The notes beneath the pieces were generated by a model, which was not told the DNA's origin, searched no databases, and saw nothing but the letters and a program-made list of their open reading frames with translations. From an uncultured Dehalococcoidales bacterium (GTDB taxonomy: Bacteria; Chloroflexota; Dehalococcoidia; Dehalococcoidales; UBA2162): a stretch of DNA of 64,000 bases. Within the stretch, counting starts at the first letter, position 1. Each line of letters opens with the position of its first letter. The DNA is taken from NCBI GenBank assembly GCA_964453525.1, contig CAYVOV010000009.1, forward strand, positions 64,686 through 128,685. The letters run 5' to 3'. A program made the translations under genes and the position numbers. This document shows positions 1 through 64,000 of the stretch, one piece after another.

Positions 1-1463
1 ATCCATCACTTGAAGAGGTTAAAAAACTGAGTAAGGACGGCAATCTTGTGCCCGTTTACCGGGAAATAGTTGCCGACCTTGAAACACCGGTGTCCGCCTT
101 CATGAAGATTAACCGGGGCGGCTATTCTTTTCTGCTGGAGAGCGTCGAGGGAGGAGAAAGGCTGGCACGCTACAGCTTCATCGGTACCGAGCCGTACAAA
201 ACGCTGTCGGTCAGAGGAGAAGACAATTTAGACCCGCTGCCGCTTATTGCCGGAGAGATGGACAGGTTCAAAATAGTGCCGGTCGGCGAGCTGCCCAAGT
301 TCTGCGGCGGTGCCGTGGGCTATCTCAGCTATGAAACGGTGACGCGGTTCGAAGAGCTACCATCTCCGGGAAAAGACCCACTTGATTTGCCTGAATCGGT
401 ATTCATGTTCGTTGATACGGTGCTTATTTTCGACCACGTCACTCACAAGATTAGGGTAATGAGCCACGTCCATATCGACGGAGACATCGAGAAAGCCTAC
501 CGGGAAGCGGTTGCCAGGATTGATAACATGGTGGACAGGTTGAACCGGCCGCTTGGGCTGAGGCGGCAAATGAACGGGTCGCCAGCTCCCGCCGGAAAAT
601 CGGTACCTTCCTCAAACTTCACCAGGCAGGAATATGAAGCCGCCGTTGAGAAGATAAAGCAGTATATTACTGCCGGAGAAGCCATCCAGGTAGTGCCTTC
701 CCAGCGACTCTCCCAGACTACCACGGCGCCGCCTTTTGAAATCTACCGGGCGCTGCGTACCATTAATCCGTCCCCCTATATGTTTTATCTGGATTTCAAG
801 GACTTTCAGATAATCGGGGCTTCTCCGGAGATTCTGGTAAGGGTGGAAAACGGTATGGTGACAACCCGTCCCCTGGCGGGCACAAGGCCGAGGGGCAGGA
901 CACCGGAAGAGGATATCGCTCTTGAGCAGGAACTTCGCAATGATGAAAAGGAAAGAGCCGAGCACATTATGCTCGTCGACCTGGGGCGGAACGATATCGG
1001 ACGGGTAAGTGTGCCGGGCACGGTGGAGGTCAGCGAGCTTATGGAGGTGGAGCGTTACTCTCACGTTATGCACCTGGTGACAAACGTTCAGGGGAAATTG
1101 CGGCCTGATACCAGCGCCTTTGATGCCCTGCGCGCCTGTTTCCCGGCCGGAACTGTTTCCGGAGCGCCGAAAATCCGGGCGATGGAGATAATCGCCGAGT
1201 TCGAACCGGAAAAAAGAGGACCCTATGCCGGAGCCGCCGGTTACTTCTCTTTCTCCGGTGACATGGATATGGCAATCTCAATAAGGACAATGGTAGTCAA
1301 AGACGGAATTGCTTATACGCAGTCCGGTGGCGGGGTGGTCTACGACAGCGTGCCGGAACGCGAGTATGAGGAGACACTGAACAAGGCGAGGGCATCGCTC
1401 AATGCCGTGAGCCAGGCTGAAGCGTCTCAGGTAGAGGGGGAGAACAATGCTGCTTCTCATTGA
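1..1463 (+). CDS. trpE: anthranilate synthase component I (5' end outside window)
   Basis: The product has TrpE hallmarks (LLESVEGGERLARYSFIG, and C-terminal GAPKIRAMEII...GPYAGAAGYF). The frame stays open up to nt 3 (PSLEEVKKLSKDGNL...), so the true start lies upstream of the window. Confidence 0.95.
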   Translation, partial: PSLEEVKKLSKDGNLVPVYREIVADLETPVSAFMKINRGGYSFLLESVEGGERLARYSFIGTEPYKTLSVRGEDNLDPLPLIAGEMDRFKIVPVGELPKFCGGAVGYLSYETVTRFEELPSPGKDPLDLPESVFMFVDTVLIFDHVTHKIRVMSHVHIDGDIEKAYREAVARIDNMVDRLNRPLGLRRQMNGSPAPAGKSVPSSNFTRQEYEAAVEKIKQYITAGEAIQVVPSQRLSQTTTAPPFEIYRALRTINPSPYMFYLDFKDFQIIGASPEILVRVENGMVTTRPLAGTRPRGRTPEEDIALEQELRNDEKERAEHIMLVDLGRNDIGRVSVPGTVEVSELMEVERYSHVMHLVTNVQGKLRPDTSAFDALRACFPAGTVSGAPKIRAMEIIAEFEPEKRGPYAGAAGYFSFSGDMDMAISIRTMVVKDGIAYTQSGGGVVYDSVPEREYEETLNKARASLNAVSQAEASQVEGENNAASH

Positions 1464-1473
1464 TAGTTTCAAA
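1447..1473 (+). other. duplicated remnant of the trpG start (ATG overlapping the trpE stop)
   Basis: atgctgcttctcattgatagtttc encodes MLLLIDSF. The functional trpG start at 1637 encodes MLLLIDNYDSF. The remnant ORF then runs into repeat sequence. Confidence 0.7.
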
Positions 1474-1636
1474 AGTTCAAAAGCCGGGACTATTAAGTTT
1501 TGGTTGCCGGTGTCATTGCGAGCCCCGATTTATCGGGGTGAAGCAATCACCACGTTCGAAAGAGGAGATTGCTTCGTCGTCCCGATGGTATCGGGACGAC
1601 GAAGCAATGACAGATTAAGTGAATGTGGAGTGTGCC
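1474..1636. repeat. inverted pair of 'gtcattgc...gcaatgac' hairpin units inserted between trpE and trpG
   Basis: Unit 1511-1548 is gtcattgcgagccccgatttatcggggtgaagcaatc. Unit 1565-1611 is gagattgcttcgtcgtcccgatggtatcgggacgacgaagcaatgac. Each has an internal palindrome. Confidence 0.8.
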
Positions 1637-2212
1637 ATGTTACTGCTTATTGATAATTACGATAGTTTTACTTACAATCTCTTTCAGTACCTCAGCGAAC
1701 TGGGCGAAGAGGTTGAGGTGGTGCGTAATGATAAGACCACCATTGAGGAGATTGAAAAGATGGAGCCGGAGCGGATAGTTATATCACCCGGACCCTCCAC
1801 ACCGCAGAATGCCGGTATCTCAAACGATGTAATCAAGTATTTCGGTAGCAAACTGCCGGTGCTCGGCGTCTGCCTGGGACACCAGTGCATCGGCTACAGC
1901 TACGGCGGCATTGTAGGGCAGGCTAAACGGATAATGCACGGCAAATCTTCGATGATACACCATACCGGACAGGGCATATTTACCGGACTGCCCAATCCCT
2001 TCTCCGCCATCCGCTATCACTCACTGGTGGTGAAGCGGGAGGGACTGCCGGACTGTTTTGAGATTTCCGCCTGGACTGACGATGATGAAATTATGGGGCT
2101 GAAGCACAAACAACACCCGGTGGAAGGCATCCAGTTCCACCCTGAGTCTTTCATGACCCAGGCGGGGAAAGACATTCTTAGAAATTTTCTGAAAGTGGGG
2201 CGTAAGGAGTAA
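1637..2212 (+). CDS. trpG: anthranilate synthase component II (glutamine amidotransferase)
   Basis: MLLLIDNYDSFTYNL, GVCLGHQ (nucleophile Cys) and FHPES motifs. GGAG lies 7 nt upstream of ATG 1637. The ORF track begins at an upstream GTG (1619). Confidence 0.93.
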   Translation: MLLLIDNYDSFTYNLFQYLSELGEEVEVVRNDKTTIEEIEKMEPERIVISPGPSTPQNAGISNDVIKYFGSKLPVLGVCLGHQCIGYSYGGIVGQAKRIMHGKSSMIHHTGQGIFTGLPNPFSAIRYHSLVVKREGLPDCFEISAWTDDDEIMGLKHKQHPVEGIQFHPESFMTQAGKDILRNFLKVGRKE

Positions 2213-2227
2213 TAAAAAGTTGAGTGA

Positions 2228-2402
2228 ATTTCCCCCCTTTCGTAAAGGGGGATAAAGGGGGATTTTATAAATCCCTCTCGGTCTCCCCTTCGACAGGCTC
2301 AGGGCAGGCTCTTTACGAAAGGGAGAAGTTGGTGGGGTTTCGTCCTTCGACATGCTCAGGACGAGCGGTGCTGGATTCCAGCCTGCGCGGGAATGATAAA
2401 TG
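2228..2402 (+). repeat. composite intergenic repeat 'Rep-1' (copy 1) plus two extra hairpin units
   Basis: ccccctttcgtaaagggggataaagggggattttataaatccctctcggtctccccttcgacaggctcagggcaggctctttacgaaagggaga is shared with copies at ~12062, ~16345 and ~29150. It is followed by the cgtccttcgacatgctcaggacgag and ggattccagcctgcgcgggaatga hairpins. Confidence 0.85.
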
Positions 2403-2438
2403 TAGGCTAAAATAGGGCAAAGGTGAGGAGGTAGATAT

Positions 2439-3116
2439 ATGAAATGGAGTAAATCGCTCGACATATTTGCTATATTTATGCTTTATGTCATTGTCATTAC
2501 TATTGGCATCATTATGATAGTTTACTTAGTAGTGACTCCGAATCTTGAAACAAATGATAAAGTTGGAATTACAATGGCGATAAGCACGGTGGCACTTGTC
2601 GTTGTTACAGGTGTCTATGCTTGGCACACGCATAAAATGGCTGAGGAGATGAGAGAGCAAAGGATAATAACATCACGTCCAGTAATCATTTTAAAACCTG
2701 TACATGAAAAAGATATTTGGGAGGGAAGTACTAAGGATTATTTTTCACATTTTGAAATTTCTAATGTAGGAAATAGCCCTGCAATCGAGTTGGAAAGTTC
2801 ACTTACGGCCAATAAACATGATTACTCCAGTAGTATCCGACAAACATATTTGAGGAAAGATGATGATCCCGTTAAATTTCGCCCTTATAATATTTCGAGT
2901 CTGGAACAAAATAAAACATACTACCTTATTTGCGAATATCAAAACGTATTTCCTTATGATGTTCAAAAACCGTTCTATCAAACGTGTTTACCTTTTAAAA
3001 TGAGGGAATCCGGCGAAAAAGGAAAAATATACATTGTAGCTGGCGAATTAGAATTTACAGAAGTATCAGAAGAAGAACGTATTGATGCGTTCGGAAGTAG
3101 GAGTAAACCAAAATGA
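2439..3116 (+). CDS. hypothetical membrane protein (2 N-terminal TM helices; paralogue of 22700..23428)
   Basis: GGAGG lies 7 nt upstream of the ATG. There are two hydrophobic helices, then EQRIITSRPVIIL and FEISNVGNSPA motifs that are shared with ORF 22700. The gene is AT-rich (~33% G+C by hand count of one 60-nt line) inside the trp operon. Confidence 0.7.
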   Translation: MKWSKSLDIFAIFMLYVIVITIGIIMIVYLVVTPNLETNDKVGITMAISTVALVVVTGVYAWHTHKMAEEMREQRIITSRPVIILKPVHEKDIWEGSTKDYFSHFEISNVGNSPAIELESSLTANKHDYSSSIRQTYLRKDDDPVKFRPYNISSLEQNKTYYLICEYQNVFPYDVQKPFYQTCLPFKMRESGEKGKIYIVAGELEFTEVSEEERIDAFGSRSKPK

Positions 3117-3205
3117 TTAAAGAAGCAATTCAGACCATTATTGGTAACAGGCCGGCTACCAGCTGCTCCGTTCGCCCTTCGACAGGCTCAGGGCGAATGA
3201 TGTAA
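3113..3205 (+). other. duplicated remnant of the trpD RBS/start (30-codon ORF running into a repeat)
   Basis: atgattaaagaagcaatt (3113-3130) matches the real trpD start atgattagagaagcaatt (3819-3836) at 17/18 nt. MIKEAIQTII compares with MIREAISMLV. The ATG overlaps the stop of ORF 2439..3116 (ATGA). Confidence 0.75.
3168..3199 (+). repeat. 'Rep-2' hairpin (gttcgYcc-ttcgacaRgctca-ggRcgaac family)
   Basis: ccgttcgcccttcgacaggctcagggcgaatg lies 12 nt upstream of the GIY-YIG start. The same unit recurs at 3484, 3553 and 3749. Confidence 0.85.
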
Positions 3206-3210
3206 AGCAA

Positions 3211-3543
3211 ATGAGTTTTTGGGTTTATATTTTACTATGTGCAGATAACTCCTACTACACCGGACATACTGACAATCTTGAGGAGCGCATCGCTAAACAT
3301 CAGACCGGTGAAATTACCGGCTATACATCCAGCAGACGTCCGGTTAAATTACTTTTTACACAGGAGTTCTCCACCAGGGAGGAAGCTCTGGCCCGTGAGC
3401 GGCAGGTTAAAGGATGGCGTCGTAGCAAGAAGGAGGCAATGATACGGGGAGATTGGGATGAGGTGTCTCGCCTGGCTCATGAGGGTTCGTCCTTCGACAA
3501 GCTCAGGACGAACGGGTATCGACCAAAGATGAGTGAATGGTAA
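3211..3543 (+). CDS. GIY-YIG nuclease family protein (URI-domain, COG2827-like)
   Basis: FWVYILLCADNSYYTGHTDNLEERIAKHQTG...REEALARERQVKGWRRSKKEAMI is the canonical small GIY-YIG pattern. The last ~20 codons (SSFDKLRTNG...MSEW) are read from repeat sequence. Confidence 0.85.
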   Translation: MSFWVYILLCADNSYYTGHTDNLEERIAKHQTGEITGYTSSRRPVKLLFTQEFSTREEALARERQVKGWRRSKKEAMIRGDWDEVSRLAHEGSSFDKLRTNGYRPKMSEW

Positions 3544-3790
3544 ACCATGGGGGCCCGCCCTTCGACAAGCTCAGGGCGAACGGAAAACGGGCTCATCAAG
3601 AATGGAAAAGAGGCTCAGCATGAACGCATTTAAATCAAAGAAGAGTGAATAATAATCTCAGGACGAACGCATCTGAATCGAAGAGGAGTGAATGATAATC
3701 TCAGGACGAACGCATTTAAACCAGAGAGGAGTGAATAATAAACTTGTGGGCGTTCATCCTTCGACAAGCTCAGGACGAACGGATAATAAA
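3484..3790 (+). repeat. cluster of Rep-2 hairpins plus ~44-bp tandem units
   Basis: Hairpins at 3484-3515, 3553-3583 and 3749-3782. Tandem units ctcaggRcgaacgcatYtRaaYcRaagaRgagtgaatRataa at ~3502, 3613, 3657 and 3700. Confidence 0.85.
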
Positions 3791-3818
3791 GTATTAAATT
3801 AATGAACGGAGAAGAAAA

Positions 3819-4835
3819 ATGATTAGAGAAGCAATTTCAATGCTGGTTGAAGGGAAGTCACTATCCACAGATCAGGCAGCACAGGTGATGAATGAAATTA
3901 TGGAGGGTGAAGTGACCCCCGCACAGTTCGGCGCCTTTGTCACCGCTCTCCGGCTCAAGGGAGAGACGGTAGAGGAAATCGCCGGGCTGGTGAAAGTGAT
4001 GCGTGCCAAGGCTATCCCGGTACTCATCAAAGAGCCGGTGATTGACGTGGTCGGTACCGGAGGTGACGGCAAGAATACCTTCAATATCTCCACGGCTGCC
4101 GCCTTTGTTGTTGCCGGCGCCGGACTGAAGGTAGCCAAGCATGGCAACCGTGCTGCCTCGAGCCAGAGTGGCGCCGCCGACGTGCTGGAAGCGCTGGGAG
4201 TTAAATTCGACCTCAATGCCGAGCAGGTGCAGAAGTCGGTTGAGGAGGTAGGAATCGGTTTTATGTTCGCCCCGGCGTTTCACCCGGCGATGAAGTATGC
4301 CGGACCTCCCCGGCGGGAGATAGGTATCCGCACCGTGTTTAATATCATCGGGCCCCTGACCAATCCGGCCGGCGCCAGAACATACCTTCTGGGAGTCGCC
4401 GAGACTTCACTGGTTGAGAAACTGGCGCTGGTGCTGCAGAGCCTTGACTGCGAACACGCTCTGGTAGTCCACGGCGAGGACGGACTTGATGAAATCACGC
4501 TAACGGGGAAAAGCCAGGTCTGCGAGCTTAAAGACGGCAAAATTCATACCTATACAATCGACCCCGGAGACTTTGGTCTGGTAAAAGCCAGCCTGGATGC
4601 CCTGAAAGGCGGCACTGCCGAGGAAAACGCCACTCTGTTACGGGATATTCTCAGTGGGAAGAAAGGACCCCAGCGGGATATTGTTATTCTGAACGCCGCG
4701 GCAGCACTTGTGGCAGGAAATAAGGCTGAATCGGTTGAAGAGGGGATAAAGATGGCAATGGATGCGGTTGATAAAGGGCAGGCACTAGACAAGCTGAAAT
4801 GGCTTGTCGAATTCAGCCAGAGTTTTGCGGTATAA
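3819..4835 (+). CDS. trpD: anthranilate phosphoribosyltransferase
   Basis: VVGTGGDGKNTFNISTAAAFV and KHGNRAASSQSGAADVLEALG motifs. Sits in operon position after trpG. Confidence 0.95.
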   Translation: MIREAISMLVEGKSLSTDQAAQVMNEIMEGEVTPAQFGAFVTALRLKGETVEEIAGLVKVMRAKAIPVLIKEPVIDVVGTGGDGKNTFNISTAAAFVVAGAGLKVAKHGNRAASSQSGAADVLEALGVKFDLNAEQVQKSVEEVGIGFMFAPAFHPAMKYAGPPRREIGIRTVFNIIGPLTNPAGARTYLLGVAETSLVEKLALVLQSLDCEHALVVHGEDGLDEITLTGKSQVCELKDGKIHTYTIDPGDFGLVKASLDALKGGTAEENATLLRDILSGKKGPQRDIVILNAAAALVAGNKAESVEEGIKMAMDAVDKGQALDKLKWLVEFSQSFAV

Positions 4836-4871
4836 CGGAGGTAATATTATAACAGGAGTTTCACAGTTAAT

Positions 4872-4988
4872 GTCATTCTGAGTGAAACGAAGAATCTCGG
4901 GGTGGGGAAGATAATATACTTAAAACCCCACCATGCCGAGACCCTTCGCGGAGTTTGCACTGAGCAGAGCGAATGTGCTCTGGGTGAC
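4872..4988. repeat. inverted pair of 'gtcattc...gaatgac/gggtgac' family hairpin units between trpD and trpC
   Basis: gtcattctgagtgaaacgaagaatctcggggtgggga (4872-4908) and ccccaccatgccgagacccttcgcgg...ctctgggtgac (4926-4988). Confidence 0.75.
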
Positions 4989-5012
4989 ATGACTCTACCA
5001 AGAGAGTAAAAA

Positions 5013-5789
5013 ATGATTCTTGATGAGATAGTCGAATATAACCGGACGGAGCTTGGGAATGTGAAGAGCAGTGTTCCGCTGGAAGAGCTGCGGAAGGCTA
5101 CTCTCGGGCAGCCTGAACCGCTTGACTTCGCCACAGCGCTACGTGGCGATGGTATCCGGCTGATTGCCGAGGTCAAGAAAGCCTCGCCTTCCCGGGGAGT
5201 AATCCGCGCCGATTTTAGTCCCGTGGAGATTGCCCGCACCTATGCCGCTAACGGTGCCTCCGCCATATCGGTATTAACAGAGGAAAAGTACTTTCAGGGC
5301 AGTCTTGATTATCTCAGGGATATCAGGGACGCTCTGGGAGATAATAAAATACCCCTGCTGAGGAAGGACTTTATCTTCGACTCCTACCAGGTTTACCAGG
5401 CAAGAGCTTACGGCGCTGATGCTTTACTGCTTATCGTGGCTATCCTGAGTCCTGAGAAACTGGACGAGCTGCTTTCGTTGAGTCACCGGCTCGGCATGAA
5501 GTGTCCTGTTGAAGTCCACAATGAGGCTGAGCTTGAAACTGCCCTGAAATCCGGGGCTGGTATAATCGGTATAAATAATCGGGACCTGACCACTTTTAAA
5601 GTGGATATTTCCACCACCCGGCGTTTAAGGCGCCTTATTCCCGGAGATAAAATAGTGGTCAGTGAAAGCGGTATAAAGACCCGTGACGATATTAAGAAGA
5701 TGAAAGATTGGGGTGTGGACGCCGTGCTGATTGGCGAAGCCCTGATGGCCTCAACCGATATTGCGTCTAAGATTAAGGAGTTGCTGTGA
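5013..5789 (+). CDS. trpC: indole-3-glycerol phosphate synthase
   Basis: IAEVKKASPSRG, LLRKDFI and IGINNRDL motifs; operon context. Confidence 0.95.
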   Translation: MILDEIVEYNRTELGNVKSSVPLEELRKATLGQPEPLDFATALRGDGIRLIAEVKKASPSRGVIRADFSPVEIARTYAANGASAISVLTEEKYFQGSLDYLRDIRDALGDNKIPLLRKDFIFDSYQVYQARAYGADALLLIVAILSPEKLDELLSLSHRLGMKCPVEVHNEAELETALKSGAGIIGINNRDLTTFKVDISTTRRLRRLIPGDKIVVSESGIKTRDDIKKMKDWGVDAVLIGEALMASTDIASKIKELL

Positions 5790-6430
5790 CGAAGGTAAAA
5801 ATATGCGGGCTGTCCGAGGTCGAGCACGCGCTGGCTGCCGCCGAAGCGGGCGCCGATTTCCTGGGAGTGATGTTCGCTCCCAGCCGCCGCCAGGTTACGC
5901 CGGAGAGGGCGGCGGAGATAGCCGGGGCGGTCCATAGCCTGGAAAACCCGCCGGAGGTGGTCGGTGTTTTCGTTGACCTGCCGGCTAAGGAGGTCAACGA
6001 AATCGCAGCTAAGTGCGGACTTGACCGGGTGCAGCTCAGCGATGGTGAGGACTGGTCATACTGCCTTGAAATTGAGAGACCGGTTACAAAAGTAGTCCAT
6101 ATAGTGGAAGGAAAGAAAGCTTCAGAAGTTATTGCAGAGATAGAAGAGGGTTATAAAGTGGTCTCAAAGAAGGACGTTATCTGTCAGCTGGATACACAGG
6201 TTGGAGATGTATACGGCGGGACGGGACAGACTTTTAACTGGGAGCTGGCAGGGGAAGCAGCCAGTAAATTCCAGATTATGGTTGCCGGAGGACTGACCCC
6301 TGAAAACGTCGGTCGGCTCATCACCGAGGTCAATCCCTGGGGAGTGGATGTCTCCTCGGGCGTTGAAACAGATGGCAAAAAGGATATTAAGAAGATTATA
6401 GAGTTTATCAATAGAGCGAAGGGGGGTTAA
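5786..6430 (+). CDS. trpF: phosphoribosylanthranilate isomerase
   Basis: VKICGL...GADFLGVMF...GVDVSSGVE. 4-nt overlap with trpC. Confidence 0.92.
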   Translation: MTKVKICGLSEVEHALAAAEAGADFLGVMFAPSRRQVTPERAAEIAGAVHSLENPPEVVGVFVDLPAKEVNEIAAKCGLDRVQLSDGEDWSYCLEIERPVTKVVHIVEGKKASEVIAEIEEGYKVVSKKDVICQLDTQVGDVYGGTGQTFNWELAGEAASKFQIMVAGGLTPENVGRLITEVNPWGVDVSSGVETDGKKDIKKIIEFINRAKGG

Positions 6431-7618
6431 TTGATACAGGGTAAAAGAGGATATTTCGGGAACTACGGGGGACAATTCGTCCCGGAGACACTGATGCCGG
6501 TGCTCGACGAGCTGGCGGAAGCTTACAGGCAGGCGAATGCCGATGCCGCTTTCTGGGCTGAGTTCGATGCGCTGTCCCGCGACTATTCCGGCAGGCCGAC
6601 TCCGCTTTATCTGGCGGAAACGCTGACCAGGCATTGCGGCAGCGTAAAAATCTACCTGAAACGGGAAGACCTGGCTCACACCGGAGCCCATAAGATTAAC
6701 AATGCCCTGGGTCAGGGCTTGATGGCTCAGAAAATGTGCAAACGGAGGATTATTGCCGAGACGGGGGCAGGCCAGCATGGAGTGGCTGTGGCGGCAGTTT
6801 GCGCCAAGCTGGGTCTGGATTGCATCGTTTATATGGGAGAGGAAGATGTCAGGCGGCAGTCGCTTAACGTTTTCCGGATGAAACTGATGGGTGCCGAGGT
6901 AAGACCGGTTGCCGGGGGCAGCCGGACACTCAAGGATGCCATCAATGAGGCGATAAGGGACTGGGTGACGAACGCCAGGGATACGTATTACCTTCTCGGT
7001 TCGGTCGTCGGTCCTTACCCGTATCCAATGATGGTGCGCGACTTTCAGTCGGTAATCGGCAAGGAGACAAGGCAGCAGATACTGGACAGGGAAGGACGCC
7101 TGCCTGACTACATAGTTGCCTGTGTCGGCGGCGGCAGCAATGCCATCGGCATTTTCTATCCTTTTATTGATGATAAGGAAGTGAAGCTAATCGGCGTGGA
7201 GGCTGCCGGAAGGGGAATTGAAAGCGGGGAACATGCCGCTTCGCTGGCGGAGGGAAGAGTGGGAGTCCTCCACGGGGCAAAGTCATACGTTCTCCAGGAC
7301 AGTGACGGACAAATCAGGGAGACGCACAGTGTCTCCGCCGGACTCGATTATCCCGGGGTGGGACCCGAGCACAGCTACCTGAAAGACACCGGACGAGCAA
7401 CCTATGTTGCCGTGGATGACAAAGAAGCCCTCGAAGGTTTCCAGCTTCTTTGCCGGACGGAAGGTATTCCACCGGCCCTTGAATCGGCTCACGCCATAGC
7501 CTATACCGCCGCTATGGCGCCGTCTCTCGATAAAGAACAGATTATCGTCATCAACCTTTCCGGAAGGGGAGATAAAGATATGGGTATTGTCGCCGATGAA
7601 CTGGGGGTGAAGCTGTGA
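6431..7618 (+). CDS. trpB: tryptophan synthase beta chain
   Basis: [22 protein letters not shown] (PLP lysine) and GGGSNAIG motifs. TTG start immediately after the trpF stop. Confidence 0.96.
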
Positions 7619-8403
7619 GCCGTATTGACACTGTCTTTAAAAAGTCGGGGCACACGGCTCTTATTGCCTACGTTACCGTCGGCTACCCCAGCCTTGCGGC
7701 TACGCTGAAGGCTGTCCCGCTACTTGCAGCCGGCGGCTGCGATATTATCGAGCTTGGTATCCCCTTCTCCGACCCCCTGGCTGACGGAGTTACGATACAG
7801 GCATCCAGTTTCCACGCCCTCCAGAATGGCGTCACGCCTAAAAGTTGCCTGGAGATAGCCGGAGAGTTGAGCAACAAAGTGGACGTACCACTTGTCTTCA
7901 TGACCTATTATAATCCTGTTTTCAGCTATGGTCTTGAGAAGTTCTGCAGCGACTGCGCCCGGTCCGGCATTGACGGCTTGATAATCCCTGACCTGATTCC
8001 GGAGGAAGGTACGGATATGGAATCCTGCACCGGAAAGCAGGGACTTGACCTCATCTACCTGCTGCCGCCGACAAGTACCGAAGCTCGCCTGCGGCTGGTA
8101 GCCGAGAAGTCGAGCGGATTCATCTACCTTGTCTCGGTAACCGGTATCACCGGTGCCAGGGACAGGCTGCCCGCAGACCTCGAAGCATTCGTCAGCAGGG
8201 TCAGGGAGCAGACCGGTAAGCCGCTTTGTGTAGGTTTCGGTATATCCACTCCGGAACAGGCAGGTGAGGTTGCCCGGATTGCCGACGGTGTTATAGTTGG
8301 CAGCCGGATAGTCCAGTATATGGAATGCGATGAATCACTTGCCGAGATGGAGAAATTTGTCAGAGAACTAAGGCATGCTCTCGACAGGACCGATAAGAAT
8401 TAG
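7615..8403 (+). CDS. trpA: tryptophan synthase alpha chain
   Basis: [23 protein letters not shown] and [10 protein letters not shown] motifs. 4-nt overlap with trpB. Confidence 0.95.
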
Positions 8404-8474
8404 GCATTACACACTTGCAGGAGCCCGGTACTGAATTAATCAGGTAAGCCGGGTAGTTTATCTGGAAAACAGGA

Positions 8475-8508
8475 GGCTGGATACACTTGAATGTATCCAG
8501 CCTTTATA
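8475..8508. terminator. intrinsic (bidirectional) terminator hairpin between the convergent trpA and the 8534 ORF
   Basis: ggctggataca-cttgaa-tgtatccagcc forms a perfect 11-bp stem, followed by tttata. Confidence 0.7.
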
Positions 8509-8533
8509 GAATACCGATGTTATGAATTCCGGC

Positions 8534-8674
8534 TTAACCCTTCCCGATCCTGAACATCTTAGTCCCGCATGATGGGCAGGTTCCCTGGGTTGCTGGTTTG
8601 CCATTCTTCATCGTTATGGCTTTCGGGTCTTTCATTTCTTTTTTAGCGCGACATTTTACACAATATGCTTCCAT
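8534..8674 (-). CDS. small zinc-ribbon protein (DUF5679-like)
   Basis: MEAYCVKCRAKKEMKDPKAITMKNGKPATQGTCPSCGTKMFRIG has a CxxC...CxxC ribbon. The start is taken at the internal Met rather than the track start (8734). Confidence 0.6.
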   Translation of the reverse strand: MEAYCVKCRAKKEMKDPKAITMKNGKPATQGTCPSCGTKMFRIGKG

Positions 8675-8862
8675 TCGACTGGCCCTCCTTATTATTTGGT
8701 TAGAAAGCATAAACTTTTTTCGGCTGAATGTCAAGTGAAAATGAAGCTGAAAACAAGGAAATTATTAAAAAATTAATATTAATTTCATAATTAACCAGTA
8801 TCGGCAGTGATAAAGGCAATTTCATTGATTGGCTGAAACCAGTATGATATAGTTTATGTACT

Positions 8863-10086
8863 ATGGAAACAGCCGAAATTGAATTCATTTCCGGTGGTAC
8901 AGTTACAACTCCTGAAGGCTTTTTTGCCGGAGCTGTACATGCCGGAATTAAGAAAAGTCCAGAAGATGATAAACTGGACCTCGGTATTCTCTATTCTGAG
9001 GCACCCTGTACGACCGCCGGGATATTCACCAGCAGCAGGATTCAGTCGGCACCGATAATACTCTGCCGAGAGAGAATAAAGAAGGGTAGAGCGGTGGCGG
9101 TAATAGCAAACAGCGGCTGCGCCAATGCCTATACCGGCGAGCAGGGGCTTGCCGATGCTGCCGAGATGGCCGCTCTCGCCGCCAATGGTATCGGAGCAGC
9201 GCCGGAGGAGGTCCTCGTCGCCAGTACCGGCGTTACAGGTCAACTGCTGCCGATGGATGTGATAAGAGCCGGGATTGAAAAGATAGCACTCTCCCAGGAA
9301 GGCGGCCACCAGCTTGCCCGGGCGATAATGACTACCGATACCGTTCCCAAGGAGGCGGCGGTGGCTGTTAAATCCGGTGACGGCGAGTTCACAATCGGCG
9401 GAATAGCCAAGGGTTCAGGAATGATTCATCCTGATATGGCGACGATGTTTTGCTTTCTGACGACCGATGCTGCCGTTGAGCTTGAATTCTTGAGGTCGGT
9501 ACTGAAAAAAACAGCGGACATTTCTTTTAATATGATTTCCATTGATGGCGATACCAGCCCGAGTGATACGGTTTTGCTCATGGCTAACGGCCTGGCGGGG
9601 AATGAGAGCATAAAAGAAGGCAGCCCTCTGGCGGATACATTCCAGCAGGCACTCGAAAAGGTCTGTATATACCTGGCAAAAGCCCTTGCTCGTGATGGTG
9701 AAGGAGCGACAAGACTCATCCAGGTAACAGTTAACGGGGCCGGTAGCGATGCAGACGCTAAAAAGGCGGCGAAATCAGTGATAGGTTCGACCCTTGTCAA
9801 GACGGCCGTATATGGGGGCGACCCGAACTGGGGACGGATTATTATGGCACTGGGGCACAGTGGAGTTGGCATGGAGTTAGAGGATATCGACCTCTCAATC
9901 GGAGACGTAAACGTTTTAAAGGGCGGCAAACCTCTTTCTTTCAAAGAAGAGGATGTTATCCGTGTTTTCAAACAGGAGGAAGTACCGATAAGGGTGAACC
10001 TGAACGGGGGCGCGGCCTCGGCTACCGCCTGGGGTTGCGACCTCTCCCAGGATTACGTGGTGATAAACAGTCAGTATATGACCTGA
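8863..10086 (+). CDS. argJ: bifunctional ornithine acetyltransferase / N-acetylglutamate synthase
   Basis: NSGCANA, IMTTDT and ATMFCFLTTDA (autoprocessing Thr region) motifs. Confidence 0.93.
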   Translation: METAEIEFISGGTVTTPEGFFAGAVHAGIKKSPEDDKLDLGILYSEAPCTTAGIFTSSRIQSAPIILCRERIKKGRAVAVIANSGCANAYTGEQGLADAAEMAALAANGIGAAPEEVLVASTGVTGQLLPMDVIRAGIEKIALSQEGGHQLARAIMTTDTVPKEAAVAVKSGDGEFTIGGIAKGSGMIHPDMATMFCFLTTDAAVELEFLRSVLKKTADISFNMISIDGDTSPSDTVLLMANGLAGNESIKEGSPLADTFQQALEKVCIYLAKALARDGEGATRLIQVTVNGAGSDADAKKAAKSVIGSTLVKTAVYGGDPNWGRIIMALGHSGVGMELEDIDLSIGDVNVLKGGKPLSFKEEDVIRVFKQEEVPIRVNLNGGAASATAWGCDLSQDYVVINSQYMT

Positions 10087-10142
10087 TTATTGAAAAAAAC
10101 ATTACAAAATGCCGGCAAATATAATATAACAGGAGTAAAAAA

Positions 10143-11243
10143 ATGGCACTTATTGATTTTGGCGGGACAAAAGAAGAGGTAGTTATGCGGAGCGAATTCC
10201 CGATGGAAAAAGCCCGCGAGGTTCTCAAGGACGAGACCATCGCTATCATCGGATACGGAGTACAGGGACCGGGGCAATCGCTCAACCTGAAAGACAATGG
10301 TTTCAGGGTGATAATCGGGCAGTCGAAGGATTTCCAGGAAGACTGGGACCGTGCCGTAGCCGACGGCTGGAAGGCCGGAGAAGACCTTTTTGAGATTGAG
10401 GAGGCGGTAAAACGCGGGACAGTCATCGAATTTCTTATTGCCGATGGAGCACATAAGGCGGTCTGGCCGTCAATCAAGGCGAACTTAAATCCCGGTGATG
10501 CCCTGTATTTCTCACACGGCTTTTCTATTGTCTATAAGGACCAGACCGAGGTTATACCCCCAGACAATATAGATGTGATTATGGTCGCTCCTAAAGGCTC
10601 GGGGACGTCTTTACGTCGTAATTTCCTTTCGGGTGAAGGAATTAATGCCAGTTTTGCTGTTGCTCAGGACTACACCGGCAGGGCAAGGGAGAGGTGCATA
10701 GCTTTGGGTATCGGTATTGGCTCAGGTTATCTTTTCCCTACCACGTTCGAAAAAGAAGTCTACAGTGACCTTGTCGGAGAGCGCGGTGTGCTGTTAGGAG
10801 CGCTGGCGGGAATAATGGAAGCCCAGTATGATGTTCTTCGGGAACACGGGCACAGCCCCAGCGAGGCTTTTAATGAGACGGTAGAGGAGTTAACGGAGAG
10901 TTTGATAAAACTCGTAGCGGAGAACGGGATGGACTGGATGTATGCTAACTGTTCCGCCACCGCACAGAGAGGTGCTCTTGACTGGAAGCCTAGATTCAAA
11001 GAAGCAGTAATGCCAGTGTTCAAGGAACTATATAAGAAGGTTGCTAACGGCGATGAGACCCGTCGCGTGATAGAAAGTACCGGCAGGCCTGATTACAAAG
11101 AACTGCTTGGCAAGGAACTGAAAGAGATGGGTAACTCAGAAATGTGGCATGCCGGTAAAGCAACCCGTGAGTTAAGGCCTAAGGAAGCAGCGAAGGAAAT
11201 CTCGGAATCAACCAAAGGAGTTGCCGGCAGGCAATATAGCTAG
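10143..11243 (+). CDS. ilvC: ketol-acid reductoisomerase family protein (divergent IlvC-like)
   Basis: IAIIGYGVQGPGQSLNLKDNG Rossmann motif, IDVIMVAPKGSG, TTFEKEVYSDLVGERGVL. The gene is embedded between argJ and argB. Confidence 0.7.
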   Translation: MALIDFGGTKEEVVMRSEFPMEKAREVLKDETIAIIGYGVQGPGQSLNLKDNGFRVIIGQSKDFQEDWDRAVADGWKAGEDLFEIEEAVKRGTVIEFLIADGAHKAVWPSIKANLNPGDALYFSHGFSIVYKDQTEVIPPDNIDVIMVAPKGSGTSLRRNFLSGEGINASFAVAQDYTGRARERCIALGIGIGSGYLFPTTFEKEVYSDLVGERGVLLGALAGIMEAQYDVLREHGHSPSEAFNETVEELTESLIKLVAENGMDWMYANCSATAQRGALDWKPRFKEAVMPVFKELYKKVANGDETRRVIESTGRPDYKELLGKELKEMGNSEMWHAGKATRELRPKEAAKEISESTKGVAGRQYS

Positions 11244-11255
11244 CCGTTTTACAGG

Positions 11256-12053
11256 TTGAAAGAATTGGAAAAAGTAATCGTTGTCAAGATTGGCGGAGCG
11301 ACACTCGGCAGTCATGATACCGCTATCGAAGACATAGTCGAGCTTCAGAAGCAGGGTAAGCCGGTGCTGGTCGTACATGGCGGTGGTAAGCTTATAACCG
11401 AGTGGCTAAAAAAGCAGGGTGTAGAGACAAGCTTCGTCAGAGGCGAGCGGGTAACTGACGGACCGACCCTTGAGGTTGCAACGGCGGTGCTTGCCGGACT
11501 GGTGAATAAGGATATCGTTAGTGCTATTAATGCTCTGGGTGGCAAGGCAGTCGGTATAAGCGGCGTTGACGGGGCTGTTATCCAGGGTAAGATTGCCGAA
11601 AAGGAGAAGGGCTATGTTGGCACCGTGACCAAGGTAGATACGAGCCTGCTGGAGGCTCTACTTGAGGCGGGCTTTACTCCGGTGGTCTCCCCGATTGGGC
11701 TTAATTCCGGTGACAGACCGGCTGATGAACCGCCGACGCTCAACTATAATGCCGATGTCATCGCCGGTGAAATAGCTGCTGCCATAAATGCTGAAAGGCT
11801 GGTCTTTCTGACAGATGTGGAGGGCGTCAGTGATGAATCAGGTAAACTTATTTCTTTAATGACTCCTGAAGAAGCCAATGCTTTGCTAGATTCGGGTGTT
11901 GCCTCTGGTGGAATGATTCCCAAGATTAAAGCCTGCCTTACAGCTTCATCAGTTACCCCATCGACGTGTATTATAGATGGTAGAAAATCCCACGCCCTCT
12001 TGAGCGAGATAGGGGGAAAAAGTAAGGGAACGGTTATACAACAGGGGAGTTAA
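11256..12053 (+). CDS. argB: acetylglutamate kinase
   Basis: VVKIGGA, VLVVHGGG and NYNADVIAGEIA motifs. TTG start. Confidence 0.92.
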   Translation: MKELEKVIVVKIGGATLGSHDTAIEDIVELQKQGKPVLVVHGGGKLITEWLKKQGVETSFVRGERVTDGPTLEVATAVLAGLVNKDIVSAINALGGKAVGISGVDGAVIQGKIAEKEKGYVGTVTKVDTSLLEALLEAGFTPVVSPIGLNSGDRPADEPPTLNYNADVIAGEIAAAINAERLVFLTDVEGVSDESGKLISLMTPEEANALLDSGVASGGMIPKIKACLTASSVTPSTCIIDGRKSHALLSEIGGKSKGTVIQQGS

Positions 12054-12061
12054 AGGGGGGT

Positions 12062-12208
12062 GAAGCCCCTAATCCAAGACTGATATCCCCCTTTAGAAAA
12101 GGGGGATTAAGGGGGATTTTATAAATCCCTATCGGTCTCCCCTTCGACAGGCTCAGGGTAAGCTCTTTACGAAAGGGAGAGGTTAAAAAAAGAAATTCTA
12201 AGGAATGA
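12062..12208 (+). repeat. Rep-1 composite repeat (copy 2)
   Basis: gaagcccctaatccaagactgatatccccctttagaaaagggggattaagggggattttataaatccctatcggtctccccttcgacaggctcagggtaagctctttacgaaagggagaggttaaaaa. Confidence 0.9.
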
Positions 12209-12263
12209 TATAAAGGGGATAGGGCTTAACAATAAAATACCTCAATAATCAGGAGATAAAAAA

Positions 12264-13445
12264 ATGACTGACTGGCAGGAGATGGACAGCAAATACTATA
12301 TGCAGACAATAGTACGCCACCCGGTAACACTGGTACGGGGAGAGGGCGTTCGTGTCTGGGATGACAAGGGCAAGGAGTATCTTGACTTTGTCGGCGGGCT
12401 GGCGGTCAACTGCCTCGGGCACTGCCACCCGGTAGTTACTGAAGCTCTATCCGAGCAGGCGCGTACCCTGATGCAGACTTCGCTCTGGTATTACACCGTT
12501 CCCATGCTTAAACTCGCCGAACTGCTGGTCAATAATAGCTGCATGGACAGGGTTTTTATCTGCAACAGCGGACTTGAAGCCAATGAAGGTGCCACTAAAC
12601 TCGCCCGCCGCTACGGTGCTCTGAACCTGAATGGGGCTTACGAGGTGATTACAACAAATAACTCCTTTCACGGCCGCTCTCTTGCCCTGACGGCGGCAAG
12701 CGGGCAGGTGAAGATGCACACCCCGTTCGAGCCGCTGCCGGCAGGCTTCATAAACGTGGAAAATGATGATATCGGGGCGATAAAATCTGCAACTACGGAA
12801 AAGACCTGTGCCATTATGCTGGAGCCGATACAGGCGGAAGGCGGGGTTAATGTTGCTGCCGACGATTACCTGAAAAAGGTAAGAGACTGGTGTAATAGTA
12901 AGGGTATTTTGCTCATTCTTGATGAAGTCCAGACCGGAATAGGCCGCCTGGGGACGCTATTCGGTTACCAGCTTTACGGTGTGGAACCGGATATCATGAC
13001 CCTTGCCAAGGGTCTGGGTGGCGGCATACCTATCGGGGCACTGCTGGCAAAGGAGAAGGCGGCGGTCTTCACCCTCGGTGACCATAATGCCACCTTCGGC
13101 GGTAATCCGGTTACAAGTGCAACCGCCTACGCCACGCTGAAGTATGTCCTGGACAATGATGTGGCAGGTAACGCCCGCAGAGTCGGAGAATATTTTATCG
13201 ATAAGCTGAAAAGCCTGAAAGGGAAGTACTCTTTCATCACCGATGTACGGGGGCGGGGGCTGCTGCTGGCCGTCGAGTTTGATAAGGAGATAGCCCAAGA
13301 CGTGGTAGCAGGTTGTATAGAGAACGGGCTGCTTATTAACAGGCTGAAACCCACCGCCATCCGCTTCATACCACCACTGGTCGTCACTGAAAGTGAAGTT
13401 GATGAAGGGCTGGCGATACTGGATAAGGTACTGGCGGGAATATAA
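12264..13445 (+). CDS. argD: acetylornithine aminotransferase
   Basis: Class-III aminotransferase motifs: SGLEANEGA, LILDEVQTGIGRLG, TLAKGLGGG (PLP Lys). Confidence 0.92.
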   Translation: MTDWQEMDSKYYMQTIVRHPVTLVRGEGVRVWDDKGKEYLDFVGGLAVNCLGHCHPVVTEALSEQARTLMQTSLWYYTVPMLKLAELLVNNSCMDRVFICNSGLEANEGATKLARRYGALNLNGAYEVITTNNSFHGRSLALTAASGQVKMHTPFEPLPAGFINVENDDIGAIKSATTEKTCAIMLEPIQAEGGVNVAADDYLKKVRDWCNSKGILLILDEVQTGIGRLGTLFGYQLYGVEPDIMTLAKGLGGGIPIGALLAKEKAAVFTLGDHNATFGGNPVTSATAYATLKYVLDNDVAGNARRVGEYFIDKLKSLKGKYSFITDVRGRGLLLAVEFDKEIAQDVVAGCIENGLLINRLKPTAIRFIPPLVVTESEVDEGLAILDKVLAGI

Positions 13446-13638
13446 TCCGGCAAAATGAGGAGTACAAGTAGAGAGTAACTACACTCAAGTAAATACTGAT
13501 ATCAAAGCACTAAATTCTAGACAATATCAAAATACTAAATCCAAAACTTTTGTGATTTGGATTTGTTTAGAGTTTATAAGTTAGGATTTAGGATTTTAAA
13601 AAAGGTGATAGGGTAGATATAAAAACAGGAGACTCAGA

Positions 13639-14889
13639 ATGGCAGAAAAAGTGGTTCTGGCTTACAGCGGAGGGCTTGATACCTCGGTAGCGATAAAATG
13701 GCTTAAAGAAAAATATGACATGGATGTCATTGCCGTTAATATAGATGTTGGCAATGAGAAAGATTTTAGCGCCGTCCGCCAGAAGGCACTCGATATTGGC
13801 GCTATCAAAGCCAGGATAATTGATGCCAAGGAGCTGTTCATAAAATATTTCGTTTTCCCGGCGTTGCAGGCGAATGCTGTCTATGAAGGGCAGTACCCCC
13901 TGGCAACGGCACTAACCCGGCCGCTGATGGCTAAACTGCTGGTTGATGTGGCGGTGGAAGAGGGAGCAACGGCCATAGCCCACGGCTGCACCGGCAAAGG
14001 GAATGACCAGGTGAGGTTCGATATAAGCATTAATGCCCTGGCGCCGGACATGAAAATTATCGCCCCGGCAAGAGAATGGGGTATGACCCGGGAAGAGACC
14101 ATTGCCTATGCTAAGGAGCATAATATCCCGATTCCTGTTACCGTCTCCAGCCCGTACTCGATTGACGAATGCCTCTGGGGAAAAGCTATAGAGTGCGGCG
14201 ACCTCGAAGACCCGTGGGCAGAACCGCCGGAAGACGCCTTCACCTGGACGACTTCACCTGATAAGGCTCCCGACCAGCCTCAGTACATTGAGATTGGTTT
14301 TGACAAGGGAATCCCGGTATCCATAGATGGAGAGGAAATGGATGGAGTTAGTCTTGTCCGGCAGATGAACGAAATAGCCGGCAAGCATGGCATCGGCAGA
14401 ATCGACCATATCGAAGACCGGGTGGTCGGAATAAAGTCGCGTGAGGTATACGAGGCACCAGCAGCTGTGGTACTGCTGCAGGCGCATCAGGCGCTTGAAG
14501 CGATAACAATGTCAAAGGACCAGCTTGATTTCAAACAAAAGGTAGCCCAGGAGTATGCCGACCTTATCTACGGGGGACTCTGGTTCAGCGGGCTGAACAG
14601 AGACCTGTCTGCCTATATTATCAGCTCGCAGCGCTACGTGACCGGAACGGTAAGGCTGAAGCTGTATAAGGGCCACTCCACGATTGTAGGGCGGAAATCA
14701 CCGAAGTCGCTCTACAACCTCAGCCTGGCAACTTACGATGTGGGTGATAAATTCGACCAGAGCGCCTCGGTCGGCTTCATTCACCTCTGGGGACTGCCGC
14801 TGAAGAACCAGGCTCAGGTGCAGCTACTTGGTGATAACGAAGGCCCGCTGAGCATTATGGGACCAAAAGAGGAAGAGGAAGAAGAATGA
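13639..14889 (+). CDS. argG: argininosuccinate synthase
   Basis: VVLAYSGGLDTS and AHGCTGKGNDQVRF motifs. Confidence 0.96.
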   Translation: MAEKVVLAYSGGLDTSVAIKWLKEKYDMDVIAVNIDVGNEKDFSAVRQKALDIGAIKARIIDAKELFIKYFVFPALQANAVYEGQYPLATALTRPLMAKLLVDVAVEEGATAIAHGCTGKGNDQVRFDISINALAPDMKIIAPAREWGMTREETIAYAKEHNIPIPVTVSSPYSIDECLWGKAIECGDLEDPWAEPPEDAFTWTTSPDKAPDQPQYIEIGFDKGIPVSIDGEEMDGVSLVRQMNEIAGKHGIGRIDHIEDRVVGIKSREVYEAPAAVVLLQAHQALEAITMSKDQLDFKQKVAQEYADLIYGGLWFSGLNRDLSAYIISSQRYVTGTVRLKLYKGHSTIVGRKSPKSLYNLSLATYDVGDKFDQSASVGFIHLWGLPLKNQAQVQLLGDNEGPLSIMGPKEEEEEE

Positions 14890-16253
14890 GCAATATACGC
14901 GGTCGGTTTCAAAAAGACGCCGATAATGCAGCAGCGCAATATACCACATCGATTTCCTGTGACTGGCGACTCTACTCCTACGATATTGCCGGTAGCATCG
15001 CTCATGCCCGGATGCTGGCCAAACAGGACATAATTACCAACCAGGAAGCGGAGGCAATTGTTAAAGGGCTGGAAACTATCGGTAGGGAAATAGAAGAAGG
15101 CACCTTCAAATTCAAACCGGAGCTTGAAGACATCCATATGAATATAGAAGCCGGACTGATTGAGAAAGTCGGCGAGGTGGGGGGCAAGCTCCATACTGCC
15201 CGCTCCAGAAACGACCAGATTGCCCTGGATATGCGTTTATTTACAAGAGACGCAATTAATGACACGCTATCCGCTCTGAAGAAATTCCAGCAGGCTTTAA
15301 TAAATCTGGCTGAGGCAAACCGGGATGTGATTATGCCCGGATATACTCATTTACAGAGAGCGCAGCCGGTCTTATTCGCCCATCACCTGCTTGCCTATTT
15401 TGAGATGCTGCAGCGAGATGCTGAGCGGTTCAGTGACTGCTTGAAGCGGGCGGATGTTATGCCCCTCGGCAGCGGGGCTGTTGCCGGTGTTGCCTATAAT
15501 ATCGACCGTGAGTTCCTGGCTAAAGAGCTTGGTTTCAGTCGGGTAAGCGGTAACAGCATGGATGCTGTCTCGGACCGGGACTACATCATCGAGTATGAAG
15601 CTGCAGCAAGTATCTGCATGATGCACCTCTCCCGCCTGGCCGAGGAGATTATTCTCTGGTGCTCAGCCGAGTTCGATTTTATTGAGCTTGATGATGCCTA
15701 TGCCACCGGCAGCAGCATTATGCCGCAGAAGAAAAATCCGGACATCGCCGAGCTTGTCCGGGGCAAGACGGGACATGTTTACGGCAGCCTGGTGGCTTCA
15801 CTGACTATGATGAAGGCTCTGCCGCTTTCCTATAACCGGGATTTGCAGGAGGATAAGGAGGAATTCTTCGACTGCGTGGATACGTTGCTCTCAAGTTTGG
15901 AGGTATTTACCGGGATGGTTGCCACCCTGCGGATTAAAGCCGAAAACACCGGTCAGGCAGCCGGAGAGGGATATATACTGGCTACCGACCTTGCCGACTA
16001 CCTTGTGAAGAAGGGAGAAGCCTTCCGGAACGCCCATGATATAGTTGCCAGGCTGGTAAGCTATGCCGAGGAAAAAGGTAGTTCCTTTGATAAGATTACC
16101 CTGGACGAATATAAAGAATTCTCATCCATGTTTGAAGATGATGTTTTCTCGGTTACCGTGAAGTCGTCTCTTGAAGCAAGGGATAACATCGGTGGTACCG
16201 CTCCGAAGCAGGTAGCGGAGGCGCTGAAACGCGCCAGGAAAATGATAGGTTAG
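14886..16253 (+). CDS. argH: argininosuccinate lyase
   Basis: LHTARSRNDQ, GYTHLQRAQP and GSSIMPQKKNPD (fumarate-lyase signature) motifs. 4-nt overlap with argG. Confidence 0.96.
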   Translation: MSNIRGRFQKDADNAAAQYTTSISCDWRLYSYDIAGSIAHARMLAKQDIITNQEAEAIVKGLETIGREIEEGTFKFKPELEDIHMNIEAGLIEKVGEVGGKLHTARSRNDQIALDMRLFTRDAINDTLSALKKFQQALINLAEANRDVIMPGYTHLQRAQPVLFAHHLLAYFEMLQRDAERFSDCLKRADVMPLGSGAVAGVAYNIDREFLAKELGFSRVSGNSMDAVSDRDYIIEYEAAASICMMHLSRLAEEIILWCSAEFDFIELDDAYATGSSIMPQKKNPDIAELVRGKTGHVYGSLVASLTMMKALPLSYNRDLQEDKEEFFDCVDTLLSSLEVFTGMVATLRIKAENTGQAAGEGYILATDLADYLVKKGEAFRNAHDIVARLVSYAEEKGSSFDKITLDEYKEFSSMFEDDVFSVTVKSSLEARDNIGGTAPKQVAEALKRARKMIG

Positions 16254-16344
16254 TTTATAAAATCCATCCTCTGCCCCTTCCTTTTCAAAAGTAAGGGGGG
16301 CAAGATAAGATATTAAAGCTTCAGGTATATTAATAAAAAGAGGT

Positions 16345-16505
16345 GTGAAGAGGGACAAAGCCCCTTCTCCAAGACCAATATCCCCCTTTTTAAAAGGGGG
16401 ATTAAGGGAGATTTAATCATAAATCCCTCTCAATCTCCCCTTCGACAGGCTCAGGGCAAGCTCTTTACGAAAGGGAGAGGTTAAAAAGGAATTTTGGAGA
16501 ATGAC
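16345..16505 (+). repeat. Rep-1 composite repeat (copy 3)
   Basis: gaagagggacaaagccccttctccaagaccaatatccccctttttaaaagggggattaagggagatttaatcataaatccctctcaatctccccttcgacaggctcagggcaagctctttacgaaagggagaggttaaaaaggaatttt. Confidence 0.9.
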
Positions 16506-16569
16506 ATTTGATGTGAAGTTCTTAATTAAGGGGGTGAGGTTGACAAAAAACCTTCGGAGGGGGTAGCTG

Positions 16570-17244
16570 ATGCCTGAAAGTAGACCTAAAATAAAAATAG
16601 CGCCATCCATTCTATCGGCGGACTTCGCCCGCCTTGGGGAGCAGGTTGCCGAGGTCACAGAAGCCGGTGCCGACTATATCCATGTTGATATAATGGACGG
16701 GCATTTCGTGCCAAATATAACAATAGGGCCGGCAGTGGTAGCGGCTATCCGTCCTCATACCAGCATACCGCTGGATGTGCACCTGATGATTGAAGAGCCG
16801 CAGCAGTACATAAAACAGTTCGTTGATGCCGGGTCTGACATTATCACCGTTCATGCGGAAGCCTGCCCTCACCTCCACGGCACGGTACAGGCGATTAAGA
16901 AATCCGGTGTTAAGGCAGGTGTCTCAATTAATCCCGGCACTCCGCTGGAGGAACTGAGCGAAATTCTGACTTACCTTGACCTTGTACTGGTGATGTCGGT
17001 CAATCCGGGCTTTGGAGGACAGGCTTTTATCGAGGAATCGCTGGACAAGATAGCGCGGTTAAGGGCCGAGCTTGATAAAAGAGGGTTGTCTGCCGAGCTT
17101 GAGGTTGACGGCGGTATTAATACTGAAGTAGCGCCACGAGTGGTCAAGGCTGGTGCCAGGGTGCTGGTGGCCGGAGCAGCGGTTTTCAATGCGGGAAAGT
17201 CTGTCAAAGAAGCGATACAGCAGATAAGAGATAGCCTGGGTTAG
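16570..17244 (+). CDS. rpe: ribulose-phosphate 3-epimerase
   Basis: [27 protein letters not shown] and [11 protein letters not shown] motifs. Confidence 0.95.
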
Positions 17245-17299
17245 AAGCAGTATAATGCACAGGCCTGTGAGGGATTAAACACACTGGTATAATTATAGA

Positions 17300-17503
17300 C
17301 TAACTCGCAGCGGCCGGCTGTATTTTGACTTCTTTATGGTGAGTGCGTAGACACCTGGTACAGAGGTTGAGTCGCTTCTTTTTCCCGTCTACAATAAGGG
17401 TAACCGGATGAATATTGGGTACCCAGCGCCGGTTGGTGCGGCGTTTTGAGTGGCTTACATTATGCCCGAACTGGGGTGTTTTACCGCAGAAATCACACTT
17501 CAA
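17300..17503 (-). CDS. rpmB: 50S ribosomal protein L28
   Basis: CDFCGKTPQFGHNVSHSKRRTNRRWVPN. Confidence 0.93.
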   Translation of the reverse strand: MKCDFCGKTPQFGHNVSHSKRRTNRRWVPNIHPVTLIVDGKKKRLNLCTRCLRTHHKEVKIQPAAAS

Positions 17504-17635
17504 TTGTTCTTCCCCTTGACCGTTAAATCATATTTAAAGTAATATTCTTTTAACATACTATCATAGTGAGGGAAGCCTGACAAGGGTGTGGGGGTAACAC
17601 TTGAAGACCTGGAGCAGGCGATAACTCTATCTTAG

Positions 17636-19297
17636 ATGGAGGAAACTGACAGGGAAGGTAACGGAATGAAACAGGTTGAGTCTGTTACTGGAAGAGAATT
17701 AAGAGAAATGCTGGTTACGGCTGCCGGCTGGCTTGAAAAAAGTGCATCTGACGTGGATGCATTGAATGTTTTTCCGGTACCTGACGGAGATACCGGGACG
17801 AATATGCTGCTTACAATGCGTTCCAGTGTTGAGGAAGCCCTTGAGGACGGTAACAATAGTATCTCACAGGTATCACAGGCAGTAGCCAGAGGAGCGCTCA
17901 TGGGAGCCAGGGGCAACAGCGGCGTGATTCTTTCACAAATCTGGCGGGGTCTGGCGCAGGGCCTGCAGGACAAAGAGGTCTGTAACGGCGGTGACCTAGC
18001 TGAGGCATTGAAGCAGGCTGCGGATGTCGCCTATAAAGGTATCAGTAATCCGGTAGAAGGGACCATCCTTACCGTGATAAGAGAAGCCTCGGAGGCCGGG
18101 CTTACTCAGGCAGCCAGTGAGGAGAATGATGTAATAACGGTAATGGAAGCAGTGGTGAATGCCGCCAGTGAATCGGTTGCCAATACTCCGACACTACTTC
18201 CCGTACTGAGAGAAGCCGGAGTAGTTGATGCCGGCGGGCAGGGCCTTTACACGATTCTTGAAGGCGCTCTACGCTATCTCAGGGGCGAGACAGAGCAGAT
18301 GCAGTTCCGCAAGCCTCAGATGATAGCCAGTAATATCCCCCAGCCGGTAAGACTGCCGCAGATGGTGGCCGAAGAAGAAGCCTACGGATATTGCACCGAG
18401 TTTCTGCTTAAGGGGGAAGAACTCAAACCGGACAAGATAAGAACGCGACTAAAGAAAGAAGGCGAATCACTGATTGTGGTCGGCGATGATACTACAGCCA
18501 GGATTCATATCCATACCATGGACCCGGGTAAGGTGATACGCTATGCAACTTCTCTTGGCACCATGCACCAGGTAAGCATCCGGAACATGGACGAGCAGCA
18601 CCAGGACTTTCTGGAGATGCAGAGAGAGAGAGCTCCGGCGGTTGATATCGCCACGGTTGCCGTCGTCTCCGGAGACGGGCTTTCCGAAGTGTTTACCAGT
18701 CTGGGAACAACGGCAATTGTACCGGGCGGGCAGACAATGAATCCAAGCACCAAGGATATACTCCAAGCGGTAAAAACCGTAGCCTCTGATAAGGTAATAA
18801 TCTTGCCCAATAATAAAAATATCGTGCTTACTGCCGAACAGGTACAGGAGTTAACGGATAAAACAGTCGAGGTCGTACCGACGCAGACTATACCGCAGGG
18901 TGTGGCGGCACTCCTCGCCTTTGATTATGAGGCTGATTTTGAAACAAATGCTCAGCTTATGAAAGAAGTATGCTCAACAGTAAAAACCATCGAAATTACC
19001 CGGGCTATACGCTCGGCTCAGCTGGATGGTTTAAGTATTAAAAAGAGACAGACGATTGGCCTGCTGGATGGTGATTTACTGGCAGCAGGGAAAAATTCGA
19101 TTGATATTGTTACCAAGATGCTGGCAAAACTTGATTTAAAGTACAGTGAAATAATCACAGTTTACTATGGGGCGGATGCCAATCAGGAAGAAGCGGAGCA
19201 GGTGAGCGCCAGTATCCGCGAACAGTATCCTCAGCTTCAGGTTGAGGTTGTTCGAGGTGGTCAGCCCTATTATAGCTACATTATCTCTATTGAGTAG
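17636..19297 (+). CDS. DAK2 domain-containing protein (YloV family)
   Basis: VFPVPDGDTGTNM and GARGNSGVILSQ DhaL-type motifs, plus a long C-terminal domain. The DegV gene follows. Confidence 0.88.
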   Translation: MEETDREGNGMKQVESVTGRELREMLVTAAGWLEKSASDVDALNVFPVPDGDTGTNMLLTMRSSVEEALEDGNNSISQVSQAVARGALMGARGNSGVILSQIWRGLAQGLQDKEVCNGGDLAEALKQAADVAYKGISNPVEGTILTVIREASEAGLTQAASEENDVITVMEAVVNAASESVANTPTLLPVLREAGVVDAGGQGLYTILEGALRYLRGETEQMQFRKPQMIASNIPQPVRLPQMVAEEEAYGYCTEFLLKGEELKPDKIRTRLKKEGESLIVVGDDTTARIHIHTMDPGKVIRYATSLGTMHQVSIRNMDEQHQDFLEMQRERAPAVDIATVAVVSGDGLSEVFTSLGTTAIVPGGQTMNPSTKDILQAVKTVASDKVIILPNNKNIVLTAEQVQELTDKTVEVVPTQTIPQGVAALLAFDYEADFETNAQLMKEVCSTVKTIEITRAIRSAQLDGLSIKKRQTIGLLDGDLLAAGKNSIDIVTKMLAKLDLKYSEIITVYYGADANQEEAEQVSASIREQYPQLQVEVVRGGQPYYSYIISIE

Positions 19298-19315
19298 TAC
19301 GGAGGGTTTCTACAT

Positions 19316-20161
19316 ATGGCAGTCAAAATTGTTACCGATAGTCTGTCCGATATAACCAGTGACCTTGCCGGAGAGCTGGGGGTCATCGTAGTGCCGCTAA
19401 CCGTGCTTTTCGGTCATGAATCCTACCTGGACCGGGTTACCATTACAACAGACCAGTTTTACGATAGATTGATTAATGATACAATCTGGCCCACTACAAC
19501 ACAGCCTACTCCGGCTGCGTTCGCCGAAGTCTATAATGAACTGGCTAAAGAAACCGATGAGATTCTCGTGGTCACCCTTTCCAGCAAGCTCAGCGGTACT
19601 TATGAGTCGGCAATGAATGCCAGGAATCTGATTGAGGGAAAGTGCCGTATCGAGGTAATCGACTCGAAAACTGTTGCCGGAGGGCTGGGACTGATAATCA
19701 TCTCTGCTGCCAATGCGGCAAAAGAGGGGGCAAGCCTGGACCAGCTTATCGAGTCCGTTCATAGTGCAATGAACCGTTCCCATTTCATCGTCTATTTCGA
19801 TACTCTAACCTATCTGGCCAAGGGAGGGCGTATCGGCAAGGCGAAGGAACTGTTGGGCTCGGTGCTGTCGGTAAAGCAGATACTTGCTATAAAAGACGGT
19901 GAACTGGTTCCTTTAACAAGGAAGCGGTCTTTGTCGGCGGGCATGGACTATTTGTACAGTTTCGTAGCCGGTTTCTCGAATATCGAGGGGCTGGGTGTGG
20001 AACACACCACTACTCCGGAAGCGGCAGATAATCTGGCTAAACGTCTGGGCAGTGTTTTCCCTGAGGATAAAATTTTCAGGTCAACAGTCAGCCCGGTGCT
20101 GGGAGTCCATGGCGGTCCTGGTGCAGTAGCGGTTACCGTCCTTGAGGCGGAGAAGAAATAA
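19316..20161 (+). CDS. DegV family fatty-acid-binding protein
   Basis: VKIVTDSLSDI, SSKLSGTYESA and LAKGGRIGKA motifs. Confidence 0.9.
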   Translation: MAVKIVTDSLSDITSDLAGELGVIVVPLTVLFGHESYLDRVTITTDQFYDRLINDTIWPTTTQPTPAAFAEVYNELAKETDEILVVTLSSKLSGTYESAMNARNLIEGKCRIEVIDSKTVAGGLGLIIISAANAAKEGASLDQLIESVHSAMNRSHFIVYFDTLTYLAKGGRIGKAKELLGSVLSVKQILAIKDGELVPLTRKRSLSAGMDYLYSFVAGFSNIEGLGVEHTTTPEAADNLAKRLGSVFPEDKIFRSTVSPVLGVHGGPGAVAVTVLEAEKK

Positions 20162-20236
20162 CAGACAATAAATCAGGATTGGGCTTCTTTTAGCCGTGCC
20201 GGCAGCTATAGCCTTAAGGAGTACGGAGGCGGAACT

Positions 20237-22696
20237 ATGTCGCTGAATACTGAGCCTCTGCGCAAAATCATCGAGCTTGAGTGCAATAAAGGCTATGCGG
20301 ATTCGACGGTAATTGGTGGTCTGGATAAATTTCTCCATAACTGGGCCGGTCAGGCCGCAGAGTCTATTACCTCCCCAAAGCTCCTACGCCGTTTTAACAG
20401 ACTTCATCTTGATAAATCAGACTACTCCTCGCTATCCAGGGAGCAGCGTAAAGAGTGGATAGACAACCTACTCAAATTCCTTGCCGAAGTCGAGGATAGT
20501 GAAAAAGAAACAGTTGAAGTCAGTCAACCCCCAGAAGTCAGTAAACTACCACCGAAACTGAGACCAAAACGGGTGACATCTACCATATCAATCGATTCAC
20601 CGATTACCGTTGTCAAAGGTATCAGTTCAGCGATGGCAACACGGTTCGGTAAACTCGGCGTCAGAACCGTCCGTGATTTACTTTATTTCTTCCCTCACCG
20701 CCACCTCGACTACAGCCGGAGGAAATATATCTCACAGCTTACCGAGGGCACTGAAGAGACTATCGTGGCTAACGTCTGGCAGGCACAGGAGACGAGGCTC
20801 GGCGGAAGGCGGAGGAGTACCGAGGCTATCGTCGGCGATGAAACCGGTAATGTCAGGGTGGTATGGTTTAACAATCCGTATGTAGCAAAAGCATTGACCA
20901 CGAATAAGAGGGTTGTTATCAGCGGCAGGGTCGGCTTGTTCAGGGGACAGCATGTTTTTCAGTCTCCTGAGTGGGAGCTTGTCGAAGACAAAGAACTGAT
21001 TCATGTCGGTCGCCTGGTTCCTCTCTATTCCCTCACCCAGGGGTTACGCCCCCGCCAGGTAAGGAAGCTAATGAAGAATGTCATTGACACGTGGGCATGG
21101 CAGGTCGAGGAGTTTCTTCCGCTGGAGTTGAGGGAAAGACAGAAGCTGCTTGAGTTGCCCCAGGCAATCAGCCAGGCGCACTTCCCCGATGATGACGGTA
21201 TGAAAACACGGGCAAGGGTACGCCTAGCTTTTGATGAGCTTTTTCTCCTTCAACTGGGCGTGCTGAGCAAGAAGCGCGACTGGCAGGAAAGCCAGCCGGG
21301 CAGTGCCATAGCCATCGAGAAAGAGGTACTGGACACTTTTTTGAAATCTCTGCCCTTTGAGCTTACCGGAGCCCAGCAAAGAGCACTTGATGAGCTACTT
21401 ACCGACCTCGAGAGACGGCAGGCGATGTCCCGTTTACTCCAGGGTGACGTTGGCAGTGGCAAGACGGTGGTAGCCACCGCCGCATTGCTTATGGCGGCAG
21501 CCAATGGCTGCCAGGGAGCACTGATGGCACCGACTGAAATTCTTGCCACCCAGCATTTTTCTACAATCTGCCAGCTTCTTTCGGGAACAGCAGACCCGGA
21601 AGATGAAGATGACTATCTAAAAAGCTATTCAGGCCTTTTATCCCGCCCCCTTACCGTGGCTCTGCTGATAGGCGCCATTACCCAGACCAAGAAGCGCGAG
21701 ATTCAGCAGCGAGTACAGGACGGGAGCATAGATATCGTCATTGGCACTCACGCCCTTATTCAGAAGGAGGTGGAGTTCCATAAGCTGGGGCTGGTGGTGA
21801 TAGATGAACAGCACCGCTTCGGCGTTGAGCAGCGCTCCGCCCTGCGTCAGAAAGGCTATAACCCTCACCTTTCGGTAATGACGGCAACGCCGATTCCCCG
21901 GACACTTGCCCTGACCCTTTACGGCGACCTCGACCTCTCGGTGATTGACGAGCTTCCCCCGGGAAGGCTGGCGGTGAAGACGAAATGGCTCAAGCCGTCA
22001 CAGAGGAAAAGCGCCTATGACTTCATAAAAAAACAGGTGAGTGAGGGAAGGCAGGCATTCATTATCTGCCCGTTAATCGAGGAATCGGAGGCCGTGCAGG
22101 CGAGGGCGGCTGTCGCCGAGTACGAGCGCCTGGCAAATGAAGTCTTTCCCGAACTGAAGCTGGGGCTGCTCCACGGACGTATATCATCGGCGGAAAAGGA
22201 AGAGGTGATGCAGCGCTTCTACTCCGGCGAGCTTCATATCCTGGTGGCAACGCCGGTGGTTGAGGTGGGCATCGATGTACCGAATGCCACGGTAATGCTT
22301 GTCGAGAGCGCCGACAGATTCGGCCTGTCTCAACTGCACCAGTTCCGGGGCAGGGTGGGCAGAGGGCAGGAACAGAGCTACTGCATGCTGCTGGCGGAGA
22401 ACCCTTCGCAGGTGGCGAGGCAGCGCCTGGATATAATAGAAAGCACGCAGGACGGCTTCAAGCTTGCCGAGGAGGATTTAAAGCTGCGCGGACCCGGGGA
22501 ATTCTTCGGCACCCGCCAGAGCGGCCTGCCCGACCTCCGGATGGCGAAAATCTCCGATGTCCATCTACTTGAAATAGCCCGCAACGAAGCAATGAAACTC
22601 TTCGAAAAAGATAAAAACCTCAAAAACCCCGAACACACACTCCTCGTCAAAGAACTCGCCCGCGTCTGGACAGAACAGGCCGGTGAGTGGAGTTAG
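20237..22696 (+). CDS. recG: ATP-dependent DNA helicase RecG
   Basis: LTGAQQRAL, GDVGSGKT (Walker A), VIDEQHRFGV (DEQH), TATPIPRTL, LHQFRGRVGRG. Confidence 0.96.
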   Translation: MSLNTEPLRKIIELECNKGYADSTVIGGLDKFLHNWAGQAAESITSPKLLRRFNRLHLDKSDYSSLSREQRKEWIDNLLKFLAEVEDSEKETVEVSQPPEVSKLPPKLRPKRVTSTISIDSPITVVKGISSAMATRFGKLGVRTVRDLLYFFPHRHLDYSRRKYISQLTEGTEETIVANVWQAQETRLGGRRRSTEAIVGDETGNVRVVWFNNPYVAKALTTNKRVVISGRVGLFRGQHVFQSPEWELVEDKELIHVGRLVPLYSLTQGLRPRQVRKLMKNVIDTWAWQVEEFLPLELRERQKLLELPQAISQAHFPDDDGMKTRARVRLAFDELFLLQLGVLSKKRDWQESQPGSAIAIEKEVLDTFLKSLPFELTGAQQRALDELLTDLERRQAMSRLLQGDVGSGKTVVATAALLMAAANGCQGALMAPTEILATQHFSTICQLLSGTADPEDEDDYLKSYSGLLSRPLTVALLIGAITQTKKREIQQRVQDGSIDIVIGTHALIQKEVEFHKLGLVVIDEQHRFGVEQRSALRQKGYNPHLSVMTATPIPRTLALTLYGDLDLSVIDELPPGRLAVKTKWLKPSQRKSAYDFIKKQVSEGRQAFIICPLIEESEAVQARAAVAEYERLANEVFPELKLGLLHGRISSAEKEEVMQRFYSGELHILVATPVVEVGIDVPNATVMLVESADRFGLSQLHQFRGRVGRGQEQSYCMLLAENPSQVARQRLDIIESTQDGFKLAEEDLKLRGPGEFFGTRQSGLPDLRMAKISDVHLLEIARNEAMKLFEKDKNLKNPEHTLLVKELARVWTEQAGEWS

Positions 22697-22699
22697 GGT

Positions 22700-23428
22700 G
22701 TGAAAATGATTAATAATACTATCAAGATTGGATTGAAAGTAATAATTGTTCTGTGTTTACTAACGCTTCCAATCGTATTTATATCGCTGTGGAATGTACC
22801 TTTGGCTCAAAGTATATTCCCGTTCCTAGAAATTTCAACAGAATTCCCCTCAAAAATAATCGCTGGTTACACTGCGGTATTAGCTTGGGCTACAATATTA
22901 CTCGGATATTTTGCTTTTTCCACGATACAAAATAATAAAGAGCAAAGGTTAGACAGTTTTCGTCCTTTACTTGTACCAGCTGGTGGCTCACTTGGTATTG
23001 GATATATAAAACACTCAGAATCAGGATATGAGAGTCTCTCAGGTGAAAACATGCTTCATGTGCACAATATCGGTGTGGGACCTGCCGAAAATATAGCCAT
23101 ACGACTGGAACTACGGTCTGATAAAGGAGCACATAATGTTCAATTGGATGAGATGTTAACTTTCGTTGAGCCGCTTGCATCAGGTCATAAGGGAATAGTT
23201 CGTCAATGGAAGACCATTGAACAGGAGGTTGAAATCTACGATGACCATTGGCTAGTTATTAGCTATGATGACTTGTTCCACCGTCATTTTGAGACGGAGG
23301 CTCGATACATAAAGGAAAGTTGTAGTTGGGTAAGTATGAGAACCATACAAGTAAGAAAACTTCGTCCGCGCGGAAGGGATATAGATTACTACTCAGGTCT
23401 TTCTGGCGATAGCGAAGAACAGAATTAA
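22700..23428 (+). CDS. hypothetical membrane protein (2 N-terminal TM helices; paralogue of 2439..3116)
   Basis: Starts 3 nt after the recG stop. Two hydrophobic helices are followed by EQRLDSFRPLLV and LHVHNIGVGPA motifs, matching ORF 2439. AT-rich relative to its flanks. Confidence 0.7.
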   Translation: MKMINNTIKIGLKVIIVLCLLTLPIVFISLWNVPLAQSIFPFLEISTEFPSKIIAGYTAVLAWATILLGYFAFSTIQNNKEQRLDSFRPLLVPAGGSLGIGYIKHSESGYESLSGENMLHVHNIGVGPAENIAIRLELRSDKGAHNVQLDEMLTFVEPLASGHKGIVRQWKTIEQEVEIYDDHWLVISYDDLFHRHFETEARYIKESCSWVSMRTIQVRKLRPRGRDIDYYSGLSGDSEEQN

Positions 23429-23486
23429 GTTATGATTAGGTAGCAGTACAGGTTTTTCCCTGTTAAGGATAAGCCAAGGAGTATCT

Positions 23487-23507
23487 AAGAGGGGCTTCGC
23501 CCCTCTT
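23487..23507 (+). terminator. GC-rich UUCG-loop hairpin ('Rep-3' core), terminator-like
   Basis: aagaggggc-ttcg-cccctctt followed by cctagtttcttcc, 59 nt after the stop of ORF 22700. Confidence 0.4.
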
Positions 23508-23517
23508 CCTAGTTTCT

Positions 23518-23688
23518 TCCCCCTCTCCTTTGATAAAGGAGAGGGGGATACAGGGGGTGAGGTTTCATTAATTTTATTGCCTGCTCCACCCTGAGATTCT
23601 TCGCCCACCAGAGGTGGGCTCCAGAATGACACCATGTGATTTGTCATGCTGGAGGGAGCGCAGCGACCGAAGCATCTCAGGGAGGGGG
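23518..23688. repeat. Rep-3 second hairpin plus an inverted pair of 'ccaccctgagattcttcg...ccagaatgac' units
   Basis: cccctctcctttgataaaggagagggg; unit 23584-23630; inverted variant gtcatgctggagggagcgcagcgaccgaagcatctcagggaggg at 23643-23686. Confidence 0.85.
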
Positions 23689-23723
23689 TTAGAGAACAGC
23701 GGTCACGTGGTATAATCACTTTC

Positions 23724-24032
23724 GTGAAACAATATTATGTTTACATTATGTCTAATAAATCCGGCACTTTGTATACCGGGATAACTAATGATTTGGAGCA
23801 GCGTGTCTGCCAACACAAGAGCCAGCAAATCGAAGGTTTTACTAAAAAATACAGAGTTACCCACCTTCTATATTTTGAGTCCACTGATGACGTTACTACG
23901 GCAATTATGAGAGAAAAACAAATAAAAGGAATGCTAAGAAGTAAGAAAATCGAACTGATAAAAACAATCAATCCGCAGTTGAAAGATTTAAGTGGGGACT
24001 GGTTGGATAAGAATGGCACCTCCCCACCCTAA
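23724..24032 (+). CDS. GIY-YIG nuclease family protein (URI-domain, COG2827-like)
   Basis: KQYYVYIMSNKSGTLYTGITNDLEQRVCQHK...REKQIKGMLRSKKIELI. GTG 23724 is chosen so that the first beta-strand (YYVYI) is included; the start is uncertain (track ORF starts at 23646, ATG at 23748). TGgTATAAT lies at 23708-23716. The stop codon lies inside the downstream repeat. Confidence 0.8.
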   Translation: MKQYYVYIMSNKSGTLYTGITNDLEQRVCQHKSQQIEGFTKKYRVTHLLYFESTDDVTTAIMREKQIKGMLRSKKIELIKTINPQLKDLSGDWLDKNGTSPP

Positions 24033-24205
24033 GATTCTTCGCCCACCAGAGGTGAGCTCCAGAATGACAGTTGAGTTTGCGATTACCGCATCACCCGCCG
24101 AAGGCGGACTCCTCACAACGACAAAGGAAGTGCTCCTTGCAATGACAGAAGAAACACTTCTGTGCAATGACAGAGGAAATGCTACATACCATGACACATT
24201 GATTA
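24021..24205 (+). repeat. direct copy of the 45-nt unit plus a run of short '...gcaatgac' hairpin units
   Basis: tccccaccctaagattcttcgcccaccagaggtgagctccagaatgac (24021-24068) differs from 23584-23630 at about 2-3 positions. It is followed by cccgccgaaggcgg, aaggaagtgctccttgcaatgac and agaagaaacacttctgtgcaatgac. Confidence 0.85.
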
Positions 24206-24451
24206 CCCCCTCCGGTCAGCTTTGTGTTATAATTTTTGGGTTGACACCTCAGATAACTCAGACCGGAGGATACTGACACGGAAATACTTGAAATACGGAA
24301 TAGATTAGCCGGGCTTTTAAACGGGGCGGCGGCTGAAGCCCAGAAGGCAGGCTCGCTGCCCTCGGTAGCTTTACCGGAGGTAACCATTGAGCGTCCCCAG
24401 AATCCGGAGCACGGAGACTATGCCTCAAGCTTTGCTCTAAGACTGGCGAGA

Positions 24452-25948
24452 GTGGCCGGAAAGAAGCCAATGGATATTGCCGATGACCTGATAAGCCTGA
24501 TTGCTCCCGGTCCGGAGATTGAGAGTATTGTTACCGCTGAGCCGGGATTCATTAATTTCACTCTGAGCGGCGAATGGCTTGCCAGCCAGGTTGAAACAAT
24601 CCTGAAAACCGCTGATAGCTACGGTAATATCGACCTCGGTAAAGGCAGCCGGGTGCAGGTAGAGTTCGTCAGCATCAATCCAACCGGACCTCTGCACGTC
24701 GGGCACGGACGTGGCGCCGTTCTCGGCAGCACACTGGCAGATGTGCTGGCTGCGGCCGGGTATAACGTGGAGAAGGAGTATTACTTTAACGATGCCGGCA
24801 ACCAGATGGACGCCTTTTACCGCTCACTGTACGCCCGTTATGTGCAGGCTATGGGCAAAGATGTGGAAATGCCTGATGATGGCTACCACGGCAATTACAT
24901 GGTCGATATGGCAAAAGAGCTTGTAACCACTGAAGGAGACCGCTTTCTCAAGCTTGGCGAGGCTGAGGCTATTGTCGAACTTGGCAAACTGGGGCTGGAG
25001 AAGGTTATTAGCGGAATTAAGGATGAGCTCCACCTTCTCGGAGTTACCTTCGATAGCTGGTTTACCGAGCGCAGCCTGTACGAGAACGGCCAGTATGACC
25101 GGGTTATGGAGTTGTTGCGTCAGGGAGGTTTTATCGCCGATAAGGAAGGTGCCACCTGGTTTGTTTCAACTGCCCTCGGTGAGGATAAAGATAATGTGGT
25201 GGTGAGGGGGGACGGCTCACCCACTTACTTTGCCACCGATATCGCCTATCATTATAACAAGTTTATCGAGCGTAAATTCGACCGGATAATTGACATCTGG
25301 GGCGCTGACCACCAGGGTCATGTTCCCCGTCTCAAGGCAGCCGTTGGCGCTCTCGGCATTGACCCCGAACAACTTGAGATTATTATTCACCAGATGGTAA
25401 CCCTGCGGCGCGGCGGCGAGATAGTCCGAATTTCCAAGCGCAGCGGAGATATGATTACCCTGAGTGAGCTTATAGAAGAGGTAGGAAAAGATGCCTGCCG
25501 TTTCTTCTTTTTAGCCCGCTCGGCTAACAGCCAGATGGACTTCGACCTCGAGCTGGCTAAAAAAGAATCGCAGGACAATCCCGTCTACTATGTCCAGTAC
25601 GCTCACGCCCGTATCGCCAGTATCCTCCGCCTGGCTGAAGAGAGAGGGATTGATTACAGTGACGGGGACGTTTCACTGATAAAGACCGAGCCGGAGCTAA
25701 CCCTGATACGCAAGCTGTTACTCCTACCGGAACTCATCGAGCTTGCAGCCCGGAATCTGGAGCCTCACCACCTCACCTATTACGCTCAGGACCTGGCTAC
25801 AGTATTCCACAGCTTCTACAAGCAGTGCCGGGTGGTATCGGATGATGCTGCCCTTACCAAAGCTCGATTGAAGCTTGTCGAGGCAGCAAAGATAGTCCTG
25901 GCAAGAACCCTTCACCTGATGGGAATGACTGCTCCGGAGAGGATGTAG
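24452..25948 (+). CDS. argS: arginine--tRNA ligase (conserved N-terminus continues upstream to ~24260 without a canonical start)
   Basis: [15 protein letters not shown] (HIGH) and the C-terminal anticodon-binding region. The in-frame upstream translation [14 protein letters not shown]...[20 protein letters not shown] is typical ArgRS N-terminus. The GTG at 24452 is only the first canonical start codon. Confidence 0.9.
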
Positions 25949-25953
25949 GAATA

Positions 25954-26499
25954 CTATCCCAAATCTCTGGCATCGAGTCTTTCCTTTTTATACATTTCAG
26001 CCCATTCCTCGTAGATTTTATGGCTGTTCTCTATCCACCATACCTGCTCGTCGGAGATTTTTCCTTTAATCTCGGCGGGGACGCCGACGACGAAAGACCT
26101 CTCCGGTATTATCATCTTTTCCCTGACCACGCAGCCGGCGGCAATTATCGAGTAGTCGCCAATCTCAACATCGTGAAGGATTGAGGCCATAATACTTATC
26201 ATTACATTGTTGCCTATTTTTTTACCGTTGGAAATGGCGCCGTGTCCAAAGACCACATTATCGCCGATAGTGACATCACCAATCCAGGGGATGGTGGGTG
26301 TCCCTGAATGAATAACGCAATTATCTTCAATAGCGGTATTCTTACCAATTGTTATTTTGCCCATATCGCCCCTGATTACCGCCCCGGGCCAGATACTTGA
26401 ATTTTCACCAATCTCCACGTCACCGATTACATATGCCGTTTCACTGATGAAGGCGGAATCGGCTATTTTCGGTGTCTTGCCGTTAAAGCTCCTTATCAT
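25954..26499 (-). CDS. gamma-carbonic-anhydrase-like hexapeptide-repeat protein
   Basis: MIRSFNGKTPKIADSAFISETAYVIGDVEIGENSSIWPGAVIRGD, with left-handed beta-helix repeats. Confidence 0.85.
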   Translation of the reverse strand: MIRSFNGKTPKIADSAFISETAYVIGDVEIGENSSIWPGAVIRGDMGKITIGKNTAIEDNCVIHSGTPTIPWIGDVTIGDNVVFGHGAISNGKKIGNNVMISIMASILHDVEIGDYSIIAAGCVVREKMIIPERSFVVGVPAEIKGKISDEQVWWIENSHKIYEEWAEMYKKERLDARDLG

Positions 26500-26620
26500 T
26501 ACTTTTACTTTCCCTCCTGATAGACCAATAATATCAGTTAGCTTCAAAAGCGGTCAAACCTGCCTTGTTGTTATGTTACTGTTATGTTACACTTTTCAAG
26601 TGAGGAGATTTTTGTAAAAG

Positions 26621-27604
26621 ATGAAAAAACGTGTTTTTTCAGGTATACAGCCGACAGGTAATATACACATCGGCAATTATCTGGGGGCTACGAAGCACTG
26701 GGCAGACAAGCAAGATAATTACGATAATATTTTCTGTATTGTCGATTTACATGCTATCACCATACCCCAGGACCCGAAGGTATTGAAAGCTAAAATACGC
26801 GAGGTAACCGGCCTGCTGTTAGCCGCCGGCATAGACACTGAGCGTTCTACGGTCTTTATACAGTCGCACATCAGCGCTCATGCTGAGCTAGCCTGGATTA
26901 TCAACTGCTTCACCCCTGTAGGATGGATGCAGCGGATGACTCAGTTCAAAGAGAAATCGCAGAGCCAGAAAGAAAATGTGAGTGTCGGCCTTTTCGATTA
27001 CCCCGCTTTGATGGCGGCTGATATTTTACTTTACGATACAGACGGCGTGCCGGTGGGCGAAGACCAGAAACAGCACGTGGAGTTAACCAGGGATATCGCG
27101 CAGCGTTTTAACTCTATTTACGGTGAGACTTTTGTATTGCCCGAGCCGTTAATCCCCGATATCGGAGCCCGCATTATGGGACTGGACGACCCGACGAAGA
27201 AAATGAGCAAGAGTGATTCAGCCTCGGGTCATGCCATCAATCTGCTGGATGCGCCGGATACTATCGGGAGTAAGATTTCACGCGCTACAACAGACTCACT
27301 CCGGGAAATTCGATTTGATGAGGGTAGGCCGGGAGTATGCAATCTGCTGGTTATTTATGAGCTTTTCACCGGCGATAGCAGGCAGGACATCGAGTCCCAC
27401 TTCGAAGGTAAGGGCTATGCCGACCTTAAGAAGGAGCTTACCGAGGTGGTGATAGAAGGACTTGCCCCGCTGCAGAAACGATACGCCGAACTTACTGCCG
27501 ACCATACCTACATTGATTCTCTGCTTACTGAAGGGGCAGATAAAGCCCGTCCGATGGCGGAAAAAACTCTGGCGCGTGTAAAAGAAAGAACAGGGCTGGG
27601 TTAG
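26621..27604 (+). CDS. trpS: tryptophan--tRNA ligase
   Basis: [16 protein letters not shown] (HIGH-type) and KMSKS motifs. Confidence 0.96.
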
Positions 27605-27650
27605 CCTGAGCTCCATTTCTCTTAACACTAGACCGGTGAGGTAAAACAGG

Positions 27651-28364
27651 TTGGAAGTGATACCGGCTATAGACCTCAGAGGTGGCAACTGCGTCAATCT
27701 GTACCAGGGCGATTACAGTAATGAGACCGTCTTCTCCGATGACCCGGTACAGATGGCTCTTCACTGGCAGTCGCTTGGAGCGCCCCGACTGCACATTGTC
27801 GACCTCGATGGCGCCGTTGCCGGTAAGCCGGGTAACCTTGACATCATAAACACACTTGCAGGAGCAATGATGATACCTACCCAGCTTGGCGGTGGCATCC
27901 GTTACATGGAGACGATAGAACAGTTTCTCAAGGCTGGTATTGAACGGGTTATCCTGGGCACGGCGGCCGTAGAAAACAGGGAGCTGGTCAGGGAAGCCTG
28001 CCGCAGGTACCGGGACTCCATTATGGTTGGGGTAGATACCAGGGATGGGATGATTACCGTGCGGGGATGGCAGGAAGAAACAAAGTTAAAAGGTATTGAC
28101 TTCGCCAGGAGGATGGCAGACCTGGGGGTAAAAAGATTTCTCTGCACCGACGTGGTTCGTACCGGAACCCTCACCGAGCCTAACTTCACCGCTATCTCCG
28201 AGCTTATTACCGAACTTAAGTTGCCGGTTATCGCTGCCGGTGGCGTCTCCTCGGTAGAGCACCTCAGAATGCTGAAAAAACTCGGCGCCGAGGGTGCTAT
28301 TATCGGTAAAGCCCTCTATACCGGAGACATCGACCTCAAAAAAGCGCTGGAGGCTGTTAGCTGA
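27651..28364 (+). CDS. hisA: ProFAR isomerase (HisA)
   Basis: VIPAIDLRGGNCV, LHIVDLDGA and GGGIR motifs. TTG start. Confidence 0.92.
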   Translation: MEVIPAIDLRGGNCVNLYQGDYSNETVFSDDPVQMALHWQSLGAPRLHIVDLDGAVAGKPGNLDIINTLAGAMMIPTQLGGGIRYMETIEQFLKAGIERVILGTAAVENRELVREACRRYRDSIMVGVDTRDGMITVRGWQEETKLKGIDFARRMADLGVKRFLCTDVVRTGTLTEPNFTAISELITELKLPVIAAGGVSSVEHLRMLKKLGAEGAIIGKALYTGDIDLKKALEAVS

Positions 28365-28546
28365 GGAAAACATCCGGCAGATAAGCTTTGCGCTCTAAAA
28401 AATATCCTGACATGGATGACGAGTATCAGCCAATGCTGAATACTTTCCCGGCAATGTTCAAGGATGCGGGTCTCAGTGTGGAATTGGAAGGAGTACAGGT
28501 GTACAGGAGAGATACTGACACTCCAGCGTGGCAGTGTATCTTCCGG

Positions 28547-29077
28547 TTAGATTTCCCTTCCGCGTTCCTTTGTAAAGTAGAGGACGAGGTCGTCATCAAC
28601 AGTTACTTCCTGCCCCGGTTTGACATGCTGTCCTTTGCAGAATAGTCCGAGTCCGTCCGGAACGTAGCCGCGCAGGATATACATACGCTGGGCGGCACCG
28701 TAGTCGGCATACAGTCCCACGCCGATACCTGCAATCGGCAACCGCTCAAATATCCGTTTCTCGGCCTCATCCACCAGAGCAGTGGCAATTCCGCGGCGCC
28801 GGAAATCAGGCAGGACTCTCAGGTCGTTTATCTCCGGTATACCTTTCTCAGCGAACGGCGGATAGTCCGACTGCCACTTGATAGTTACGTAACCGGTAAA
28901 ATCACCATCAGCGTAGGCGGCAAGAACGGTTCGTCCTCCTCTGTCCTGCTCAGCCAGAAAACGTTCCAAAAAGGATGCCGGAACATCCCAGACAGTATTG
29001 TCAAACGCCGCAGTGACACCGGGGATATCCTGAGCTTCGAGTAGCTTTATGTTAATATTCATGTACTTTTCATTCAT
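28547..29077 (-). CDS. GNAT family N-acetyltransferase
   Basis: DLRVLPDFRRRGIATALVDEAE is the acetyl-CoA binding motif (R/QxxGxA). Confidence 0.85.
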   Translation of the reverse strand: MNEKYMNINIKLLEAQDIPGVTAAFDNTVWDVPASFLERFLAEQDRGGRTVLAAYADGDFTGYVTIKWQSDYPPFAEKGIPEINDLRVLPDFRRRGIATALVDEAEKRIFERLPIAGIGVGLYADYGAAQRMYILRGYVPDGLGLFCKGQHVKPGQEVTVDDDLVLYFTKERGREI

Positions 29078-29149
29078 TGTCCGGTGTTGATACTTGCGCT
29101 TTATAATAACATCTTATAACATAACATCAGGCGTGTATCTATTACAATA

Positions 29150-29300
29150 AGGAGAGTGAAGAAGGGCGAAACTCCTCCACCAAGACCAATCTCCCCTTTT
29201 TTTAAAGGGGGATTTATAAAAAATCCCTCTCAGTCTCCTTCAGGATGAATCCCTTTACGAAAGGGAGAGGTACAAAAGGAATTTTATGGGCTGATAAACA
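29150..29300 (+). repeat. Rep-1 composite repeat (copy 4, degenerate)
   Basis: gaagaagggcgaaactcctccaccaagaccaatctcccctttttttaaagggggatttataaaaaatccctctcagtctccttcaggatgaatccctttacgaaagggagaggtacaaaaggaatttt. Confidence 0.85.
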
Positions 29301-29346
29301 TTGAGTTTCAAGATGGGTAAAGCCTTCTATAAAGAGGAACGAAAAG

Positions 29347-29667
29347 ATGGATGACATAATATTCGACGAAAAAGGGCTTGTCCCGGCGGTTATTCAGGAT
29401 ATTGATACCGGCGAGGTTTTAATGCTTGGCTTTATGAATAAAGAAGCGCTTGATAAAACACTGTCCGGTGAAGATGTATGGTTTTACAGTCGCAGTCGCC
29501 AGGAACTCTGGCACAAAGGTGAGACATCGGGAAATTACATCAAGGTGCGTGAGGTATGGAAAAACTGCGAGGATAATACCATCCTTGTGAAGGCCAAACC
29601 CACCGGCCCGGTATGCCACACCGGAAATAAGACCTGCTACTTCCGGCGGATAGACAGCAAAGAGTAG
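29347..29667 (+). CDS. hisI: phosphoribosyl-AMP cyclohydrolase
   Basis: LVPAVIQD...FYSRSRQELWHKGETSGN...DCD-type region...CHTG. Confidence 0.93.
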   Translation: MDDIIFDEKGLVPAVIQDIDTGEVLMLGFMNKEALDKTLSGEDVWFYSRSRQELWHKGETSGNYIKVREVWKNCEDNTILVKAKPTGPVCHTGNKTCYFRRIDSKE

Positions 29668-29678
29668 CTGATTAAATA

Positions 29679-30605
29679 TCAGTCGGAGCGTCCAATTATT
29701 TCTTCCGTCTGCTCTGCTTCCTCCGTGCCCTCAATGTCCATTACCCCTTTCAGAGCTGAAAGAGCAACATCCAGCTGGCTGTCATCGGGTTCTCTCGTCG
29801 TCAAAGATTGCAGCCATAGTCCGGGGGCGGAAGTAATCCTGACCAGTATATTGTCAGCATGCCGCCCGCTGAAATAAATGATTTCATAACCGATGGCGGC
29901 GATTACAGGGATAAGGACAATCCGTGAAAGTACCATCAACCATGCCGCGTGCAGACCGACCAGGGAAAAAACAATAATCGATATGATTACCACAACGAAT
30001 ATGAAGCTGGTGCCGCAGCGGACATGCGCCGTACTGTGTCTTTTGATTTTCTCTAGTTCCAGTGGCACATCCGCTTCATAGGCGTTTACCGTCTTATGTT
30101 CGGCACCGTGGTAGGAAAAAACTCGCCTTATATCCGGTACAAACGACATTGCAAAAAGGTAAATAATGAAAATAGCCACGCGGATAAGACCGTCCACCAG
30201 GTTGAATAGCAGGGATGACTCGATATTGAGAAGCCTGGTAAGAAACAGGGGCACCAGGAAGAACAGGACGACGGAGAAGGCGAGAGAAAAAAATACTACC
30301 AGCCAGGCAAGTTTCCCTGAAATCTCTTCCTCTTCTTCTTCAAGAGATATGTTTGCCGAGTAAAGCAGTGTCTTTATGCCGAGAACCAGGTTCTCAATCA
30401 TGAAAATAATACCCCGTAAAAAAGGTGCTTTTCTCACCCAGCCGGTATAAATGGTGGGTAGTGACTGTGTCTCAACCGTTATTTCACCACTGGGGCGGCG
30501 TACTGCAATGGCCATGGTGTCTCGTCCTCTCATCATTACACCTTCTATTACTGCCTGTCCGCCGTAGTAAAACTTTTTACTCAAGATTGACTCCCCCGAC
30601 AACAA
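29679..30605 (-). CDS. DUF1385 domain-containing membrane protein
   Basis: YGGQAVIEGVMMRG and YHGAEHKT motifs; multi-TM; adjacent to rpmE as in many genomes. Confidence 0.85.
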   Translation of the reverse strand: MLSGESILSKKFYYGGQAVIEGVMMRGRDTMAIAVRRPSGEITVETQSLPTIYTGWVRKAPFLRGIIFMIENLVLGIKTLLYSANISLEEEEEEISGKLAWLVVFFSLAFSVVLFFLVPLFLTRLLNIESSLLFNLVDGLIRVAIFIIYLFAMSFVPDIRRVFSYHGAEHKTVNAYEADVPLELEKIKRHSTAHVRCGTSFIFVVVIISIIVFSLVGLHAAWLMVLSRIVLIPVIAAIGYEIIYFSGRHADNILVRITSAPGLWLQSLTTREPDDSQLDVALSALKGVMDIEGTEEAEQTEEIIGRSD

Positions 30606-30665
30606 AACGGAGCGGCGTTGCCAAACCGCTCCTGCCTATTTATTTATGTTCTTCTGTGGTCCGCC

Positions 30666-30872
30666 TTAGTTTTCCAGCTTGTAGCGCCGCTTGAACCTCT
30701 CCACCCGTCCCGTTGTGTCCATCATCTTACGCTCGCCAGTGAAGAATGGATGGCACTGACTGCAGACCTCAACCTTCATTTCTTTCTTTGTGGCGCCGAC
30801 AGTAAAACTGTTCCCGCAGGCGCAAATTACTTTTGCATCTTTATAATATGTGGGATGAATTTTTTCCTTCAT
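30666..30872 (-). CDS. rpmE: 50S ribosomal protein L31
   Basis: [10 protein letters not shown]...[10 protein letters not shown]. Confidence 0.95.
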
Positions 30873-30878
30873 AATTGT

Positions 30879-31133
30879 TCAGCCAGTGTAGACGCTGACC
30901 TTTCTCCTGTTATTACCCGCCGGCTCAAATTTAACGATGCCATCAATCAGGGCATAGAGGGTGTAGTCCCTGCCAACACCCACATTATTTCCGGGATGAA
31001 TTCGCGTACCCCGCTGCCGGACAAGTATTGTCCCGGCATTTACATTCTCCCCGGCATACCTCTTAACGCCGAGCCGTTTCGACTGGCTGTCCCGGCCATT
31101 TTTTGTACGACCGCCACCCTTCTTATGTGCCAC
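30879..31133 (-). CDS. rpmA: 50S ribosomal protein L27
   Basis: [24 protein letters not shown]...GNNVG.G.D.TL.A. Confidence 0.96.
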
Positions 31134-31506
31134 TTTCCTTCACCTCTTTTTTACGTGACCTTGCCTTCTTTGCCGGCCCTTTCTGCACAGCCTCCGGTCC
31201 GATTATTTTGTCAATTGATAATCTTGTATAAAGCTGGCGGTGTCCCGTCTTCTTCCTGTAACGCACCTTGGGTTTATACTTGAAAACGATAACTTTTTTA
31301 CCTTTTCCGTTTCCCTGCGAGGTAGCGAGTACCTTTGCCCCTTCGATGGTTGGATTACCCACGGTCATGTTATCGTCATCGGCAATGAGTAATACTTTAT
31401 CGAACTCGAAGGTATTACCCTCAATTACATCAAGACGTTCTACATCAATAACCTGGCCGGAAGTTACCTTATACTGCTTGCCGCCGGTTTCAATAATTGC
31501 GTAAAT
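31123..31506 (-). CDS. rplU: 50S ribosomal protein L21 (apparent ATT start)
   Basis: The track ORF (31123..31368) lacks the conserved N-terminus. The in-frame upstream sequence encodes (I)[24 protein letters not shown], and GGAGGG lies 6 nt before ATT at 31506-31504. No ATG/GTG/TTG occurs between the upstream stop and residue 47. Confidence 0.85.
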
Positions 31507-31602
31507 TTTATTCCCTCCAAAAGAAATATTCTATCAGTTGCTACGGCTGAGTGTCAAGCGTGTGTGACATTGGTTCTATTTGCATTTGGCTGTTTTTCTT
31601 TA

Positions 31603-31729
31603 CCTCACCCCTTGCCCCTCTCCGGCCCGAACCATTGAAAATTGTTGAAAAGCATTTAAGGCCGGAGAGGGGAGAAATATAGAGAGGGATAAAGGGGGTG
31701 ACAAATTTATACCAAACAAAACCGAACAG
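31603..31729 (+). repeat. 'Rep-4' composite repeat (short copy)
   Basis: cctcaccccttgcccctctccggcc...ggccggagagggg...agggggtgacaaatttataccaaacaaaaccgaacag. A longer copy lies at 45646-45856. Confidence 0.8.
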
Positions 31730-31830
31730 TATAGTAGATGTTTGAGGAATCCTTGGAGTACAAAAGGATTTTTATATATGGTCAAAGGTATCATTTATTA
31801 TAAGTGAGAGAGTGAGTTGTTGATTTTTTA

Positions 31831-31860
31831 TTGACATTGTTACATAAGTGTGCATAAAAT
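31831..31860 (+). promoter_or_regulatory. sigma70-like promoter candidate for the tubulin-like gene
   Basis: TTGACA-N18-TAAAAT, 28 nt upstream of ATG 31888. Confidence 0.4.
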
Positions 31861-31887
31861 GACGTAAAGTTATTGCCGAGGTGAAAA

Positions 31888-33063
31888 ATGAAATTAGTAG
31901 TTATAGGTCTGGGGCAGTGCGGAGGCAGGATTGCCGATGAATTTGCCCGACTGAATAAAAAAGCCATGAGCCAGCGTGGTATCGAGATAGTAACGGGCTG
32001 CTTTGCCGTTAATACCGATGCTGCTGACTTGAGCGGACTGACAAGTGTCAGACGTGATTACCAGCACAGAATCATCATCGGCGGTCGGAAGACTGGCGGT
32101 CACGGCGTTGGTAAAATCAACGAACTGGGCGCTGAGATTGCCAGAGATGACGCTGATAAAGTAATCGATGCTATCAGAACGACGAAGCGGTTCTATGAGA
32201 CAGACGCTTTCCTGCTGATAGCCAGTTCCGGCGGCGGTACCGGCTCCGGTTCGCTACCGGTGATGACACAGCACGTTAAGGAGCGCTACTCCGATAAACC
32301 GGTCTACGCTGCCATCGTTCTTCCTTTTGAACACGAGGAAACAACAGAAGAAAGAACGGTATATAACACCGCCACCTGTCTCAAGTCCACCTACTCGGTG
32401 GCTGACGCGGTATTCCTGATTGATAATCAGAGGTATATCAGGAAGGACTCCTCACTAAGTAACAATCTTCAGAAAATAAACGCCCTTATTGCCGAGCCGT
32501 TCTATGGAATCCTCTGTGCCGGTGAAGAGAAGAAACCGAAGTACATTGGGGCCAAGCTTCTCGATGCCGGCGATATCATGCAGACGGTAGTTGGCTGGAC
32601 GGTACTTGGTTACGGCTCTTCACAGTTGCCATTACTCAGGCTGCCGGGTGAGCGAACCCGCGATTTCAGGAAAAAAGGAAGCGAGACACAGAAAGGTATC
32701 ATGGCGATGGATGCGGCAATAAGTGAATTATCACTTTACTGTAATCCTGAGGACGCCAGGAGGGCCTTATATCTGATATCAGCTCCGTCACGGGAAATGA
32801 ATGTTGACCTGGTTAAAGAACTTGGCGATTACCTGAGAAGCATCGCCCCGAACGCCATTATCAGGAACGGTGACTATCCCAGGCAGAGAGGGGTGCTTGA
32901 TGTCAGCGTAATCCTGTCTGAGCTCAGTGATGTCGAGAAAATCAGGGGCTACTATACAAGGTCGACCACCCTTATCCCGGCAATGAAGAGGCGGCAGGAA
33001 GAAACCGTGGTCAAGCTCAAAGAAATCGAAGACACCTCAAAGGATGTCCCTTCGTTGCTGTAA
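31888..33063 (+). CDS. tubulin/FtsZ-superfamily GTPase (CetZ/tubulin-like, not canonical FtsZ)
   Basis: N-terminal VVIGLGQCGGRIADEF (T1 loop, tubulin-like QCG), SSGGGTGSGS (T4 signature), VFLIDNQRY (tubulin/CetZ-like DNxx). 391 aa. Confidence 0.85.
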   Translation: MKLVVIGLGQCGGRIADEFARLNKKAMSQRGIEIVTGCFAVNTDAADLSGLTSVRRDYQHRIIIGGRKTGGHGVGKINELGAEIARDDADKVIDAIRTTKRFYETDAFLLIASSGGGTGSGSLPVMTQHVKERYSDKPVYAAIVLPFEHEETTEERTVYNTATCLKSTYSVADAVFLIDNQRYIRKDSSLSNNLQKINALIAEPFYGILCAGEEKKPKYIGAKLLDAGDIMQTVVGWTVLGYGSSQLPLLRLPGERTRDFRKKGSETQKGIMAMDAAISELSLYCNPEDARRALYLISAPSREMNVDLVKELGDYLRSIAPNAIIRNGDYPRQRGVLDVSVILSELSDVEKIRGYYTRSTTLIPAMKRRQEETVVKLKEIEDTSKDVPSLL

Positions 33064-33084
33064 CTCGTATCATATTAAGCTGCT

Positions 33085-33125
33085 AGCCGGCTTTGCATAA
33101 GTATGCAAAGCCGGCTTTTTCTTTT
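33085..33125 (+). terminator. intrinsic terminator
   Basis: agccggctttgcat-aagt-atgcaaagccggct forms a perfect 14-bp stem, followed by ttttcttttc. Confidence 0.85.
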
Positions 33126-33349
33126 CTGAATAAATGAAATGATATCTCTGATATTTATCCTTTGTTCCTGAATAATGATTATTTATTACATATCCTTACC
33201 CCCTTAGGTTCACCAGTTAACAAGTAACGCGAGCAGCAGAGTTTGAGAGGGTTATATAATGGATGATAAACAGGTAAGATTGAGATGAAAAACGCTAAAA
33301 TTCTCTTTGGCAACAGGCATTTAATGGGGTATAATGGTGGCGAAAGAAA

Positions 33350-35029
33350 ATGACATCTCAGGTCTTTTATAGAAAATGGCGTTCCCAGACTTTGGCTGAA
33401 ATAGTGGGGCAGGAAGCTGTTACGCGGACACTCCATAACGCTCTTACCAGTGGAAGGATATCGCACGCCTATCTTTTCTGCGGTCCCCGGGGAACGGGAA
33501 AGACAAGCACCGCCCGCATCCTGGCTAAAGCGGTAAACTGCCTTACAAATGGTAACGGTGAACCCTGTAATAGCTGCGAGATGTGCCAGGCGATAACCGA
33601 GGTAAGAGCCCTTGACGTTATTGAAATTGACGCCGCCAGCAATACCGGGGTGGAAGATATAAGAAGCCTGCGCGAGAAGGTAAACTATGCTCCCAACCAG
33701 GCGCGCTACAAGGTCTATATAATTGACGAAGTCCATATGCTGAGTAACAGCGCCTCCAATGCTCTACTCAAGACTCTTGAAGAGCCGCCCCAGCATGTTA
33801 TTTTTATCCTGGCTACTACCGAAGCTCATAAAATACTGCCCACGATAATGTCTCGGTGCCAGCGTTTCGATTTCCGGCGTATACCTCTGGCAGACGTGAT
33901 TTCAAGATTGACCTATATCTGCCAGCAGGAAGGCATCAGAATAGAGCCTGAAGCCCTGCAGCTAATTGCCAGGAGTGCCACCGGCAGCCTGCGGGATGCG
34001 GAAAACATACTGGAAAGGTTGACTACATACTATGGCTCTGAAATCGGGCTTCAGCAGGTACAGGCTAATCTGGGTATTACCGGAGACTGGCGGGCCAGGG
34101 AGCTGGTTAAGCAGATAATCAGCAAGGATGTTTCCGCCGGAATCACAACAATAAACAGTGTCAACAGCGATGGCCTGGACTTGAAGCAGTTTAACCGGGA
34201 GCTCGTGGAATACCTCAGAAGCCTGCTGTTGATAAAGACTGGCTCTGAGGATGCTGTCGACCTCTCTGCCGATGATATCGCCGAACTGAAAAGTCTTGCC
34301 TCCGGCGCAACACTTGAGCAGATACTGCAGGCGACCAGGCTCTTCGGGCAGCTGGAACTCGGTTTTGACAACTATCCCACTCTGCCGCTGGAGATGGCGC
34401 TGGTCGACTGCGCCCTCGGCGTGGATAGTGAAAAAAGTCCTGCCGCTGGCAGGGAATACGAAAAGCCTCGTTTTCAGAAAGACACTGTGTCGCCTCCGGC
34501 ACAATCCCCATCAAAACAACCCGCAGAGAAACAGCCCGAAGCAGAATCCAGTCCGGAGGTTATACCTGCGCCGGAACCGGTAACTTCTGTGTCCGAACCT
34601 GAAGTAGCAGAGCCTGAACCGGCAATATCCGAAGAAGAACTGGCAGCGGCGGTACCGAAACCTAAGCCGGTAACGAATTCGGTCGGTGCAACGCCTCTGG
34701 AAGCCAATGGTACTATCGAACAGCTTAGAATGAACTGGAAAAAGGTAATCGAGCTGGCGCCGAAGGATACACAAAAGACGACGGCTATGGCAATTCTGCG
34801 TAGTGCTGGTGTTACGCCGGTGACAATTGAAAATGAGACTGTTTCACTGGCTTTCAGATACCCGCTTATTAAGGAACAGATTGAAAAGGCGGAAAACCAG
34901 AAGGTAGCGGAGAGAATAATCAGCAATTTCTTGGGTTATCCCTGCCGGGTTAAATGCGTTCTTGAAGATAATCACCTGCTGAAAGAAGCGTTAAAGATAG
35001 GCAAACATATTGATACGGAGGAGAAATGA
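33350..35029 (+). CDS. dnaX: DNA polymerase III subunit gamma/tau
   Basis: GPRGTGKTS (Walker A), CNSCEMC zinc module, IIDEVHMLS, SRCQRF. Confidence 0.95.
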   Translation: MTSQVFYRKWRSQTLAEIVGQEAVTRTLHNALTSGRISHAYLFCGPRGTGKTSTARILAKAVNCLTNGNGEPCNSCEMCQAITEVRALDVIEIDAASNTGVEDIRSLREKVNYAPNQARYKVYIIDEVHMLSNSASNALLKTLEEPPQHVIFILATTEAHKILPTIMSRCQRFDFRRIPLADVISRLTYICQQEGIRIEPEALQLIARSATGSLRDAENILERLTTYYGSEIGLQQVQANLGITGDWRARELVKQIISKDVSAGITTINSVNSDGLDLKQFNRELVEYLRSLLLIKTGSEDAVDLSADDIAELKSLASGATLEQILQATRLFGQLELGFDNYPTLPLEMALVDCALGVDSEKSPAAGREYEKPRFQKDTVSPPAQSPSKQPAEKQPEAESSPEVIPAPEPVTSVSEPEVAEPEPAISEEELAAAVPKPKPVTNSVGATPLEANGTIEQLRMNWKKVIELAPKDTQKTTAMAILRSAGVTPVTIENETVSLAFRYPLIKEQIEKAENQKVAERIISNFLGYPCRVKCVLEDNHLLKEALKIGKHIDTEEK

Positions 35030-35331
35030 ATTTTGACATGCTGAAGCAGGCCCAGCAGCTTAAATCGAAGCTTGACAAAGCTCAAAAAGAACTGGGCAAA
35101 ACGGTTATTGAAGCTGAATCGGGCAAAGGGGCGGTTAAAGTTACAGTAAACGGCCAGCAGAAAATACTCTCCATAAAAATATCTCCGGAAGTTATGGATC
35201 CTGATAAGCCGGAGGAGCTTGAGAAGCTGATAATGAAGGCGATAACCGAAGCCAATGATAAATCCCAGAAGCTGGCTGCCAGAGAATTGAAAGGACTGAC
35301 CGGCGGTTTAAAGATACCCGGACTCACCTGA
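35026..35331 (+). CDS. ybaB: YbaB/EbfC nucleoid-associated protein
   Basis: [19 protein letters not shown]...[11 protein letters not shown]. dnaX-ybaB-recR synteny. Confidence 0.9.
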
Positions 35332-35360
35332 GGCAGGGGATAGTCCCTGGAGAAACAATA

Positions 35361-35972
35361 TTGAATGAAAACGTTTCACCAAATGCCGAACCGATAAACA
35401 GGCTTGTTCAGGAGCTCAATAAACTGCCGGGAATTGGACCGAAGAGCGCCCAGCGCCTTGCCTTCTACCTGCTTCGTGCTCCTGAAGAGTATGCTGGCCT
35501 ACTGGCGGAGGCTATAATTTCTGTAAAGCGGCAGATTAGCCTCTGCTCAATTTGCTACAACGTTACCGACTCCGACCCCTGCCGGATTTGCCGCAACGAT
35601 GAGCGCGACCGGACAAAGGTCTGCATTGTCGAGCAGCCACAGGATATTCTTGCCCTTGAACACACCCGGTTTTACAAAGGACTCTATCACGTGCTTCACG
35701 GGGCTATCTCGCCCACTGAAGGTGTGGGGACTGATGATATCAGGATAAAGGAGCTGCTGGAACGACTCAAGGACAGTCAGGTGGAAGAAGTGATACTGGC
35801 TACCAACACGAACCTCGAGGGAGAGCAGACCGCCATGTACCTGAACCGCCTGATTTCACCACTGGGCATCAAGGTTACCCGTCTTGCTCGCGGACTCCCC
35901 TTCGGTACGGAGCTTGAATACGCCGATGACGTTACCCTCACCCGCGCTCTCGAAGGCAGGTCGGAGTTTTAA
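35361..35972 (+). CDS. recR: recombination protein RecR
   Basis: [15 protein letters not shown]4 zinc finger (CSICYN...CRIC), Toprim. TTG start. Confidence 0.95.
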
Positions 35973-36134
35973 CCTTCCCAGATATTTTAAAAGGGAAATG
36001 TGAGTATTAATCCACTTTCTAGTAGAATAATTTAACCTAGTGGAATATCCAAAGGCAGGTTGAACTCGAATAGTTGTACAAGGATATGCATGGGTGAATC
36101 CCTGGGCAAGCAAGTTCCGGCACAGCGGGAAGTC

Positions 36135-36370
36135 TAAGAGGGGCTCCGCCCCCTCTTCTATGGCTATTTCTTCCTTCCCCTTGAGAAGGGGCCTTGCCTC
36201 AAAAGTCATTCTGGAGTCCGCCTCTGGCGGACGAAGAATCTCAGGGTGGGGAGTCAAGGTAATCCCCTCCTCCCTGAGACCCTTCGCTACGCTCCAGGGT
36301 GACAGGAACACACGACTTTTAGGGCAAGACTTTGGGAAGGGGAAGGGGGATACAGGGGGATAGGGTTCTA
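36135..36370. repeat. nested repeats: Rep-3 hairpins interrupted by 'gtcattctggag...agaatctcagggtgg' units
   Basis: taagaggggctccgccccctctt (36135-36157); gtcattctggagtccgcctctggcggacgaagaatctcagggtgggga (36205-36252); ccctgagacccttcgctacgctccagggtgac; ggggaagggggatacagggggatagggtt. Confidence 0.8.
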
Positions 36371-36388
36371 TAAATTAGGGGAGGCGAA

Positions 36389-37183
36389 GTGAAAATGAAA
36401 ATAATCGACCTTAATCCGGAGAATGAAAAGCTGTTTTTTGTCTGTCTTGAAGACTGGTCTGACGAGGCAAAAGAAGCCGGCGACCACCGGGAGAACTGGT
36501 ACAACAAAATGAAAGACAAGGGGCTGCGGGCTAAACTTGCCCTGGATGACAACGAGCAGGTCGGAGGAATGATACAGTACGTTCCCATAGAATACTCATT
36601 TGTAAACGGCGAAGACCTTTACTTTATAAACTGCATCTGGGTCCATGGATACAAAGAGGGGAGAGGGAATTTCCAGAAAAAGGGGATGGGAACAGCCTTA
36701 CTCCAGGCTGCCGAGGAAGATGCCAGAGAGCTGGGCGCAAAGGGGATAGCTGCCTGGGGAATACCGCTGCCGTTCTGGATGAAAGCGTCCTGGTTTAAAA
36801 AGCACGGCTATGAAAAAGTGGACAGCAAAGGATTTCTTGAAGAAGTCCTTCTCTGGAAACCCTTCACTGAGGATGCGAAACCTCCCGAATTAATCAGACA
36901 GAAGAAAAAACTGGAGCGCATTCCTGGCAAGGTGGCGATAACGGCCTTTCTCAGTGGCTGGTGCATGGCCCAGAACCTGGCTTTTGAAAGGACAAAGAGG
37001 GCCACCGCCAAGTATGGCAGTGACGTCGAATTTACAGAAATAGATACCTTCAACAGGGATAACCTGCGGGAGTGGGGAATTTCCGATGCCATTTTCATAG
37101 ACGGCAAGCAGTTGCGTACCGGGCCTCCACCCACCTATGAGAAGATAAGAAGAATCATTGCCGGAAGAGTGAAGAAACTGTAG
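36389..37183 (+). CDS. GNAT N-acetyltransferase with C-terminal thioredoxin/YoaP-like domain
   Basis: INCIWVHGYKEGRGNFQKKGMGTALL is the GNAT core. The C-terminal part is ITAFLSGWCMAQNL...FIDGKQL. Confidence 0.65.
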   Translation: MKMKIIDLNPENEKLFFVCLEDWSDEAKEAGDHRENWYNKMKDKGLRAKLALDDNEQVGGMIQYVPIEYSFVNGEDLYFINCIWVHGYKEGRGNFQKKGMGTALLQAAEEDARELGAKGIAAWGIPLPFWMKASWFKKHGYEKVDSKGFLEEVLLWKPFTEDAKPPELIRQKKKLERIPGKVAITAFLSGWCMAQNLAFERTKRATAKYGSDVEFTEIDTFNRDNLREWGISDAIFIDGKQLRTGPPPTYEKIRRIIAGRVKKL

Positions 37184-37207
37184 AATACCGGGTTTTACCG
37201 TAATACG

Positions 37208-37690
37208 GTGGTTGGGAAAGCGCGAGGTGCGGATGCCATGCCGAAAAAGAAGATAGAGGAAAGGGTTACTGGTCCGGATGGTCTGCGGCAGTGTCCCGGA
37301 TGTGGAAGATTTTTCGCCAGACAGAATCAGAGCCACTCCTGCACGGTGTATTCGGCTGATGACCATTTCAGGGGCAGACCTGAATATCTCAGGCAGACTT
37401 TTGATTATCTTTTACCCAGACTGAAGCTCTTCGGGCCGGTAAGGACTGATGCGGTGAAGTCTGCCATCAATATCAGCGGACATTATCATTTTATTATGCT
37501 GTACGTGCTTAAAAATGCCCTGAATATTGAGTTTGCCCGGGATAGAAAAATAGACAATGAACGCATTTTCAGGACGGAGAAACTTTCTGAATCTAGATAC
37601 ACTTACTATGTAAAAGTTTCCGGAAAAGCTGGTATAGATGACCAGCTGCTGGGCTGGCTGGAGGAATCTTACAACTTAACAGCTTCCTGA
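37208..37690 (+). CDS. hypothetical protein (N-terminal CxxC...HxC ribbon; DUF5655-like C-terminus)
   Basis: The ORF has CPGCGRFF...HSC. The likely true start is ATG 37238 (MPKKK). The family assignment is from memory only. Confidence 0.5.
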   Translation: MVGKARGADAMPKKKIEERVTGPDGLRQCPGCGRFFARQNQSHSCTVYSADDHFRGRPEYLRQTFDYLLPRLKLFGPVRTDAVKSAINISGHYHFIMLYVLKNALNIEFARDRKIDNERIFRTEKLSESRYTYYVKVSGKAGIDDQLLGWLEESYNLTAS

Positions 37691-37704
37691 AGTAGTTTAA
37701 AACC

Positions 37705-38397
37705 ATGAAAAGAATTACCGGAATAAAGGCTATTTCTTTTGACGGTGACGGCACTTTGTGGGACTTCGAAAAGGTTATGCGTCACTCGCTGGGTAAAGTG
37801 CTGGCAGAGCTGGAAAGATTGGTCCCGGATACAGCCAGAAAGCTCGATATGGAGAGAATGATAGAAATCAGAAACAAAGTCGCCGCTGAACTAAAGGGAA
37901 AGGTTGCCAATCTCGAGGCTGTTCGTCTTGAAGCTTTTAAACGGACTCTTGAAGATACCGCCAGGCCTGATGATACTCTGGCGGCACACCTTAATCAGCT
38001 ATATCTGAAACACCGTTTTGAGGATATCGAGCTTTATGAGGATGTCCTGCCTGTACTGCAAAAACTGCGGGAGAAATGTACGCTGGGACTGCTTTCCAAT
38101 GGCAACTCTTATCCGGAGCGCTGCGGCCTGGAAGGAATATTTGAGTTCGTCGTTTTTTCACAAGACTATGAGGTCGAGAAACCGGACCCATACCTGTTCC
38201 GGGTAGCAATTGAAAAGGCCGGTTGTTCGGAAGAACAGATGCTCCACGTCGGCGACTCCCTGCAGGATGATGTTATTGGTGCAAACAATGCCGGAATTCG
38301 TTCTGTCTGGCTCAACCGGGTGAGAGCCGGGAATACCTCCGGGATTCGGACGGACTATGAAATACAGTCGCTGGCGGAGTTGTTGGACATACTGTGA
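37705..38397 (+). CDS. HAD-IA family hydrolase
   Basis: ISFDGDGTLWD (DxDxT), LLSNG and VGDSLQDDVIGANNAG motifs. Confidence 0.88.
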   Translation: MKRITGIKAISFDGDGTLWDFEKVMRHSLGKVLAELERLVPDTARKLDMERMIEIRNKVAAELKGKVANLEAVRLEAFKRTLEDTARPDDTLAAHLNQLYLKHRFEDIELYEDVLPVLQKLREKCTLGLLSNGNSYPERCGLEGIFEFVVFSQDYEVEKPDPYLFRVAIEKAGCSEEQMLHVGDSLQDDVIGANNAGIRSVWLNRVRAGNTSGIRTDYEIQSLAELLDIL

Positions 38398-38488
38398 CGG
38401 GCAACAAATTTTACTCAAATCGCCACAGCATAATAATCAAATCGAAATAAACAATAATTAAAGGACAAAGACGGGGAAGTGATTTAAA

Positions 38489-39295
38489 GTGACATACAGT
38501 TTGTTCAAGAAAATGTTTAAAGGTGTTTCGCTTGGTACTGAAGACATCTACCTGCTGGAGTCTTTTCAAATTGATTACTTTCCGGGCTGGGTGCCGGAGC
38601 GTGAATTTGCCGCCGTCCTCTGGGCGTATCCTCCCATAAAAACCTTTCTTGAGAAGAAACATCCCCCGATTGCCGACTTCATCGAGCATGTCATGGCGGG
38701 GCACGGTCCGGTGAATAGTCAGCAGGAGCTGGCGGAGTGCAGCGATAAGCTTGTCTGGACTATTGCCGACCTGCTTGTCTACAACAAGTGCCCCGAAGTA
38801 TACGATACACTTGATTTTCACGGCTGGGATTTCAGGGAGGTTACCGACATTACACCCCTGGATAACAGGGTTGTTATCGACGGAGGCGCCGGTACGGGAA
38901 GAGTATCGCTTGAAGCTGCAAGGATGGCGAAACAGGTCTATGCCGTAGAACCGGTGACGCGGTTGAGGAGATTTATCCGGGAGAAGGCTTTAAAAGCCGG
39001 TCTGAGTAATATATTTGTCATGGATGGTTTCCTGCACGCTATCCCGCTGCCCGATGGGTTCGCCAATGTTCTTATCACGTCTCATGCTCTTGGCTGGCAG
39101 CTTGAAGATGAATTGAAGGAATTCGAGCGTGTAACCAAACAGGGCGGCTTCATTATCCACTGCCCGGGCACGGCCGATACGGCAGATGGAGAATACCAGC
39201 ATTCCCGTTTGACTTCATCCGACTGGCAGTATGAGTATTCAAGGTATGAGGAGACGGACGGCTGGAAAAGGAAGTACTGGAAACAGTTAAAGTAG
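38489..39295 (+). CDS. class I SAM-dependent methyltransferase
   Basis: VIDGGAGTGRVSLEAA (motif I). Confidence 0.8.
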   Translation: MTYSLFKKMFKGVSLGTEDIYLLESFQIDYFPGWVPEREFAAVLWAYPPIKTFLEKKHPPIADFIEHVMAGHGPVNSQQELAECSDKLVWTIADLLVYNKCPEVYDTLDFHGWDFREVTDITPLDNRVVIDGGAGTGRVSLEAARMAKQVYAVEPVTRLRRFIREKALKAGLSNIFVMDGFLHAIPLPDGFANVLITSHALGWQLEDELKEFERVTKQGGFIIHCPGTADTADGEYQHSRLTSSDWQYEYSRYEETDGWKRKYWKQLK

Positions 39296-39343
39296 TGCAT
39301 ATTTCGCAGAATACCGGAAACACTCATTTTAAGGAAAATTAAT

Positions 39344-40111
39344 ATGCCCGCGCCAAGGAACTATCAGACCGAAGCAATCATTATTAAAAAGACAAAGCTG
39401 GGAGAAGCGGACAGCATTCTCACTTTTTATACTCCCCATATGGGTAAAATCCAGGGCTTTGCTAAAAGCCTGCGGAAACCGAAAAGCAAGCTGGCAGGTC
39501 ATCTGGAACTGCTTACCCACAGTCTTGTCTCGCTGGCACGGGGGAGGAATATAGATACCATAACCGGCAGCCAGACCATCAGCAGCTTTCTGCTGCTGAA
39601 AAGCGACCTCGACCTCACCTCGCACGCTCTATACGCAGTCGAGCTCGTCAACCAGTTCACCGCCGAGCACGTTGAAAACTATAGTCTGTTTGAACTGCTG
39701 TTGAGGACGCTTGAGTACCTGAGCCAGTCGAATGATAAAGAACTCACCCTGCGCTATTTCGAACTGCACCTCCTTGACAGCGTCGGTTACCGTCCCCATC
39801 TTCAGCAATGCCTGCACTGCCGGGCAGCCCTGGAACCGGTCCAGAACTATTTCAGCCCTCCCGCCGGCGGTGTCCTCTGTCCCGATTGCGGCCGGAGCCA
39901 GCTTCTGACCTATTCCCTCCCGGTTAATGCTCTGAAGGTGCTGCGTCTGCTGCAGAGCAGCGACTATGATATTGTGGACAGGCTTAAGGTAAATCAGGAA
40001 CTATCCCGTGACCTGGAGGTGGTACTGAGGAACTATATACGTTATCTCCTGGAAAAGGAGGTAAAATCAGCCGCCTGGCTTGACGCATTAAGGGGGGAGA
40101 CCGGCAAGTAA
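39344..40111 (+). CDS. recO: DNA repair protein RecO
   Basis: N-terminal OB fold (TEAIIIKKTKLGEADSILTFYT) and a CxxC...CxxC zinc motif (CLHC...CPDC). Confidence 0.9.
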   Translation: MPAPRNYQTEAIIIKKTKLGEADSILTFYTPHMGKIQGFAKSLRKPKSKLAGHLELLTHSLVSLARGRNIDTITGSQTISSFLLLKSDLDLTSHALYAVELVNQFTAEHVENYSLFELLLRTLEYLSQSNDKELTLRYFELHLLDSVGYRPHLQQCLHCRAALEPVQNYFSPPAGGVLCPDCGRSQLLTYSLPVNALKVLRLLQSSDYDIVDRLKVNQELSRDLEVVLRNYIRYLLEKEVKSAAWLDALRGETGK

Positions 40112-40390
40112 TTCGTCCGGTCTTTTCGGGAACTCACCCATTTTAACGCTATATTGCTTATGGTGATAGCTTGTTGTTCGGGTGAGAAGGGAGAGATTTC
40201 TAGAGAGGAGGGCGAAGCTCCCTCTTTAGCTTCTTTGAGTGTGGTGGGCGGGAATAGATAATAGATAAAGGAAAAAAGAGAGCACTTCATTCAACCGGAG
40301 CCGAACATTACCCGACCAAAATAATCTTGACTACGCCTGTAAAGTGGCTTACGATAAGTTATCCGTTTTAGTAAGGAAGAGGAGTAGAAG

Positions 40391-40639
40391 ATGAGAAACA
40401 CAAGTTTAATGAATGGAGGCTTGATTGGATTCGGTCTGGGATTCATCGCCTCCAGCCTGACGCTGCAACGGCTTGTCAGTGATTACATTCCCAGCTATGC
40501 TGAGGTATGGTATTTAAAAGGAATAGCCATAATCGGGGGAATCGGCCTGGTTGTAGGGATTGTATTTGAAGTTTATGAAAGAATTAAGATGAGAAGAGAG
40601 AGTGAAGTAGAGGAAGAAGAGCCCGCAGAAGAAGCCTAG
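40391..40639 (+). CDS. hypothetical small membrane protein with acidic tail
   Basis: Two predicted TM helices and a C-terminal EVEEEEPAEEA tail. GGAG lies upstream. Confidence 0.5.
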   Translation: MRNTSLMNGGLIGFGLGFIASSLTLQRLVSDYIPSYAEVWYLKGIAIIGGIGLVVGIVFEVYERIKMRRESEVEEEEPAEEA

Positions 40640-40666
40640 CCAAATACTTATATAGCAGGTCTGAAT

Positions 40667-42160
40667 ATGCCATCGAGATTGGAAAATATTAACAGGCAGC
40701 GAAAACAGAAACTTGAGCGACTCCGCAAACGGGGAATAGAGCCCTATCCGAACCGTTACCAGCAAACCCATACTACCGAAGAGGCAATACTACAGCTTGA
40801 GGAGATGGAGACTGAAGGAACGGAGCAGTCCCGCCAGGAGTCGAAACTGGTCAGCGTTGCCGGACGGATTACGGCAATGAGGAAGATGGGCAAAAGCTCT
40901 TTCCTCGATGTGCGCGATAGCTCCGGCAAGATACAACTGCTGTTCAGGAACGGTGAGTTTAATGAAGCCGACCAGGAACTGTTCAAAGACCTTGATATCG
41001 GCGATATCATCGGAGTTAAAGGCGCTCTGCTGCGTACCAGGACCGGCGAGCCTACTATTGCCGTCGGTGAGTTCACCCTGCTGGCAAAATCGCTTCAACC
41101 GTTGCCGGAAAAGTGGCATGGCCTGAGCGATATCGATACTCGCTACCGGCAGCGATATATCGACCTTATCGCCAATAATGAAATAAAGGAAATTTTCATG
41201 GTGCGGAGCCGGATAATATCCGCAATGCGCCAGTTCCTTGACCAGCGCGGATTTATCGAGGTGGAGACTCCAGTGCTGCAGCCTTCCGCCGGAGGAGCCC
41301 TGGCGGCACCTTTCATTACCCACCATAACACGCTGGACCAGGACTTTTACATGCGTATCGCCCTGGAGCTTCACCATAAACGCCTTATCGTCGGCGGTAT
41401 GGATAAAGTCTATGAGATTGGTCACGTTTTCCGCAACGAAGGAATTTCCACCACTCATAACCCGGAGTACACCCTCCTTGAAAGCTATCAGGCTTATGCC
41501 GATTATACGGACGTCATGGAGATGACAGAAGAGATGATATATGAGGTCAGCCGGCAGATACTGGGTACTGCCAGGATTCACTATGGTGATGATATCATCG
41601 ACCTGACACCGCCGTGGAGACGCATTACCCTGCGTGATGCGGTGAAAGAATACGGTGGTATCGATTTTGTCTCCCATCCCACCGCCAGCGGTCTGCGGGA
41701 AAAAATGCGGTCACTCAATATTGAGGCTGAACCGGATAAAAACTGGGCCAAACTTGTTGACGAATTACTCAAGACCTGCGTCAGACCGAATCTGATTCAG
41801 CCCACCATTGTCTGTGATTACCCGGTCTCAATGTCTCCCCTGGCCAAGAACAAGCCCGGTGAGGAAAGAGTTGTGGAACGCTTTCAATGCTACGCCGGTG
41901 GACTGGAGCTCGGTAATGCCTATTCAGAATTAAATGACCCTATTCTCCAGAGAGAGCGCTTCGAAGAGCAGTTGAAGGAGCGTCAGACAGATGACGAGGA
42001 AAGGTGGACGATAGATGATGACTACCTGACGGCGCTTGAGTACGGAATGCCTCCCACCGGCGGACTCGGAATAGGCGTCGACCGCCTGGTTATGTTGCTC
42101 ACCAACCAGCAGTCAATCCGCGAAGTAATCCTCTTTCCCCAGCTAAGGGAAAAGGAATAA
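40667..42160 (+). CDS. lysS: lysine--tRNA ligase (class II)
   Basis: OB anticodon-binding domain plus class II motifs (FRNEG, GLGIGVDRLVM). Confidence 0.96.
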   Translation: MPSRLENINRQRKQKLERLRKRGIEPYPNRYQQTHTTEEAILQLEEMETEGTEQSRQESKLVSVAGRITAMRKMGKSSFLDVRDSSGKIQLLFRNGEFNEADQELFKDLDIGDIIGVKGALLRTRTGEPTIAVGEFTLLAKSLQPLPEKWHGLSDIDTRYRQRYIDLIANNEIKEIFMVRSRIISAMRQFLDQRGFIEVETPVLQPSAGGALAAPFITHHNTLDQDFYMRIALELHHKRLIVGGMDKVYEIGHVFRNEGISTTHNPEYTLLESYQAYADYTDVMEMTEEMIYEVSRQILGTARIHYGDDIIDLTPPWRRITLRDAVKEYGGIDFVSHPTASGLREKMRSLNIEAEPDKNWAKLVDELLKTCVRPNLIQPTIVCDYPVSMSPLAKNKPGEERVVERFQCYAGGLELGNAYSELNDPILQRERFEEQLKERQTDDEERWTIDDDYLTALEYGMPPTGGLGIGVDRLVMLLTNQQSIREVILFPQLREKE

Positions 42161-42182
42161 GTATTTAACTGGTACGTCTTAA

Positions 42183-42863
42183 ATGGAAATTTGTGTCTAC
42201 TGCGGAAAGCCTATTACTGAACTACCTTACCTTGACGGTGTGCCTTTACATGGCGCATGTATAGATGCGTGGATGGTTCAAGAAGAAGTGGATGGGATTA
42301 TTACATGGGCGCAGCTAGTAAATGAAGAGACAAAACAGATAGAAAAAGAGGAAAGGTTTACTAGAGACTTACTTGTGGGTAGTTTTTTTAAGAACCTTGC
42401 TGCGACCATTCTGTATAATGCGGGATATGAAGTTTATCCATTTGGATACGAGAGCTTTCTAGCGGGATTGAAAAGGCCACTTTACAACGTAGAATTGCGT
42501 CAAAGTAATGTAGCGGAACGAATTCGCTCCGCGCCTGACATGGTTGTACTTGATAGAGACCAGCATTCTTTGTTTTTAGTCGAAGTGAAATTTAGAGGTA
42601 GACTTTGGGATGATCGGGAGGCAGACATCTATATAAATTTATATAAAAAATATTGGAATGAATCAGTTATTTTTCTTATTTGTCCGAGAGGAAAAATATT
42701 TTATGCGCAATTTGTAAAGGAATTAAACCGGGTAGATAATAAATTTCCTGTTTCTGAAGACTTCTTACCTTTGGAGGAAGTCTTTACACGCATTTCATGG
42801 GAACATCCAGTTTCAAAAGGATTTTATTCAGGATTGGTAAAAGCTGTTTCAAAGAACCTATGA
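42183..42863 (+). CDS. hypothetical protein with N-terminal Cys/His cluster and PD-(D/E)xK nuclease-like core
   Basis: CVYCG...H..C. FFKNLAATILYNAGYEVY resembles the helix-1 pattern of restriction-endonuclease-fold proteins. APDMVVLD...LFLVEVKFR gives D...E-x-K. AT-rich (~32% G+C in a hand-counted line). Confidence 0.6.
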   Translation: MEICVYCGKPITELPYLDGVPLHGACIDAWMVQEEVDGIITWAQLVNEETKQIEKEERFTRDLLVGSFFKNLAATILYNAGYEVYPFGYESFLAGLKRPLYNVELRQSNVAERIRSAPDMVVLDRDQHSLFLVEVKFRGRLWDDREADIYINLYKKYWNESVIFLICPRGKIFYAQFVKELNRVDNKFPVSEDFLPLEEVFTRISWEHPVSKGFYSGLVKAVSKNL

Positions 42864-42901
42864 TTCTGTTTAAAATAATTACTTGAGATGTAGAGGGCGT
42901 T

Positions 42902-42982
42902 AAGAGGGACTTCGTCCCTCTTTAAAATCCTTCCCCTTCCCCTTTCTAAGGGGAAGGGGATTAAGGGGATGGGGTTAAAAAC
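42902..42982 (+). repeat. Rep-3 composite (UUCG-type hairpin + ccccttcccctttctaaggggaagggg hairpin)
   Basis: aagagggacttcgtccctctt followed by ccttccccttcccctttctaaggggaaggggattaaggggatggggtt. Confidence 0.8.
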
Positions 42983-42997
42983 CTAAAGTCAAAGAAA

Positions 42998-43552
42998 ATG
43001 GAAATCATAGACCTTCTTCCTGAAAATGCAATGGCTATCCACCAGACAGCGGTAATACTCGTGGATAGTTTTAAAGAGCACTGGCCTGATGCCTGGCCTG
43101 ACATCGAGTCTGCCAAAAGAGAGGTATGGCTGTCTTTTGCAGAAGGCAGAATCAGCCGGGTGGCGGTGGATGAGAGCGGTGCCGTTCTGGGGTGGATTGG
43201 TGGTATCAGCGAGTACCGGGGGAATGTCTGGGAGCTACATCCTCTGGTGGTGAGAGCGGATTGCAGAAGACAGGGAATCGGGCGCGCCCTGGTAGCTGAC
43301 CTGGAAGAGAGAGTCCGGGAGCGCGGCGGTCATACCATCAGAGTCGGCAGTGATGACCAGGACAATATGACGTCAATCGGTGGCATTGACCTCTATCCGG
43401 ATGTCCTGGGACATCTGGCGGGGATAGAAAATATCAATGGACACCCCTATGAGTTTTACGAGAAGCTCAGTTTTGTAATCGTGGGAGTGATACCCGATGC
43501 CAACGGGCCGGGGAAACCGGATATATTACTGGCGAAGCGGGTCAGTGTATAA
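42998..43552 (+). CDS. GNAT family N-acetyltransferase
   Basis: LVVRADCRRQGIGRALV is the acetyl-CoA motif. Confidence 0.85.
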   Translation: MEIIDLLPENAMAIHQTAVILVDSFKEHWPDAWPDIESAKREVWLSFAEGRISRVAVDESGAVLGWIGGISEYRGNVWELHPLVVRADCRRQGIGRALVADLEERVRERGGHTIRVGSDDQDNMTSIGGIDLYPDVLGHLAGIENINGHPYEFYEKLSFVIVGVIPDANGPGKPDILLAKRVSV

Positions 43553-43584
43553 TATAGCAATAGATAAAGTCCGGAGGGGAAACC

Positions 43585-44832
43585 ATGCTTGACATAAGAT
43601 TTATCCGTGAAAATACTGACCTGGTGCGGGAGGCAGTGAAGAACCGTCAGGATACCGCCCCGCTCGATGAGATACTGGAGCTTGATGGGAGTCGCCGCCA
43701 GAAAATAGTTGAGCTTGAAGAACTGCGTCACGAAAGGAAAGAAGCCGCAAAAGAGAGAAAAAAGGACAGAGAGTCGGCTGAAGAAGGGCGCGACCTGCGT
43801 AACATGATAAGGAGCCTTGAGGAAGAGGTCAGGGCTCTTGATAACCAGCTTACCGACCTTCTCCAGCAGGTACCCAATATCCCCCACTCTTCGGTGCCCG
43901 TCGGCAAAGATGAAAATAATAATGTAGTCGTACGCTCCTGGGGCAAGCCTCCGAAGTTCAATTTTAAGCCGGCACCGCACTGGGAGCTTGGTGAGAAGCT
44001 GGGGATAATCGATTTCGACCGCGGTGTAAAAATATCCGGCAGCCGTTTCTACGTGCTCAAAGGACTGGGAGCGCGCTTGCAGCGGGCGCTCATCGCCTTT
44101 ATGCTCGACCTCCATACCAGAGAGCATGGCTACACGGAAATCTACCCGCCATTCATGGTCAAGAGGGAGGTAATGGTCGGCTCTGGCCAGCTACCCAAGT
44201 TCATAGATAACCTTTACCATGATGAAGAGGATGACCTCTGGTTCGTGCCTACCGCCGAGGTGCCGGTAACAAATCTCCATCGTGATGAAATTCTGCCGCC
44301 GGGAATTTTACCGTTTTATTACATAGCCTATACGCCGTGTTTCCGCCGGGAAAAAATGTCGGCCGGTAAAGACACTCGCGGTATCAAGCGCGGCCACCAG
44401 TTCGATAAGGTGGAGATGTATAAATTCACCGAGCCGGAGAACTCCTATGAGGAGCTTCAGGAAATGGTGAAGGACGCCGAGCAGGTCTGCCAGAAGCTCG
44501 AAATTCCTTACCGTGTTGTAGATATCTGCACCGGTGACTTGGGTATTACCTCGGCGAAATCATATGATATCGATATGTGGGCGCCGGGCTGCGAGGAGTG
44601 GCTTGAGGTAAGCTCTTGCTCCAACTGCACCGATTTCCAGGCACGCCGGGCTAATATCCGCTACCGCCCCAGGCCCGATACCAGGCCGCAGTATGTCCAC
44701 ACCCTCAACGGCTCCGGACTCGCCCTGCCCAGGGTGATGATTGCCATCATGGAGAACTACCAGCAGGCCGATGGCACAATCCGCGTCCCCGAAGTCCTCC
44801 AGGACTTCGTCGGAGCGAAGGTGATTGGGTAG
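43585..44832 (+). CDS. serS: serine--tRNA ligase
   Basis: MLDIRFIREN, coiled-coil arm, class II motifs (FRRE, GSGLALPR). Confidence 0.96.
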   Translation: MLDIRFIRENTDLVREAVKNRQDTAPLDEILELDGSRRQKIVELEELRHERKEAAKERKKDRESAEEGRDLRNMIRSLEEEVRALDNQLTDLLQQVPNIPHSSVPVGKDENNNVVVRSWGKPPKFNFKPAPHWELGEKLGIIDFDRGVKISGSRFYVLKGLGARLQRALIAFMLDLHTREHGYTEIYPPFMVKREVMVGSGQLPKFIDNLYHDEEDDLWFVPTAEVPVTNLHRDEILPPGILPFYYIAYTPCFRREKMSAGKDTRGIKRGHQFDKVEMYKFTEPENSYEELQEMVKDAEQVCQKLEIPYRVVDICTGDLGITSAKSYDIDMWAPGCEEWLEVSSCSNCTDFQARRANIRYRPRPDTRPQYVHTLNGSGLALPRVMIAIMENYQQADGTIRVPEVLQDFVGAKVIG

Positions 44833-44897
44833 AGAATAATTACGAACCATTTGTTAAACTATTGGCTACCTAAACATTAATGCAAATAATCGGGGAG

Positions 44898-44930
44898 TTT
44901 AAGAGGGGCGCAAGTCCCTCTTAATTTTCA
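44898..44930 (+). terminator. terminator-like hairpin (Rep-3 core) after serS
   Basis: tttaagaggg-gcgcaagt-ccctcttaattttca. Confidence 0.45.
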
Positions 44931-44959
44931 TTAAGGTTTCATCCGATTCTTCTCAATCT

Positions 44960-45180
44960 TAATTGGAGACCCTTCGACAAGCTCAGGGTGAGCGGGAGTG
45001 AATGCCGCTCATGGTGAGCAGTTAGCCTGTCCTGAGCGAAGCCGAAGGAAACTATAGCGGCAAAAGAAATATAGATATTCATTGTTGCCTGTGCAACTAT
45101 GATTAAGTAAAAGGGTTCATCCTGAAGGCTTGACCTGAAGGGTGGTGGGTGGGAATAGATAATAATTGGGGGTGGGGTTG
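44960..45180. repeat. mixed hairpin repeats (Rep-2 unit and others)
   Basis: gagacccttcgacaagctcagggtgagcgg (44966-44995); ctgtcctgagcgaagccgaagg; ggtggtgggtgggaatagataata (also found near 40240). Confidence 0.7.
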
Positions 45181-45187
45181 GTAGACT

Positions 45188-45526
45188 TTAGTCCTTCCTT
45201 ACCGGCACCGGTACGGGTTCTGGTTTCTTCAACACTTCTTTAATAAGGTTTTTACCCACCCGGACAAGCCATTTCCAGTGAAGGACCACGTGCAGGACAA
45301 CCATCGCTACCAGGACTATCGCTACCCAGTCGTGAATATCAGTCCAGGTGTGCTTGGTGAGTCCCCAGTAAGTAAGCTGGCCGATACCGCCATAAAAGCG
45401 CCCGGTACCGTTTCCCCCTTCCGGGAAGCCCAGCCAGAGGACGAAGCCGGTTATTGCTTCAACCAGTCCGAGCAAACCCATTATAATAGCCAGAATCCAG
45501 TACTTTGCCGCTTTTGTCATTTTCAA
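45188..45526 (-). CDS. DUF4405-like membrane protein
   Basis: Three or four TM helices with conserved His residues (HTWTDIHDW...LHVVLHWKW). Confidence 0.6.
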   Translation of the reverse strand: MKMTKAAKYWILAIIMGLLGLVEAITGFVLWLGFPEGGNGTGRFYGGIGQLTYWGLTKHTWTDIHDWVAIVLVAMVVLHVVLHWKWLVRVGKNLIKEVLKKPEPVPVPVRKD

Positions 45527-45645
45527 ATCTCCTTTGAGAATAAGTAATGTGGTTCAGTTCCTATTATTTATAACGTGAATTATCGCAAAAAGTTGCCGGT
45601 ATATTGTATTTTCTAGTACTGTTTGTGTGTGGTTGATATTTTTTG

Positions 45646-45856
45646 CCTCACCCCTTGCCCCTCTCCAGCCAGAACCACTGAAATGAAAGAAATGTTCAAT
45701 TTGGCTGGAGAGGGGTGTAAAAGAGAGAGGGGGCGGAGCCCCCTCTCAATAATCTCTCACCCCCTCTCAAACGGGCGAATAATCACTTATAAATCAGGGG
45801 GCTGTTTGAGAGGGGGACCAAGGGGGTGAGCACTTTATTCAACCAAAACCAAACAG
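45646..45856 (+). repeat. Rep-4 composite repeat (long copy)
   Basis: cctcaccccttgcccctctccagcc...ggctggagagggg...gggggcggagccccc...gggggtgagcactttattcaaccaaaaccaaacag. Confidence 0.8.
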
Positions 45857-45874
45857 AACTAATAAATTCCTTAC

Positions 45875-45903
45875 TTGACACAGGGCGTAAATGTGAATAC
45901 TAT
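45875..45903 (+). promoter_or_regulatory. sigma70-like promoter candidate for the FAD/Fe-S cluster
   Basis: TTGACA-N17-TACTAT. This leaves a ~120-nt leader before ATG 46030. Confidence 0.4.
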
Positions 45904-46029
45904 CCTGTAAAAAAGAAATCGGGATGGGCCCGGGAAGCACCGTCCATTAAGAAAACTCCGGGCTGATAGTACGGTTGAGTTCTCCCGGATAGAGCTGTTA
46001 AATCTGTTTAAAGTGAAAGGGGGGCAGGA

Positions 46030-47496
46030 ATGATTGAGAAAGGGAAACTTGTGAAAATTGTCGGGGCAGACAACGTGAGCTATGACCGGGCGGCGCTGGA
46101 TGAATACTCCAGGGATATGAGTTTCGTTAACAAGGTAAGGCCGGTGTGCGTGGTGAAACCGGCAAATGCCGGAGAGGTGCAAAAGATAGTCAACCTTGCC
46201 AATGAGACTTTAACCCCGCTGGTACCGGTGAGTTCGGGGCCACCGCATTTCAGGGGTGATACCGTTCCCGGTACCGGTGGAGCAGTAATAGTGGATTTAA
46301 GCCGGATGAAAAAGATTATCAATGTTGACCGGGCGCGTCGGGTCGCCATGGTCGAGCCGGGCGTAACCTTCGGTGAACTCATACCGGCGGTGAAAAAGGT
46401 AAATCTCAGGCTCAACATGCCATTGCTACCGCGGAGGTCGAAGACCGTCATCGGCAGCATGCTGGAGAGGGAGCCTGTAATAATGCCCAGGTATCAATGG
46501 GATATATCAGACCCGCTGGCCTGTGTCGAGGTAATCTTCGGAGGTGGTGATGAGTTCAGGACCGGGCAGGCGGCCGGACCGGGTACTGTAGAAGAACAGT
46601 GGGCAGTCGGGGGCATGCAAAAAGCACCGTATGGGCCCGGTACGGCTTCCTGGCACAGGCTTATCCAGGGAGCACAGGGGACAATGGGCATCGTGACCTG
46701 GGCTTCGATGAGGTGTGAAATACTCCCCAGACTTGAAGAGCCTTTTGTGGTTGGCTCCTCCAACCTCGGTTCGCTGCTGGAACTGACTTCCTGGCTGATA
46801 AGACTGAGAATGGTCAACGAATGCTTTATACTCAATAACACCAACCTGGCGGCTATCTTTACCAGAAAAGGGCCCCGGGACTACCAGAGCCTCAGGGATA
46901 CTCTACCTGCCTGGACTCTTTTCTATACCGTAGCCGGCTACGAGTACTTCCCGGAGGAAAGGATTGGCTCTCATATTAAAGGCATCACTGATATAACCCA
47001 GAGATTGGGGGTGGAAGCGGTAAAGGCTGCTGGCGGAGTTTCAGCGAATGAAATATTGAAAACGGTCCAGCAGCCTTCCGCCGAGCCTTACTGGAAGCTG
47101 CGCTATAAAGGTGCCTGCCAGGATATATTCTTTTTGACCATCAATGATAAGCTCGAAGGTCAAATCGGGGTTATGAATGACCTGGCTGAAAAAGCCGGCT
47201 ATCCCACTTCGGACCTGGGTGTTTACCTTCAGCCGATAGTACAGGGCACCAGCTGTCACTGCGAGTTCAATCTTTTTTATGAGCCCGGAAATCCGGGTGA
47301 GCTAAACCGAGTCAGGGAGTTATCCACTTCATCTGTTAAGAGCTTAATAGCTAAGGACGCATTCTTCTCCAGGCCTTACGGGGAAAGTGCCGGGGTGATT
47401 GTTAATAGAGATGCAGCTACTGTGGCTGTTTTAAACAAGCTTAAGAAGATATTTGACCCGAATAATGTCATGAATCCGGGAAAAGTGTGCTTTTAA
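46030..47496 (+). CDS. FAD-binding (FAD_binding_4 / GlcD-family) oxidoreductase
   Basis: N-terminal PCMH-type FAD domain (VVKPANAGEVQKIV...PVSSGPPHFRG) and C-terminal FDPNNVMNPGK. Confidence 0.85.
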   Translation: MIEKGKLVKIVGADNVSYDRAALDEYSRDMSFVNKVRPVCVVKPANAGEVQKIVNLANETLTPLVPVSSGPPHFRGDTVPGTGGAVIVDLSRMKKIINVDRARRVAMVEPGVTFGELIPAVKKVNLRLNMPLLPRRSKTVIGSMLEREPVIMPRYQWDISDPLACVEVIFGGGDEFRTGQAAGPGTVEEQWAVGGMQKAPYGPGTASWHRLIQGAQGTMGIVTWASMRCEILPRLEEPFVVGSSNLGSLLELTSWLIRLRMVNECFILNNTNLAAIFTRKGPRDYQSLRDTLPAWTLFYTVAGYEYFPEERIGSHIKGITDITQRLGVEAVKAAGGVSANEILKTVQQPSAEPYWKLRYKGACQDIFFLTINDKLEGQIGVMNDLAEKAGYPTSDLGVYLQPIVQGTSCHCEFNLFYEPGNPGELNRVRELSTSSVKSLIAKDAFFSRPYGESAGVIVNRDAATVAVLNKLKKIFDPNNVMNPGKVCF

Positions 47497-47548
47497 CCCA
47501 TATGAAAAATGGATATCGGTCACTGAATAATATCAGGAAGGAGCAAAG

Positions 47549-48814
47549 ATGGGACTGGAACAATATAAGGGTGATATGGAGATGTGCTGCCGGTGTTCGT
47601 GCTGCAAATTTATACCCATGCAAAAGGTGCAGGGCGAGCAGTATGCAAATGTGTGTCCCAGCATTGCCAGATACAATTACCATGCCTACTCAGGCGGAGG
47701 AAGACTGAATATCGGAGCGGCGATGTTGAAGAACGGGTTCAAATACACGGATAAGCTCCTTGATATAGTCTACAACTGCCAGATGTGCGGCGCCTGCGGT
47801 GTCTCGTGTAATTATGCCATGGATATGGAAGTCATGGAGCCCATCACCGAATTCAGACTCAAGTGCGTCGAGGACGGTAAAACCAATCCTGCTCCCGACA
47901 AGGTAATCGCCGGTCTCCGTAAGCAGGACACGATGGTACCCGCCAGGGGCAAACGCGGCGACTGGGCAACAGGCCTGGACCTGAAGGACGCCACCAGGGA
48001 GAAAGTGGACGTGCTCTATCACGTCGGCTGTCTGACCAGCTACGACAAGGACATGCAGAAGCTGGCCAAAGCCACCGTGAAAATATTGCAGAAGGCGGGC
48101 GTAAACTTCGGCATCGCCGGTAATGCCGAGACATGCTGCGGCGGCCGGGCTTACCAGATGGGCTATAAAGAAGACTTCCTCAACCAGGCTAAAAAGAACA
48201 TGGATATGATTAAGAAAGCCGGTATCAAGACAGTCGTGACAGGCTGCGCCGACGGGTATCAGGCATTTAAGGTGCTCTACGACAAGTACAACCTGAAGGG
48301 CGACCTCGAAGTGCTGCATATCTCGGAATACATCAGCAAACTGATAAAGGACGGCGGACTGAAGCCACGGAGGAAAGTCAATATCGCTGTCACCTATCAT
48401 GACCCGTGCCGTCTCGGCCGGCTGGGAGAGCCGTGGATACACTGGGAAGGGAAAAAGGTGCCGGGGGACAGGTTCGTCTTTGACCCGCCGAAGATATACC
48501 GGCGCGGTACACACGGTGTCTACGAACCGCCCCGGGACGTTCTCAGGAGCATTCCCGGCATAAAACTCACCGAAATGACTAGGATTAAGGAATATTCCTG
48601 GTGCTGCGGAGCCGGTGGCGGCGTCAATGAATCGAATCCAGGGTTTGCTAGATGGACTGCCCGGGAGAGAATCGAAGAAGCCGCGTCTACCGGTGCCGGG
48701 GCTATTGTTACCGCCTGTCCCTGGTGTGAAAAAACCTTTAATGAAGCAATCAGGGAAAGCGGCAGCAGCCTGAAGGTGTACGATATAGTTGAAATCGTAG
48801 AAAAGGCAATATAG
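47549..48814 (+). CDS. (Fe-S)-binding protein with CCG domains (GlcF/HdrD-like)
   Basis: CxxCxxC clusters (CCRCSCC, CQMCGACGVSC) and two CCG motifs (ETCCGG, SWCCGAGGG). Confidence 0.85.
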   Translation: MGLEQYKGDMEMCCRCSCCKFIPMQKVQGEQYANVCPSIARYNYHAYSGGGRLNIGAAMLKNGFKYTDKLLDIVYNCQMCGACGVSCNYAMDMEVMEPITEFRLKCVEDGKTNPAPDKVIAGLRKQDTMVPARGKRGDWATGLDLKDATREKVDVLYHVGCLTSYDKDMQKLAKATVKILQKAGVNFGIAGNAETCCGGRAYQMGYKEDFLNQAKKNMDMIKKAGIKTVVTGCADGYQAFKVLYDKYNLKGDLEVLHISEYISKLIKDGGLKPRRKVNIAVTYHDPCRLGRLGEPWIHWEGKKVPGDRFVFDPPKIYRRGTHGVYEPPRDVLRSIPGIKLTEMTRIKEYSWCCGAGGGVNESNPGFARWTARERIEEAASTGAGAIVTACPWCEKTFNEAIRESGSSLKVYDIVEIVEKAI

Positions 48815-48842
48815 GAAATGAAGAGTTTAGCAATAGTCCGGT

Positions 48843-49039
48843 GTCATTCTGCCCTTTGTCAAGTATGTAGTAAACTACAGCGGGAACCCGGAATTTCTAC
48901 ACTGTCATTCCCGCACCGTAAAAAGCACGGGGTAAACTCCAAGCGGGAATCAAGTACTACCACGCCGTCATTCCAGCGGAAGCTGGAATCCAGCGGGGGA
49001 AAACGGGGTCTGGATTCTCGGGTCAAGCCCGAGAATGAC
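48843..49039. repeat. array of 'gtcattcc...ggaatc / attctc...gagaatgac' hairpin units
   Basis: gtcattcccgcaccgtaaaaagcacggggtaaactccaagcgggaatc; gtcattccagcggaagctggaatc; tggattctcgggtcaagcccgagaatgac. Confidence 0.85.
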
Positions 49040-49074
49040 ATCAAGCAGCAATCTCGAAAGGGGGATAATGAATC

Positions 49075-50538
49075 ATGACTTTAAGCAAAGAAGTATATAA
49101 AGAGTTCGAAGATGTGGTGGGAGAGGAGAATATCTGTGATGACCCGGCAATAATGCCAGCCTATCATTCGGCTGAGCTCGAAGCCGTAATTCTTCCGGGG
49201 AACACGGCGGAAGTTCAGACTGTAGTAAAGCTATGTAACAAACACAAGTTACGATTCAGACCGGTATGCACGGGCTGGACGGGGCTGTTCCCCAAGGGAA
49301 TCGTCTATCTGGACCTCCGAAGGATGAATCACATAATTGAAATCAACGAGAAAAACATGTACGCCGTGGTTGAGCCGTACGTGATTTCAGCGCAGTTGCA
49401 GGCTGAGTTGATGAAAAGGGGATTGAATTTCTGCATTAAAGGGGCCGGGACTAACTGCACGGCGCTTCTCAGGGGTCACGGGCACATGGACCAGACAACA
49501 AGCGGCGATGACAGAAACCATCTGGCTATAGAATGGGTAACTCCTGAAGGGGATATCGTCAGGACAGGTTCGCTGGGGTCTTCGGATGAGTGGTACTGTG
49601 GTGACGGGCCGGGTCCTTCGGTAAGGAGCATAATTTCCAGTGCCGTGCCGCCGGGGGTAACGCCGGGCGTTTTTACCAAGGCTGCAATGAAGCTCTATCA
49701 CTGGCCGGGGCCCGCAAGATTCCCGGTAGAAGGAGTATCACCGTATTACTCCCTGAGCGAGATACCGCCGAATTTAATGGTGCGATATTTCAGCTTCCCG
49801 TCGGTAGAGAAAATGTGGGAGGCAGAGCTGAAGATAGGCGAGAGTGAAATAGCCTACGAGCTGATGGGTTTTAATGCGTCAATGGTAGCGGCGAATATAA
49901 CAACGAGCAATGAAGAGGAGGAGGAAACCTTCAATCGACTGAACAAGGCAGTGCAGGGACCCGGCTTCATGGTGATAATAGCCGGCAACTCACCGGAAGA
50001 CTTTGAATATAAGAAAAAAGTATTATGGCAGATTATCAGTGAAACTGACGGGGAGTCTTTAAAAGAGGCAGAAGACCCCGGGATTGAAGGTATTCTGCTG
50101 TGTCAGTGTATAAGAATCTCTGCCTCAATCAGGGAGACATTCCGTAACGGAGGAGCTTTTAATTCGATTCCTATCATGGGCCAGAGAGACCTGATGATAA
50201 AGTGGGCGATTGGAGCCGGTAAAGCCAAGGAGCCTTTGATAGAAAAGGGGCTGATAATGGATGACGGCGGAGCCTTTTTCGGTTGGGGAGTGGAACAGGG
50301 GCATCTTGGCAAGACGGAAATATTCTGCAAATACGACCCTCTCAATCCTGAAGCGAAGAAAGCCGTAGAAGGGTGGCAGAAAGAGCAGAGTACCAGGGCT
50401 TTTAATGAACGCTACTTCGCCATGGGACCGATTAATGAGATAGGACCAAGCATATCCAATTACCATTTGTGGTGGAGGGAGCTTATAAAAGCGCTTGACC
50501 CGAATGGTGTATCACCGGAGGGAGGGGCACTTGTCTAG
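49075..50538 (+). CDS. FAD-binding oxidoreductase (second, divergent)
   Basis: PCMH-type FAD domain (VILPGNTAEVQTVVKLCNKH...) and C-terminal LDPNGV. Confidence 0.8.
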   Translation: MTLSKEVYKEFEDVVGEENICDDPAIMPAYHSAELEAVILPGNTAEVQTVVKLCNKHKLRFRPVCTGWTGLFPKGIVYLDLRRMNHIIEINEKNMYAVVEPYVISAQLQAELMKRGLNFCIKGAGTNCTALLRGHGHMDQTTSGDDRNHLAIEWVTPEGDIVRTGSLGSSDEWYCGDGPGPSVRSIISSAVPPGVTPGVFTKAAMKLYHWPGPARFPVEGVSPYYSLSEIPPNLMVRYFSFPSVEKMWEAELKIGESEIAYELMGFNASMVAANITTSNEEEEETFNRLNKAVQGPGFMVIIAGNSPEDFEYKKKVLWQIISETDGESLKEAEDPGIEGILLCQCIRISASIRETFRNGGAFNSIPIMGQRDLMIKWAIGAGKAKEPLIEKGLIMDDGGAFFGWGVEQGHLGKTEIFCKYDPLNPEAKKAVEGWQKEQSTRAFNERYFAMGPINEIGPSISNYHLWWRELIKALDPNGVSPEGGALV

Positions 50539-50662
50539 TTTTCATTAATGGGGAGATATATAGCCGTACCCACAGACTTGAGATTTGGTGTCCGGACTGG
50601 CGTAAATACGGGCTTTGCCGCTATAATACTTTTGTTTCGAGGAAAGAAAAGGAAGGTGAGAA

Positions 50663-51214
50663 ATGGCTGAGACCTATGATGTTTCAATCAAGTTAATTGG
50701 CAACCGGAATCCCTGCCATATCGGGCACAAGGTTGGTGACGAGTGGCTCTGGACGGGGAAAACACCGGCCGGTATGTGCTTCGCGGCGTTTAATTCCATT
50801 TACCCGTTTGCCCGGGTGATCAAGTACGGCGGCAGTTTCCCCTGGCAGGATGACCCGGACGTAGTTACAGCGTCATGCCCGGACAGTGAGGTTGTTAATG
50901 TATTCGAGATAAAGCGGATACCGGCAAAGGGAGAAAAGTCCGAGAACTACGATATCGAAATTAAACTGGTCGGCAAAGGTACCGAGAATCCGTGCGGTAA
51001 CGGGCACAAGATAGGAGATGAGTGGCTCCTGCAGAACAAGACACCGGAGAACCTGTGCCCCTCCGCCTACAGAAGCATTTTCAATTCGGCGCTGGTGCTG
51101 GAGTTCGGCGGTACTTTTCCCTGGCAGAGTGACCCGGATGTGACGACTGTATCATGCCCCGACCCAAATGTGGCTAACCGGTTCGAGATAAGACGAATAC
51201 CCAGAGAAAAGTAA
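50663..51214 (+). CDS. tandem-duplicated TIGR04076-like protein
   Basis: Two ~90-aa halves each carry PCxxGHKxGDEWL...GGxFPWQxDPDVxTxSCPDxxVxNxFEIxRIP. Confidence 0.7.
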   Translation: MAETYDVSIKLIGNRNPCHIGHKVGDEWLWTGKTPAGMCFAAFNSIYPFARVIKYGGSFPWQDDPDVVTASCPDSEVVNVFEIKRIPAKGEKSENYDIEIKLVGKGTENPCGNGHKIGDEWLLQNKTPENLCPSAYRSIFNSALVLEFGGTFPWQSDPDVTTVSCPDPNVANRFEIRRIPREK

Positions 51215-51226
51215 TTCTGTATGCCC

Positions 51227-51311
51227 GGAGGGGTGTCCGAGAGGCCTAAGGAGGCGGTCTTGAAAACCGCTGTCCCGCAAGGGACCGTGGGTTCGAATCC
51301 CACCCCCTCCG
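51227..51311 (+). tRNA. tRNA-Ser (anticodon UGA)
   Basis: Acceptor GGAGGGG/CCCCTCC with discriminator G. Anticodon arm GCGGT-CTTGAAA-ACCGC. Long variable arm tgtcccgcaagggaccg. T arm GTGGG-TTCGAAT-CCCAC. CCA is not encoded. Confidence 0.93.
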
Positions 51312-51418
51312 CCGTTTATGAAGCTAAAATGCCCTTGATCATAATATTAAGACCAGGGGCTTTATTGTTTTTGCTAACCAATTGCTAACGGGGATATCAT
51401 TGTAGAATATATGTTATA

Positions 51419-51448
51419 TTGGACAAATTTTGACTAAGATAATATAAT
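51419..51448 (+). promoter_or_regulatory. sigma70-like promoter candidate for the STAND gene
   Basis: TTGGAC-N18-TATAAT, ~95 nt upstream of ATG 51542. Confidence 0.35.
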
Positions 51449-51541
51449 CTGGTTTACAGAAATCGGTTACATAATAATGAAAGATGAAGATTGGACGATT
51501 GAGAAACCTATCTTCAACAGAATAACCCGGGAAGGGGAAAT

Positions 51542-54500
51542 ATGCTAAGGCTGCATTTATGTCAAATCTGGTATAACCCAGCATATTATGATGATGGTTT
51601 TGACCTTTTGGAAGAGCCAACAATTAATTTAGAGACACAGAATTCTTTGGGAAATTTAAGGGCTTTAGAACAAGTGAGATCATTGCTTGCTGAACAACGC
51701 AGTCAATATATTCAATATATTAAGGAGAAGATTCGAAATATTATTAGGTGGTGTGGAACAAGAGAGGCTGAAATAATTGTTTTTCCTGAGTACTCAGTAC
51801 CACTCGAAATACTCCAAGAAGTCAGAGAACTCGCAATGGGTGAAGGTATAAATATAGTAGCTGGTACTCATAGAGTGAGATTTACTCAATCAACTCAAGA
51901 TATTTATACTGAAATTGGAATCGATACAAGCAATTTCCCTAATGGTTCAGCATTGGCAGTAGTGATATGTTCATCTGGAGAAGTGCTTGTTTCTACTAAG
52001 AAATCGAAGTCCAAATGGGAACCAAATCTGAACGTTGATTCCGAAATTGATAACACCCATGAAATTGAATTTAAAGATTCTAAGCTGAAAGTATGTGTTG
52101 CACCATGTATTGATTCATTAAATCTCGATACTATTAGTATGTTTTGGAAAGCTGAAATAGGTGTTCCAGATTTAATAGTCTGTCCGTCTTTGTCGCCATA
52201 TACAGAAATGTTCGATAATGCAGGAGGCATATTTTCAAGCCAAGAAAAAGTATTCGCGTTGGTGAATTCTGCAGAATATGGAGGTACGGGATATAACATA
52301 CCAGAACAATGGTTGCCATATCTTTCTGGAAATTCACCTCTCCATCAAAAATTACCATCATCAGTGGAAGCTGTTTTTGAACTCGATGTGGATATAAATT
52401 CATTCTTCTTGAAGAAAGGAACTGTAATTTCAAAGCCTCCTTGTAGTCATCCAGTGATATTCCCATTTGCATATGAGAAAAACAATCAATGGCTAGAAAA
52501 CTATGGAAAAATAAAAGAGGAAGTAATTCAGTTAGTTAGTGAAAATGACTATGATGATGCTATCGACTGGATAGATAGCGCATTATCTGAACAGACTATT
52601 CCATTTCCGGATATTATTGTGGAGAAGCTAAAGGATATAAGGCACCGACGTATTCCTCTTTATTCTGGCGATATGGATGCATTGAAGGATTCTTTTGAAT
52701 TGGTGACAATTAATGATAGTACCGAGGATTCTCAGGAGTTTTATTCTAATAGAGTGGAGCGTGCTTTAGAGACACTTATTAGAGTGTTTAAAGAATCTGA
52801 TAAATCACCTTCTAAACAGTTAGTTGATACAATGAGTGCTCTGAAAGAAATCCAACTAAGATTAGGTGTGGAGAGAGCTCCTGTAAGCTCATACGGTACT
52901 CCTGAAGAGCTAGAACAGAGGCTTACTTCACTTGCATATTCGGCATCAGAATCGACAGTAGCATCATTTCAAAATAGAGGTCCGAGGTTGGATCAGCTAA
53001 GAGAAATTATTTCTCAAGGATCAGAAAGAGTTATTGTATTAACTGGTATGCCTGGTATAGGTAAAACAGACTTAGTTAAAAATTTCTTTATAAAAGTGTT
53101 CACAGATTGGCAACCTATATGGATTAATGTAGCAGAAGGTAGCACATTATCGCGTATTGTTGCTCAAATAGGTTATTCTCTTGGGGTAAAAATGGATGCG
53201 GATTCTCTTGGTAGTTCTACAGATAAAGTGTTTAGATCAAATCTTCAAAAAATATTTAGAATTCTGTTTGGTAATCAACGGATAGCATTAGTCATTGATG
53301 ACTTAAGAGATGTGAGAAGTAGTAGTCGTGACTATAAGCATCTACAAGCTTTTATAGAAGAAGCAGTTCAGGTAAAACAATATACTGGGAGTCGGATTTT
53401 TCTGATTAGTAGTATTGCAGCTCCTCCTCTTTGGATGCAACAAGCTGGTATATCTAGGATTCATATTCGAGGGCTTGAAGAAATGTATGTTAAAAGGGTG
53501 TTGGAATATCAGCTGAGATTGGCCGGTATGATATCAGACGAAACGGTGCCTGATATTCCTCAAGCTTTGCTTGACGTAATAGCAGGGCATCCTCTAACAG
53601 CAAAGATAGCAGCGATAGCAAGCGAGTCACGTGGACTTCAGTCATTGACTGAGGAAGTAGCAATGTCTGAACTAACTACAACATTAGTTAATGCTTTGCT
53701 GCCTCAAATAAGTTTGTCCTCTGAAGAATCAAAGGTTGTTAATTTAATTTCACTACTTCGACTGCCTATAGAGGTCGATCTAATAAAAGAAATAATAGAT
53801 GCAAAGAATTTATACACATTAGCTCAACGGGCAGTAATTGACTTGGATGGAAATTATTTTACGGTTCATCCTTTGATTAGAAAGTATTTCTATGATCAGA
53901 TTGTGCCTGATGATTTAAAAAATTTGCACAAGCAGGCGGCTTCTTATTATAAAAAAATAGTGCAATGGGACCGTCTGAGCAACCCAAGTAACCTTGATGC
54001 TGCTTTTGAATTGGTACATCATTTGGCTCTTGCTGGAGATTTTAGAGAATTATATGACCTGCGGAATCTAATTTATGAGGAAATATATCCGGCAGCGAAA
54101 ATTTTATACGATCAAAAACAGTATGATAATGCTCTTTCAATTTTTATTAAGTTAACAGAAATTAGACCTCATGATTTTAGAGTATGGGCTTATGTAGGGC
54201 GGTGTTATGCCCGTAAAGGTCAATGGAATGATTGTGATGAATCGTTTGAGAGGGCGATAGAATACGCAGAATTATCGAAAGAACCAACTTGGTGGTTATA
54301 CAGAGACTGGGCTCATATTCATGCGAGGTATGGACATCGTGAACGGGCTCAAAATTTATTAACGAACGCTAAAAATACAGGTGGAAGCAGCGATCCGTCA
54401 TGTCTAGCATGTCAAGCAGTCATATACTGGAGAAACAATGATAAAGAGAGAGCAGAACAAACTTTCGAAGCTGTATTGAAAATTAATGACAAGCATGCAT

Positions 54501-54649
54501 ATACACTTTTTATGTATAGTCAGTTTCTAGATGAAAAAGGTGATAAAGATTATGCAAATAGACTAAGATCTCGTTTGGAGGATATAGAGAGTGAGATGAT
54601 GCAGCCTGAACCATACGATATTGATGTTGAGATTTATGAGGATGAGTGA
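51542..54649 (+). CDS. CN-hydrolase (nitrilase-fold) - NB-ARC STAND ATPase - TPR fusion protein
   Basis: aa 1-300: IIVFPEYS (E83), KKSKSKWE, VAPCIDS (C189), in the order and context of the Glu-Lys-Cys triad. aa ~495-720: GMPGIGKT (K508), LVIDDL (D586/D587), RIFLISS, GHPLTAKI, VHPLIRKYF. aa ~780-1010: TPR-like repeats. Confidence 0.85.
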   Translation: MLRLHLCQIWYNPAYYDDGFDLLEEPTINLETQNSLGNLRALEQVRSLLAEQRSQYIQYIKEKIRNIIRWCGTREAEIIVFPEYSVPLEILQEVRELAMGEGINIVAGTHRVRFTQSTQDIYTEIGIDTSNFPNGSALAVVICSSGEVLVSTKKSKSKWEPNLNVDSEIDNTHEIEFKDSKLKVCVAPCIDSLNLDTISMFWKAEIGVPDLIVCPSLSPYTEMFDNAGGIFSSQEKVFALVNSAEYGGTGYNIPEQWLPYLSGNSPLHQKLPSSVEAVFELDVDINSFFLKKGTVISKPPCSHPVIFPFAYEKNNQWLENYGKIKEEVIQLVSENDYDDAIDWIDSALSEQTIPFPDIIVEKLKDIRHRRIPLYSGDMDALKDSFELVTINDSTEDSQEFYSNRVERALETLIRVFKESDKSPSKQLVDTMSALKEIQLRLGVERAPVSSYGTPEELEQRLTSLAYSASESTVASFQNRGPRLDQLREIISQGSERVIVLTGMPGIGKTDLVKNFFIKVFTDWQPIWINVAEGSTLSRIVAQIGYSLGVKMDADSLGSSTDKVFRSNLQKIFRILFGNQRIALVIDDLRDVRSSSRDYKHLQAFIEEAVQVKQYTGSRIFLISSIAAPPLWMQQAGISRIHIRGLEEMYVKRVLEYQLRLAGMISDETVPDIPQALLDVIAGHPLTAKIAAIASESRGLQSLTEEVAMSELTTTLVNALLPQISLSSEESKVVNLISLLRLPIEVDLIKEIIDAKNLYTLAQRAVIDLDGNYFTVHPLIRKYFYDQIVPDDLKNLHKQAASYYKKIVQWDRLSNPSNLDAAFELVHHLALAGDFRELYDLRNLIYEEIYPAAKILYDQKQYDNALSIFIKLTEIRPHDFRVWAYVGRCYARKGQWNDCDESFERAIEYAELSKEPTWWLYRDWAHIHARYGHRERAQNLLTNAKNTGGSSDPSCLACQAVIYWRNNDKERAEQTFEAVLKINDKHAYTLFMYSQFLDEKGDKDYANRLRSRLEDIESEMMQPEPYDIDVEIYEDE

Positions 54650-54650
54650 G

Positions 54651-54839
54651 TTAATCTACAGTTTTAGTTTTTTCAAATATGAATTCATCAAAACGAATAG
54701 CTGCGGCTTCTTGTAATCCTAGAGCAACATGTGAATAGGTATCTAAAGTTATAGCGATAGTCGAATGTCCTAATCTTTTCTGGACAATTTTCGGGTGAAT
54801 ACCTTGTTTCAACATTAGAGAAGCATGAGTGTGACGTGC
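54651..54839 (-). pseudogene. tyrosine recombinase/integrase, C-terminal fragment only
   Basis: The reverse-strand translation is ARHTHASLMLKQGIHPKIVQKRLGHSTIAITLDTYSHVALGLQEAAAIRFDEFIFEKTKTVD*. This is box II (RHTxAS...LGHS...Y.H). An in-frame TAG lies two codons upstream (54845-54843) and the frame has no start codon. Confidence 0.85.
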
Positions 54840-54893
54840 ACACTATAATTAATAAATTATACTATTTATAAAGTAAATAATTAATATTATTAA

Positions 54894-56498
54894 CTATTTA
54901 TTCTCTATATAGACCTTATCGAGCATGGCGATGCCGAGGGGATTGAGTTTGTAGCCTTTGATGTGCGGTTTGACCAGGTAGTAGTTCTGTCCGAACCAGA
55001 GAGGGATACAGGCGGCATCGTCAACCAGGATTTGTTCCGCCTGCCGGTACATTTCCAGGCTTTTATCGCTGTCCATCTCCACGCCGGCTCTTTCAAGCAG
55101 GTCATTTACCTCAGAATTTCTGTAACCGCCGTAGTTGTATCTGGCTTCACCATGAAAGAGCACTTCGAGGAAATCCTGCGGGTGTGGGTAATCGGCGATC
55201 CAGCCCATATCATACATCTCATTCTTTTCATCCTTCATGTGATAGAGAAACCTTCCCGGCTCAATCTGTCTTACTTTTACCTGCACTCCCAGGTTCTGTT
55301 GCCACTGGTAGATGACGGCTTCAAGGTCGCCTGATATCATGCCACCCCAGCCGGCGGTGGTCAATGTGATCGGGGGTAGATTGGAGACATCACTGTAAGC
55401 TGAATTCCTGATTAGCTCCTTTGCTTTCTCCACGTCATAACCTGGTCCGGACAGCGCATTATTGAAACCGGGAATGCCGGGCGGCAAAATTCCTTCCGCC
55501 TTCTGCACCGTGTCCCTGAACCGCAGCGAGACGATTTTGTCTATATCCAGAGCCATTATGAAGGCGCGGCGGATACCGGCGTCGTCAAAGGGTGGTTTCT
55601 CGGTATTGAAACCGATGTAATAGAAGCTCAGTTCGGGAGACGTGACAAGCTCGGTATAAAAGTCGCCTGCCGTATCGGTAGCTTTATCTATGTAATCAAC
55701 GGAAACTCCGGCGACGTCAATCTGGCCGGTCTCATACAGGTTTATCGGCACCCCTGCCCAGAGGTGGAAGACGGCAGAACCAATCTTCGCTTTTTCTCCG
55801 TAGTAGTCCTCATTTCTCTTCAGGACGAGTTTACTGGTTTCATCCCACTGCTTTAATTCGAACGGACCGGTGCCGTTTGGATTATGCCACCAGTCGGTCC
55901 CGGTTTTCACATTGTTTTCATCCACAACGTATGCCGTGGGGTAGGTGAGCTTGGAGAGGAAGAAGGACTTCGGAGCGTCAATCGTGACCTCGAGGGCGTA
56001 GTCGTCAACCACCCTGACACCGCTGATTTCTTTACTTTGACCTGCCAGTACTTCACTGACTCCGATAATATCTCCCAGATAGGTACCGGCGGTCTGCGAA
56101 CCCGTAGCCGGGTCGCAGGCACGCTCCCAGGAATACTTGAAGTCCCCGGCGGTAACTCCTCTGCCACCGTGAAAAGTGACATCTTCCCTGAGGTAGAAGG
56201 TATAGGTCCTGCCTCCATTGCTTACTTTCCAGTCGCGGGCGATATCCGGGGCGGGTTCAAGGTTCTCATCAAGGGAGACAAGCCCGCTGAAGACCTGCGT
56301 TATATACTGGTGGGAAGTGGCATCGCCTGAAACAGCCGGGTCAAGGGTATGCGGGTCAATGCCATACAGGTTGAGGACTCCCCCTTCCGTGACCGGGCCG
56401 GAGTCCTCGAATATCCGGCAACCGACCGGCATGCACAAAAAGAGGCTGCACAGCAAAAGTACTGCAATTATTATGTAAAGGTTTCTCTTCACCTTCAC
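54894..56498 (-). CDS. ABC transporter substrate-binding lipoprotein (peptide/nickel family 5)
   Basis: Signal peptide with lipobox (LCMPVGC). SBP_bac_5-type length and motifs (TYTFYLREDVTFHGG, NPNGTGPF). Confidence 0.88.
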   Translation of the reverse strand: MKVKRNLYIIIAVLLLCSLFLCMPVGCRIFEDSGPVTEGGVLNLYGIDPHTLDPAVSGDATSHQYITQVFSGLVSLDENLEPAPDIARDWKVSNGGRTYTFYLREDVTFHGGRGVTAGDFKYSWERACDPATGSQTAGTYLGDIIGVSEVLAGQSKEISGVRVVDDYALEVTIDAPKSFFLSKLTYPTAYVVDENNVKTGTDWWHNPNGTGPFELKQWDETSKLVLKRNEDYYGEKAKIGSAVFHLWAGVPINLYETGQIDVAGVSVDYIDKATDTAGDFYTELVTSPELSFYYIGFNTEKPPFDDAGIRRAFIMALDIDKIVSLRFRDTVQKAEGILPPGIPGFNNALSGPGYDVEKAKELIRNSAYSDVSNLPPITLTTAGWGGMISGDLEAVIYQWQQNLGVQVKVRQIEPGRFLYHMKDEKNEMYDMGWIADYPHPQDFLEVLFHGEARYNYGGYRNSEVNDLLERAGVEMDSDKSLEMYRQAEQILVDDAACIPLWFGQNYYLVKPHIKGYKLNPLGIAMLDKVYIENK

Positions 56499-56639
56499 GC
56501 TCTGCTGATAACCGTATAGACATACTATAACACAAACCAGGTTCGACTCTCTATGTGGATGGGCTATTCATCCCAATACATGAATCAGGAAGTCGAATTG
56601 ACAAGATATCACATGTTACCTTAAGCTAAATATGGAAAG

Positions 56640-57149
56640 ATGCTAATAGGCTTGATTTCAGATACCCATATTCCCGACCATGCGAAGCGACTCCCCGATG
56701 AACTGAAAGGAGCTTTTCGCGGCGTGGACTTGATACTTCACGGTGGAGATATCTATTCCGTTTCCGTACTGAATGAACTGGAAACGATAGCTCCGGTGCT
56801 GGCAGCTCAGGGCGACGACGATACCAGTTTTGCCGCCAGTGACAATCGTGTGAAACTAAAGCATATTATCAGCATTGACGGTGTTACAATCTGGCTGATG
56901 CATGAGAAACCCAGGTCCATGCCACGCGTCTCCAAAGAAATCCCCTGGCTGGATGACCCCCCCGATGCCATCGTCTTTGGTCATACCCATGAGGCTACTG
57001 TGGAAAATCACCAGGGTATTCTTCACGTTAATCCGGGCAGCCCGACCTTTCCTCATTATAACCTCAGGCTCGGCACGGTAGGCTTGATGACAGTCGAGTC
57101 TGGTAAAGTCGAAGTTAAAATCGTTCAACTCAAATCGAGACCTGCCTGA
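56640..57149 (+). CDS. metallophosphoesterase (YfcE-like)
   Basis: ISDTHIP, HGGDI and GHTH motifs. Confidence 0.88.
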   Translation: MLIGLISDTHIPDHAKRLPDELKGAFRGVDLILHGGDIYSVSVLNELETIAPVLAAQGDDDTSFAASDNRVKLKHIISIDGVTIWLMHEKPRSMPRVSKEIPWLDDPPDAIVFGHTHEATVENHQGILHVNPGSPTFPHYNLRLGTVGLMTVESGKVEVKIVQLKSRPA

Positions 57150-57190
57150 GAAGGCAGACATCTTCTGTCTGAAGTGATGCACTCTATCTT

Positions 57191-58609
57191 CTAGCTGGAG
57201 CTAATGCTTTTCCGAAGGTTATAGTAATCAAGGGCTTTTCTCAGGGCAAAGGCGCCGCGCTCAAGGCTAGTGAAGGCCGGAACTCCGCCGTTCTGTAGCT
57301 TCTGGATAATATCACCGGTTTGCTGTACTGAGTCGGGAGCGAAAGACGCGGGAACAATGGCAATTACCGGCTTGACGTTTTTCTTCCTGATGCTAATCAG
57401 TAAGTCAAGCCGGTTTTCAAGCGGTCCTGCCGGACCAATGCGAGTGTTGAGCAGCAGTACCAGGTTATCCGTGTTCGTGTCACGCTCAAGTATATCCATG
57501 ATGTGGTTTATCTCTCTGAGATTGGTATTGCCGGTGTCTATGGGATTGAGATAGCCGCCTCCGATTATGGCGTAGAAGGTAGCCAGCTCATCGTAGGATT
57601 CTTTACTGAGCAAGGGCACCTTCAGTCCAACCTCGGAGAAAACATCGGCGATGGCTACCGACTGCCCACCGGAACCTCCGGTTATGGCTACTCTATTCCC
57701 GCTGACCGGCTGGAGATAGAGGAGACCCTTCATCGCATCGATTAGTTCTTCCATCCGGGATACTTTAATCGCCCCGCACTGTTTCACCGCCGCATCCCAT
57801 ATCGCCTGGGAGACAGCCAGAGAGCCGGTGTGGGAGGCAATCGCTCGCTCTCCTTCCTCGGTCCGCCCGCCTTTCCATATTACCACCGGCTTCCGGGCAG
57901 ATACTTCTTTTAAAACCTTGAGGAATCGCTGGCCGTCTTTTACACCCTCCAAGTACATGCCGATAACTTTAATATCTTTGTCCTGCCCGAAATACTCGAG
58001 ATAATCGGGTGAATCAAGCACTATTCCGTTGCCGAAGCTGACTGATTTATTTATCTCCATTCCCTGGAGATATGCCTCACTATTGAAACCAACGGCGTGG
58101 GTGCCGCTCTGCGAGATGAGGCCCACCGAACCGGCAGGAGCGATATGCTGCTTTCCATTACCCTGCCCGATACCGATGCTTGGATTGAAGATTCCCATGC
58201 AGTTGGGACCAATGAGGTGGAAGTTAGCCGTCGATGCTTTCTCAGTGATAATACGTTCAAGCTCCCTCCCCTCTTCGGTGTCGGTTTCGGAAAAGCCGGC
58301 GGTAAAGAAATGAGCGGCAGCCACGTCTTTGCGAATGCAGTCATCAAGAATCGCCGGAGCGATTGCTCTCGGCACAGCCACAATTACCAGGTCCACGGGT
58401 TCCGGGATGTCAAGCAGGCTCTTATAGTTTTTTATCCCCAGGGCTTCTATGCCTTCGATATCCTGAGGGTCTATCTGTACGGAATAAAGTTTTCCCTTGA
58501 AGTCACTGTGGGAACGGAGCCACATAAAGTTGCTCTGTCTCTTATCGCCGATAACCACCAGGCACTCCGGATTAAAAGCTCTGTCCAGTTTCTTAAAATC
58601 TACATTCAA
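57191..58609 (-). CDS. CoA-binding / ADP-forming acyl-CoA synthetase alpha-like protein
   Basis: CoA-binding Rossmann fold (VVIGDK...) plus succinyl-CoA-ligase-like flavodoxin domain (GLISQSGT, HTGSLA phospho-His region). Confidence 0.8.
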   Translation of the reverse strand: MNVDFKKLDRAFNPECLVVIGDKRQSNFMWLRSHSDFKGKLYSVQIDPQDIEGIEALGIKNYKSLLDIPEPVDLVIVAVPRAIAPAILDDCIRKDVAAAHFFTAGFSETDTEEGRELERIITEKASTANFHLIGPNCMGIFNPSIGIGQGNGKQHIAPAGSVGLISQSGTHAVGFNSEAYLQGMEINKSVSFGNGIVLDSPDYLEYFGQDKDIKVIGMYLEGVKDGQRFLKVLKEVSARKPVVIWKGGRTEEGERAIASHTGSLAVSQAIWDAAVKQCGAIKVSRMEELIDAMKGLLYLQPVSGNRVAITGGSGGQSVAIADVFSEVGLKVPLLSKESYDELATFYAIIGGGYLNPIDTGNTNLREINHIMDILERDTNTDNLVLLLNTRIGPAGPLENRLDLLISIRKKNVKPVIAIVPASFAPDSVQQTGDIIQKLQNGGVPAFTSLERGAFALRKALDYYNLRKSISSS

Positions 58610-58639
58610 TTTATTTCTGCCTTTCGATAACTGGACTGT

Positions 58640-59452
58640 TCATCCCGGCATTTCTGCCGAAATGTCCCGGAGCCTTTTCATCGCTTCCTCGGTTCCTATT
58701 TTGCCTTGCTTTAATTCTTCGTTCGTAATCTCCACTATTTCAAGAAATTTCTCAAGGTTTTTATACTGGTCTTGGGTAATGGGTAATGAGAGCAATGGCT
58801 CAACAACTTCACGGTAAAGCTCAAGTTCGATTCTTTCAGAAGTGTCTAAATCCGCACCCTGAGTTTTTTCCAAGGTTGCTAAATCAGCCTCCAGAGTTTT
58901 TTTAGCTTCTTCTATACTTTGCCTTATCTTTTCCCCGGTTTCTTCAGCCTCGGCAGCTTTCCTTGTTTCTTCGGCTTCGGCAGCTTTCCTGGCTTTCTCG
59001 GCTTCGGCAGCTTTCCTGGCTTCTTCGGCCTCACGTCTGGCTCTCTCTTTAGCTTCCTTTTCAGCCTGTTTCTTTGCCTGCTTTTCAGCTTCGGCAGCTT
59101 TCCTGGCTTCTTCAGCTTCTTCGGCTCCAACAGCGTCAGTTGCTTCTTCAGCCTTACCAGTTTCCTCGGCCTGGGCGGTTGACCCTGCTTCATCTGACGC
59201 CTCTTTGGTCTTTTCCCAGGCTGCTATATCAGCCGCCAGAGCTTTCTTAGCCTCTTCTATCTCCCTGGCGGCTTTTTCAATGGCATCAATCCTGGCCTGC
59301 CTTTCGGCTTCAGCAGCCTTCTTGCTTTCAGCAGCCTTCCTGCTTTCAACAACCCTCCGGCGTCCCCGTAAGCCACGCCCCCGCAACGGGTAATTACACC
59401 ACTGGCAGTTATCACCGCTGGTTATCTGTCCGCAATTAGGACATCTCGGCAT
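58640..59452 (-). CDS. zinc-ribbon protein with long Ala/Glu/Lys-rich repeat region
   Basis: MPRCPNCGQITSGDNCQWCNYPL is followed by reiterated EEARKAAEAE(K/E) units. The matching nucleotide tandem repeats lie at ~58960-59120. Confidence 0.65.
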   Translation of the reverse strand: MPRCPNCGQITSGDNCQWCNYPLRGRGLRGRRRVVESRKAAESKKAAEAERQARIDAIEKAAREIEEAKKALAADIAAWEKTKEASDEAGSTAQAEETGKAEEATDAVGAEEAEEARKAAEAEKQAKKQAEKEAKERARREAEEARKAAEAEKARKAAEAEETRKAAEAEETGEKIRQSIEEAKKTLEADLATLEKTQGADLDTSERIELELYREVVEPLLSLPITQDQYKNLEKFLEIVEITNEELKQGKIGTEEAMKRLRDISAEMPG

Positions 59453-59531
59453 TTTTGTAAGATTCCTTTTCCGTATTTATCCCGTTTTATTTAATGTCAG
59501 GTATGGCGATAGCCAGGAACCTGCGTGTATC

Positions 59532-60230
59532 TTATAAAATTCCTTCTCGTTTCAGGCTGACGTATTCCGTATTAGCGATAATAATGTGGTCAAGAACATC
59601 TATGCCTATAACCTCTCCGGCCCTGGTCAACCTTTCAGTTAACTTAATGTCGTCCTCCGATGGCGTCGGGTCACCCGAGGGGTGATTGTGAACAAAAATA
59701 ACTGAAGCGGCGCTGGCGGAAATCGCTTCTTTAAATACCTCTCGGGGGTGAACTATGCTCGTATCCAGGCTGCCAACCGATATCTCTGCTATGTTTATCA
59801 GCTGACTCCTTGTATCAAGCAAAAGCACCTGAAAATGCTCCTTCTTCTTATCCTTTAATCTGCCTTTGACCAAGCTTACCACTTCTTCCGGGGTTTTGAC
59901 CAGTGGCTTCTTTCCCTGTTCAGGAGAACCCTCCAGCCGGTTAGCCAGCTCAAAGGCGGCCTTTATCTGTGATGCCTTGGCAGGTCCGATACCTTTTATA
60001 CCGGCTAACTCCTCAAGAGACGCATTAGCCAGTCCTTTTATATTGCCGAACCGGCTCAGCAGCCTCTGGGCGGTAACGGTTACCGATTCGCCAGCAATAC
60101 CTCGCCCCAGAATCAGGGCTAAAATCTCCTGTGCTGACAGGGCTTCGACGCCGAACTTATGCAGCCTCTCTCTGGGCCTCTCGGAGACGGGCAAATCGTG
60201 AATTGTAAATGACTTCTTCACTGGTCCCAC
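59532..60230 (-). CDS. radC: RadC-family JAB/MPN domain protein
   Basis: HhH region (LELILG-type: ILALILGRG) and VHNHPSGDPTPSxxD JAMM motif. Confidence 0.92.
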   Translation of the reverse strand: MGPVKKSFTIHDLPVSERPRERLHKFGVEALSAQEILALILGRGIAGESVTVTAQRLLSRFGNIKGLANASLEELAGIKGIGPAKASQIKAAFELANRLEGSPEQGKKPLVKTPEEVVSLVKGRLKDKKKEHFQVLLLDTRSQLINIAEISVGSLDTSIVHPREVFKEAISASAASVIFVHNHPSGDPTPSEDDIKLTERLTRAGEVIGIDVLDHIIIANTEYVSLKREGIL

Positions 60231-61456
60231 CTCCAGGTCGGACTCCCGACGGCCGGCTGCCGGGCTACAGAAAGTCCACTGTCAAGCCAGGTAGATGCCG
60301 GTACTGCGGCTGTCATCTTTACTCCGGTTTCCAGGTAGCTACCGTTCACATAGTCCTGCCATAATGTATCTAATCCTTCAGTATTGAAACCGTAGACTTT
60401 TTCCAGGGCTCCGTCATAGCTGCTGCCTTTGCTGAAATTGGTCAGCAGTTCAAGCATTTTATCCTGTCCGTAAACGGTAATCAGGAATTCGACAAGACTG
60501 TAACTCTGGGCGTAGGAAAGGTACGCCACTTCGGTGTCTGTAGAGAAGGGGCTTGAAAGGCTGCGTACTGAGATTAGTCCGTTATCGGCTGCTGCGTTCT
60601 TGAGGCGAGCGGCAAGTCCGCTGCTGAGTTCTCCTTCGTTATACATAGCCAGGCCTTCATTCAACCAGGTGGGTAAGCCGGTATAGGGATTAACGGTCAT
60701 CTGCTGAACGACGAGGTGGGTCAATTCATGAGTCATCGCGCTTTTACCCCATGAAAGATTATTCGGCTCGATGCCTAAAACTACGGTGTTGTACTGAGTG
60801 AAAGCGACTCCACCTGTCCACTCCTGGGGGAAAATCATTGCGCCCTGTAAGTCCTGGCTGTTCGCGTAAATATAGATTTCGGCCGGCTCTATTAAATAGG
60901 CACCGGTGTCGTTTTCAAGTCGGGTAAGTGCCTGCTGAGCAGCGGACATCAGCTCGGCGGCAAAAGCTTGCTCCCCTTCGTACCAGTATATAGTTAACTT
61001 ACCTTCGCTCAGACTTCTCCAGGAATAGCGGTTATCTTCGAAGCGGAATGGTGTCGGACTGCTTTCGAATCTGTCGCCATCGGTATTTTCTACTGTCCAC
61101 CAGTATTGAATATCGGTACCGGGAGGGAGTCCGCCGGTTTTCCGCATATCCCAGGTCCACTCAGTATCTACGGAAGTATCAGGCGCGAACTCTATATAGG
61201 CTTCACTGGTTACCGGGGCGAAGCTCTGCCGGTCTGTGGTATAGTGCAGGCGGATATCGGTAATTGTGGCATCGCTTTCGGCGGATATCGCAAACTGGAG
61301 CGTCAGAGGGAACTCCGCCTTGACCGAATAGACACAGCTGATATCTTCCTCCGAGTACTGTTTTTCCCGGGCGAGGACCTCTCCATCGCCTGCCAGCGGA
61401 AACAGGCTGAGAATGAATACCACCAGGAGGCCGATATAACAGATTCTTTTTGACAT
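60218..61456 (-). CDS. secreted peptidase MA-family metalloprotease
   Basis: Signal peptide, MTHELTHLV (HExxH) and WLNEGLAMY (third ligand Glu). Confidence 0.8.
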   Translation of the reverse strand: MSKRICYIGLLVVFILSLFPLAGDGEVLAREKQYSEEDISCVYSVKAEFPLTLQFAISAESDATITDIRLHYTTDRQSFAPVTSEAYIEFAPDTSVDTEWTWDMRKTGGLPPGTDIQYWWTVENTDGDRFESSPTPFRFEDNRYSWRSLSEGKLTIYWYEGEQAFAAELMSAAQQALTRLENDTGAYLIEPAEIYIYANSQDLQGAMIFPQEWTGGVAFTQYNTVVLGIEPNNLSWGKSAMTHELTHLVVQQMTVNPYTGLPTWLNEGLAMYNEGELSSGLAARLKNAAADNGLISVRSLSSPFSTDTEVAYLSYAQSYSLVEFLITVYGQDKMLELLTNFSKGSSYDGALEKVYGFNTEGLDTLWQDYVNGSYLETGVKMTAAVPASTWLDSGLSVARQPAVGSPTWRWDQ

Positions 61457-61569
61457 ATCAGTTAAAGTTTAATATTTTAAAAACGAGTTATCAAGTATAA
61501 GGGTGAATACGGGCACGTCGCGGAAGCTTTTAACAGGTTCACCACGGACAGATAGACTCGATATGACTG

Positions 61570-62154
61570 ATGGAGGACAATCCGCTGACCGATTCCAGGA
61601 TTATTGAAATTCGCGGGGCGGGAGCAGTTCTGTTCGAGCGCAGCAGGCGGGCAAAACGGATAAATATCTCGGTTAAACCGTCCGCCGGAGTTCGCGTTGC
61701 CGTTCCGGTGGGGACTTCTTTCAGAAAAGCGGAGGAATTTGTTCATACCAGAATGGACTGGATTCAGAAGCATCTCCTCAGGATAAGGCGGTACGAAAAA
61801 GAAGGCAGGATTATTTCAGATACTTCACCTGATATAGACAGGTCTGAAGCCAGACGAAAGTTAACCGGAAGGCTGGAATATCTGGCAGAGAAATACGGAT
61901 TTACCTATAACAGAGTCTTTATCCGAAATCAGAAGACGAGGTGGGGCAGTTGCTCACACAAAAATAATATCAGCCTGAACATAAGGATTTTAAGCTTACC
62001 TGAGGAACTCGGAGACTATGTGATTCTCCATGAGCTTACCCATACCCGGGTAAAGAACCACAGTAACGTTTTCTGGGCTGAACTTGATAAGTACGTGATG
62101 AATAGTAAGGCTATGGCATCGAGACTCAGGAAATACGGGCTGGGGCTATCTTGA
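61570..62154 (+). CDS. YgjP/DUF45-like (M48-related) metallopeptidase
   Basis: WGSCS...ISLN and ILHELTHTRVKNHS (HExxH). Confidence 0.8.
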   Translation: MEDNPLTDSRIIEIRGAGAVLFERSRRAKRINISVKPSAGVRVAVPVGTSFRKAEEFVHTRMDWIQKHLLRIRRYEKEGRIISDTSPDIDRSEARRKLTGRLEYLAEKYGFTYNRVFIRNQKTRWGSCSHKNNISLNIRILSLPEELGDYVILHELTHTRVKNHSNVFWAELDKYVMNSKAMASRLRKYGLGLS

Positions 62155-62192
62155 ATAGACATTTACGTGGCGGCGGGAGAGAAAGCTCATCG

Positions 62193-62528
62193 TCATGCGG
62201 TCAGGTACACGAAGAGATTCCAGAAGACAACGCCGGTATAGAATAGAAGAAAAACAACTGTAGCCGAATATATTATCCGGGGCATGGAATTGTATTTAAT
62301 CCAGAGAAATAATGTGACTAAAAAGGCGCCGGATATCTTGATTGCCAAAAACACGTTCTGTTTTACCCAGGCCTGAAGGAAAGGATTCACCTCTATTGCA
62401 TGCCCGTTTGTCACCAGGAACTCGGTAATCAAGCCATCGGCAACTATGAGACAGAAAAGGGTATAAAGCATAAACCGCATGGTGCGGCTTTCTACAATAA
62501 GGCGTTTGGGAATTCTTAAAACGTCCAT
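62193..62528 (-). CDS. DUF5658-like membrane protein
   Basis: Four TM helices; ADGLITEFLVTNGHAIEVNPF motif. Confidence 0.6.
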   Translation of the reverse strand: MDVLRIPKRLIVESRTMRFMLYTLFCLIVADGLITEFLVTNGHAIEVNPFLQAWVKQNVFLAIKISGAFLVTLFLWIKYNSMPRIIYSATVVFLLFYTGVVFWNLFVYLTA

Positions 62529-62626
62529 TTGCAGAATAAATGAAAACGTGTGCTTACTAACAATTTTCCATTTTATAGAAGGATTTATACGGAGTCAAGA
62601 GAAACCGCTGGCAAAATGGGTCGATT

Positions 62627-63728
62627 TTATTCTTCATTGCCGATGATTGACCTGAGATAAGCCTTGATAAAACCATCGAGGTCACCATCCAAGACTGCTT
62701 CCGGATTGCCTGTCTGATAGCTGGTTCTATGGTCTTTCACCATTTTATAAGGATGCAGGACGTAGCTTCTAATCTGGTTGCCCCAGCCGGCGGCAATTCG
62801 CTCTCCCTTGAGTCTGGACCTTTCCTCGGCCCTTCTGGCTAATTCCATATTCAACAGGCGAGATTGAAGAATTTTCATGGCAATATCTTTATTCTGGTAC
62901 TGAGAGCGTTCACTCTGGCAGGTAACGGCGAGCTTCGTTGGCAGATGAGTAATCCGGACAGCGCTGCTCGTTTTCTGCATGTGCTGCCCACCCGGTCCGC
63001 TTGACCTGAAAGTCTCGATTTTCAGTTCATCCGGCTCAATTTTTATATCGGTATCCTCGGCCGCCTCCGGCAATACCTCTATCAGGGCAAACGAAGTATG
63101 CCTGGCGTGGTCAGCGTCGAACGGAGAAAGACGTACCAGTCTGTGGACGCCGTGCTCTGATTTTAAGTAGCCGAATGCGTAATCACCGCTGACGCTGATA
63201 GTGGCACTCTTTATTCCGGCTTCGTCACCGGGAGAAGTATCCAGCACCTCTGCCTGGTAGCCGCGGCGCTCTGCCCAGCGCAGGTACATCCTGAGCAGTA
63301 TTTCAGCCCAGTCCTGAGATTCGGTGCCTCCGGCACCGGCGTGTATGGCAAGGATGGCATTTCTGGCATCGTACTCGCCGGAGAAAGCTGTCTCCAACTC
63401 CATATCATCAAGGACAGAAGCCACGGTGTCTATTTCCGACTCAAACTCTTCTCGAAAATCAGTGTCCTCTTCCGCCAATGAACTCAAAGCGGCAATGTCG
63501 GCAACTTTTTTCTCAAGAGCCCGCCACTTCTCAACCACCTTTTTGTGCTCGGCAAGCTGGCGCATAACGCTCTGGGCTTCTGACTGGTTAAGCCAGAAAT
63601 CGGGCTGCGCCGATTGTTTTTCCAGTCTGGCTATTTCCTTTTCTCTGGCAGCAATATCAAAGATGCACCAGTGCCATAGAAATTCTTTCCTGGAGGTCTT
63701 TCAGCTTATCTCTTGATTCCTGTACCAA
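62627..63728 (-). CDS. prfB: peptide chain release factor 2 (programmed +1 frameshift at 63659)
   Basis: TTG start at 63728 after AAGGAGGA. Frame 0 encodes MVQESRDKLKDLQERISMALVHL and ends at CTT TGA T (63662-63656). The +1 frame continues DIAAREKEIARLEKQSAQPDFW... into ORF 62627..63565, which carries SPF and GGQ (SGPGGQHMQKT). Confidence 0.93.
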
Positions 63729-63777
63729 TTATCCTCCTTAGAAACTAGGTTACAGGGACTGGTGAATGTATCTGTCC

Positions 63778-64000
63778 TTAATTATATTCCTTTTTCGTCA
63801 GGGTGTCTTCTTTTTGCTTGAGACTTCTCCCCGCCGTCTGGTGAGCAAAACGGGTTGGCTCGGGAAGACGGTAGCCACGGCAGCATTCGAGCACCCAGTA
63901 AATGGCAGTTTCCAGGTCAATCCGGTGACCTATGGACACGTACACCGGTTTCACTCGATGCTTTGTCCTCAGAACCACACCTATAGTCTCACCATCATCC
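63778..64000 (-). CDS. nfi: endonuclease V (5' part outside window)
   Basis: [17 protein letters not shown]...[11 protein letters not shown] is the Nfi C-terminus. The frame is open to the window edge. Confidence 0.85.

Follow-up and report, generated by a model that had tools for sequence, protein, structure and literature searches.

The window, the whole 64 kb stretch of DNA that was analysed, opens on a trp operon whose open reading frames run in the order trpE, trpG, TM1, GIY1, trpD, trpC, trpF and trpB. A first-pass annotation of this DNA had placed a gene for a protein with two transmembrane (TM) helices, followed by a GIY-YIG nuclease gene, between trpG and trpD. Both were confirmed, at 2439-3116 (TM1) and 3211-3543 (GIY1), in the following setting:

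48-1463: trpE, upstream of TM1
1619-2212: trpG, upstream of TM1
2233-2403: mosaic repeat block between trpG and TM1
2439-3116, plus strand: TM1, 225 aa, between trpG and trpD
3097-3116, plus strand: dual-coding end of TM1, where GTAGGAGTAAACCAAAATGA encodes the conserved ...SRSKPK* tail
3113-3205, plus strand: trpD' remnant ORF, the duplicated first 16 codons of trpD
3165-3203, plus strand: GIY1-type hairpin directly upstream of GIY1, GTTCGCCC-TTCGACAGGCTCA-GGGCGAA
3211-3543, plus strand: GIY1, 110 aa, with its core at 3211-3480 and a tail derived from the 3' hairpin
3480-3586, plus strand: two GIY1-type hairpins (3480-3518 and 3548-3586), at or just past the 3' end of GIY1
3608-3785, plus strand: tandem 43-nt repeats of half-hairpin units (3608-3743), then a hairpin (3747-3785)
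3819-4835, plus strand: functional trpD, its first ~16 codons being the right-hand copy of the duplication

GIY1 begins 94 nt past the TM1 stop codon, and the trpD' remnant ORF runs into the upstream hairpin to end at a TAA stop 5 nt short of the GIY1 ATG. The duplicated trpD start that the first-pass annotation had remarked upon is real: the left-hand copy, ATGATTAAAGAAGCAATT at 3113, overlaps the TM1 stop codon (ATGA), and the right-hand copy, ATGATTAGAGAAGCAATT at 3819, is the start of functional trpD. A new trpD Shine-Dalgarno sequence is found at 3808-3813, after the hairpin at 3747-3785.

The same annotation had reported that this gene order recurs at 22700-24032, and there we indeed find TM2 and GIY2:

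22700-23428, plus strand: TM2, a distant TM1 paralogue, between recG and argS
23487-23507, plus strand: terminator-like hairpin after TM2, part of a mosaic repeat also present in the syntenic locus L111
23586-23685: NTS-like repeat (23586-23631; see below) and an inverted, diverged copy (23641-23685), upstream of GIY2
23707-23715: candidate extended -10 element TGGTATAAT, a consensus match, after the repeats and before GIY2
23724-24032, plus strand: GIY2, a single-domain GIY-YIG nuclease of ~102 aa
24024-24069: second 46-nt copy of the NTS-like repeat, 96% identical, overlapping the GIY2 stop codon

TM2 starts 3 nt past the recG stop codon. The start of GIY2 is likely the GTG at 23724, the listed ATG at 23646 lying within the repeats. 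Consensus matching predicted no plus-strand terminator between trpG and trpD and found one after TM2; GIY1 would be transcribed by read-through from the trp operon, and GIY2 would sit behind the terminator-like hairpin with a candidate promoter of its own.

The two TM proteins are barely related by BLASTP (E = 0.027 only), but the TM2-family HMM finds TM1 at E = 5e-10 and profile-profile comparison, the check that the first-pass annotation had named, gives a 97.6% probability (E = 3e-12, 130 columns); the homology holds, and it is remote. GIY1 and GIY2 are 34% identical (E = 2e-18). TM2 is a distant TM1 paralogue in a similarly variable slot, recG-argS. In L111 the C-terminal domain of TM2 is swapped for an unrelated one; nucleotide homology is lost within the TM gene and returns in argS, and hicBA replaces GIY2.

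TM1 and its family

TM1 has a G+C content of 35.3% (28.8% at third codon positions), while the trp genes have 50-55%. The protein is composed of two TM helices, a long juxtamembrane helix and a beta-sandwich. Its AlphaFold model (pLDDT 76) places two long helices at the N-terminus (residues 5-35 and 38-78) and the beta-sandwich after them; the beta-sandwich is predicted to be cytoplasmic, judged by the charge distribution around the helices. Neither TM1 nor TM2 matched a family in Pfam, PADLOC or NCBIfam, where only sub-threshold matches arose from TM-segment composition. The TM1-family profile found no match among PDB sequences, Foldseek comparison of the TM1 model with PDB and BFVD returned only generic Ig/FnIII/C2-like beta-sandwiches (all E > 0.01), and viral contigs scanned with the TM profiles yielded no relatives. 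A Trp-codon-rich regulatory role for TM1 was also considered and rejected, as 3 Trp in 225 residues is unremarkable.

The genomic position of the family is more telling. At least one trp neighbour was present in 84 of 97 TM1-homologous loci; 60 of the 97 have the arrangement trpG-TM-trpD, and in 24 more one trp neighbour was seen, the other being absent or unobservable. The TM gene leads directly to trpD, without a GIY gene, in 71 of 73 comparable loci, and the ATGA stop/start overlap occurs in 47. The first-pass view of TM1 as a foreign gene inserted into the trp operon is not supported by this synteny. Nor is its AT-richness a sign of recent arrival, since in all 81 measured loci the trp neighbours exceed the TM gene in G+C. 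In the Dehalococcoidia, TM1 is a lineage-specific accessory gene that has long resided in the trp operon and evolves fast.

The GTAGGAGTAAACCAAAATGA segment at the end of TM1 also bears the AGGAG Shine-Dalgarno sequence and the ATG of the ancestral trpD start (ATGA overlap). A consensus, TAGTAGGAGTAAACCAAAATGA, describes the TM coding end in 47 loci, with the AGGAG conserved inside the coding sequence. Because the last TM1 codons carry the trpD ribosome-binding site and start codon, TM1 appears to be translationally coupled to trpD. Pairwise identities of TM and TrpD proteins correlate weakly (Spearman 0.17), and at a TrpD identity of 80-90% TM identity spans 22% to 84%. TM1 resembles a cassette that can be exchanged while its slot stays fixed, with a turnover much faster than that of the flanking enzymes.

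The TM1/TM2 superfamily amounts to 1,544 clusters, and its domain is also fused to tyrosine recombinases. Because of these fusions our best guess, held with low confidence, is that the family provides a factor that stems from mobile elements or targets them. It remains a new family of hypervariable, membrane-tethered beta-sandwich proteins, without prior characterisation and with no known role in the trp pathway. What the locus brings out is an unstudied, AT-rich protein apparently coupled to trpD across Dehalococcoidia.

Nucleases, hairpins and the duplicated trpD start

GIY1 is a single-domain GIY-YIG nuclease of the UPF0213/Slx1-like type with a ~90-aa core. The Pfam GIY-YIG family is the sole match above cut-off in GIY1 (E = 2.5e-20) and in GIY2, and no DNA-binding domain is joined to the GIY1 nuclease domain. 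The stand-alone UPF0213/Slx1-like proteins BH0048 (PDB 1zg2) and EF2693 (PDB 1ywl; Dunin-Horkawicz et al. 2006, PMC1564403) match GIY1 at E = 8e-16, over the whole domain, and E = 1.5e-12, respectively, while GIY2 matches them weakly (E = 6e-6 and 2e-4). GIY1 is, like them, a minimal GIY-YIG without an auxiliary domain; those proteins, however, have no described repeat association or insertion behaviour. The final ~20 codons of GIY1 are encoded by the hairpin repeat, and this repeat-encoded C-terminal tail varies across loci. Members of the GIY1 family from Chloroflexota, Nitrospirota, Deltaproteobacteria and Thermodesulfobacteriota share at least 73% identity. A literature search on GIY-YIG with REP, COG2827, YhbQ or UPF0213 found nothing relevant.

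A small GIY-YIG nuclease that is accompanied by hairpins has been described as the Ssn/NTS system (Chenal et al., Nat Commun 2025, PMC11893778). There, the gene of a ~90-aa single-domain GIY-YIG protein is bracketed by hairpin repeats, which the enzyme recognises and cleaves as ssDNA; SsnA of Neisseria meningitidis belongs here (cd10448, GIY-YIG_unchar_3). In our material, each of the 10 GIY1-type loci has hairpins directly before the ORF and at its 3' end, and hairpin density is 2.8 per kb up to 300 bp from a GIY gene versus 0.06 per kb elsewhere. The GIY1-type core has 10 matches in the 64 kb, against 0.02 expected, and covariation is seen in five of the eight stem pairs. The mosaic block at 2233-2403 holds a 98-nt composite unit (2233-2330), two GIY1-type hairpins with cores at 2287 and 2344, and a near-canonical NTS-like element at 2375-2397 in minus orientation. 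Seven NTS-like elements were counted in the window, and the 46-nt repeats of GIY2 (23586 and 24024) have GTCATTC...GAATC flanks in common with NTS. The strict SRM pattern (HGTCWY...RNCYNB) matches in the window at 49010-49040 only and in none of the repeats flanking GIY1 or GIY2, the GIY2 stem being longer. An Rfam scan of both modules returned nothing real. Hairpins border TM1 on both sides in the window, and most TM1 loci are without any repeats.

GIY1 and GIY2 would be self-contained nuclease-plus-hairpin cassettes of this Ssn/NTS kind. Both are small (<150 aa) single-domain GIY-YIG proteins of ~90-100 aa whose genes are hairpin-flanked 5' and 3'; GIY1-type and NTS-like repeats are dispersed within the 64 kb of genome, the latter being recognisable in the shared GTCATTC...GAATC of GIY2 and in the near-canonical elements at 2375-2397 and 49010-49040; and the repeats adjoin variable membrane-protein genes. 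The differences lie in the GIY1 hairpin (loop TTCGACAAGCTCA), which is unrelated in sequence to NTS/SRM, in the closeness of GIY1 to the UPF0213 structures, in the GIY2 hairpin, which exceeds the length of the published SRM pattern, and in the host, Chloroflexota being unmentioned in PMC11893778. By analogy, both enzymes may act as ssDNA-hairpin nucleases; for GIY1 such an activity would be an extrapolation, because its hairpin is unlike NTS/SRM and it is nearer to the UPF0213 structures than GIY2. The Ssn-type architecture, a tiny GIY-YIG protein between its own hairpins, occurs in Chloroflexota, and probably in a second form that is UPF0213-like and has a different hairpin.

A further likeness, in architecture alone, is to the REP/REPIN-RAYT systems (Bertels and Rainey, PMC3116915, PMC3337134). 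The GIY nuclease gene, single-copy in the examined sequence, lies between inverted hairpins; the hairpin family is intergenic, dispersed and found in mosaic (BIME-like) blocks; and the gene appears long-lived and under purifying selection. The enzyme here is, however, GIY-YIG and not an HUH/Y1 IS200-IS605-type transposase.

In the trp operon, GIY1 follows codon 16 of trpD, with the trpD start duplicated, and the same junction was found in at least seven loci from six distinct genomes (the window, L090, L106, L107, L108/L109 and L011). The caveat in the first-pass annotation, that the GIY-YIG cassette arrived when the TM gene already abutted trpD, is borne out by the 71 of 73 loci with TM-trpD and no GIY gene. 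GIY1 would have inserted after this codon, and a ~60-bp duplication would have restored the end of TM1 as well as a functioning start for trpD. The locus is a clear example of a cassette settling in an essential operon, where the duplicated stop/start junction keeps both neighbours working. In L011 the TM beta-sandwich is deleted and GIY is intact.

Among genomes whose TrpD proteins share 57-77% identity, the GIY proteins share 79-87%; synonymous divergence is similar for the two genes, and nucleotide identity of the cassette is 74-79% versus 67-78% for its flanks. We rejected the possibility that the cassette had recently passed horizontally between the genome of the window and L106 (nucleotide identity 78% for the cassette, close to the 72-75% for trpE, trpG and trpD). 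GIY1 has been maintained under purifying selection and was probably lost repeatedly through recombination between the duplicated copies, although this loss-versus-regain history is an inferred one.

Relation between the TM and GIY-YIG genes

The window holds only two GIY-YIG ORFs and only two TM-family ORFs, and each GIY follows a TM. Similarly, all four GIY genes in ~650 kb of TM-selected sequence lie directly downstream of a TM gene. For this adjacency we obtain roughly p ~ 0.01, post hoc and from two independent sites, which leaves a small probability for some indirect TM-GIY link. The first-pass annotation had gone further and suggested that the pair may be a functional unit. Co-occurrence is, however, not conserved across homologues: among the 47-55 TM1-family loci whose downstream sequence is long enough, 2 are followed by a GIY-YIG gene, and among six TM2-type contexts there is none. 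Close homologues of GIY1, at 78-81% identity, were seen in unrelated surroundings that lack a TM gene, with a type I secretion ABC transporter gene, a cupin/NMT1 pair or obg-proB as neighbours. There is essentially no enrichment of GIY neighbours among the 2-TM homologues, the residual signal coming from two insertion sites only, and the functional unit is not upheld. We consider it probable that two unrelated things are adjacent by chance, namely the resident TM1 gene and separate hairpin-flanked GIY nuclease cassettes of the Ssn/NTS kind.

A two-gene conflict, addiction or mobility module, in which a membrane sensor or anchor is paired with a nuclease effector, could draw on the gene order occurring twice in the window with homologous proteins and on TM-GIY-trpD being kept in the codon-16 junction loci with GIY under purifying selection. 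It is nonetheless very improbable: the GIY neighbour is missing for >95% of TM1 homologues and for all examined TM2 homologues, GIY1 homologues exist without a TM gene, L011 has lost the TM beta-sandwich and not GIY, and a terminator-like hairpin and a candidate separate promoter stand between TM2 and GIY2. Furthermore, no PADLOC defence-system model was matched, all hits being weak (E at least 0.015) and those of the GIY proteins far below significance. The idea of a membrane sensor plus nuclease should not be carried on as a defence or addiction candidate.

Proximity to TM1 would also follow from the target site if GIY1 were a free-standing homing endonuclease acting on the conserved 5' end of trpD and spread among Dehalococcoidia genomes by cleavage and recombinational repair. 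Like the free-standing GIY-YIG homing endonucleases of T4-like phages (Seg proteins, I-TevI relatives; PMC2988022), GIY1 sits between or in conserved genes, is sporadic at one site among relatives and would be expressed from the host operon. The insertion point is identical despite the divergence of TrpD, GIY-bearing genomes are scattered among GIY-less ones when ordered by TrpD similarity, the left and right trpD copies in one genome are often more alike than copies of other genomes, and the GIY1 family is well conserved over four phyla. Yet GIY1, unlike the phage enzymes, is a bare ~90-aa nuclease domain without a DNA-binding domain, flanked by a target duplication, which homing does not produce, and by hairpins. 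In its homologues elsewhere the start of the downstream gene is not duplicated, and precise loss via the flanking direct repeats explains the sporadic distribution equally well. Because cassette divergence matches that of trpD and the flanks, the GIY1 copies look as old as the genomes and host genes that carry them. Taken together, these points make homing a quite unlikely explanation.

An indirect link, in which hairpin clusters with an embedded nuclease gather by hypervariable membrane-protein cassettes and modulate their exchange or are merely tolerated there, has a precedent in Neisseria, where NTS clusters lie by membrane-protein genes of raised diversity and have been proposed to modulate exchange of, or to be tolerated at, such variable genes (PMC11893778). 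TM1 and TM2 each lie in a variable slot, the identity of TM proteins is uncoupled from that of TrpD, homology of the recG-argS slot with L111 is broken within the TM gene with hicBA in place of GIY2, and hairpins lie on both sides of TM1 in the window. NTS-like elements are ~11-fold enriched in TM1 flanks, from four independent loci only, but this enrichment may reflect the trpG-TM spacer being one of few intergenic gaps. GIY1-type hairpins, moreover, were rejected as a general TM1 marker, being no more frequent near GIY-less TM1 genes (1 in 41 kb) than elsewhere (0.043 per kb); most TM1 loci have zero repeats, and there are two independent GIY sites only. We regard such a link as unlikely, although less so than homing.

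Returning to the preferred reading of a resident TM1 gene beside separate nuclease cassettes, two extensions, possibly linked, may be added, which we hold to be doubtful when taken jointly. GIY1, with a covarying hairpin family of its own, may stand for a second partnership between nuclease and hairpin that is independent of the cd10448 Ssn proteins and has long persisted in a biosynthetic operon through duplication of the invaded gene's start. The TM1/TM2 superfamily may mark exchangeable cassette slots in housekeeping operons, and if the TM slots are exchangeable, the adjoining hairpin/nuclease cassettes would take part in, or restrain, that exchange.

Two paralogous pairs of TM and GIY-YIG genes

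The first-pass annotation had described two ORFs foreign to tryptophan synthesis between trpG and trpD, coding for a protein with two transmembrane helices (TM1) and a small GIY-YIG nuclease (GIY1), and a second such module (TM2, GIY2) at 22700-24032.

Table. Genes of the two modules in the window
48-1463: trpE, upstream of TM1
1619-2212: trpG, upstream neighbour of TM1
2439-3116: TM1, ORF of 225 aa
3211-3543: GIY1, ORF of 110 aa
3819-4835: trpD, followed by trpC, trpF and trpB
20237-22696: recG, upstream of TM2
22700-23428: TM2, between recG and GIY2
23646 (listed start) to 24032: GIY2, GTG 23724 being the likelier start; argS is next

The ORFs are as described, and the window contains no further member of either family. 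GIY1 matches Pfam GIY-YIG (E = 2.5e-20), and its product is 34% identical to that of GIY2. The TM1 and TM2 proteins are barely similar in a pairwise comparison (E = 0.027); the profiles of their families align over 130 columns with 97.6% probability (E = 3e-12), across the last TM helix, the EQR..RP juxtamembrane motif and the hNxGxGPA and YYLVxEY strands, and the TM2-family HMM finds TM1 (E = 5e-10). The observation, including the paralogy of both pairs, is therefore confirmed. At 35% G+C (29% at third codon positions), TM1 lies below the trp genes (50-55%). Outside the modules, the trpE-trpG spacer holds a 19-bp perfect palindrome with a 3-nt loop (1568-1608), scored as terminator-like on the minus strand only. 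A degenerate repeat at 58931-59200, with 9/27-nt periodicity and eight overlapping 48-nt copies, is likely to be coding sequence of a repetitive kind.

The TM1 family in the trp operon

A word-indexed search gave 142 TM1-family matches, all without annotation. Of the 97 loci fetched by the family profile, 80 come from metagenomes and 17 from GTDB genomes, which are all Dehalococcoidia or Chloroflexota. The order trpG-TM-trpD occurs in 60 of the 97; another 24 have one of the two neighbours, the other being absent or unobservable, and eight have neither. TM1 is thus a resident of the trp operon and not the insertion it had been taken for. Nor does its AT-richness mark a recent arrival: in each of 81 loci, the TM gene has a G+C content below that of the adjoining trp genes (mean 41% versus 54%), which makes AT-richness a standing property of the gene.

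In 47 of the 73 loci having a downstream trpD, TM stop and trpD start share an ATGA overlap, which the consensus TAGTAGGAGTAAACCAAAATGA precedes. The C-terminal peptide ...SRSKPK is nearly invariant because the same codons also supply trpD with its Shine-Dalgarno sequence and start codon. TM and TrpD pairwise identities are nearly uncoupled (Spearman 0.17), with TM identity spanning 22%-84% where TrpD identity is 80-90%; the pattern is that of a cassette which turns over fast or is exchanged while its slot stays the same. In locus L014, a second, small 2-TM ORF of 113 aa (6411-6750) lies between the TM1 homologue and trpD, its stop overlapping the trpD ATG as many TM1-family stops do. The slot before trpD therefore accepts other small membrane-protein genes.

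In the AlphaFold model of TM1 (mean pLDDT 76), a pair of TM helices, the second running on as a long helix, precedes a β-sandwich. The charges (K/R before helix 1, an acidic loop, K/R/E after helix 2) suggest that the β-sandwich is cytoplasmic; the last helix is oriented alike in homologues that have one or three TM helices. Fold and sequence searches with the TM protein found nothing specific. An exhaustive profile search gave 1,544 clusters at E ≤ 0.001, in several of which a complete tyrosine recombinase (Pfam Phage_integrase) carries the β-sandwich, without TM anchor, at its C-terminus.

Table. Fusions of a tyrosine recombinase and the β-sandwich
L005, 94-1353: Chloroflexota
L006, 8969-10420: Chloroflexota
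Further homologues: P0351, P0369 (L115, 5001-6419), P0391 and P0374

These fusions, the only functional hint, point towards mobile-element biology rather than tryptophan chemistry. The genes neighbouring one of them look archaeal.

GIY-YIG insertions and the recG-argS slot

Among the 97 TM1 loci (477 kb), 47-55 of which extend at least 500-800 bp downstream of the TM gene, a GIY-YIG ORF is present in L011 and L090 only, and none was found in the TM2-type contexts (L098, L100-L103, L111). The GIY-YIG gene is not a conserved partner of TM genes. The GIY1 family itself has 1,361 matches at E ≤ 1e-10, the best 120 all at least 73% identical, from named sources including Chloroflexi, Deltaproteobacteria, Nitrospirae and Thermodesulfobacteriota. 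The closest relatives on long contigs (83-89% identical, L106-L109) lie between a TM1 homologue and trpD. Other relatives, in the 76-81% identity range, are flanked by a haemolysin-type gene and a C39 ABC transporter or by a cupin and an NMT1 gene, or follow obg-proB, with no TM-family gene in these contexts.

Table. Order of the insertion common to the window, L090, L106, L107 and L108/L109
1-2: TM end with ATGA; copy of the first 16 trpD codons (MIKEAIQT..GKSLT)
3-5: hairpin; GIY; hairpin overlapping the GIY 3' end
6-7: spacer with a new Shine-Dalgarno sequence; real trpD start

The identical trpD codon precedes the left junction in all of these loci. The right trpD copy of L090 still bears GTAAACCAAAATGA, so the duplication spanned approximately -15 to +48 relative to the trpD start. 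Since TM1 and trpD overlap and have signals in common, both genes stay intact only if the insertion duplicates their junction. In L011 (186-497), the hairpin/GIY cassette cuts the TM1 homologue off past the juxtamembrane RP motif: the final few bases of the left junction are kept, the β-sandwich and the rest of the left trpD copy are lost, and GIY and trpD are intact; no trpG lies within 185 nt upstream. In the window, the left trpD copy is an ORF ending 5 nt before the GIY1 ATG and, since terminator prediction found none on the plus strand from trpG to trpD, GIY1 would probably be expressed from the operon. Between GIY1 and trpD (3608-3743), a ~43-nt unit is repeated three to four times in tandem; it consists of the hairpin right half and GAGGAGTGAATRATAA, so that every repeat includes a Shine-Dalgarno-like motif.

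Where TrpD identity is 57-77%, the GIY proteins share 79-87%, and GIY is under purifying selection. The share of common codons at identical residues (43-60% for GIY versus 41-53% for trpD) and the nucleotide identities (74-79% for the cassette versus 67-78% for the flanks) are similar, and the copies therefore look about as old as their genomes. By TrpD similarity, GIY-bearing genomes are scattered among GIY-less ones. Precise loss, when the direct copies on either side recombine, would mainly account for this; repeated site-specific gain may also produce it.

The TM2 family (33 matches) occupies varied contexts.

Table. Contexts of TM2-family genes
Window: after recG
L103: after hisB, before a HicB gene
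L100-L102: island of small ORFs with a DUF3854 protein
L098: adjoining FHA/PP2C genes

L111, syntenic to the recG-argS module, shares ~77% nucleotide identity with the window over recG and over ~235 nt at the 5' end of the TM gene, the part for the 2-TM N-terminus; homology ends inside the TM gene and resumes in argS. In between (L111 1995-3360 versus window 22934-24336), hicBA and a different, unrelated C-terminal domain replace the TM2 domain and GIY2, a comparison that reads as a hypervariable slot. The ArgRS frame runs ~58 codons upstream of the listed GTG 24452 (24273-24451), with N-terminal sequence conserved (compared with L111 3490-3572) and no ATG, GTG or TTG. An in-frame ACG (24278-24280), 9 nt after GGAGGA and also found at the aligned L111 position, may be a non-canonical argS start codon.

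Hairpin repeats and the question of a partnership

In the GIY1-type element, a stem encloses the loop TTCGACAAGCTCA. The window contains 10 matches to the core of this element, where 0.02 would be expected. All ten GIY1-type loci carry one hairpin immediately 5' of GIY, mostly in inverted orientation, and a second at the 3' end of the ORF. Within 300 bp of a GIY gene there are 2.8 hairpins per kb, elsewhere 0.06 per kb, with no enrichment beside GIY-less TM1 genes. Both partners have changed in five of eight stem pairs; the alignment had been restricted beforehand to sequences with at least five paired positions, a filter that raises the percentage paired and leaves the variety of pair types unaffected. 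GIY2 lies between two 46-nt repeats, 96% identical, with an inverted, diverged copy upstream. Given a predicted terminator-like hairpin after TM2 and TGGTATAAT 8 nt before the GTG, GIY2 looks like a separate transcription unit.

Ssn proteins (cd10448) are single-domain GIY-YIG nucleases of ~94 aa that bind hairpin repeats in single-stranded DNA and cleave next to them (Chenal et al., Nat Commun 2025, PMC11893778). Their target repeats, NTS (CGTCATTCCCGCGMAVGCGGGAATCYRG), were generalised as SRM, which lies near 71% of ssn genes and on both sides of 42%; NTS-ssnA-NTS was said to resemble an insertion sequence and likened to REP/RAYT, and NTS clusters were reported to adjoin variable membrane-protein genes (PMC11893778). 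The GIY2 repeats, on the minus strand GTCATTCTGGAGCCCACCTCTGGTGGGCGAAGAATC, have NTS flanks around a stem longer than that of NTS and do not match the published strict SRM pattern; near-canonical NTS elements occur at 2375-2397 and 49010-49040. GIY2 is a probable member of the Ssn kind. The GIY1 hairpin, in contrast, is unrelated to NTS, and GIY1 resembles the UPF0213/Slx1-like structures 1zg2 and 1ywl (E = 8e-16, against 6e-6 for GIY2); it can be filed by analogy as working like the Ssn kind, possibly as part of a neighbouring clade. The GIY-YIG part is of a known kind, with a likely new variant. Further NTS-like elements (GTCATTC-hairpin-GAATC) lie at 48967-48990 (+), 49013-49039 (-), 4872-4896 and 36205-36240, and include the sole strict SRM match of the window; an inverted pair of them, 23 nt apart, resembles a REPIN-style doublet.

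The first-pass annotation had proposed that each pair might be a functional unit. All four GIY genes in ~650 kb of TM-selected sequence do follow a TM-family gene, and the double adjacency has a rough post-hoc p of ~0.01; the trp cases, however, share one junction, leaving only two independent sites. A partnership of TM and GIY proteins is very unlikely, because conserved co-occurrence is absent, GIY survives without the TM domain in L011, the defence models searched gave no match, and terminator-like and promoter signals separate TM2 from GIY2. A Neisseria-style link, in which hairpin clusters accompany variable membrane-protein genes, seems improbable and is weaker than the most economical reading, namely that both TM genes sit at insertion-tolerant, recombination-prone slots. 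Such slots elsewhere hold hicBA (L111), HicB (L103) and the second small 2-TM ORF (L014). What stands of the earlier interpretation is chiefly its own caveat, that the cassette arrived after the TM gene already abutted trpD and the linkage might reflect insertion-site preference; the GIY-YIG gene as conserved TM partner does not. The uncharacterised TM family is of modest interest for its fixed trp-operon place, dual-coding end, rapid turnover and recombinase fusions.

Finally, composite intergenic repeats of 70-100 nt, built of shorter palindromic modules and BIME-like, occur at 2233-2330, 12087-12184 and 16385-16482, with related units at 12053, 16348, 29159, 23528 and 36330; one unit holds a GIY1-type hairpin.

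Follow-up and report, generated by a model that had tools for sequence, protein, structure and literature searches.

The closest described counterpart of the locus considered here is the Ssn family of site-specific ssDNA nucleases, which are associated with NTS/SRM hairpin repeats, cleave single-stranded DNA site-specifically beside a hairpin and are inactive on dsDNA and RNA (Chenal et al., 2025, PMC11893778). The architecture of these units has been likened to that of an insertion sequence, and it was put forward, as an idea presented with no insertion evidence, that they are or once were mobile; neither insertion polymorphism nor target duplication was reported (PMC11893778). In the window (the whole stretch of 64,000 nucleotides from an uncultured Dehalococcoidales bacterium that we analyzed), a cassette located among the trp genes has, by analogy, the architecture of this family. 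Like the Ssn proteins (~94-95 aa), the protein encoded here is a single-domain GIY-YIG protein (93 aa); hairpin repeats of ~30 nt (20-50 nt) occur on both sides of its gene and also, solo or clustered, elsewhere in the genome; and the repeats bracket a gene of a variable membrane protein, as they do in Neisseria. Unlike in the Ssn units, the hairpin design (CCGTTCGCCCT, an 11-nt loop, AGGGCGAACGG) lies outside the published SRM pattern (HGTCWYN(0-2)YYVSBRHN(0-5)WNVSBRGN(0-2)RNCYNB): no hairpin of the CCGTTCGCCC type matches this pattern, the only matches in the window being at 22141 and 49040. The locus differs further in that sites with and without the insert both exist, the gene is of more recent origin than the DNA flanking it, and host sequence is duplicated over a considerable length.

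As to insertion sequences, long target-site duplications, of 16-28 bp, are described for the IS1202 group (PMC10132070). The likeness consists in a repeat-bounded insert with host DNA directly duplicated on either side, but in our case the duplication comprises at least 47 bp, and probably ~115 bp, and no transposase belonging to a known class (DDE, HUH/Y1, serine or tyrosine) accompanies it. Even the ~20-35 bp estimated from the window alone had been noted to exceed classical transposon target-site duplications by far. The short, fixed-length duplication seen at every copy of a classical insertion sequence or transposon is absent, no host-sequence duplication having been detected at the other cassettes screened. 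Phage 21 and e14 in icd, as well as islands in tRNA genes, integrate while bringing along a replacement for the gene end. By analogy with them, the insertion into a gene could be tolerated here, a second gene end restoring the gene and a dead fragment remaining on the opposite side; unlike them, the cassette has neither integrase nor att core, the restored part is a 5' end together with its ribosome-binding site (RBS), and an apparent relic of the upstream gene is included. Finally, free-standing GIY-YIG homing endonuclease genes are known as the Seg/Mob type of T-even phages, and homing is not known to duplicate the target. The presence or absence of the cassette at one site (4 filled vs. 9 empty loci) and the more recent origin of the nuclease gene relative to its flanks are reminiscent of such genes, whereas the protein encoded here has a single domain within its 93 aa and lacks a DNA-binding domain. 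The substrate of the putative nuclease is likely to be its own hairpin rather than the empty site.

The cassette and the two trpD starts

The features of the region are as follows.

2277..2371, + strand: two hairpin-repeat copies (families D1/D3) in the spacer between trpG and the 2-TM gene
2439..3116, + strand: 2-TM gene, low GC content (35%), encoding a protein that combines a beta-sandwich domain with two TM helices; the TGA of the gene overlaps the left trpD-type ATG
3100..3130, + strand: left copy of RBS and trpD start, ggagtaaaccaaaATGATTAAAGAAGCAATT, with GGAG at 3100-3103; ancestral 2-TM/trpD junction
3113..3166, + strand: trpD' remnant of ~18 codons (MIKEAIQTIIGNRPATSC) inside a dead 30-codon ORF
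3169..3199, + strand: hairpin H1 (10-bp stem, 11-nt loop), adjoining the remnant; loop in the opposite orientation to that of its counterparts in L089 and L090
3211..3543, + strand: GIY-YIG ORF (PF01541, E 2.5e-20), catalytic domain at aa 3-74; the ORF continues through hairpin H2 for its last ~17 codons
3485..3513, + strand: hairpin H2; the block of high conservation shared by the window and L089/L090 ends here on the right
3553..3584, + strand: hairpin H3, a solo copy (repeat finding, folding)
3614..3741, + strand: three tandem 43-bp units (family D2), each with a half-hairpin (CTCAGGACGAACG)
3751..3781, + strand: hairpin H4, the last repeat ahead of trpD (repeat finding, folding)
3786..3807, + strand: AT-rich spacer, homologous to the L089 spacer (right side of the window vs. 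right side of L089, z 2.9)
3808..3836, + strand: right copy of RBS and trpD start, ggagaagaaaaATGATTAGAGAAGCAATT, with GGAG at 3808-3811, 7 nt upstream of the ATG
3819..4835, + strand: intact trpD, anthranilate phosphoribosyltransferase (PF02885 and PF00591)

The GIY-YIG protein has homologues of 92-110 aa; among solved structures, the chains nearest to it are 1zg2 and 1ywl, both UPF0213 proteins (E 5e-16), and a search of NCBIfam returned no family match. Nor was a family found for the 2-TM protein in Pfam or NCBIfam. Since hairpin repeats are present in the trpG / 2-TM spacer as well, the 2-TM gene is bracketed by repeats on both sides. In the window, as in the majority of the 83 related loci, the GIY-YIG gene has hairpins on either side; across these loci the nearest ones are inverted in 36 cases, direct in 26 and otherwise arranged in the rest (in the window they are direct). 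Their stems fold and covary, repeats of the same family occupy many spacers of the window, and the 17-nt hairpin core has nine exact matches in it plus one with two mismatches (0.05 expected). Canonical NTS-like repeats were also observed at 48900-49070. A scan of 1300-4100 against Rfam at E<=1 gave no family, group I or II introns and known hairpin RNAs included. No transposase was found between 3116 and 3819, where the GIY-YIG frame is the only domain-bearing ORF, and no terminator-like site was found on the + strand within the cassette, which makes read-through of the operon plausible.

The cassette is bracketed by a direct repeat, AAAATGATTA[A/G]AGAAGCAATT (family D5 of the repeat finder), with 20 of 21 nt (95%) identical between 3110-3130 and 3816-3836, in agreement with the original prediction of a duplicated trpD RBS and start. 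Direct comparison reproduced the predicted identity of 17 out of 18 nt from the ATG onward; of the coordinates proposed for the copies, 3808-3836 holds for the right one, while the left one starts at 3100 and not, 3 nt earlier, at 3097. The GGAG of the right copy accords with the expectation that trpD kept an intact RBS and start. Past nucleotide 18 the copies in the window are alike at the protein level only (MIKEAIQTIIGN vs. MIREAISMLVEGK). TrpD codons 1-6 (MI[KR]EAI) are conserved at the nucleotide level across all Dehalococcoidia orthologues, so that the identity of 17/18 nt marks both copies as trpD starts and does not date the duplication as recent.

Such conservation of the TrpD N-terminus, together with the AT-rich starts usual in the source genome, could be taken to mean that two translation starts are alike by chance or convergence. 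As a control, the 21-mer around each of 50 putative gene starts in the window was compared with its best match within 1.2 kb upstream. The trpD start scored 19/21 in the same register and 20/21 in the best one, against 11-15/21 for the other 49 starts, and the similarity thus lies far above that of the other starts in the window, a comparison with random start regions being one on which the prediction had been made to depend. Besides, the left copy is orthologous to an empty junction, and the same remnant occurs in three further genomes. We consider a fortuitous origin to have a negligible probability, as it is already refuted by these comparative data.

Empty sites, the left remnant and the extent of the duplication

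In nine related metagenomic loci (L001, L082, L083, L084, L171-L175) trpG, the 2-TM gene and trpD follow one another uninterrupted by a cassette, and in all nine the stop of the 2-TM gene overlaps the trpD ATG by 4 nt (ATGA), as the prediction had anticipated for relatives lacking the insert. The sequence of the junction is conserved among them. The overlap of the left ATG (3113) with the TGA of the 2-TM ORF, likewise predicted, is found in the window at 3113-3116. Upstream of the ATG, 29 of 30 nt of the left copy match the empty junction of L173; by this alignment the left copy is orthologous to the uninterrupted 2-TM/trpD junction. The same site is filled in four lineages, since L089, L090 and L092 carry a GIY-YIG cassette where the window does, with the same dead trpD start to its left; L081, an independent assembly, is identical to the window over its whole length. 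The insertion event appears to be old and common to several lineages; in L089 the remnant has already lost its ATG.

The left ATG opens an ORF of 30 codons (3113-3205). Its length had been predicted correctly, but it does not end in the first hairpin, as was thought: it continues through the hairpin, its stop lying 5 nt short of the ATG of the GIY-YIG gene at 3211. The left remnants of the window (MIKEAIQTIIGNRPATSC), L090 (MIKEAIQSVVENKSATSY) and L089 (IINERIRAVIENRSVTSC) align codon by codon over ~18 codons, also with intact TrpD N-termini, and all three adjoin the hairpin at the same boundary (...AGCTnnT followed by CCGTTCGCCC); in L089 the ATG is mutated to ATA and the start is lost. The left copy thus represents ~18 trpD codons undergoing decay, which places the insertion point near +54. 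The proposal that the cassette had entered trpD just inside its start is thus upheld as to the gene and refined as to the position, which by the alignments is ~54 nt (18 codons) into trpD and not exactly at the start. A 7-nt match, CGTTCGC, between trpD codons 13-15 of some empty loci and the 5' arm of the hairpin was considered as microhomology and rejected, being off the junction and within chance.

Could the left copy be a functional element, for instance a leader ORF translated from the old trpD RBS and start through the hairpin and coupled to the GIY-YIG ORF? In both the window and L090 the ORF has 30 codons, without indels, and ends 5 nt ahead of the GIY-YIG ATG, in the 20 nt upstream of which there is no SD-like tetramer. 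However, the ATG is lost in L089 and the ORF ends ahead of the hairpin in L092, while upstream ORFs ending near the GIY-YIG ATG are found in 25 of 80 loci, a count without a null model. The 30-aa peptide contains no Trp codon, and a trp attenuator leader was therefore rejected. On the whole, a functional role of the left copy seems very improbable.

In L092 the left and right copies agree at 41 of 47 nt (87%; 89% by blastn rescoring), and the right copy also retains gtaaaccaaaATG and, ahead of its start, ~66 nt resembling the 3' end of the 2-TM gene (z 3.0-3.6; 0.7-1.7% of shuffles reach the score). Compared with the ~20-35 bp initially proposed, the presence of a duplication is corroborated and its length has to be revised: going by L092, it originally comprised at least 47 nt and probably, with the relic of the 2-TM 3' end included, ~115 bp in all, the latter figure coming from L092 alone. 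The spacer at 3786..3807 may be a decayed relic of the same duplicated 2-TM 3' end; the similarity of the right-hand spacer to 2-TM 3' ends was not above dinucleotide shuffles in the window and in L089, and is supported in L092 only. The copies in L092 are far more alike (87%) than those in L089 (~54%), which has to be explained by gene conversion, by renewal of the remnant or by a second event.

Age of the cassette and origin of the structure

The block of high identity (84-92%) between the window and L089/L090 extends exactly from hairpin H1 to hairpin H2. Among these three loci, dS is 0.37-0.64 for the GIY-YIG gene and 1.4-2.7 for trpG and trpD; by this measure the GIY-YIG unit now resident is younger than the surrounding junction, and the cassette and the junction therefore need not share one age. 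The identity of the trpD 5' part between the window and L089 does not rise next to the cassette. Single-gene NJ trees of trpE, trpG, trpD and trpC, built to ask whether the filled genomes form one clade, show filled and empty lineages interleaved, and are mutually incongruent and poorly resolved, so that one event with subsequent losses and recurrent events both fit.

Direct repeats of at least 40 nt flank only 5 of the 83 related GIY-YIG loci. Among such long repeats, host sequence is involved only in the window and L092, both at the trpD junction, and the screen of the 83 loci revealed no host-sequence duplication at other cassettes; the long repeats in L157, L122, L170 and L136 are hairpin-cluster sequence and not host genes. 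A long host duplication is thus not a general signature of the element.

We regard as moderately probable the insertion of a hairpin/GIY-YIG unit ~54 nt inside trpD, with duplication of the target in the same event and subsequent decay. An ancestor of one Dehalococcoidales subclade would have had the order trpE-trpG-(2-TM gene)-trpD, its trpD start sharing an ATGA with the stop of the 2-TM gene, as the empty junctions show. An Ssn-type hairpin-repeat/GIY-YIG unit would have entered trpD ~54 nt in and duplicated a target that reached from the 3' end of the 2-TM gene, beginning at least 16 nt and probably ~66 nt ahead of the ATG, to approximately codon 18 of trpD. The left copy would leave the 2-TM gene complete, and the right one would supply trpD with a Shine-Dalgarno sequence, the ATG and the first 18 codons. 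The redundant halves would then have decayed, the left trpD' into the dead 30-codon ORF and the right 2-TM relic into the AT-rich spacer. The hairpins would also have increased in number, and the GIY-YIG gene enclosed by the inner two would have been replaced or re-acquired more recently.

The prediction had ascribed the duplication to the insertion itself or to repair by copying. Insertion and a duplicated junction are borne out by the filled and empty loci; as to their being one event, we infer it, and it could be accounted for if widely staggered breaks were filled in, or if the template was switched where a hairpin had stalled the fork. Presumably, at a junction of overlapping essential genes only an event that duplicated the junction could survive selection. 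We know of no mechanism by which such a unit would produce target duplications of 50-120 bp.

The structure could also have arisen in two steps: a neutral tandem duplication of ~100 bp over the 2-TM/trpD junction, by slippage or unequal exchange, would have been followed by the settling of hairpins and the GIY-YIG gene. The novel joint would then be the one piece of DNA that a densely packed operon can spare, same-family hairpins do lie in many spacers of the window, and both the clearly younger GIY-YIG block and the other cassettes, which lack long host-sequence duplications, are in line with this. Yet none of the nine cassette-free junctions bears the duplication, and in all four filled loci the repeats are exactly between the copies, with no duplicated leftover on the wrong side. 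We rate this sequence of events as rather unlikely.

Recombinational import, in which DNA of a relative with the cassette beside a trpD 5' end was integrated through a homologous crossover in trpD and an illegitimate or short-homology join, is unlikely too. The left copy would represent the first ~18 codons of the recipient and the right one the donor, the duplication traveling as a left homology arm. The locus does recombine: the window and L090 have a common left junction, GIY-YIG genes 91% identical and TrpG 91% identical, and their 2-TM proteins are only 31% identical. Import would likewise accommodate the right copy of L092, which bears the 3' end of a 2-TM allele other than the resident one, the resemblance of the left copy of the window (MIKEAIQT) to L001/L082/L092 and of the right copy (MIREAISM) to L003, and the interleaving of filled and empty lineages. 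On the other hand, the original structure must still have formed once, the window/L089 identity in trpD is not raised beside the cassette, and the donor configuration was not found among the related loci.

A more far-reaching version of the insertion reading, which we consider doubtful, takes the Ssn-like unit to be mobile and active. Direct duplications of ~50-115 bp would be made when it inserts, or when its hairpins stall a fork and the template is switched, and the duplicated trpD start would serve as a portable homology arm with which the filled allele spreads by recombination into any relative having the conserved MIKEAI start.

Significance for Ssn-like units

Beyond what was reported for the Ssn family, the locus provides a filled-versus-empty comparison inside a conserved operon and a predicted nuclease gene several-fold younger than its flanks. 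The target duplication at the trpD site is far longer than any known to us, from the literature or otherwise, for insertion sequences. The locus also illustrates how an insertion into translationally coupled, overlapping genes may be tolerated: the junction is doubled, and each copy retains the half that is needed. More insertions with long duplications, if found, would suggest an insertion mechanism not yet described, possibly one linked to ssDNA or replication. Should the mobile-element reading be true, the cassette would represent an element made up of a nuclease and hairpins, inserting by a new chemistry and equipped with a homing arm of its own making.

The trpD start on both sides of the cassette

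The trp operon lies at the beginning of the window, and its features are arranged as follows.

Features of the trp locus (window positions, forward strand)
48-1463, + strand: trpE, trp operon, at the window start
1619-2212, + strand: trpG, trp operon
2277-2371: hairpin repeats, first element of the trpG-trpD interval
2439-3116: 2-TM gene, of low GC content (35% vs about 55%), encoding two transmembrane helices and a beta-sandwich domain
3113-3205: left ORF, 30 codons
3169-3199: hairpin H1, read through by the 30-codon ORF
3211-3543: GIY-YIG ORF (PF01541, E 2.5e-20)
3' of the GIY-YIG ORF: hairpins H2 and H3
3614-3741: three 43-bp tandem units, between H3 and H4
3' of the tandem units: hairpin H4
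after H4: AT-rich spacer of 33 nt, last element of the interval
3819-4835, + strand: trpD, followed by trpC, trpF, trpB and trpA

The best matches of TrpD are from Dehalococcoidales/Dehalococcoidia MAGs (57-72% identity), and an independent Logan assembly (L081) agrees with window 3616-8943 at every position and ends within the repeats that precede trpD. The trpG-trpD interval, 1.6 kb long in the window, is absent from the compact relative L002, where trpG adjoins trpD. Each 43-bp unit contains the hairpin 3' half only and AAAGAnGAGTGAAT, a 14-mer that recurs after the trpG stop (2216-2229); the trpE-trpG spacer carries a member of a separate repeat family, a perfect inverted repeat of 19 bp around a 3-nt loop (1568-1608).

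The cassette is flanked by two copies of the trpD start, both with GGAG upstream: AAAATGATTAAAGAAGCAATT (3110-3130) and AAAATGATTAGAGAAGCAATT (3816-3836) match at 20 of 21 positions, whereas at 49 other gene starts of the window the corresponding 21-mer finds at best 11-15 matching positions upstream. The duplicated RBS and start claimed by the original prediction are thus borne out, as is the overlap of the left ATG with the TGA of the 2-TM gene; the left copy, however, begins at 3100 and not at 3097. Since MI[KR]EAI, including its codons, is conserved in every Dehalococcoidia trpD looked at, the identity of the copies proves two trpD starts, not recent copying.

The uninterrupted junction expected in related genomes does exist. 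A search with the 2-TM protein returned 142 homologues, and in the related loci L082, L083/L084, L171/L172, L173, L174/L175 and L001 trpG, the 2-TM gene and trpD follow one another with 4-nt overlaps and no cassette. This empty junction is conserved (...tgaYgc.ttc.g.aGtaggagtaaRccaaaATGATTAAAGAAGC...), and the left copy of the window matches it (in L173 at 29 of the 30 positions before the ATG), which identifies the left copy as the original trpD start. Two further filled sites (L089, L090) were found on contigs of the closest GIY-YIG homologues, and screening 80 metagenomic cassette loci gave a third (L092).

Filled sites: gene order and left remnant of trpD
Window: order as listed for the trp locus; MIKEAIQTIIGNRPATSC
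L090: trpG, 2-TM gene, 30-aa ORF, GIY-YIG, contig end; MIKEAIQSVVENKSATSY
L089: trpG, 2-TM gene, GIY-YIG, trpD; IINERIRAVIENRSVTSC, ATG changed to ATA
L092: trpE, trpG, 2-TM gene, trpD' (dead left remnant), GIY-YIG, trpD; MIKEAIQTVVSGKSLT, then stop

All four remnants can be aligned codon by codon, resemble the TrpD consensus MIKEAIxxLVxGKSLT and continue directly into the hairpin (CCGTTCGCCC). The break therefore lies about 54 nt inside trpD, so that the predicted insertion within this gene stands, but farther in than the proposed position just inside the start. In L092 the left and right copies are still identical at 41 of 47 nt. Upstream of its right copy are gtaaaccaaaATG and about 66 nt similar to the 3' end that the 2-TM gene has in other lineages (z 3.0-3.6), although L092 itself now carries another 2-TM allele. 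The host duplication thus comprises at least 47 bp instead of the proposed 20-35 bp and, as it extended back into the upstream gene, probably totals about 115 bp. In the right-hand spacers of the window and L089, which are homologous to each other (z 2.9), the 2-TM relic is no longer demonstrable.

The GIY-YIG gene and its hairpins

The cassette encodes a GIY-YIG protein of 93 aa with a single domain. Its ORF is enclosed, in most of 83 related loci, by members of one and the same hairpin family with a 9-10-bp stem and an asymmetric 11-nt loop (CCGTTCGCCCT / TCGACAAGCTC / AGGGCGAACGG), one hairpin a median of 62 nt upstream and another beginning almost at the ORF end. Relative to each other, the two hairpins closest to the ORF have inverted orientation at 36 loci and direct orientation at 26. 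As ssDNA the stems are predicted to fold with a dG of -5.6 to -8.8 kcal/mol, and their base pairs covary (pair 5 G-C/A-T, pair 6 T-A/C-G, pairs 7 and 8 C-G/G-C). The 17-nt core has nine exact matches in the window and one with two mismatches, 0.05 being expected. The H1 stem is common to the window (3169-3199), L090 (1785-1815) and L089 (4977-5007), while the loop of the window (TCGACAGGCTC) is inverted relative to L089/L090 (GAGCTTGTCGA, GAGCTTGTTGA), which looks like a flip between palindromic arms or a swap for a copy of opposite orientation.

Several other places deserve mention. At 16008-16115 a weak tblastn match to the C-terminal part of the protein (39% over 36 aa, E 0.11), with another hairpin copy (16439) about 330 nt away, may be a decayed cassette. 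In L121 (2-3004) another cassette directly adjoins a gene end: the upstream ORF, which is cut off by the locus start and has at least 1000 codons, ends in ...VLYTIFFRIRDERQQLA, and its stop overlaps the GIY-YIG ATG (ATGA). A similar arrangement occupies 22700-24470, where a weakly similar TM/beta-sandwich gene (22700-23428) precedes a second GIY-YIG gene (23724-24032) that shares 34% identity with the first and is flanked by direct copies of about 48 nt (23583-23630 and 24019-24068) of a different hairpin (GTCATTCTGGAGCC type, - strand). Next to it, the argS frame (24253-24452) stays open for about 65 codons ahead of its first canonical start (GTG 24452); this extension has a typical ArgS N-terminus and GGAGGA yet no ATG, GTG or TTG. 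Initiation at a non-canonical codon, a mistake in the assembly or damage tied to the neighbouring cassette could account for it.

Recombination and the origin of the duplication

Pairwise GIY-YIG dS among the window, L089 and L090 is 0.37-0.64, trpG and trpD of these genomes giving 1.4-2.7; against L092 it ranges from 1.6 to saturated. The protein is under purifying selection, dN/dS being 0.10-0.18 within the trio and 0.06-0.08 against L092, where divergence is close to saturation. A block of 84-92% identity extends exactly from H1 to H2 between flanks of 64-81%, which indicates that the nuclease gene was replaced or re-acquired between its hairpins once the host lineages had separated. The remnant, 67-78% identical between lineages without indels, shows less divergence than would be expected from synonymous sites at saturation, although its 54 nt are too few for dating. 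That the locus recombines is evident from the window and L090, which share the left junction and 91% identical TrpG but just 31% identical 2-TM proteins, and from single-gene trees, mutually discordant and with filled and empty lineages interleaved. Genes of the 2-TM type (window 2439-3116, L082 4001-4750, L090 1061-1732, L092 2106-2837) are found inside the trp operon of many Dehalococcoidales, overlap neighbouring stop and start codons and are hypervariable; the protein belongs to no Pfam or NCBIfam family, and structural comparison gave no informative neighbour. In such a locus a cassette-bearing allele might have been imported via one illegitimate joint, the duplicated start then being its homology arm, which we consider unlikely.

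As the RBS of trpD is inside the upstream gene, a simple insertion at the ATGA overlap or in the first trpD codons would destroy an essential gene or remove the RBS; only a junction-duplicating event leaves both genes whole. Most likely, in our somewhat confident opinion, the duplication arose together with the insertion, by fill-in of widely staggered breaks or by template switching at a hairpin-stalled fork, and selection would then have kept this rare outcome. The original prediction suggested searching for other insertions flanked by duplicated gene starts. Flanking direct repeats of at least 40 nt occur at only 5 of 83 cassettes (114, 102, 47, 47 and 44 nt) and outside the trp locus are all hairpin-cluster sequence, which counts against a regular long-duplication mechanism. 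A tandem duplication that existed beforehand and was colonised later by the cassette seems rather improbable to us. In three unrelated metagenomic loci, L157 (1943-2495), L122 (428-1096) and L136 (283-688), direct hairpin-cluster repeats of 114, 102 and 44 nt, respectively (87-100% identity), surround the GIY-YIG ORF; it looks as if the ORF alone had entered a repeat unit that was duplicated.

Relation to known systems and expression of trpD

The nearest known system is Ssn/SRM. Ssn nucleases, GIY-YIG proteins of about 94 aa, cut ssDNA beside hairpin repeats (NTS/SRM) that border the nuclease gene itself; a resemblance to insertion sequences was pointed out by the authors, no mobility being demonstrated (PMC11893778). 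The cassette shares with them a small GIY-YIG gene flanked by hairpin repeats (PMC11893778) and, as the published SRM pattern does not match its hairpin family in the window, is called no more than Ssn-like. In contrast to Ssn/SRM, the trp cassette has another hairpin family, a demonstrated insertion polymorphism, a nuclease gene younger than its flanks and a host duplication; at 47 bp or more, probably about 115 bp, the latter also exceeds the 16-28 bp of the IS1202 group, already termed "unusually long" (PMC10132070). Elsewhere in the window, a three-hairpin cluster (48900-49070) comes very close to the Neisseria NTS consensus (e.g. CGTCATTCCAGCGGAAGCTGGAATCCAG); the published SRM pattern fits just two places in the window, and one of them is a hairpin of this cluster.

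As for expression, the left ORF was rejected as a leader: it lacks a Trp codon and is not conserved as an ORF (ATG lost in L089, early stop in L092), and is thus a relic. In the window and L090 it ends 5 nt before the GIY-YIG ATG, which has no SD-like tetramer in the preceding 20 nt, so some translational hitch-hiking of the nuclease gene is possible. The cassette contains no terminator-like site on the + strand, and the right copy retains a GGAG spaced 7 nt from the ATG; trpD is therefore probably still read as part of the operon transcript and translated from a start site of its own. Phage 21 in icd is an integrating element that supplies a substitute gene end; the trp arrangement works alike functionally, but without an integrase.

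Follow-up and report, generated by a model that had tools for sequence, protein, structure and literature searches.

The window, a 64-kb stretch of its source genome to whose positions all coordinates refer, contains a gap anchored upstream by recG (20237..22696, plus strand; an 819-aa ORF) and downstream by the argS ORF (24257..25948, plus strand). Both small genes found between these anchors are real. The first, TM2 (22700..23428, plus strand), starts just after the end of recG at 22696 and encodes a two-TM membrane protein. Its ORF comprises 242 aa from a GTG codon, and both the alignment with the syntenic locus L102 and a database call (P0001, 240 aa) favor the ATG at 22706 as the probable true start. 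The gene is AT-rich, with GC and GC3 values of 0.39 and 0.32, compared with 0.54 and 0.61 in recG. A terminator scan located a terminator-like GC hairpin with a T-rich tail after TM2 (23487..23507, plus strand), enclosed in a dispersed repeat (23486-23572) that has copies in L102 and at window positions ~36330 and ~42900. TM2 is probably co-transcribed with recG, the transcript ending at this hairpin of its own.

The second gene, GIY2 (23724..24032, plus strand, GTG start), encodes a minimal GIY-YIG nuclease and is separated from TM2 by the terminator-like hairpin and ~300 nt of REPs. One TGTC-tagged REP hairpin unit lies on the minus strand at 23596..23630 (TGTCATTCTGGAGCCCACCTCTGGTGGGCGAAGAATCTC), as part of a 46-nt direct repeat (D8, 23586-23631, 96% identity). 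Another, on the plus strand at 23643..23675 (TGTCATGCTGGAGGGAGCGCAGCGACCGAAGCATCTC), is separated by 48 nt from the start of GIY2, with its tag distal to the gene. Downstream, a minus-strand unit (24034..24068) forms part of a direct repeat (24024-24069) that overlaps the GIY2 stop codon. GIY2 is thus bracketed by inverted cognate REPs, namely those at 23643 (+) and 24034 (-).

A second pair of the same kind occupies 2439-3543, where the membrane protein gene TM1 (2439..3116, plus strand) precedes another minimal GIY-YIG nuclease gene, GIY1 (3211..3543, plus strand). D3-type hairpins flank GIY1 on the minus strand (3174..3577; at 3174-3194, 3489-3509, and 3557-3577), with further examples at 2342-2362 and 3747-3785. 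Their core (YCCTGAGC..CGAAGGR) is also that of the TGTC REPs; the outer tag differs, and the GTCA tag is absent. Repeats fill the spacers between the membrane and GIY genes in both pairs, and the two genes of each pair have a GC content of 0.35-0.49, compared with 0.52-0.56 in their flanks, the GIY1 value of 0.49 being near background. These observations bear out what a sequence-only reading had described, namely an AT-rich two-TM ORF directly after recG and, in both pairs, a GIY-YIG gene behind a repeat-filled spacer. That reading further took the pairs for two old or independent copies of a module, a claim to which we return below.

The recG-argS gap differs between related loci. recG is collinear with L102, L103, and L018 at 77-79% nucleotide identity, and on the argS side L102 is collinear over window positions 24336-26500 (75% identity). 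L102 has the order recG, a two-TM gene with the same N-terminus and another C-terminal domain, HicBA, and argS; a GIY gene is absent. L103 is collinear with recG through window position 22934, continues into another C-terminal domain, and ends at this gene. In L018, the 3' end of recG (79% nucleotide identity) is followed by ~175 nt, a REP-bracketed GIY gene, and HicB, with no two-TM gene; the GIY block is 82% identical at the nucleotide level to window 23663-24041. Each gene is therefore found without the other at the orthologous recG locus (GIY only in L018, two-TM gene only in L102). We conclude that the recG-argS gap is a variable accessory gap in which two unrelated passengers, TM2 and GIY2, assort independently, and in which close relatives have swapped the C-terminal domain of a protein as well as a toxin-antitoxin pair and a nuclease unit.

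TM2 itself consists of two parts. Its N-terminal two-TM coding segment (22700..22934, plus strand) was delimited by DNA collinearity with L102 and L103, which, at 77-78% identity, extends from recG as far as position 22934 of the window and breaks off abruptly there. Because this segment has diverged from L102 as much as recG has (77%), it was inherited vertically together with recG, and still its GC3 is only 0.31 (GC 0.34). The C-terminal part (22935..23428, plus strand) comprises the linker KEQRLDSFRP and a beta-sandwich domain with the motifs NIGVGPAEN and YDDLFHRHFETE. At this position, L102 and L103 encode an unrelated helical domain instead, and the proteins P0030-33 share only the N-terminus with TM2 (alignment A1). 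As judged from these alignments, the C-terminal domain is an exchangeable cassette.

The TM2 family comprises 33 clusters at 90% identity, and its named members come from Dehalococcoidales/Dehalococcoidia; P0002 is the closest homologue of TM2, and many members have a single TM helix. A family-profile search retrieved one locus only from the genome contigs and none from the viral contigs. Elsewhere, genes of this family are found in contexts with integrase, resolvase, Mrr, or DUF3854 genes, or after hisB, without GIY genes or REPs. We also considered two-TM genes as REP-flanked cargo and rejected this idea, given these contexts and the fact that the repeat following TM2 is shared with no relative other than the close one, L102.

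Besides its two TM helices, the AF2 model of TM2 (pLDDT 75.7) has a long linker helix and ~8 strands. Foldseek found no PDB match at E<=1e-3 for the soluble domain (model pLDDT 74), a check that the sequence-only reading had proposed, nor for the full-length model. The hits, all below significance, were generic Ig-like sandwiches (the Kir cytoplasmic domain, ApaG, and Asf1). In BFVD, the model matched three uncharacterised phage proteins (E 3e-5 to 5e-4), which are uninformative, with TM-scores of ~0.43 for the two best and 0.27 for the third. A TM2 profile search of PDB sequences returned no match at E<=1, and no Pfam, NCBIfam, PADLOC, or PHROG family matched TM2 or any of 76 members of the two-TM superfamily described below. 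Similar to Kir/KirBac channels, which were the top PDB hits, TM2 combines two TM helices with a subsequent cytoplasmic Ig-like beta-sandwich; identity with such a channel was rejected at E values of 8.5e-3 or worse and TM-scores of 0.2-0.3, with no pore helix or selectivity-filter motif. Based on the positive-inside rule, both termini of TM2, and hence its beta-sandwich, are predicted to be cytoplasmic. Our guess is that TM2 could belong to the accessory gene pool as a binding or adaptor module that is tethered to the membrane and faces the cytoplasm; it is a guess because the model is of moderate confidence and no fold match is significant.

TM1 and TM2 each have two predicted N-terminal helices and share, at matching positions, the motifs EQR-x4-RP-[VL][IL][IV] and N-[VI]-G-x-x-P-A, as the sequence-only reading had pointed out. 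Pairwise BLASTP similarity is weak (E 0.029). Comparison of the family profiles with hhalign nevertheless supports the proposed relationship, a distant one, with a probability of 98% and E values of 5e-14 to 7e-14 over 82 columns, compared with an E value of 0.014 in a reversed-template control. Without the TM helix, the alignment retains 54 columns at E 8.4e-7, and from 'RP' onward only 18 columns at E 0.015. In agreement, the TM2-family profile retrieved a TM1-family member at E 5.5e-8 in a search of 1.84 billion proteins. The homologous region thus extends from TM helix 2 across the EQR..RP linker to the NxGxGPA strand and no further (~54-80 columns), and we do not claim homology of the whole domain, since the TM helix and linker drive most of the hhalign E value. 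The two proteins belong to an uncharacterised superfamily centered on Dehalococcoidia and marked by the motifs RP(L/I)(L/V)xP, NxGxGPAxN, and YxDxFGRxFxT; TM1 and TM2 are its sole genes in the window.

Members of the TM1 family are found as trpG-X-trpD in Dehalococcoidia trp operons on five independent contigs (L010, L011-13, L097, L098/99), where GIY genes are absent. Their stop and start codons overlap with those of the neighboring genes, and this synteny spans lineages that are 44-68% identical. The analysis thereby brings to light a superfamily of membrane proteins that had no annotation and that includes a branch fixed in the trp operons of Dehalococcoidia. A membrane protein encoded in a trp operon is also known from actinobacteria (Trp_oprn_chp, PF09534). 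The likeness to the conserved TM1-family gene is an analogy only; TM1 has no Pfam match to PF09534, and phylum and operon position differ.

GIY1 and GIY2 are the only GIY-YIG loci in the 64 kb; within this stretch, such genes are not so densely scattered that adjacency to two-TM genes would be expected twice by chance. Both match PF01541 well above the cut-off of 22.6 bits (GIY2, 57.4 bits, E 1.9e-15; GIY1, 73 bits, E 2.5e-20). They are 34% identical to each other (E 5e-19) and, as had been read from the sequence, represent the same family in divergent form. Alignment A6 contains the invariant columns Y6, I7, Y16, G18, T20, R26, H30, R62, and E63 in GIY1 numbering, which correspond to Y7, I8, Y17, G19, T21, R27, H31, R63, and E64 in GIY2. 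By profile score and by the conserved Tyr, Arg, and Glu residues, both proteins are assigned to the GIY-YIG superfamily. E. coli YhbQ is a UPF0213/Slx1-like minimal GIY-YIG protein, and GIY1 and GIY2 are predicted to be nucleases of this UPF0213 or prokaryotic Slx1-like minimal class, consisting of the catalytic domain only. Among sequences of known structure, GIY2 matches PDB 1zg2 (E 5.7e-6) and 1ywl (E 2.3e-4). These are the UPF0213 proteins BH0048 (1ZG2) and EF2693 (1YWL), which likewise comprise only the catalytic domain with the conserved Tyr, Tyr, Arg, and Glu residues; proteins of their type have been described as a 'minimal Slx1-like' class (PMC1564403).

The conserved part of GIY1 and GIY2 measures ~90 aa, and their C-terminal tails read into REPs. 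In GIY1, the last ~20 codons run through a repeat unit, and repeat D3 (3480-3518) lies within the 3' end of the ORF. Neither of these proteins, nor TM2, matched PADLOC or PHROG families at E<=0.01, and a search of viral contigs with GIY1 was empty. TM1 had one marginal match in PHROGs, to a family of function unknown (E 0.0067). On these profile searches, neither the TM1/TM2 superfamily nor the GIY proteins belong to known PADLOC defense or PHROG phage families.

REPs are among the most abundant bacterial non-coding elements. GTAG REPs flank the gene of an IS200/IS605-like Y1 transposase (RAYT), and this pairing has become a model for replicators that act within a genome. The window holds ~11 REP units in 6 intergenic gaps, including GIY-free gaps with REPs of the same class at 1512-1611, 4872-4895, 36205-36303, and 48904-49039; Rfam has no family for these repeats. 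The tag, A-T stem start, and short tail that characterize CGTC REPs are present at 23596-23630, 23643-23675, and 24034-24068 around GIY2, as well as at 1512-1611, 4872-4895, and 48967-48989, and the window units TGTCATTCTGAG..CGAAGAATCTC and CGTCATTCCAGCGGAAGCTGGAATCCA fit the published definition (PMC3733652). CGTC REPs, the second large REP superfamily, were reported from Proteobacteria, Chlorobi, Bacteroidetes, Spirochaetes, and Thermotogae, include Neisseria dRS3/NIME and Rickettsia RPE-4/-6, and "lack a dedicated transposase" according to a survey that identified no enzyme as their partner (Di Nocera, De Gregorio & Rocco 2013; PMC3733652). Our repeats resemble them in a terminal CGTC tag that is often TGTC, an A-T stem start, a short unpaired tail (CCA/CTC), and the frequent arrangement as inverted dimers in intergenic DNA. 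They differ in their hosts, here a Dehalococcoidia-like genome and Planktothrix, in the long variable apical hairpin of many units, and in bracketing a GIY-YIG gene.

This last feature extends far beyond the window, as minimal GIY genes lie in TGTC/CGTC-tagged REP brackets in five phyla. The strict tag TGTCATNCNGAG reaches 10.6/kb within 100 nt of a GIY gene, compared with ~0.2/kb beyond 500 nt, and when only non-coding sequence of the same contigs is considered, tag density is still 5-fold higher near the gene (9.9/kb versus 2.0/kb). At least one REP unit lies within 250 nt of the GIY gene in 61 of 62 loci. Positions 5-9 are matched by an exact reverse complement in 286 of 367 units, with 11 compensating stem types. 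Brackets with (+) upstream of the gene and (-) downstream were observed 28 + 6 times, versus 8 + 0 times for their mirror image. Distant GIY-YIG genes on viral contigs are REP-free within 150 nt on both sides in 48 of 61 cases. The orientation of the flanking units is not fixed, with (+,-) in 28 of 65 loci, and we rejected a strict reading of the GIY unit as a 'TIR transposon', the (+,-) orientation being preferential only. Groups of 6-7 loci share common neighbors, which suggests that in many cases the GIY gene is passed on stably and shows no visible mobility.

Whether the two-TM and GIY-YIG genes form a module is decided by their co-occurrence elsewhere, which the sequence-only reading had not listed among its refuting conditions. 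No ORF of the two-TM superfamily was found at any of 80 metagenomic loci with GIY2 relatives, 47 of which have at least 1.2 kb of upstream sequence, and neither a GIY-YIG gene nor a REP unit adjoins TM-family genes at any of 11 distinct other loci. TM2 and GIY2 are therefore not a working pair; they are two unrelated passengers of one gap. From the earlier proposal of two old or independent modules, the independent origin and the absence of a recent duplication stand, and the module itself does not. A conserved functional pair present in two old copies, such as a sensor or effector with its nuclease, a toxin with its immunity protein, or a defense system, could account for the repetition of gene order and orientation within 64 kb by the only genes of either kind there, and for the GC content of all four genes, which is lower than that of their flanks. 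The occurrence of TM2-family relatives in contexts with integrase, Mrr, and deaminase genes, as is typical of defense islands, and a Planktothrix GIY gene located between MmeI and DISARM genes, would also suit such a system. We consider it highly unlikely in view of the missing co-occurrence, the solitary genes at the recG locus of relatives, the translational coupling of TM1 homologues within trp operons that have no GIY gene, the terminator-like hairpin and REPs that split TM2 from GIY2, and the lack of a match to PADLOC models. A shared history without shared function, in which both genes of each pair arrived on one AT-rich horizontally transferred fragment, is very unlikely as well: the AT-richness of both genes in each pair speaks for it, but the two-TM segment with its GC3 of 0.31 was inherited vertically with recG, L018 has the GIY block without TM2, TM1 is syntenic in trp operons of widely diverged lineages, and GIY1 is near background in GC content.

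The remaining alternative, which we regard as unlikely, holds that the GIY-YIG proteins are housekeeping repair nucleases of the YhbQ/UPF0213 type, that REPs merely accumulate near their genes, and that the adjacency to two-TM genes arose by chance. UPF0213 proteins have indeed been proposed to be repair enzymes of vertical descent (PMC1564403), the synteny of the GIY gene is conserved in several locus groups, and same-class REPs also occupy the four GIY-free gaps of the window. This explanation is difficult to reconcile with the enrichment of REPs beside GIY genes over other non-coding DNA of the same contigs and with the preference for inverted brackets. Moreover, the canonical CGTC REPs of Azospirillum AZO_p3 (4 of 4 in 49.9 kb) and Aeromonas (2 of 2 in 49.9 kb) all flank the GIY gene, GIY genes are evident insertions in housekeeping operons (sufB-GIY-sufC, TM1-GIY1-trpD), and no more than 21 kb separates the two 34%-identical copies of the window.

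We favor, with a probability of roughly 70%, a variable gap that holds independent passengers, TM2 and the REP-bracketed GIY2, and a separate history for module 1. Order of arrival differs between the two sites: at module 1, GIY1 and its REPs were inserted beside a membrane gene that had long resided in the trp operon, and at module 2, the GIY unit also occurs in a relative (L018) that has no two-TM gene. A false module can arise in this manner when unrelated accessory elements crowd into a few insertion-tolerant intergenic gaps. Both GIY genes of the window do lie directly downstream of its only two-TM superfamily genes, in the same orientation. Such a double adjacency is unlikely if genes are placed uniformly; with placement restricted to REP-bearing intergenic gaps, we estimate, without formal computation, that it has a chance of ~1-5%, so a lineage-specific functional or mechanistic link may exist. 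For example, breaks induced by GIY and REPs may promote cassette exchange.

The GIY-REP association is an observed one, though correlative only, and makes the GIY-YIG nuclease a candidate partner of the CGTC REPs. The GIY2 unit of ~430 bp (23643-24068), a Slx1-like nuclease gene in a TGTC/CGTC REP bracket, is analogous in architecture to the RAYT 'REPtron'. Each has a single small enzyme gene between inverted copies of a hairpin repeat dispersed in the genome, the repeats far outnumber the gene, and the repeat variant is genome-specific. The enzyme differs, being a GIY-YIG protein of ~95 aa without an HUH/Y1 domain, as does the tag (CGTC/TGTC, not GTAG); since PF01541 is the sole domain found, the GIY2 site is REPtron-like at most and not a RAYT member. 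In the proposed mechanism, the nuclease would recognize or cut the hairpin or cruciform of its cognate REPs, and the REPs and the GIY gene would be maintained or spread as REP copies recombine during repair. We tentatively propose, at somewhat less than even odds, that the dedicated enzymes so far missing for CGTC/TGTC REPs are the small GIY-YIG nucleases of the UPF0213/Slx1-like type and that GIY2 and GIY1 are two GIY-YIG 'REPtrons' of one Dehalococcoidia-like genome. If so, they would provide a second, mechanistically different route of REP propagation or maintenance beside RAYTs, and a role for very common proteins whose sole annotation is 'GIY-YIG nuclease family protein'. The association with REPs sets GIY1 and GIY2 apart from the interpretation of the UPF0213 family as vertical repair enzymes; the open-access literature we searched describes no REP association of UPF0213 proteins and, more generally, no link between GIY-YIG genes and REPs, although this does not prove novelty.

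Free-standing GIY-YIG homing endonucleases, such as the T4 Seg proteins and I-TevI, offer another comparison. Like them, GIY1 and GIY2 are small, selfish-looking GIY-YIG genes inserted between or within conserved genes, and their presence varies at one locus between relatives. Unlike them, they lack a NUMOD-type DNA-binding C-terminal domain, as no domain was found beyond the ~90-aa core, and they are bracketed by a hairpin repeat instead of a unique target site.

Being tight, cross-phylum, and geometrically regular, the GIY-REP link provides a concrete, testable partner candidate for CGTC REPs. GIY-REP brackets occur in isolates of Planktothrix, Spirosoma, Rhizobium, Neisseria (dRS3), Azospirillum, and Aeromonas. 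The inverted (+,-) bracket seen in the window recurs in Rhizobium, Aeromonas, and Azospirillum, as well as in the IMG/VR loci L130, L135, L164, and L166-168. In Aeromonas caviae, the 3' end of the GIY gene runs into the downstream REP, as it does at GIY2.

The main interest of this site lies in a GIY-YIG nuclease unit bracketed by REPs (hairpin repeats) and in an unannotated membrane-protein superfamily. As the sequence-only reading had described, two sites carry an ORF for a protein with two transmembrane (TM) helices together with a GIY-YIG ORF. At module 2, recG ends at 22696 and is followed by the AT-rich membrane-protein ORF TM2 (22700–23428), the nuclease ORF GIY2 (23724–24032) and argS; judging from a syntenic relative and a database gene call, TM2 more probably starts at ATG 22706 than at 22700. 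Module 1 lies in the trp operon, in the order trpE-trpG-TM1 (2439–3116)-GIY1 (3211–3543)-trpD. TM2 and TM1 have GC contents of 0.39 and 0.35, compared with about 0.53–0.56 in their flanks, and a GC3 of about 0.3 compared with about 0.6. GIY1 and GIY2 both match PF01541 and are 34% identical, in agreement with their description as divergent members of one family. Within the window, such genes are not densely scattered, a possibility that the earlier reading had raised for the genome, since tblastn against the whole 64 kb found no third GIY-YIG locus. The window has the look of a Dehalococcoidia genome, given that named relatives of its accessory genes belong to Dehalococcoidales/Dehalococcoidia MAGs.

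The two membrane proteins proved to be related. Their BLASTP match (E 0.029) is unconvincing by itself, but comparison of the family profiles (33 clusters for TM2, 142 for TM1) is significant, with a probability of 98% and E 7e-14 over 82 columns (reversed-template control, E 0.014). With the TM helix removed, the match persists at E 8.4e-7 over 54 columns, which run from the linker EQR..RP into the NxGxGPA strand; the 18 columns that begin at "RP" reach just E 0.015. When the TM2-family profile was run exhaustively against 1.84 billion representatives, it returned 255 proteins at E<=1e-3, including a TM1-family member (E 5.5e-8, profile positions 12–114). The two short motifs pointed out from the sequence thus represent the real conserved core. 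These alignments establish homology for no more than TM helix 2, the linker and the first strand; the remaining parts of the soluble domains are unalignable. The proteins, with the motifs RP(L/I)(L/V)xP, NxGxGPAxN and YxDxFGRxFxT, have no family match in Pfam, NCBIfam, PADLOC or PHROG and constitute an unannotated superfamily of membrane proteins, in which domains have been swapped at a conserved locus.

The proposal that membrane protein and nuclease form a unit fared less well, as co-occurrence was absent from either side. In L010, L011-13, L097 and L098/99, the TM1 homologue separates trpG from trpD, and stop and start codons overlap; one further homologue is flanked by IF-2B-family and PNP_UDP_1 genes. 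TM2 homologues are clustered with genes for an integrase, a resolvase, Mrr, a deaminase or DUF3854, or reside 3' of hisB and are followed by HicAB. In none of the homologue loci examined does a GIY-YIG gene or REP adjoin the membrane gene. Conversely, among the best 80 of at least 383 metagenomic loci with GIY2 relatives (54–77% identity), no ORF matches either membrane-protein profile. The pair is thus not supported as a module, and the view that the two pairs are independent and not a recent duplication was right. At module 1, GIY1 and its repeats were inserted beside a membrane gene that is the ancestral resident. The TM1-family gene is conserved and translationally coupled in Dehalococcoidia trp operons (trpG|X|trpD), and its GC3 stays at 0.29–0.43, versus about 0.55–0.6 in neighbouring trp genes, across lineages just 44–68% identical.

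The recG locus does not bear out the pairing either. In L018, a related contig, the recG 3' end (79% nucleotide identity) is followed by about 175 nt, a REP-bracketed GIY gene 82% identical to window 23663–24041, and HicB; the 2-TM gene is absent from this locus, so the module 2 nuclease unit is common to a relative without TM2. L102 (GCA_964396535.1; 1995–3560 versus window 22700–24336) and the window are collinear from recG as far as window position 22934, where the 2-TM coding part ends. L102 keeps the 2-TM N-terminus at 77% nucleotide identity up to that point, beyond which an unrelated helical C-terminal domain (P0030) follows, and then HicB/HicA, argS, a hexapeptide-repeat gene and trpS, the order from argS onward being that of the window. 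No GIY gene is present in this recG-argS locus; HicB and an apparently truncated HicA stand in place of the GIY unit. These comparisons therefore define the recG-argS gap as a variable slot whose occupants assort independently: a 2-TM gene whose C-terminal cassette can be exchanged, a GIY unit and a HicAB pair. Element L003 (618–1265) encodes a 2-TM protein with a similar helical domain, two genes away from a TM2-family gene. Within the 64 kb considered here, both GIY genes nevertheless lie directly downstream of both superfamily members, and we estimate the chance of this double adjacency at a few per cent (roughly 6–9 REP-bearing gaps in the window). There may accordingly be a lineage-specific link, for example if REP/GIY-induced breaks favoured cassette exchange at these gaps. 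A terminator-like hairpin (23487–23507) lies 3' of TM2.

In the AlphaFold2 model of TM2 (pLDDT 75.7; 74 for the soluble domain alone), two TM helices are followed by a long helix (residues 49–86) and a roughly eight-stranded beta-sandwich, which the charges around the helices (positive-inside rule) would place in the cytoplasm. The suggested Foldseek search gave no PDB match at E<=1e-3, and function is not readable from the fold. The weak best matches include Kir/KirBac channels, which likewise combine two TM helices with an Ig-like cytoplasmic domain, as well as ApaG and Asf1; BFVD matches are three uncharacterised phage proteins. Very tentatively, the 2-TM protein might be a membrane-tethered cytoplasmic binding module from the accessory gene pool. 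One branch of its superfamily became a fixed trp-operon gene.

GIY2 matches the UPF0213 structures 1zg2 and 1ywl, a class of minimal, prokaryotic Slx1-like GIY-YIG proteins (Dunin-Horkawicz et al., PMC1564403). On either side of GIY2 lies one copy of a 46-nt direct repeat (23586–23631 and 24024–24069, 96% identity), and the second copy overlaps the GIY2 stop codon. The repeat unit is a hairpin, TGTC-[ATNCY]-GAG-(variable apical hairpin)-CGA-[complement]-CTC, located here at 23596–23630 (minus), 23643–23675 (plus) and 24034–24068 (minus), with further units in the gaps 1512–1611, 4872–4895, 36205–36303 and 48904–49039. Hairpins flanking GIY1 have the core YCCTGAGC..CGAAGGR in common with the GIY2 repeats and a different outer tag. 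Hairpin repeats invaded four trp-operon junctions, trpE|trpG, trpG|TM1, TM1|trpD and trpD|trpC (1512–1611, 2233–2400, 3165–3785 and 4872–4990); in relatives, the two junctions compared, those at trpG|X|trpD, are overlapping. The clusters at 36205–36303 and 48904–49039 lack a GIY gene, and the latter includes a canonical CGTC-1-like unit, CGTCATTCCAGCGGAAGCTGGAATCCA (48967–48989).

The association between nuclease and repeat extends well beyond the window. Across the 80 loci with GIY2 relatives, the density of the strict tag is 10.6/kb at distances of up to 100 nt from the GIY gene and about 0.2/kb beyond 500 nt; in non-coding DNA alone, the two values are 9.9/kb and 2.0/kb. A repeat unit lies within 250 nt of the gene in 61/62 loci. 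Positions 5–9 have an exact complement in 286/367 units, and 11 compensating types of stem are represented. In 28/65 loci, the unit nearest the gene is (+) on the upstream side and (−) on the downstream side, against 8 with the mirror arrangement (6 versus 0 on viral contigs). The bracket recurs in cultured organisms of other phyla: Planktothrix agardhii (on plasmid p1, with the MmeI and DrmA genes on either side), Spirosoma oryzicola, Rhizobium sp. CIAT894, Neisseria gonorrhoeae (as dRS3 units), Azospirillum lipoferum 4B (between sufB and sufC) and Aeromonas caviae. A 49.9-kb stretch of the Azospirillum replicon has four canonical CGTC REPs, all of which flank the GIY gene; the sole two in 49.9 kb of Aeromonas bracket it, and the downstream one overlaps the 3' end of the gene, precisely the situation seen in the window. 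The Azospirillum gene (AZO_p3, record 255506–255799) sits within the suf operon, a parallel to GIY1 in the trp operon. In Planktothrix p1 (record 15404–17263), 11 TGTC-tag matches lie 5' of the GIY gene inside an annotated 4.7-kb MmeI-type restriction-modification gene; either REPs lie within the gene or the ORF as annotated is interrupted.

This GIY-YIG subfamily is thus tied to structurally constrained CGTC/TGTC hairpins by a tight, geometrically biased and cross-phylum association. The window units fit the CGTC-tagged REP superfamily, in which the tag is often changed to TGTC, the stem starts with A-T and the tail is short, and which includes Neisseria dRS3 (Di Nocera et al. 2013); that survey stated that CGTC REPs have no transposase of their own. 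For GTAG REPs, inverted copies bracket genes of the RAYT transposase; here, the same kind of bracket encloses a GIY-YIG nuclease, a new variation on the REP-plus-enzyme theme. Our search of open-access literature found no prior paper linking GIY-YIG nucleases with CGTC REPs. Given the analogy with Slx1, which cleaves in a structure-specific manner, and the absence of a DNA-binding domain, the nuclease would act on the hairpin or cruciform of its cognate REPs. Both the REPs and the GIY gene could then be maintained or spread through recombinational repair between REP copies.

Several other elements of the window deserve mention. A third AT-rich ORF (42183–42863, plus strand; 226 aa, GC 0.38, GC3 0.31) starts 22 nt past the lysS stop, carries a PD-(D/E)XK-like motif (GYEVYPFGYESF...PD...LVEVK) and is without a match in Pfam, PADLOC or PHROG. 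Judged by eye, its homologue is a gene (L006:3068–3658) that lies beside a TM2-family gene in an integrase-bearing element, and the dispersed repeat found 3' of TM2 also occurs 3' of this ORF. The AT-rich ORF 51542–54649 (plus strand; 1035 aa, GC 0.37), adjoining a tRNA gene (51227–51311), combines a nitrilase-like N-terminus (PADLOC RT_UG5-nitrilase, E 3.6e-5) with an NB-ARC/STAND NTPase domain and TPR repeats, and is a candidate Avs-like defence gene in a tRNA-adjacent island. Repeats of a separate dispersed family, about 100 nt long and with the motif CCCCCTTT.GAAAAGGGGGAT..AAGGGGGATTTTATAAATCCCT, occupy at least four intergenic gaps (2233–2330, 12053–12197, 16348–16495 and 29159–29285). 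Finally, a 9/27-nt periodic array of the GCTTCGGCAGCTTTCCTGG type (58931–59200) within the minus-strand ORF 58643–59476 probably encodes a low-complexity Ala/Glu/Lys-rich segment.
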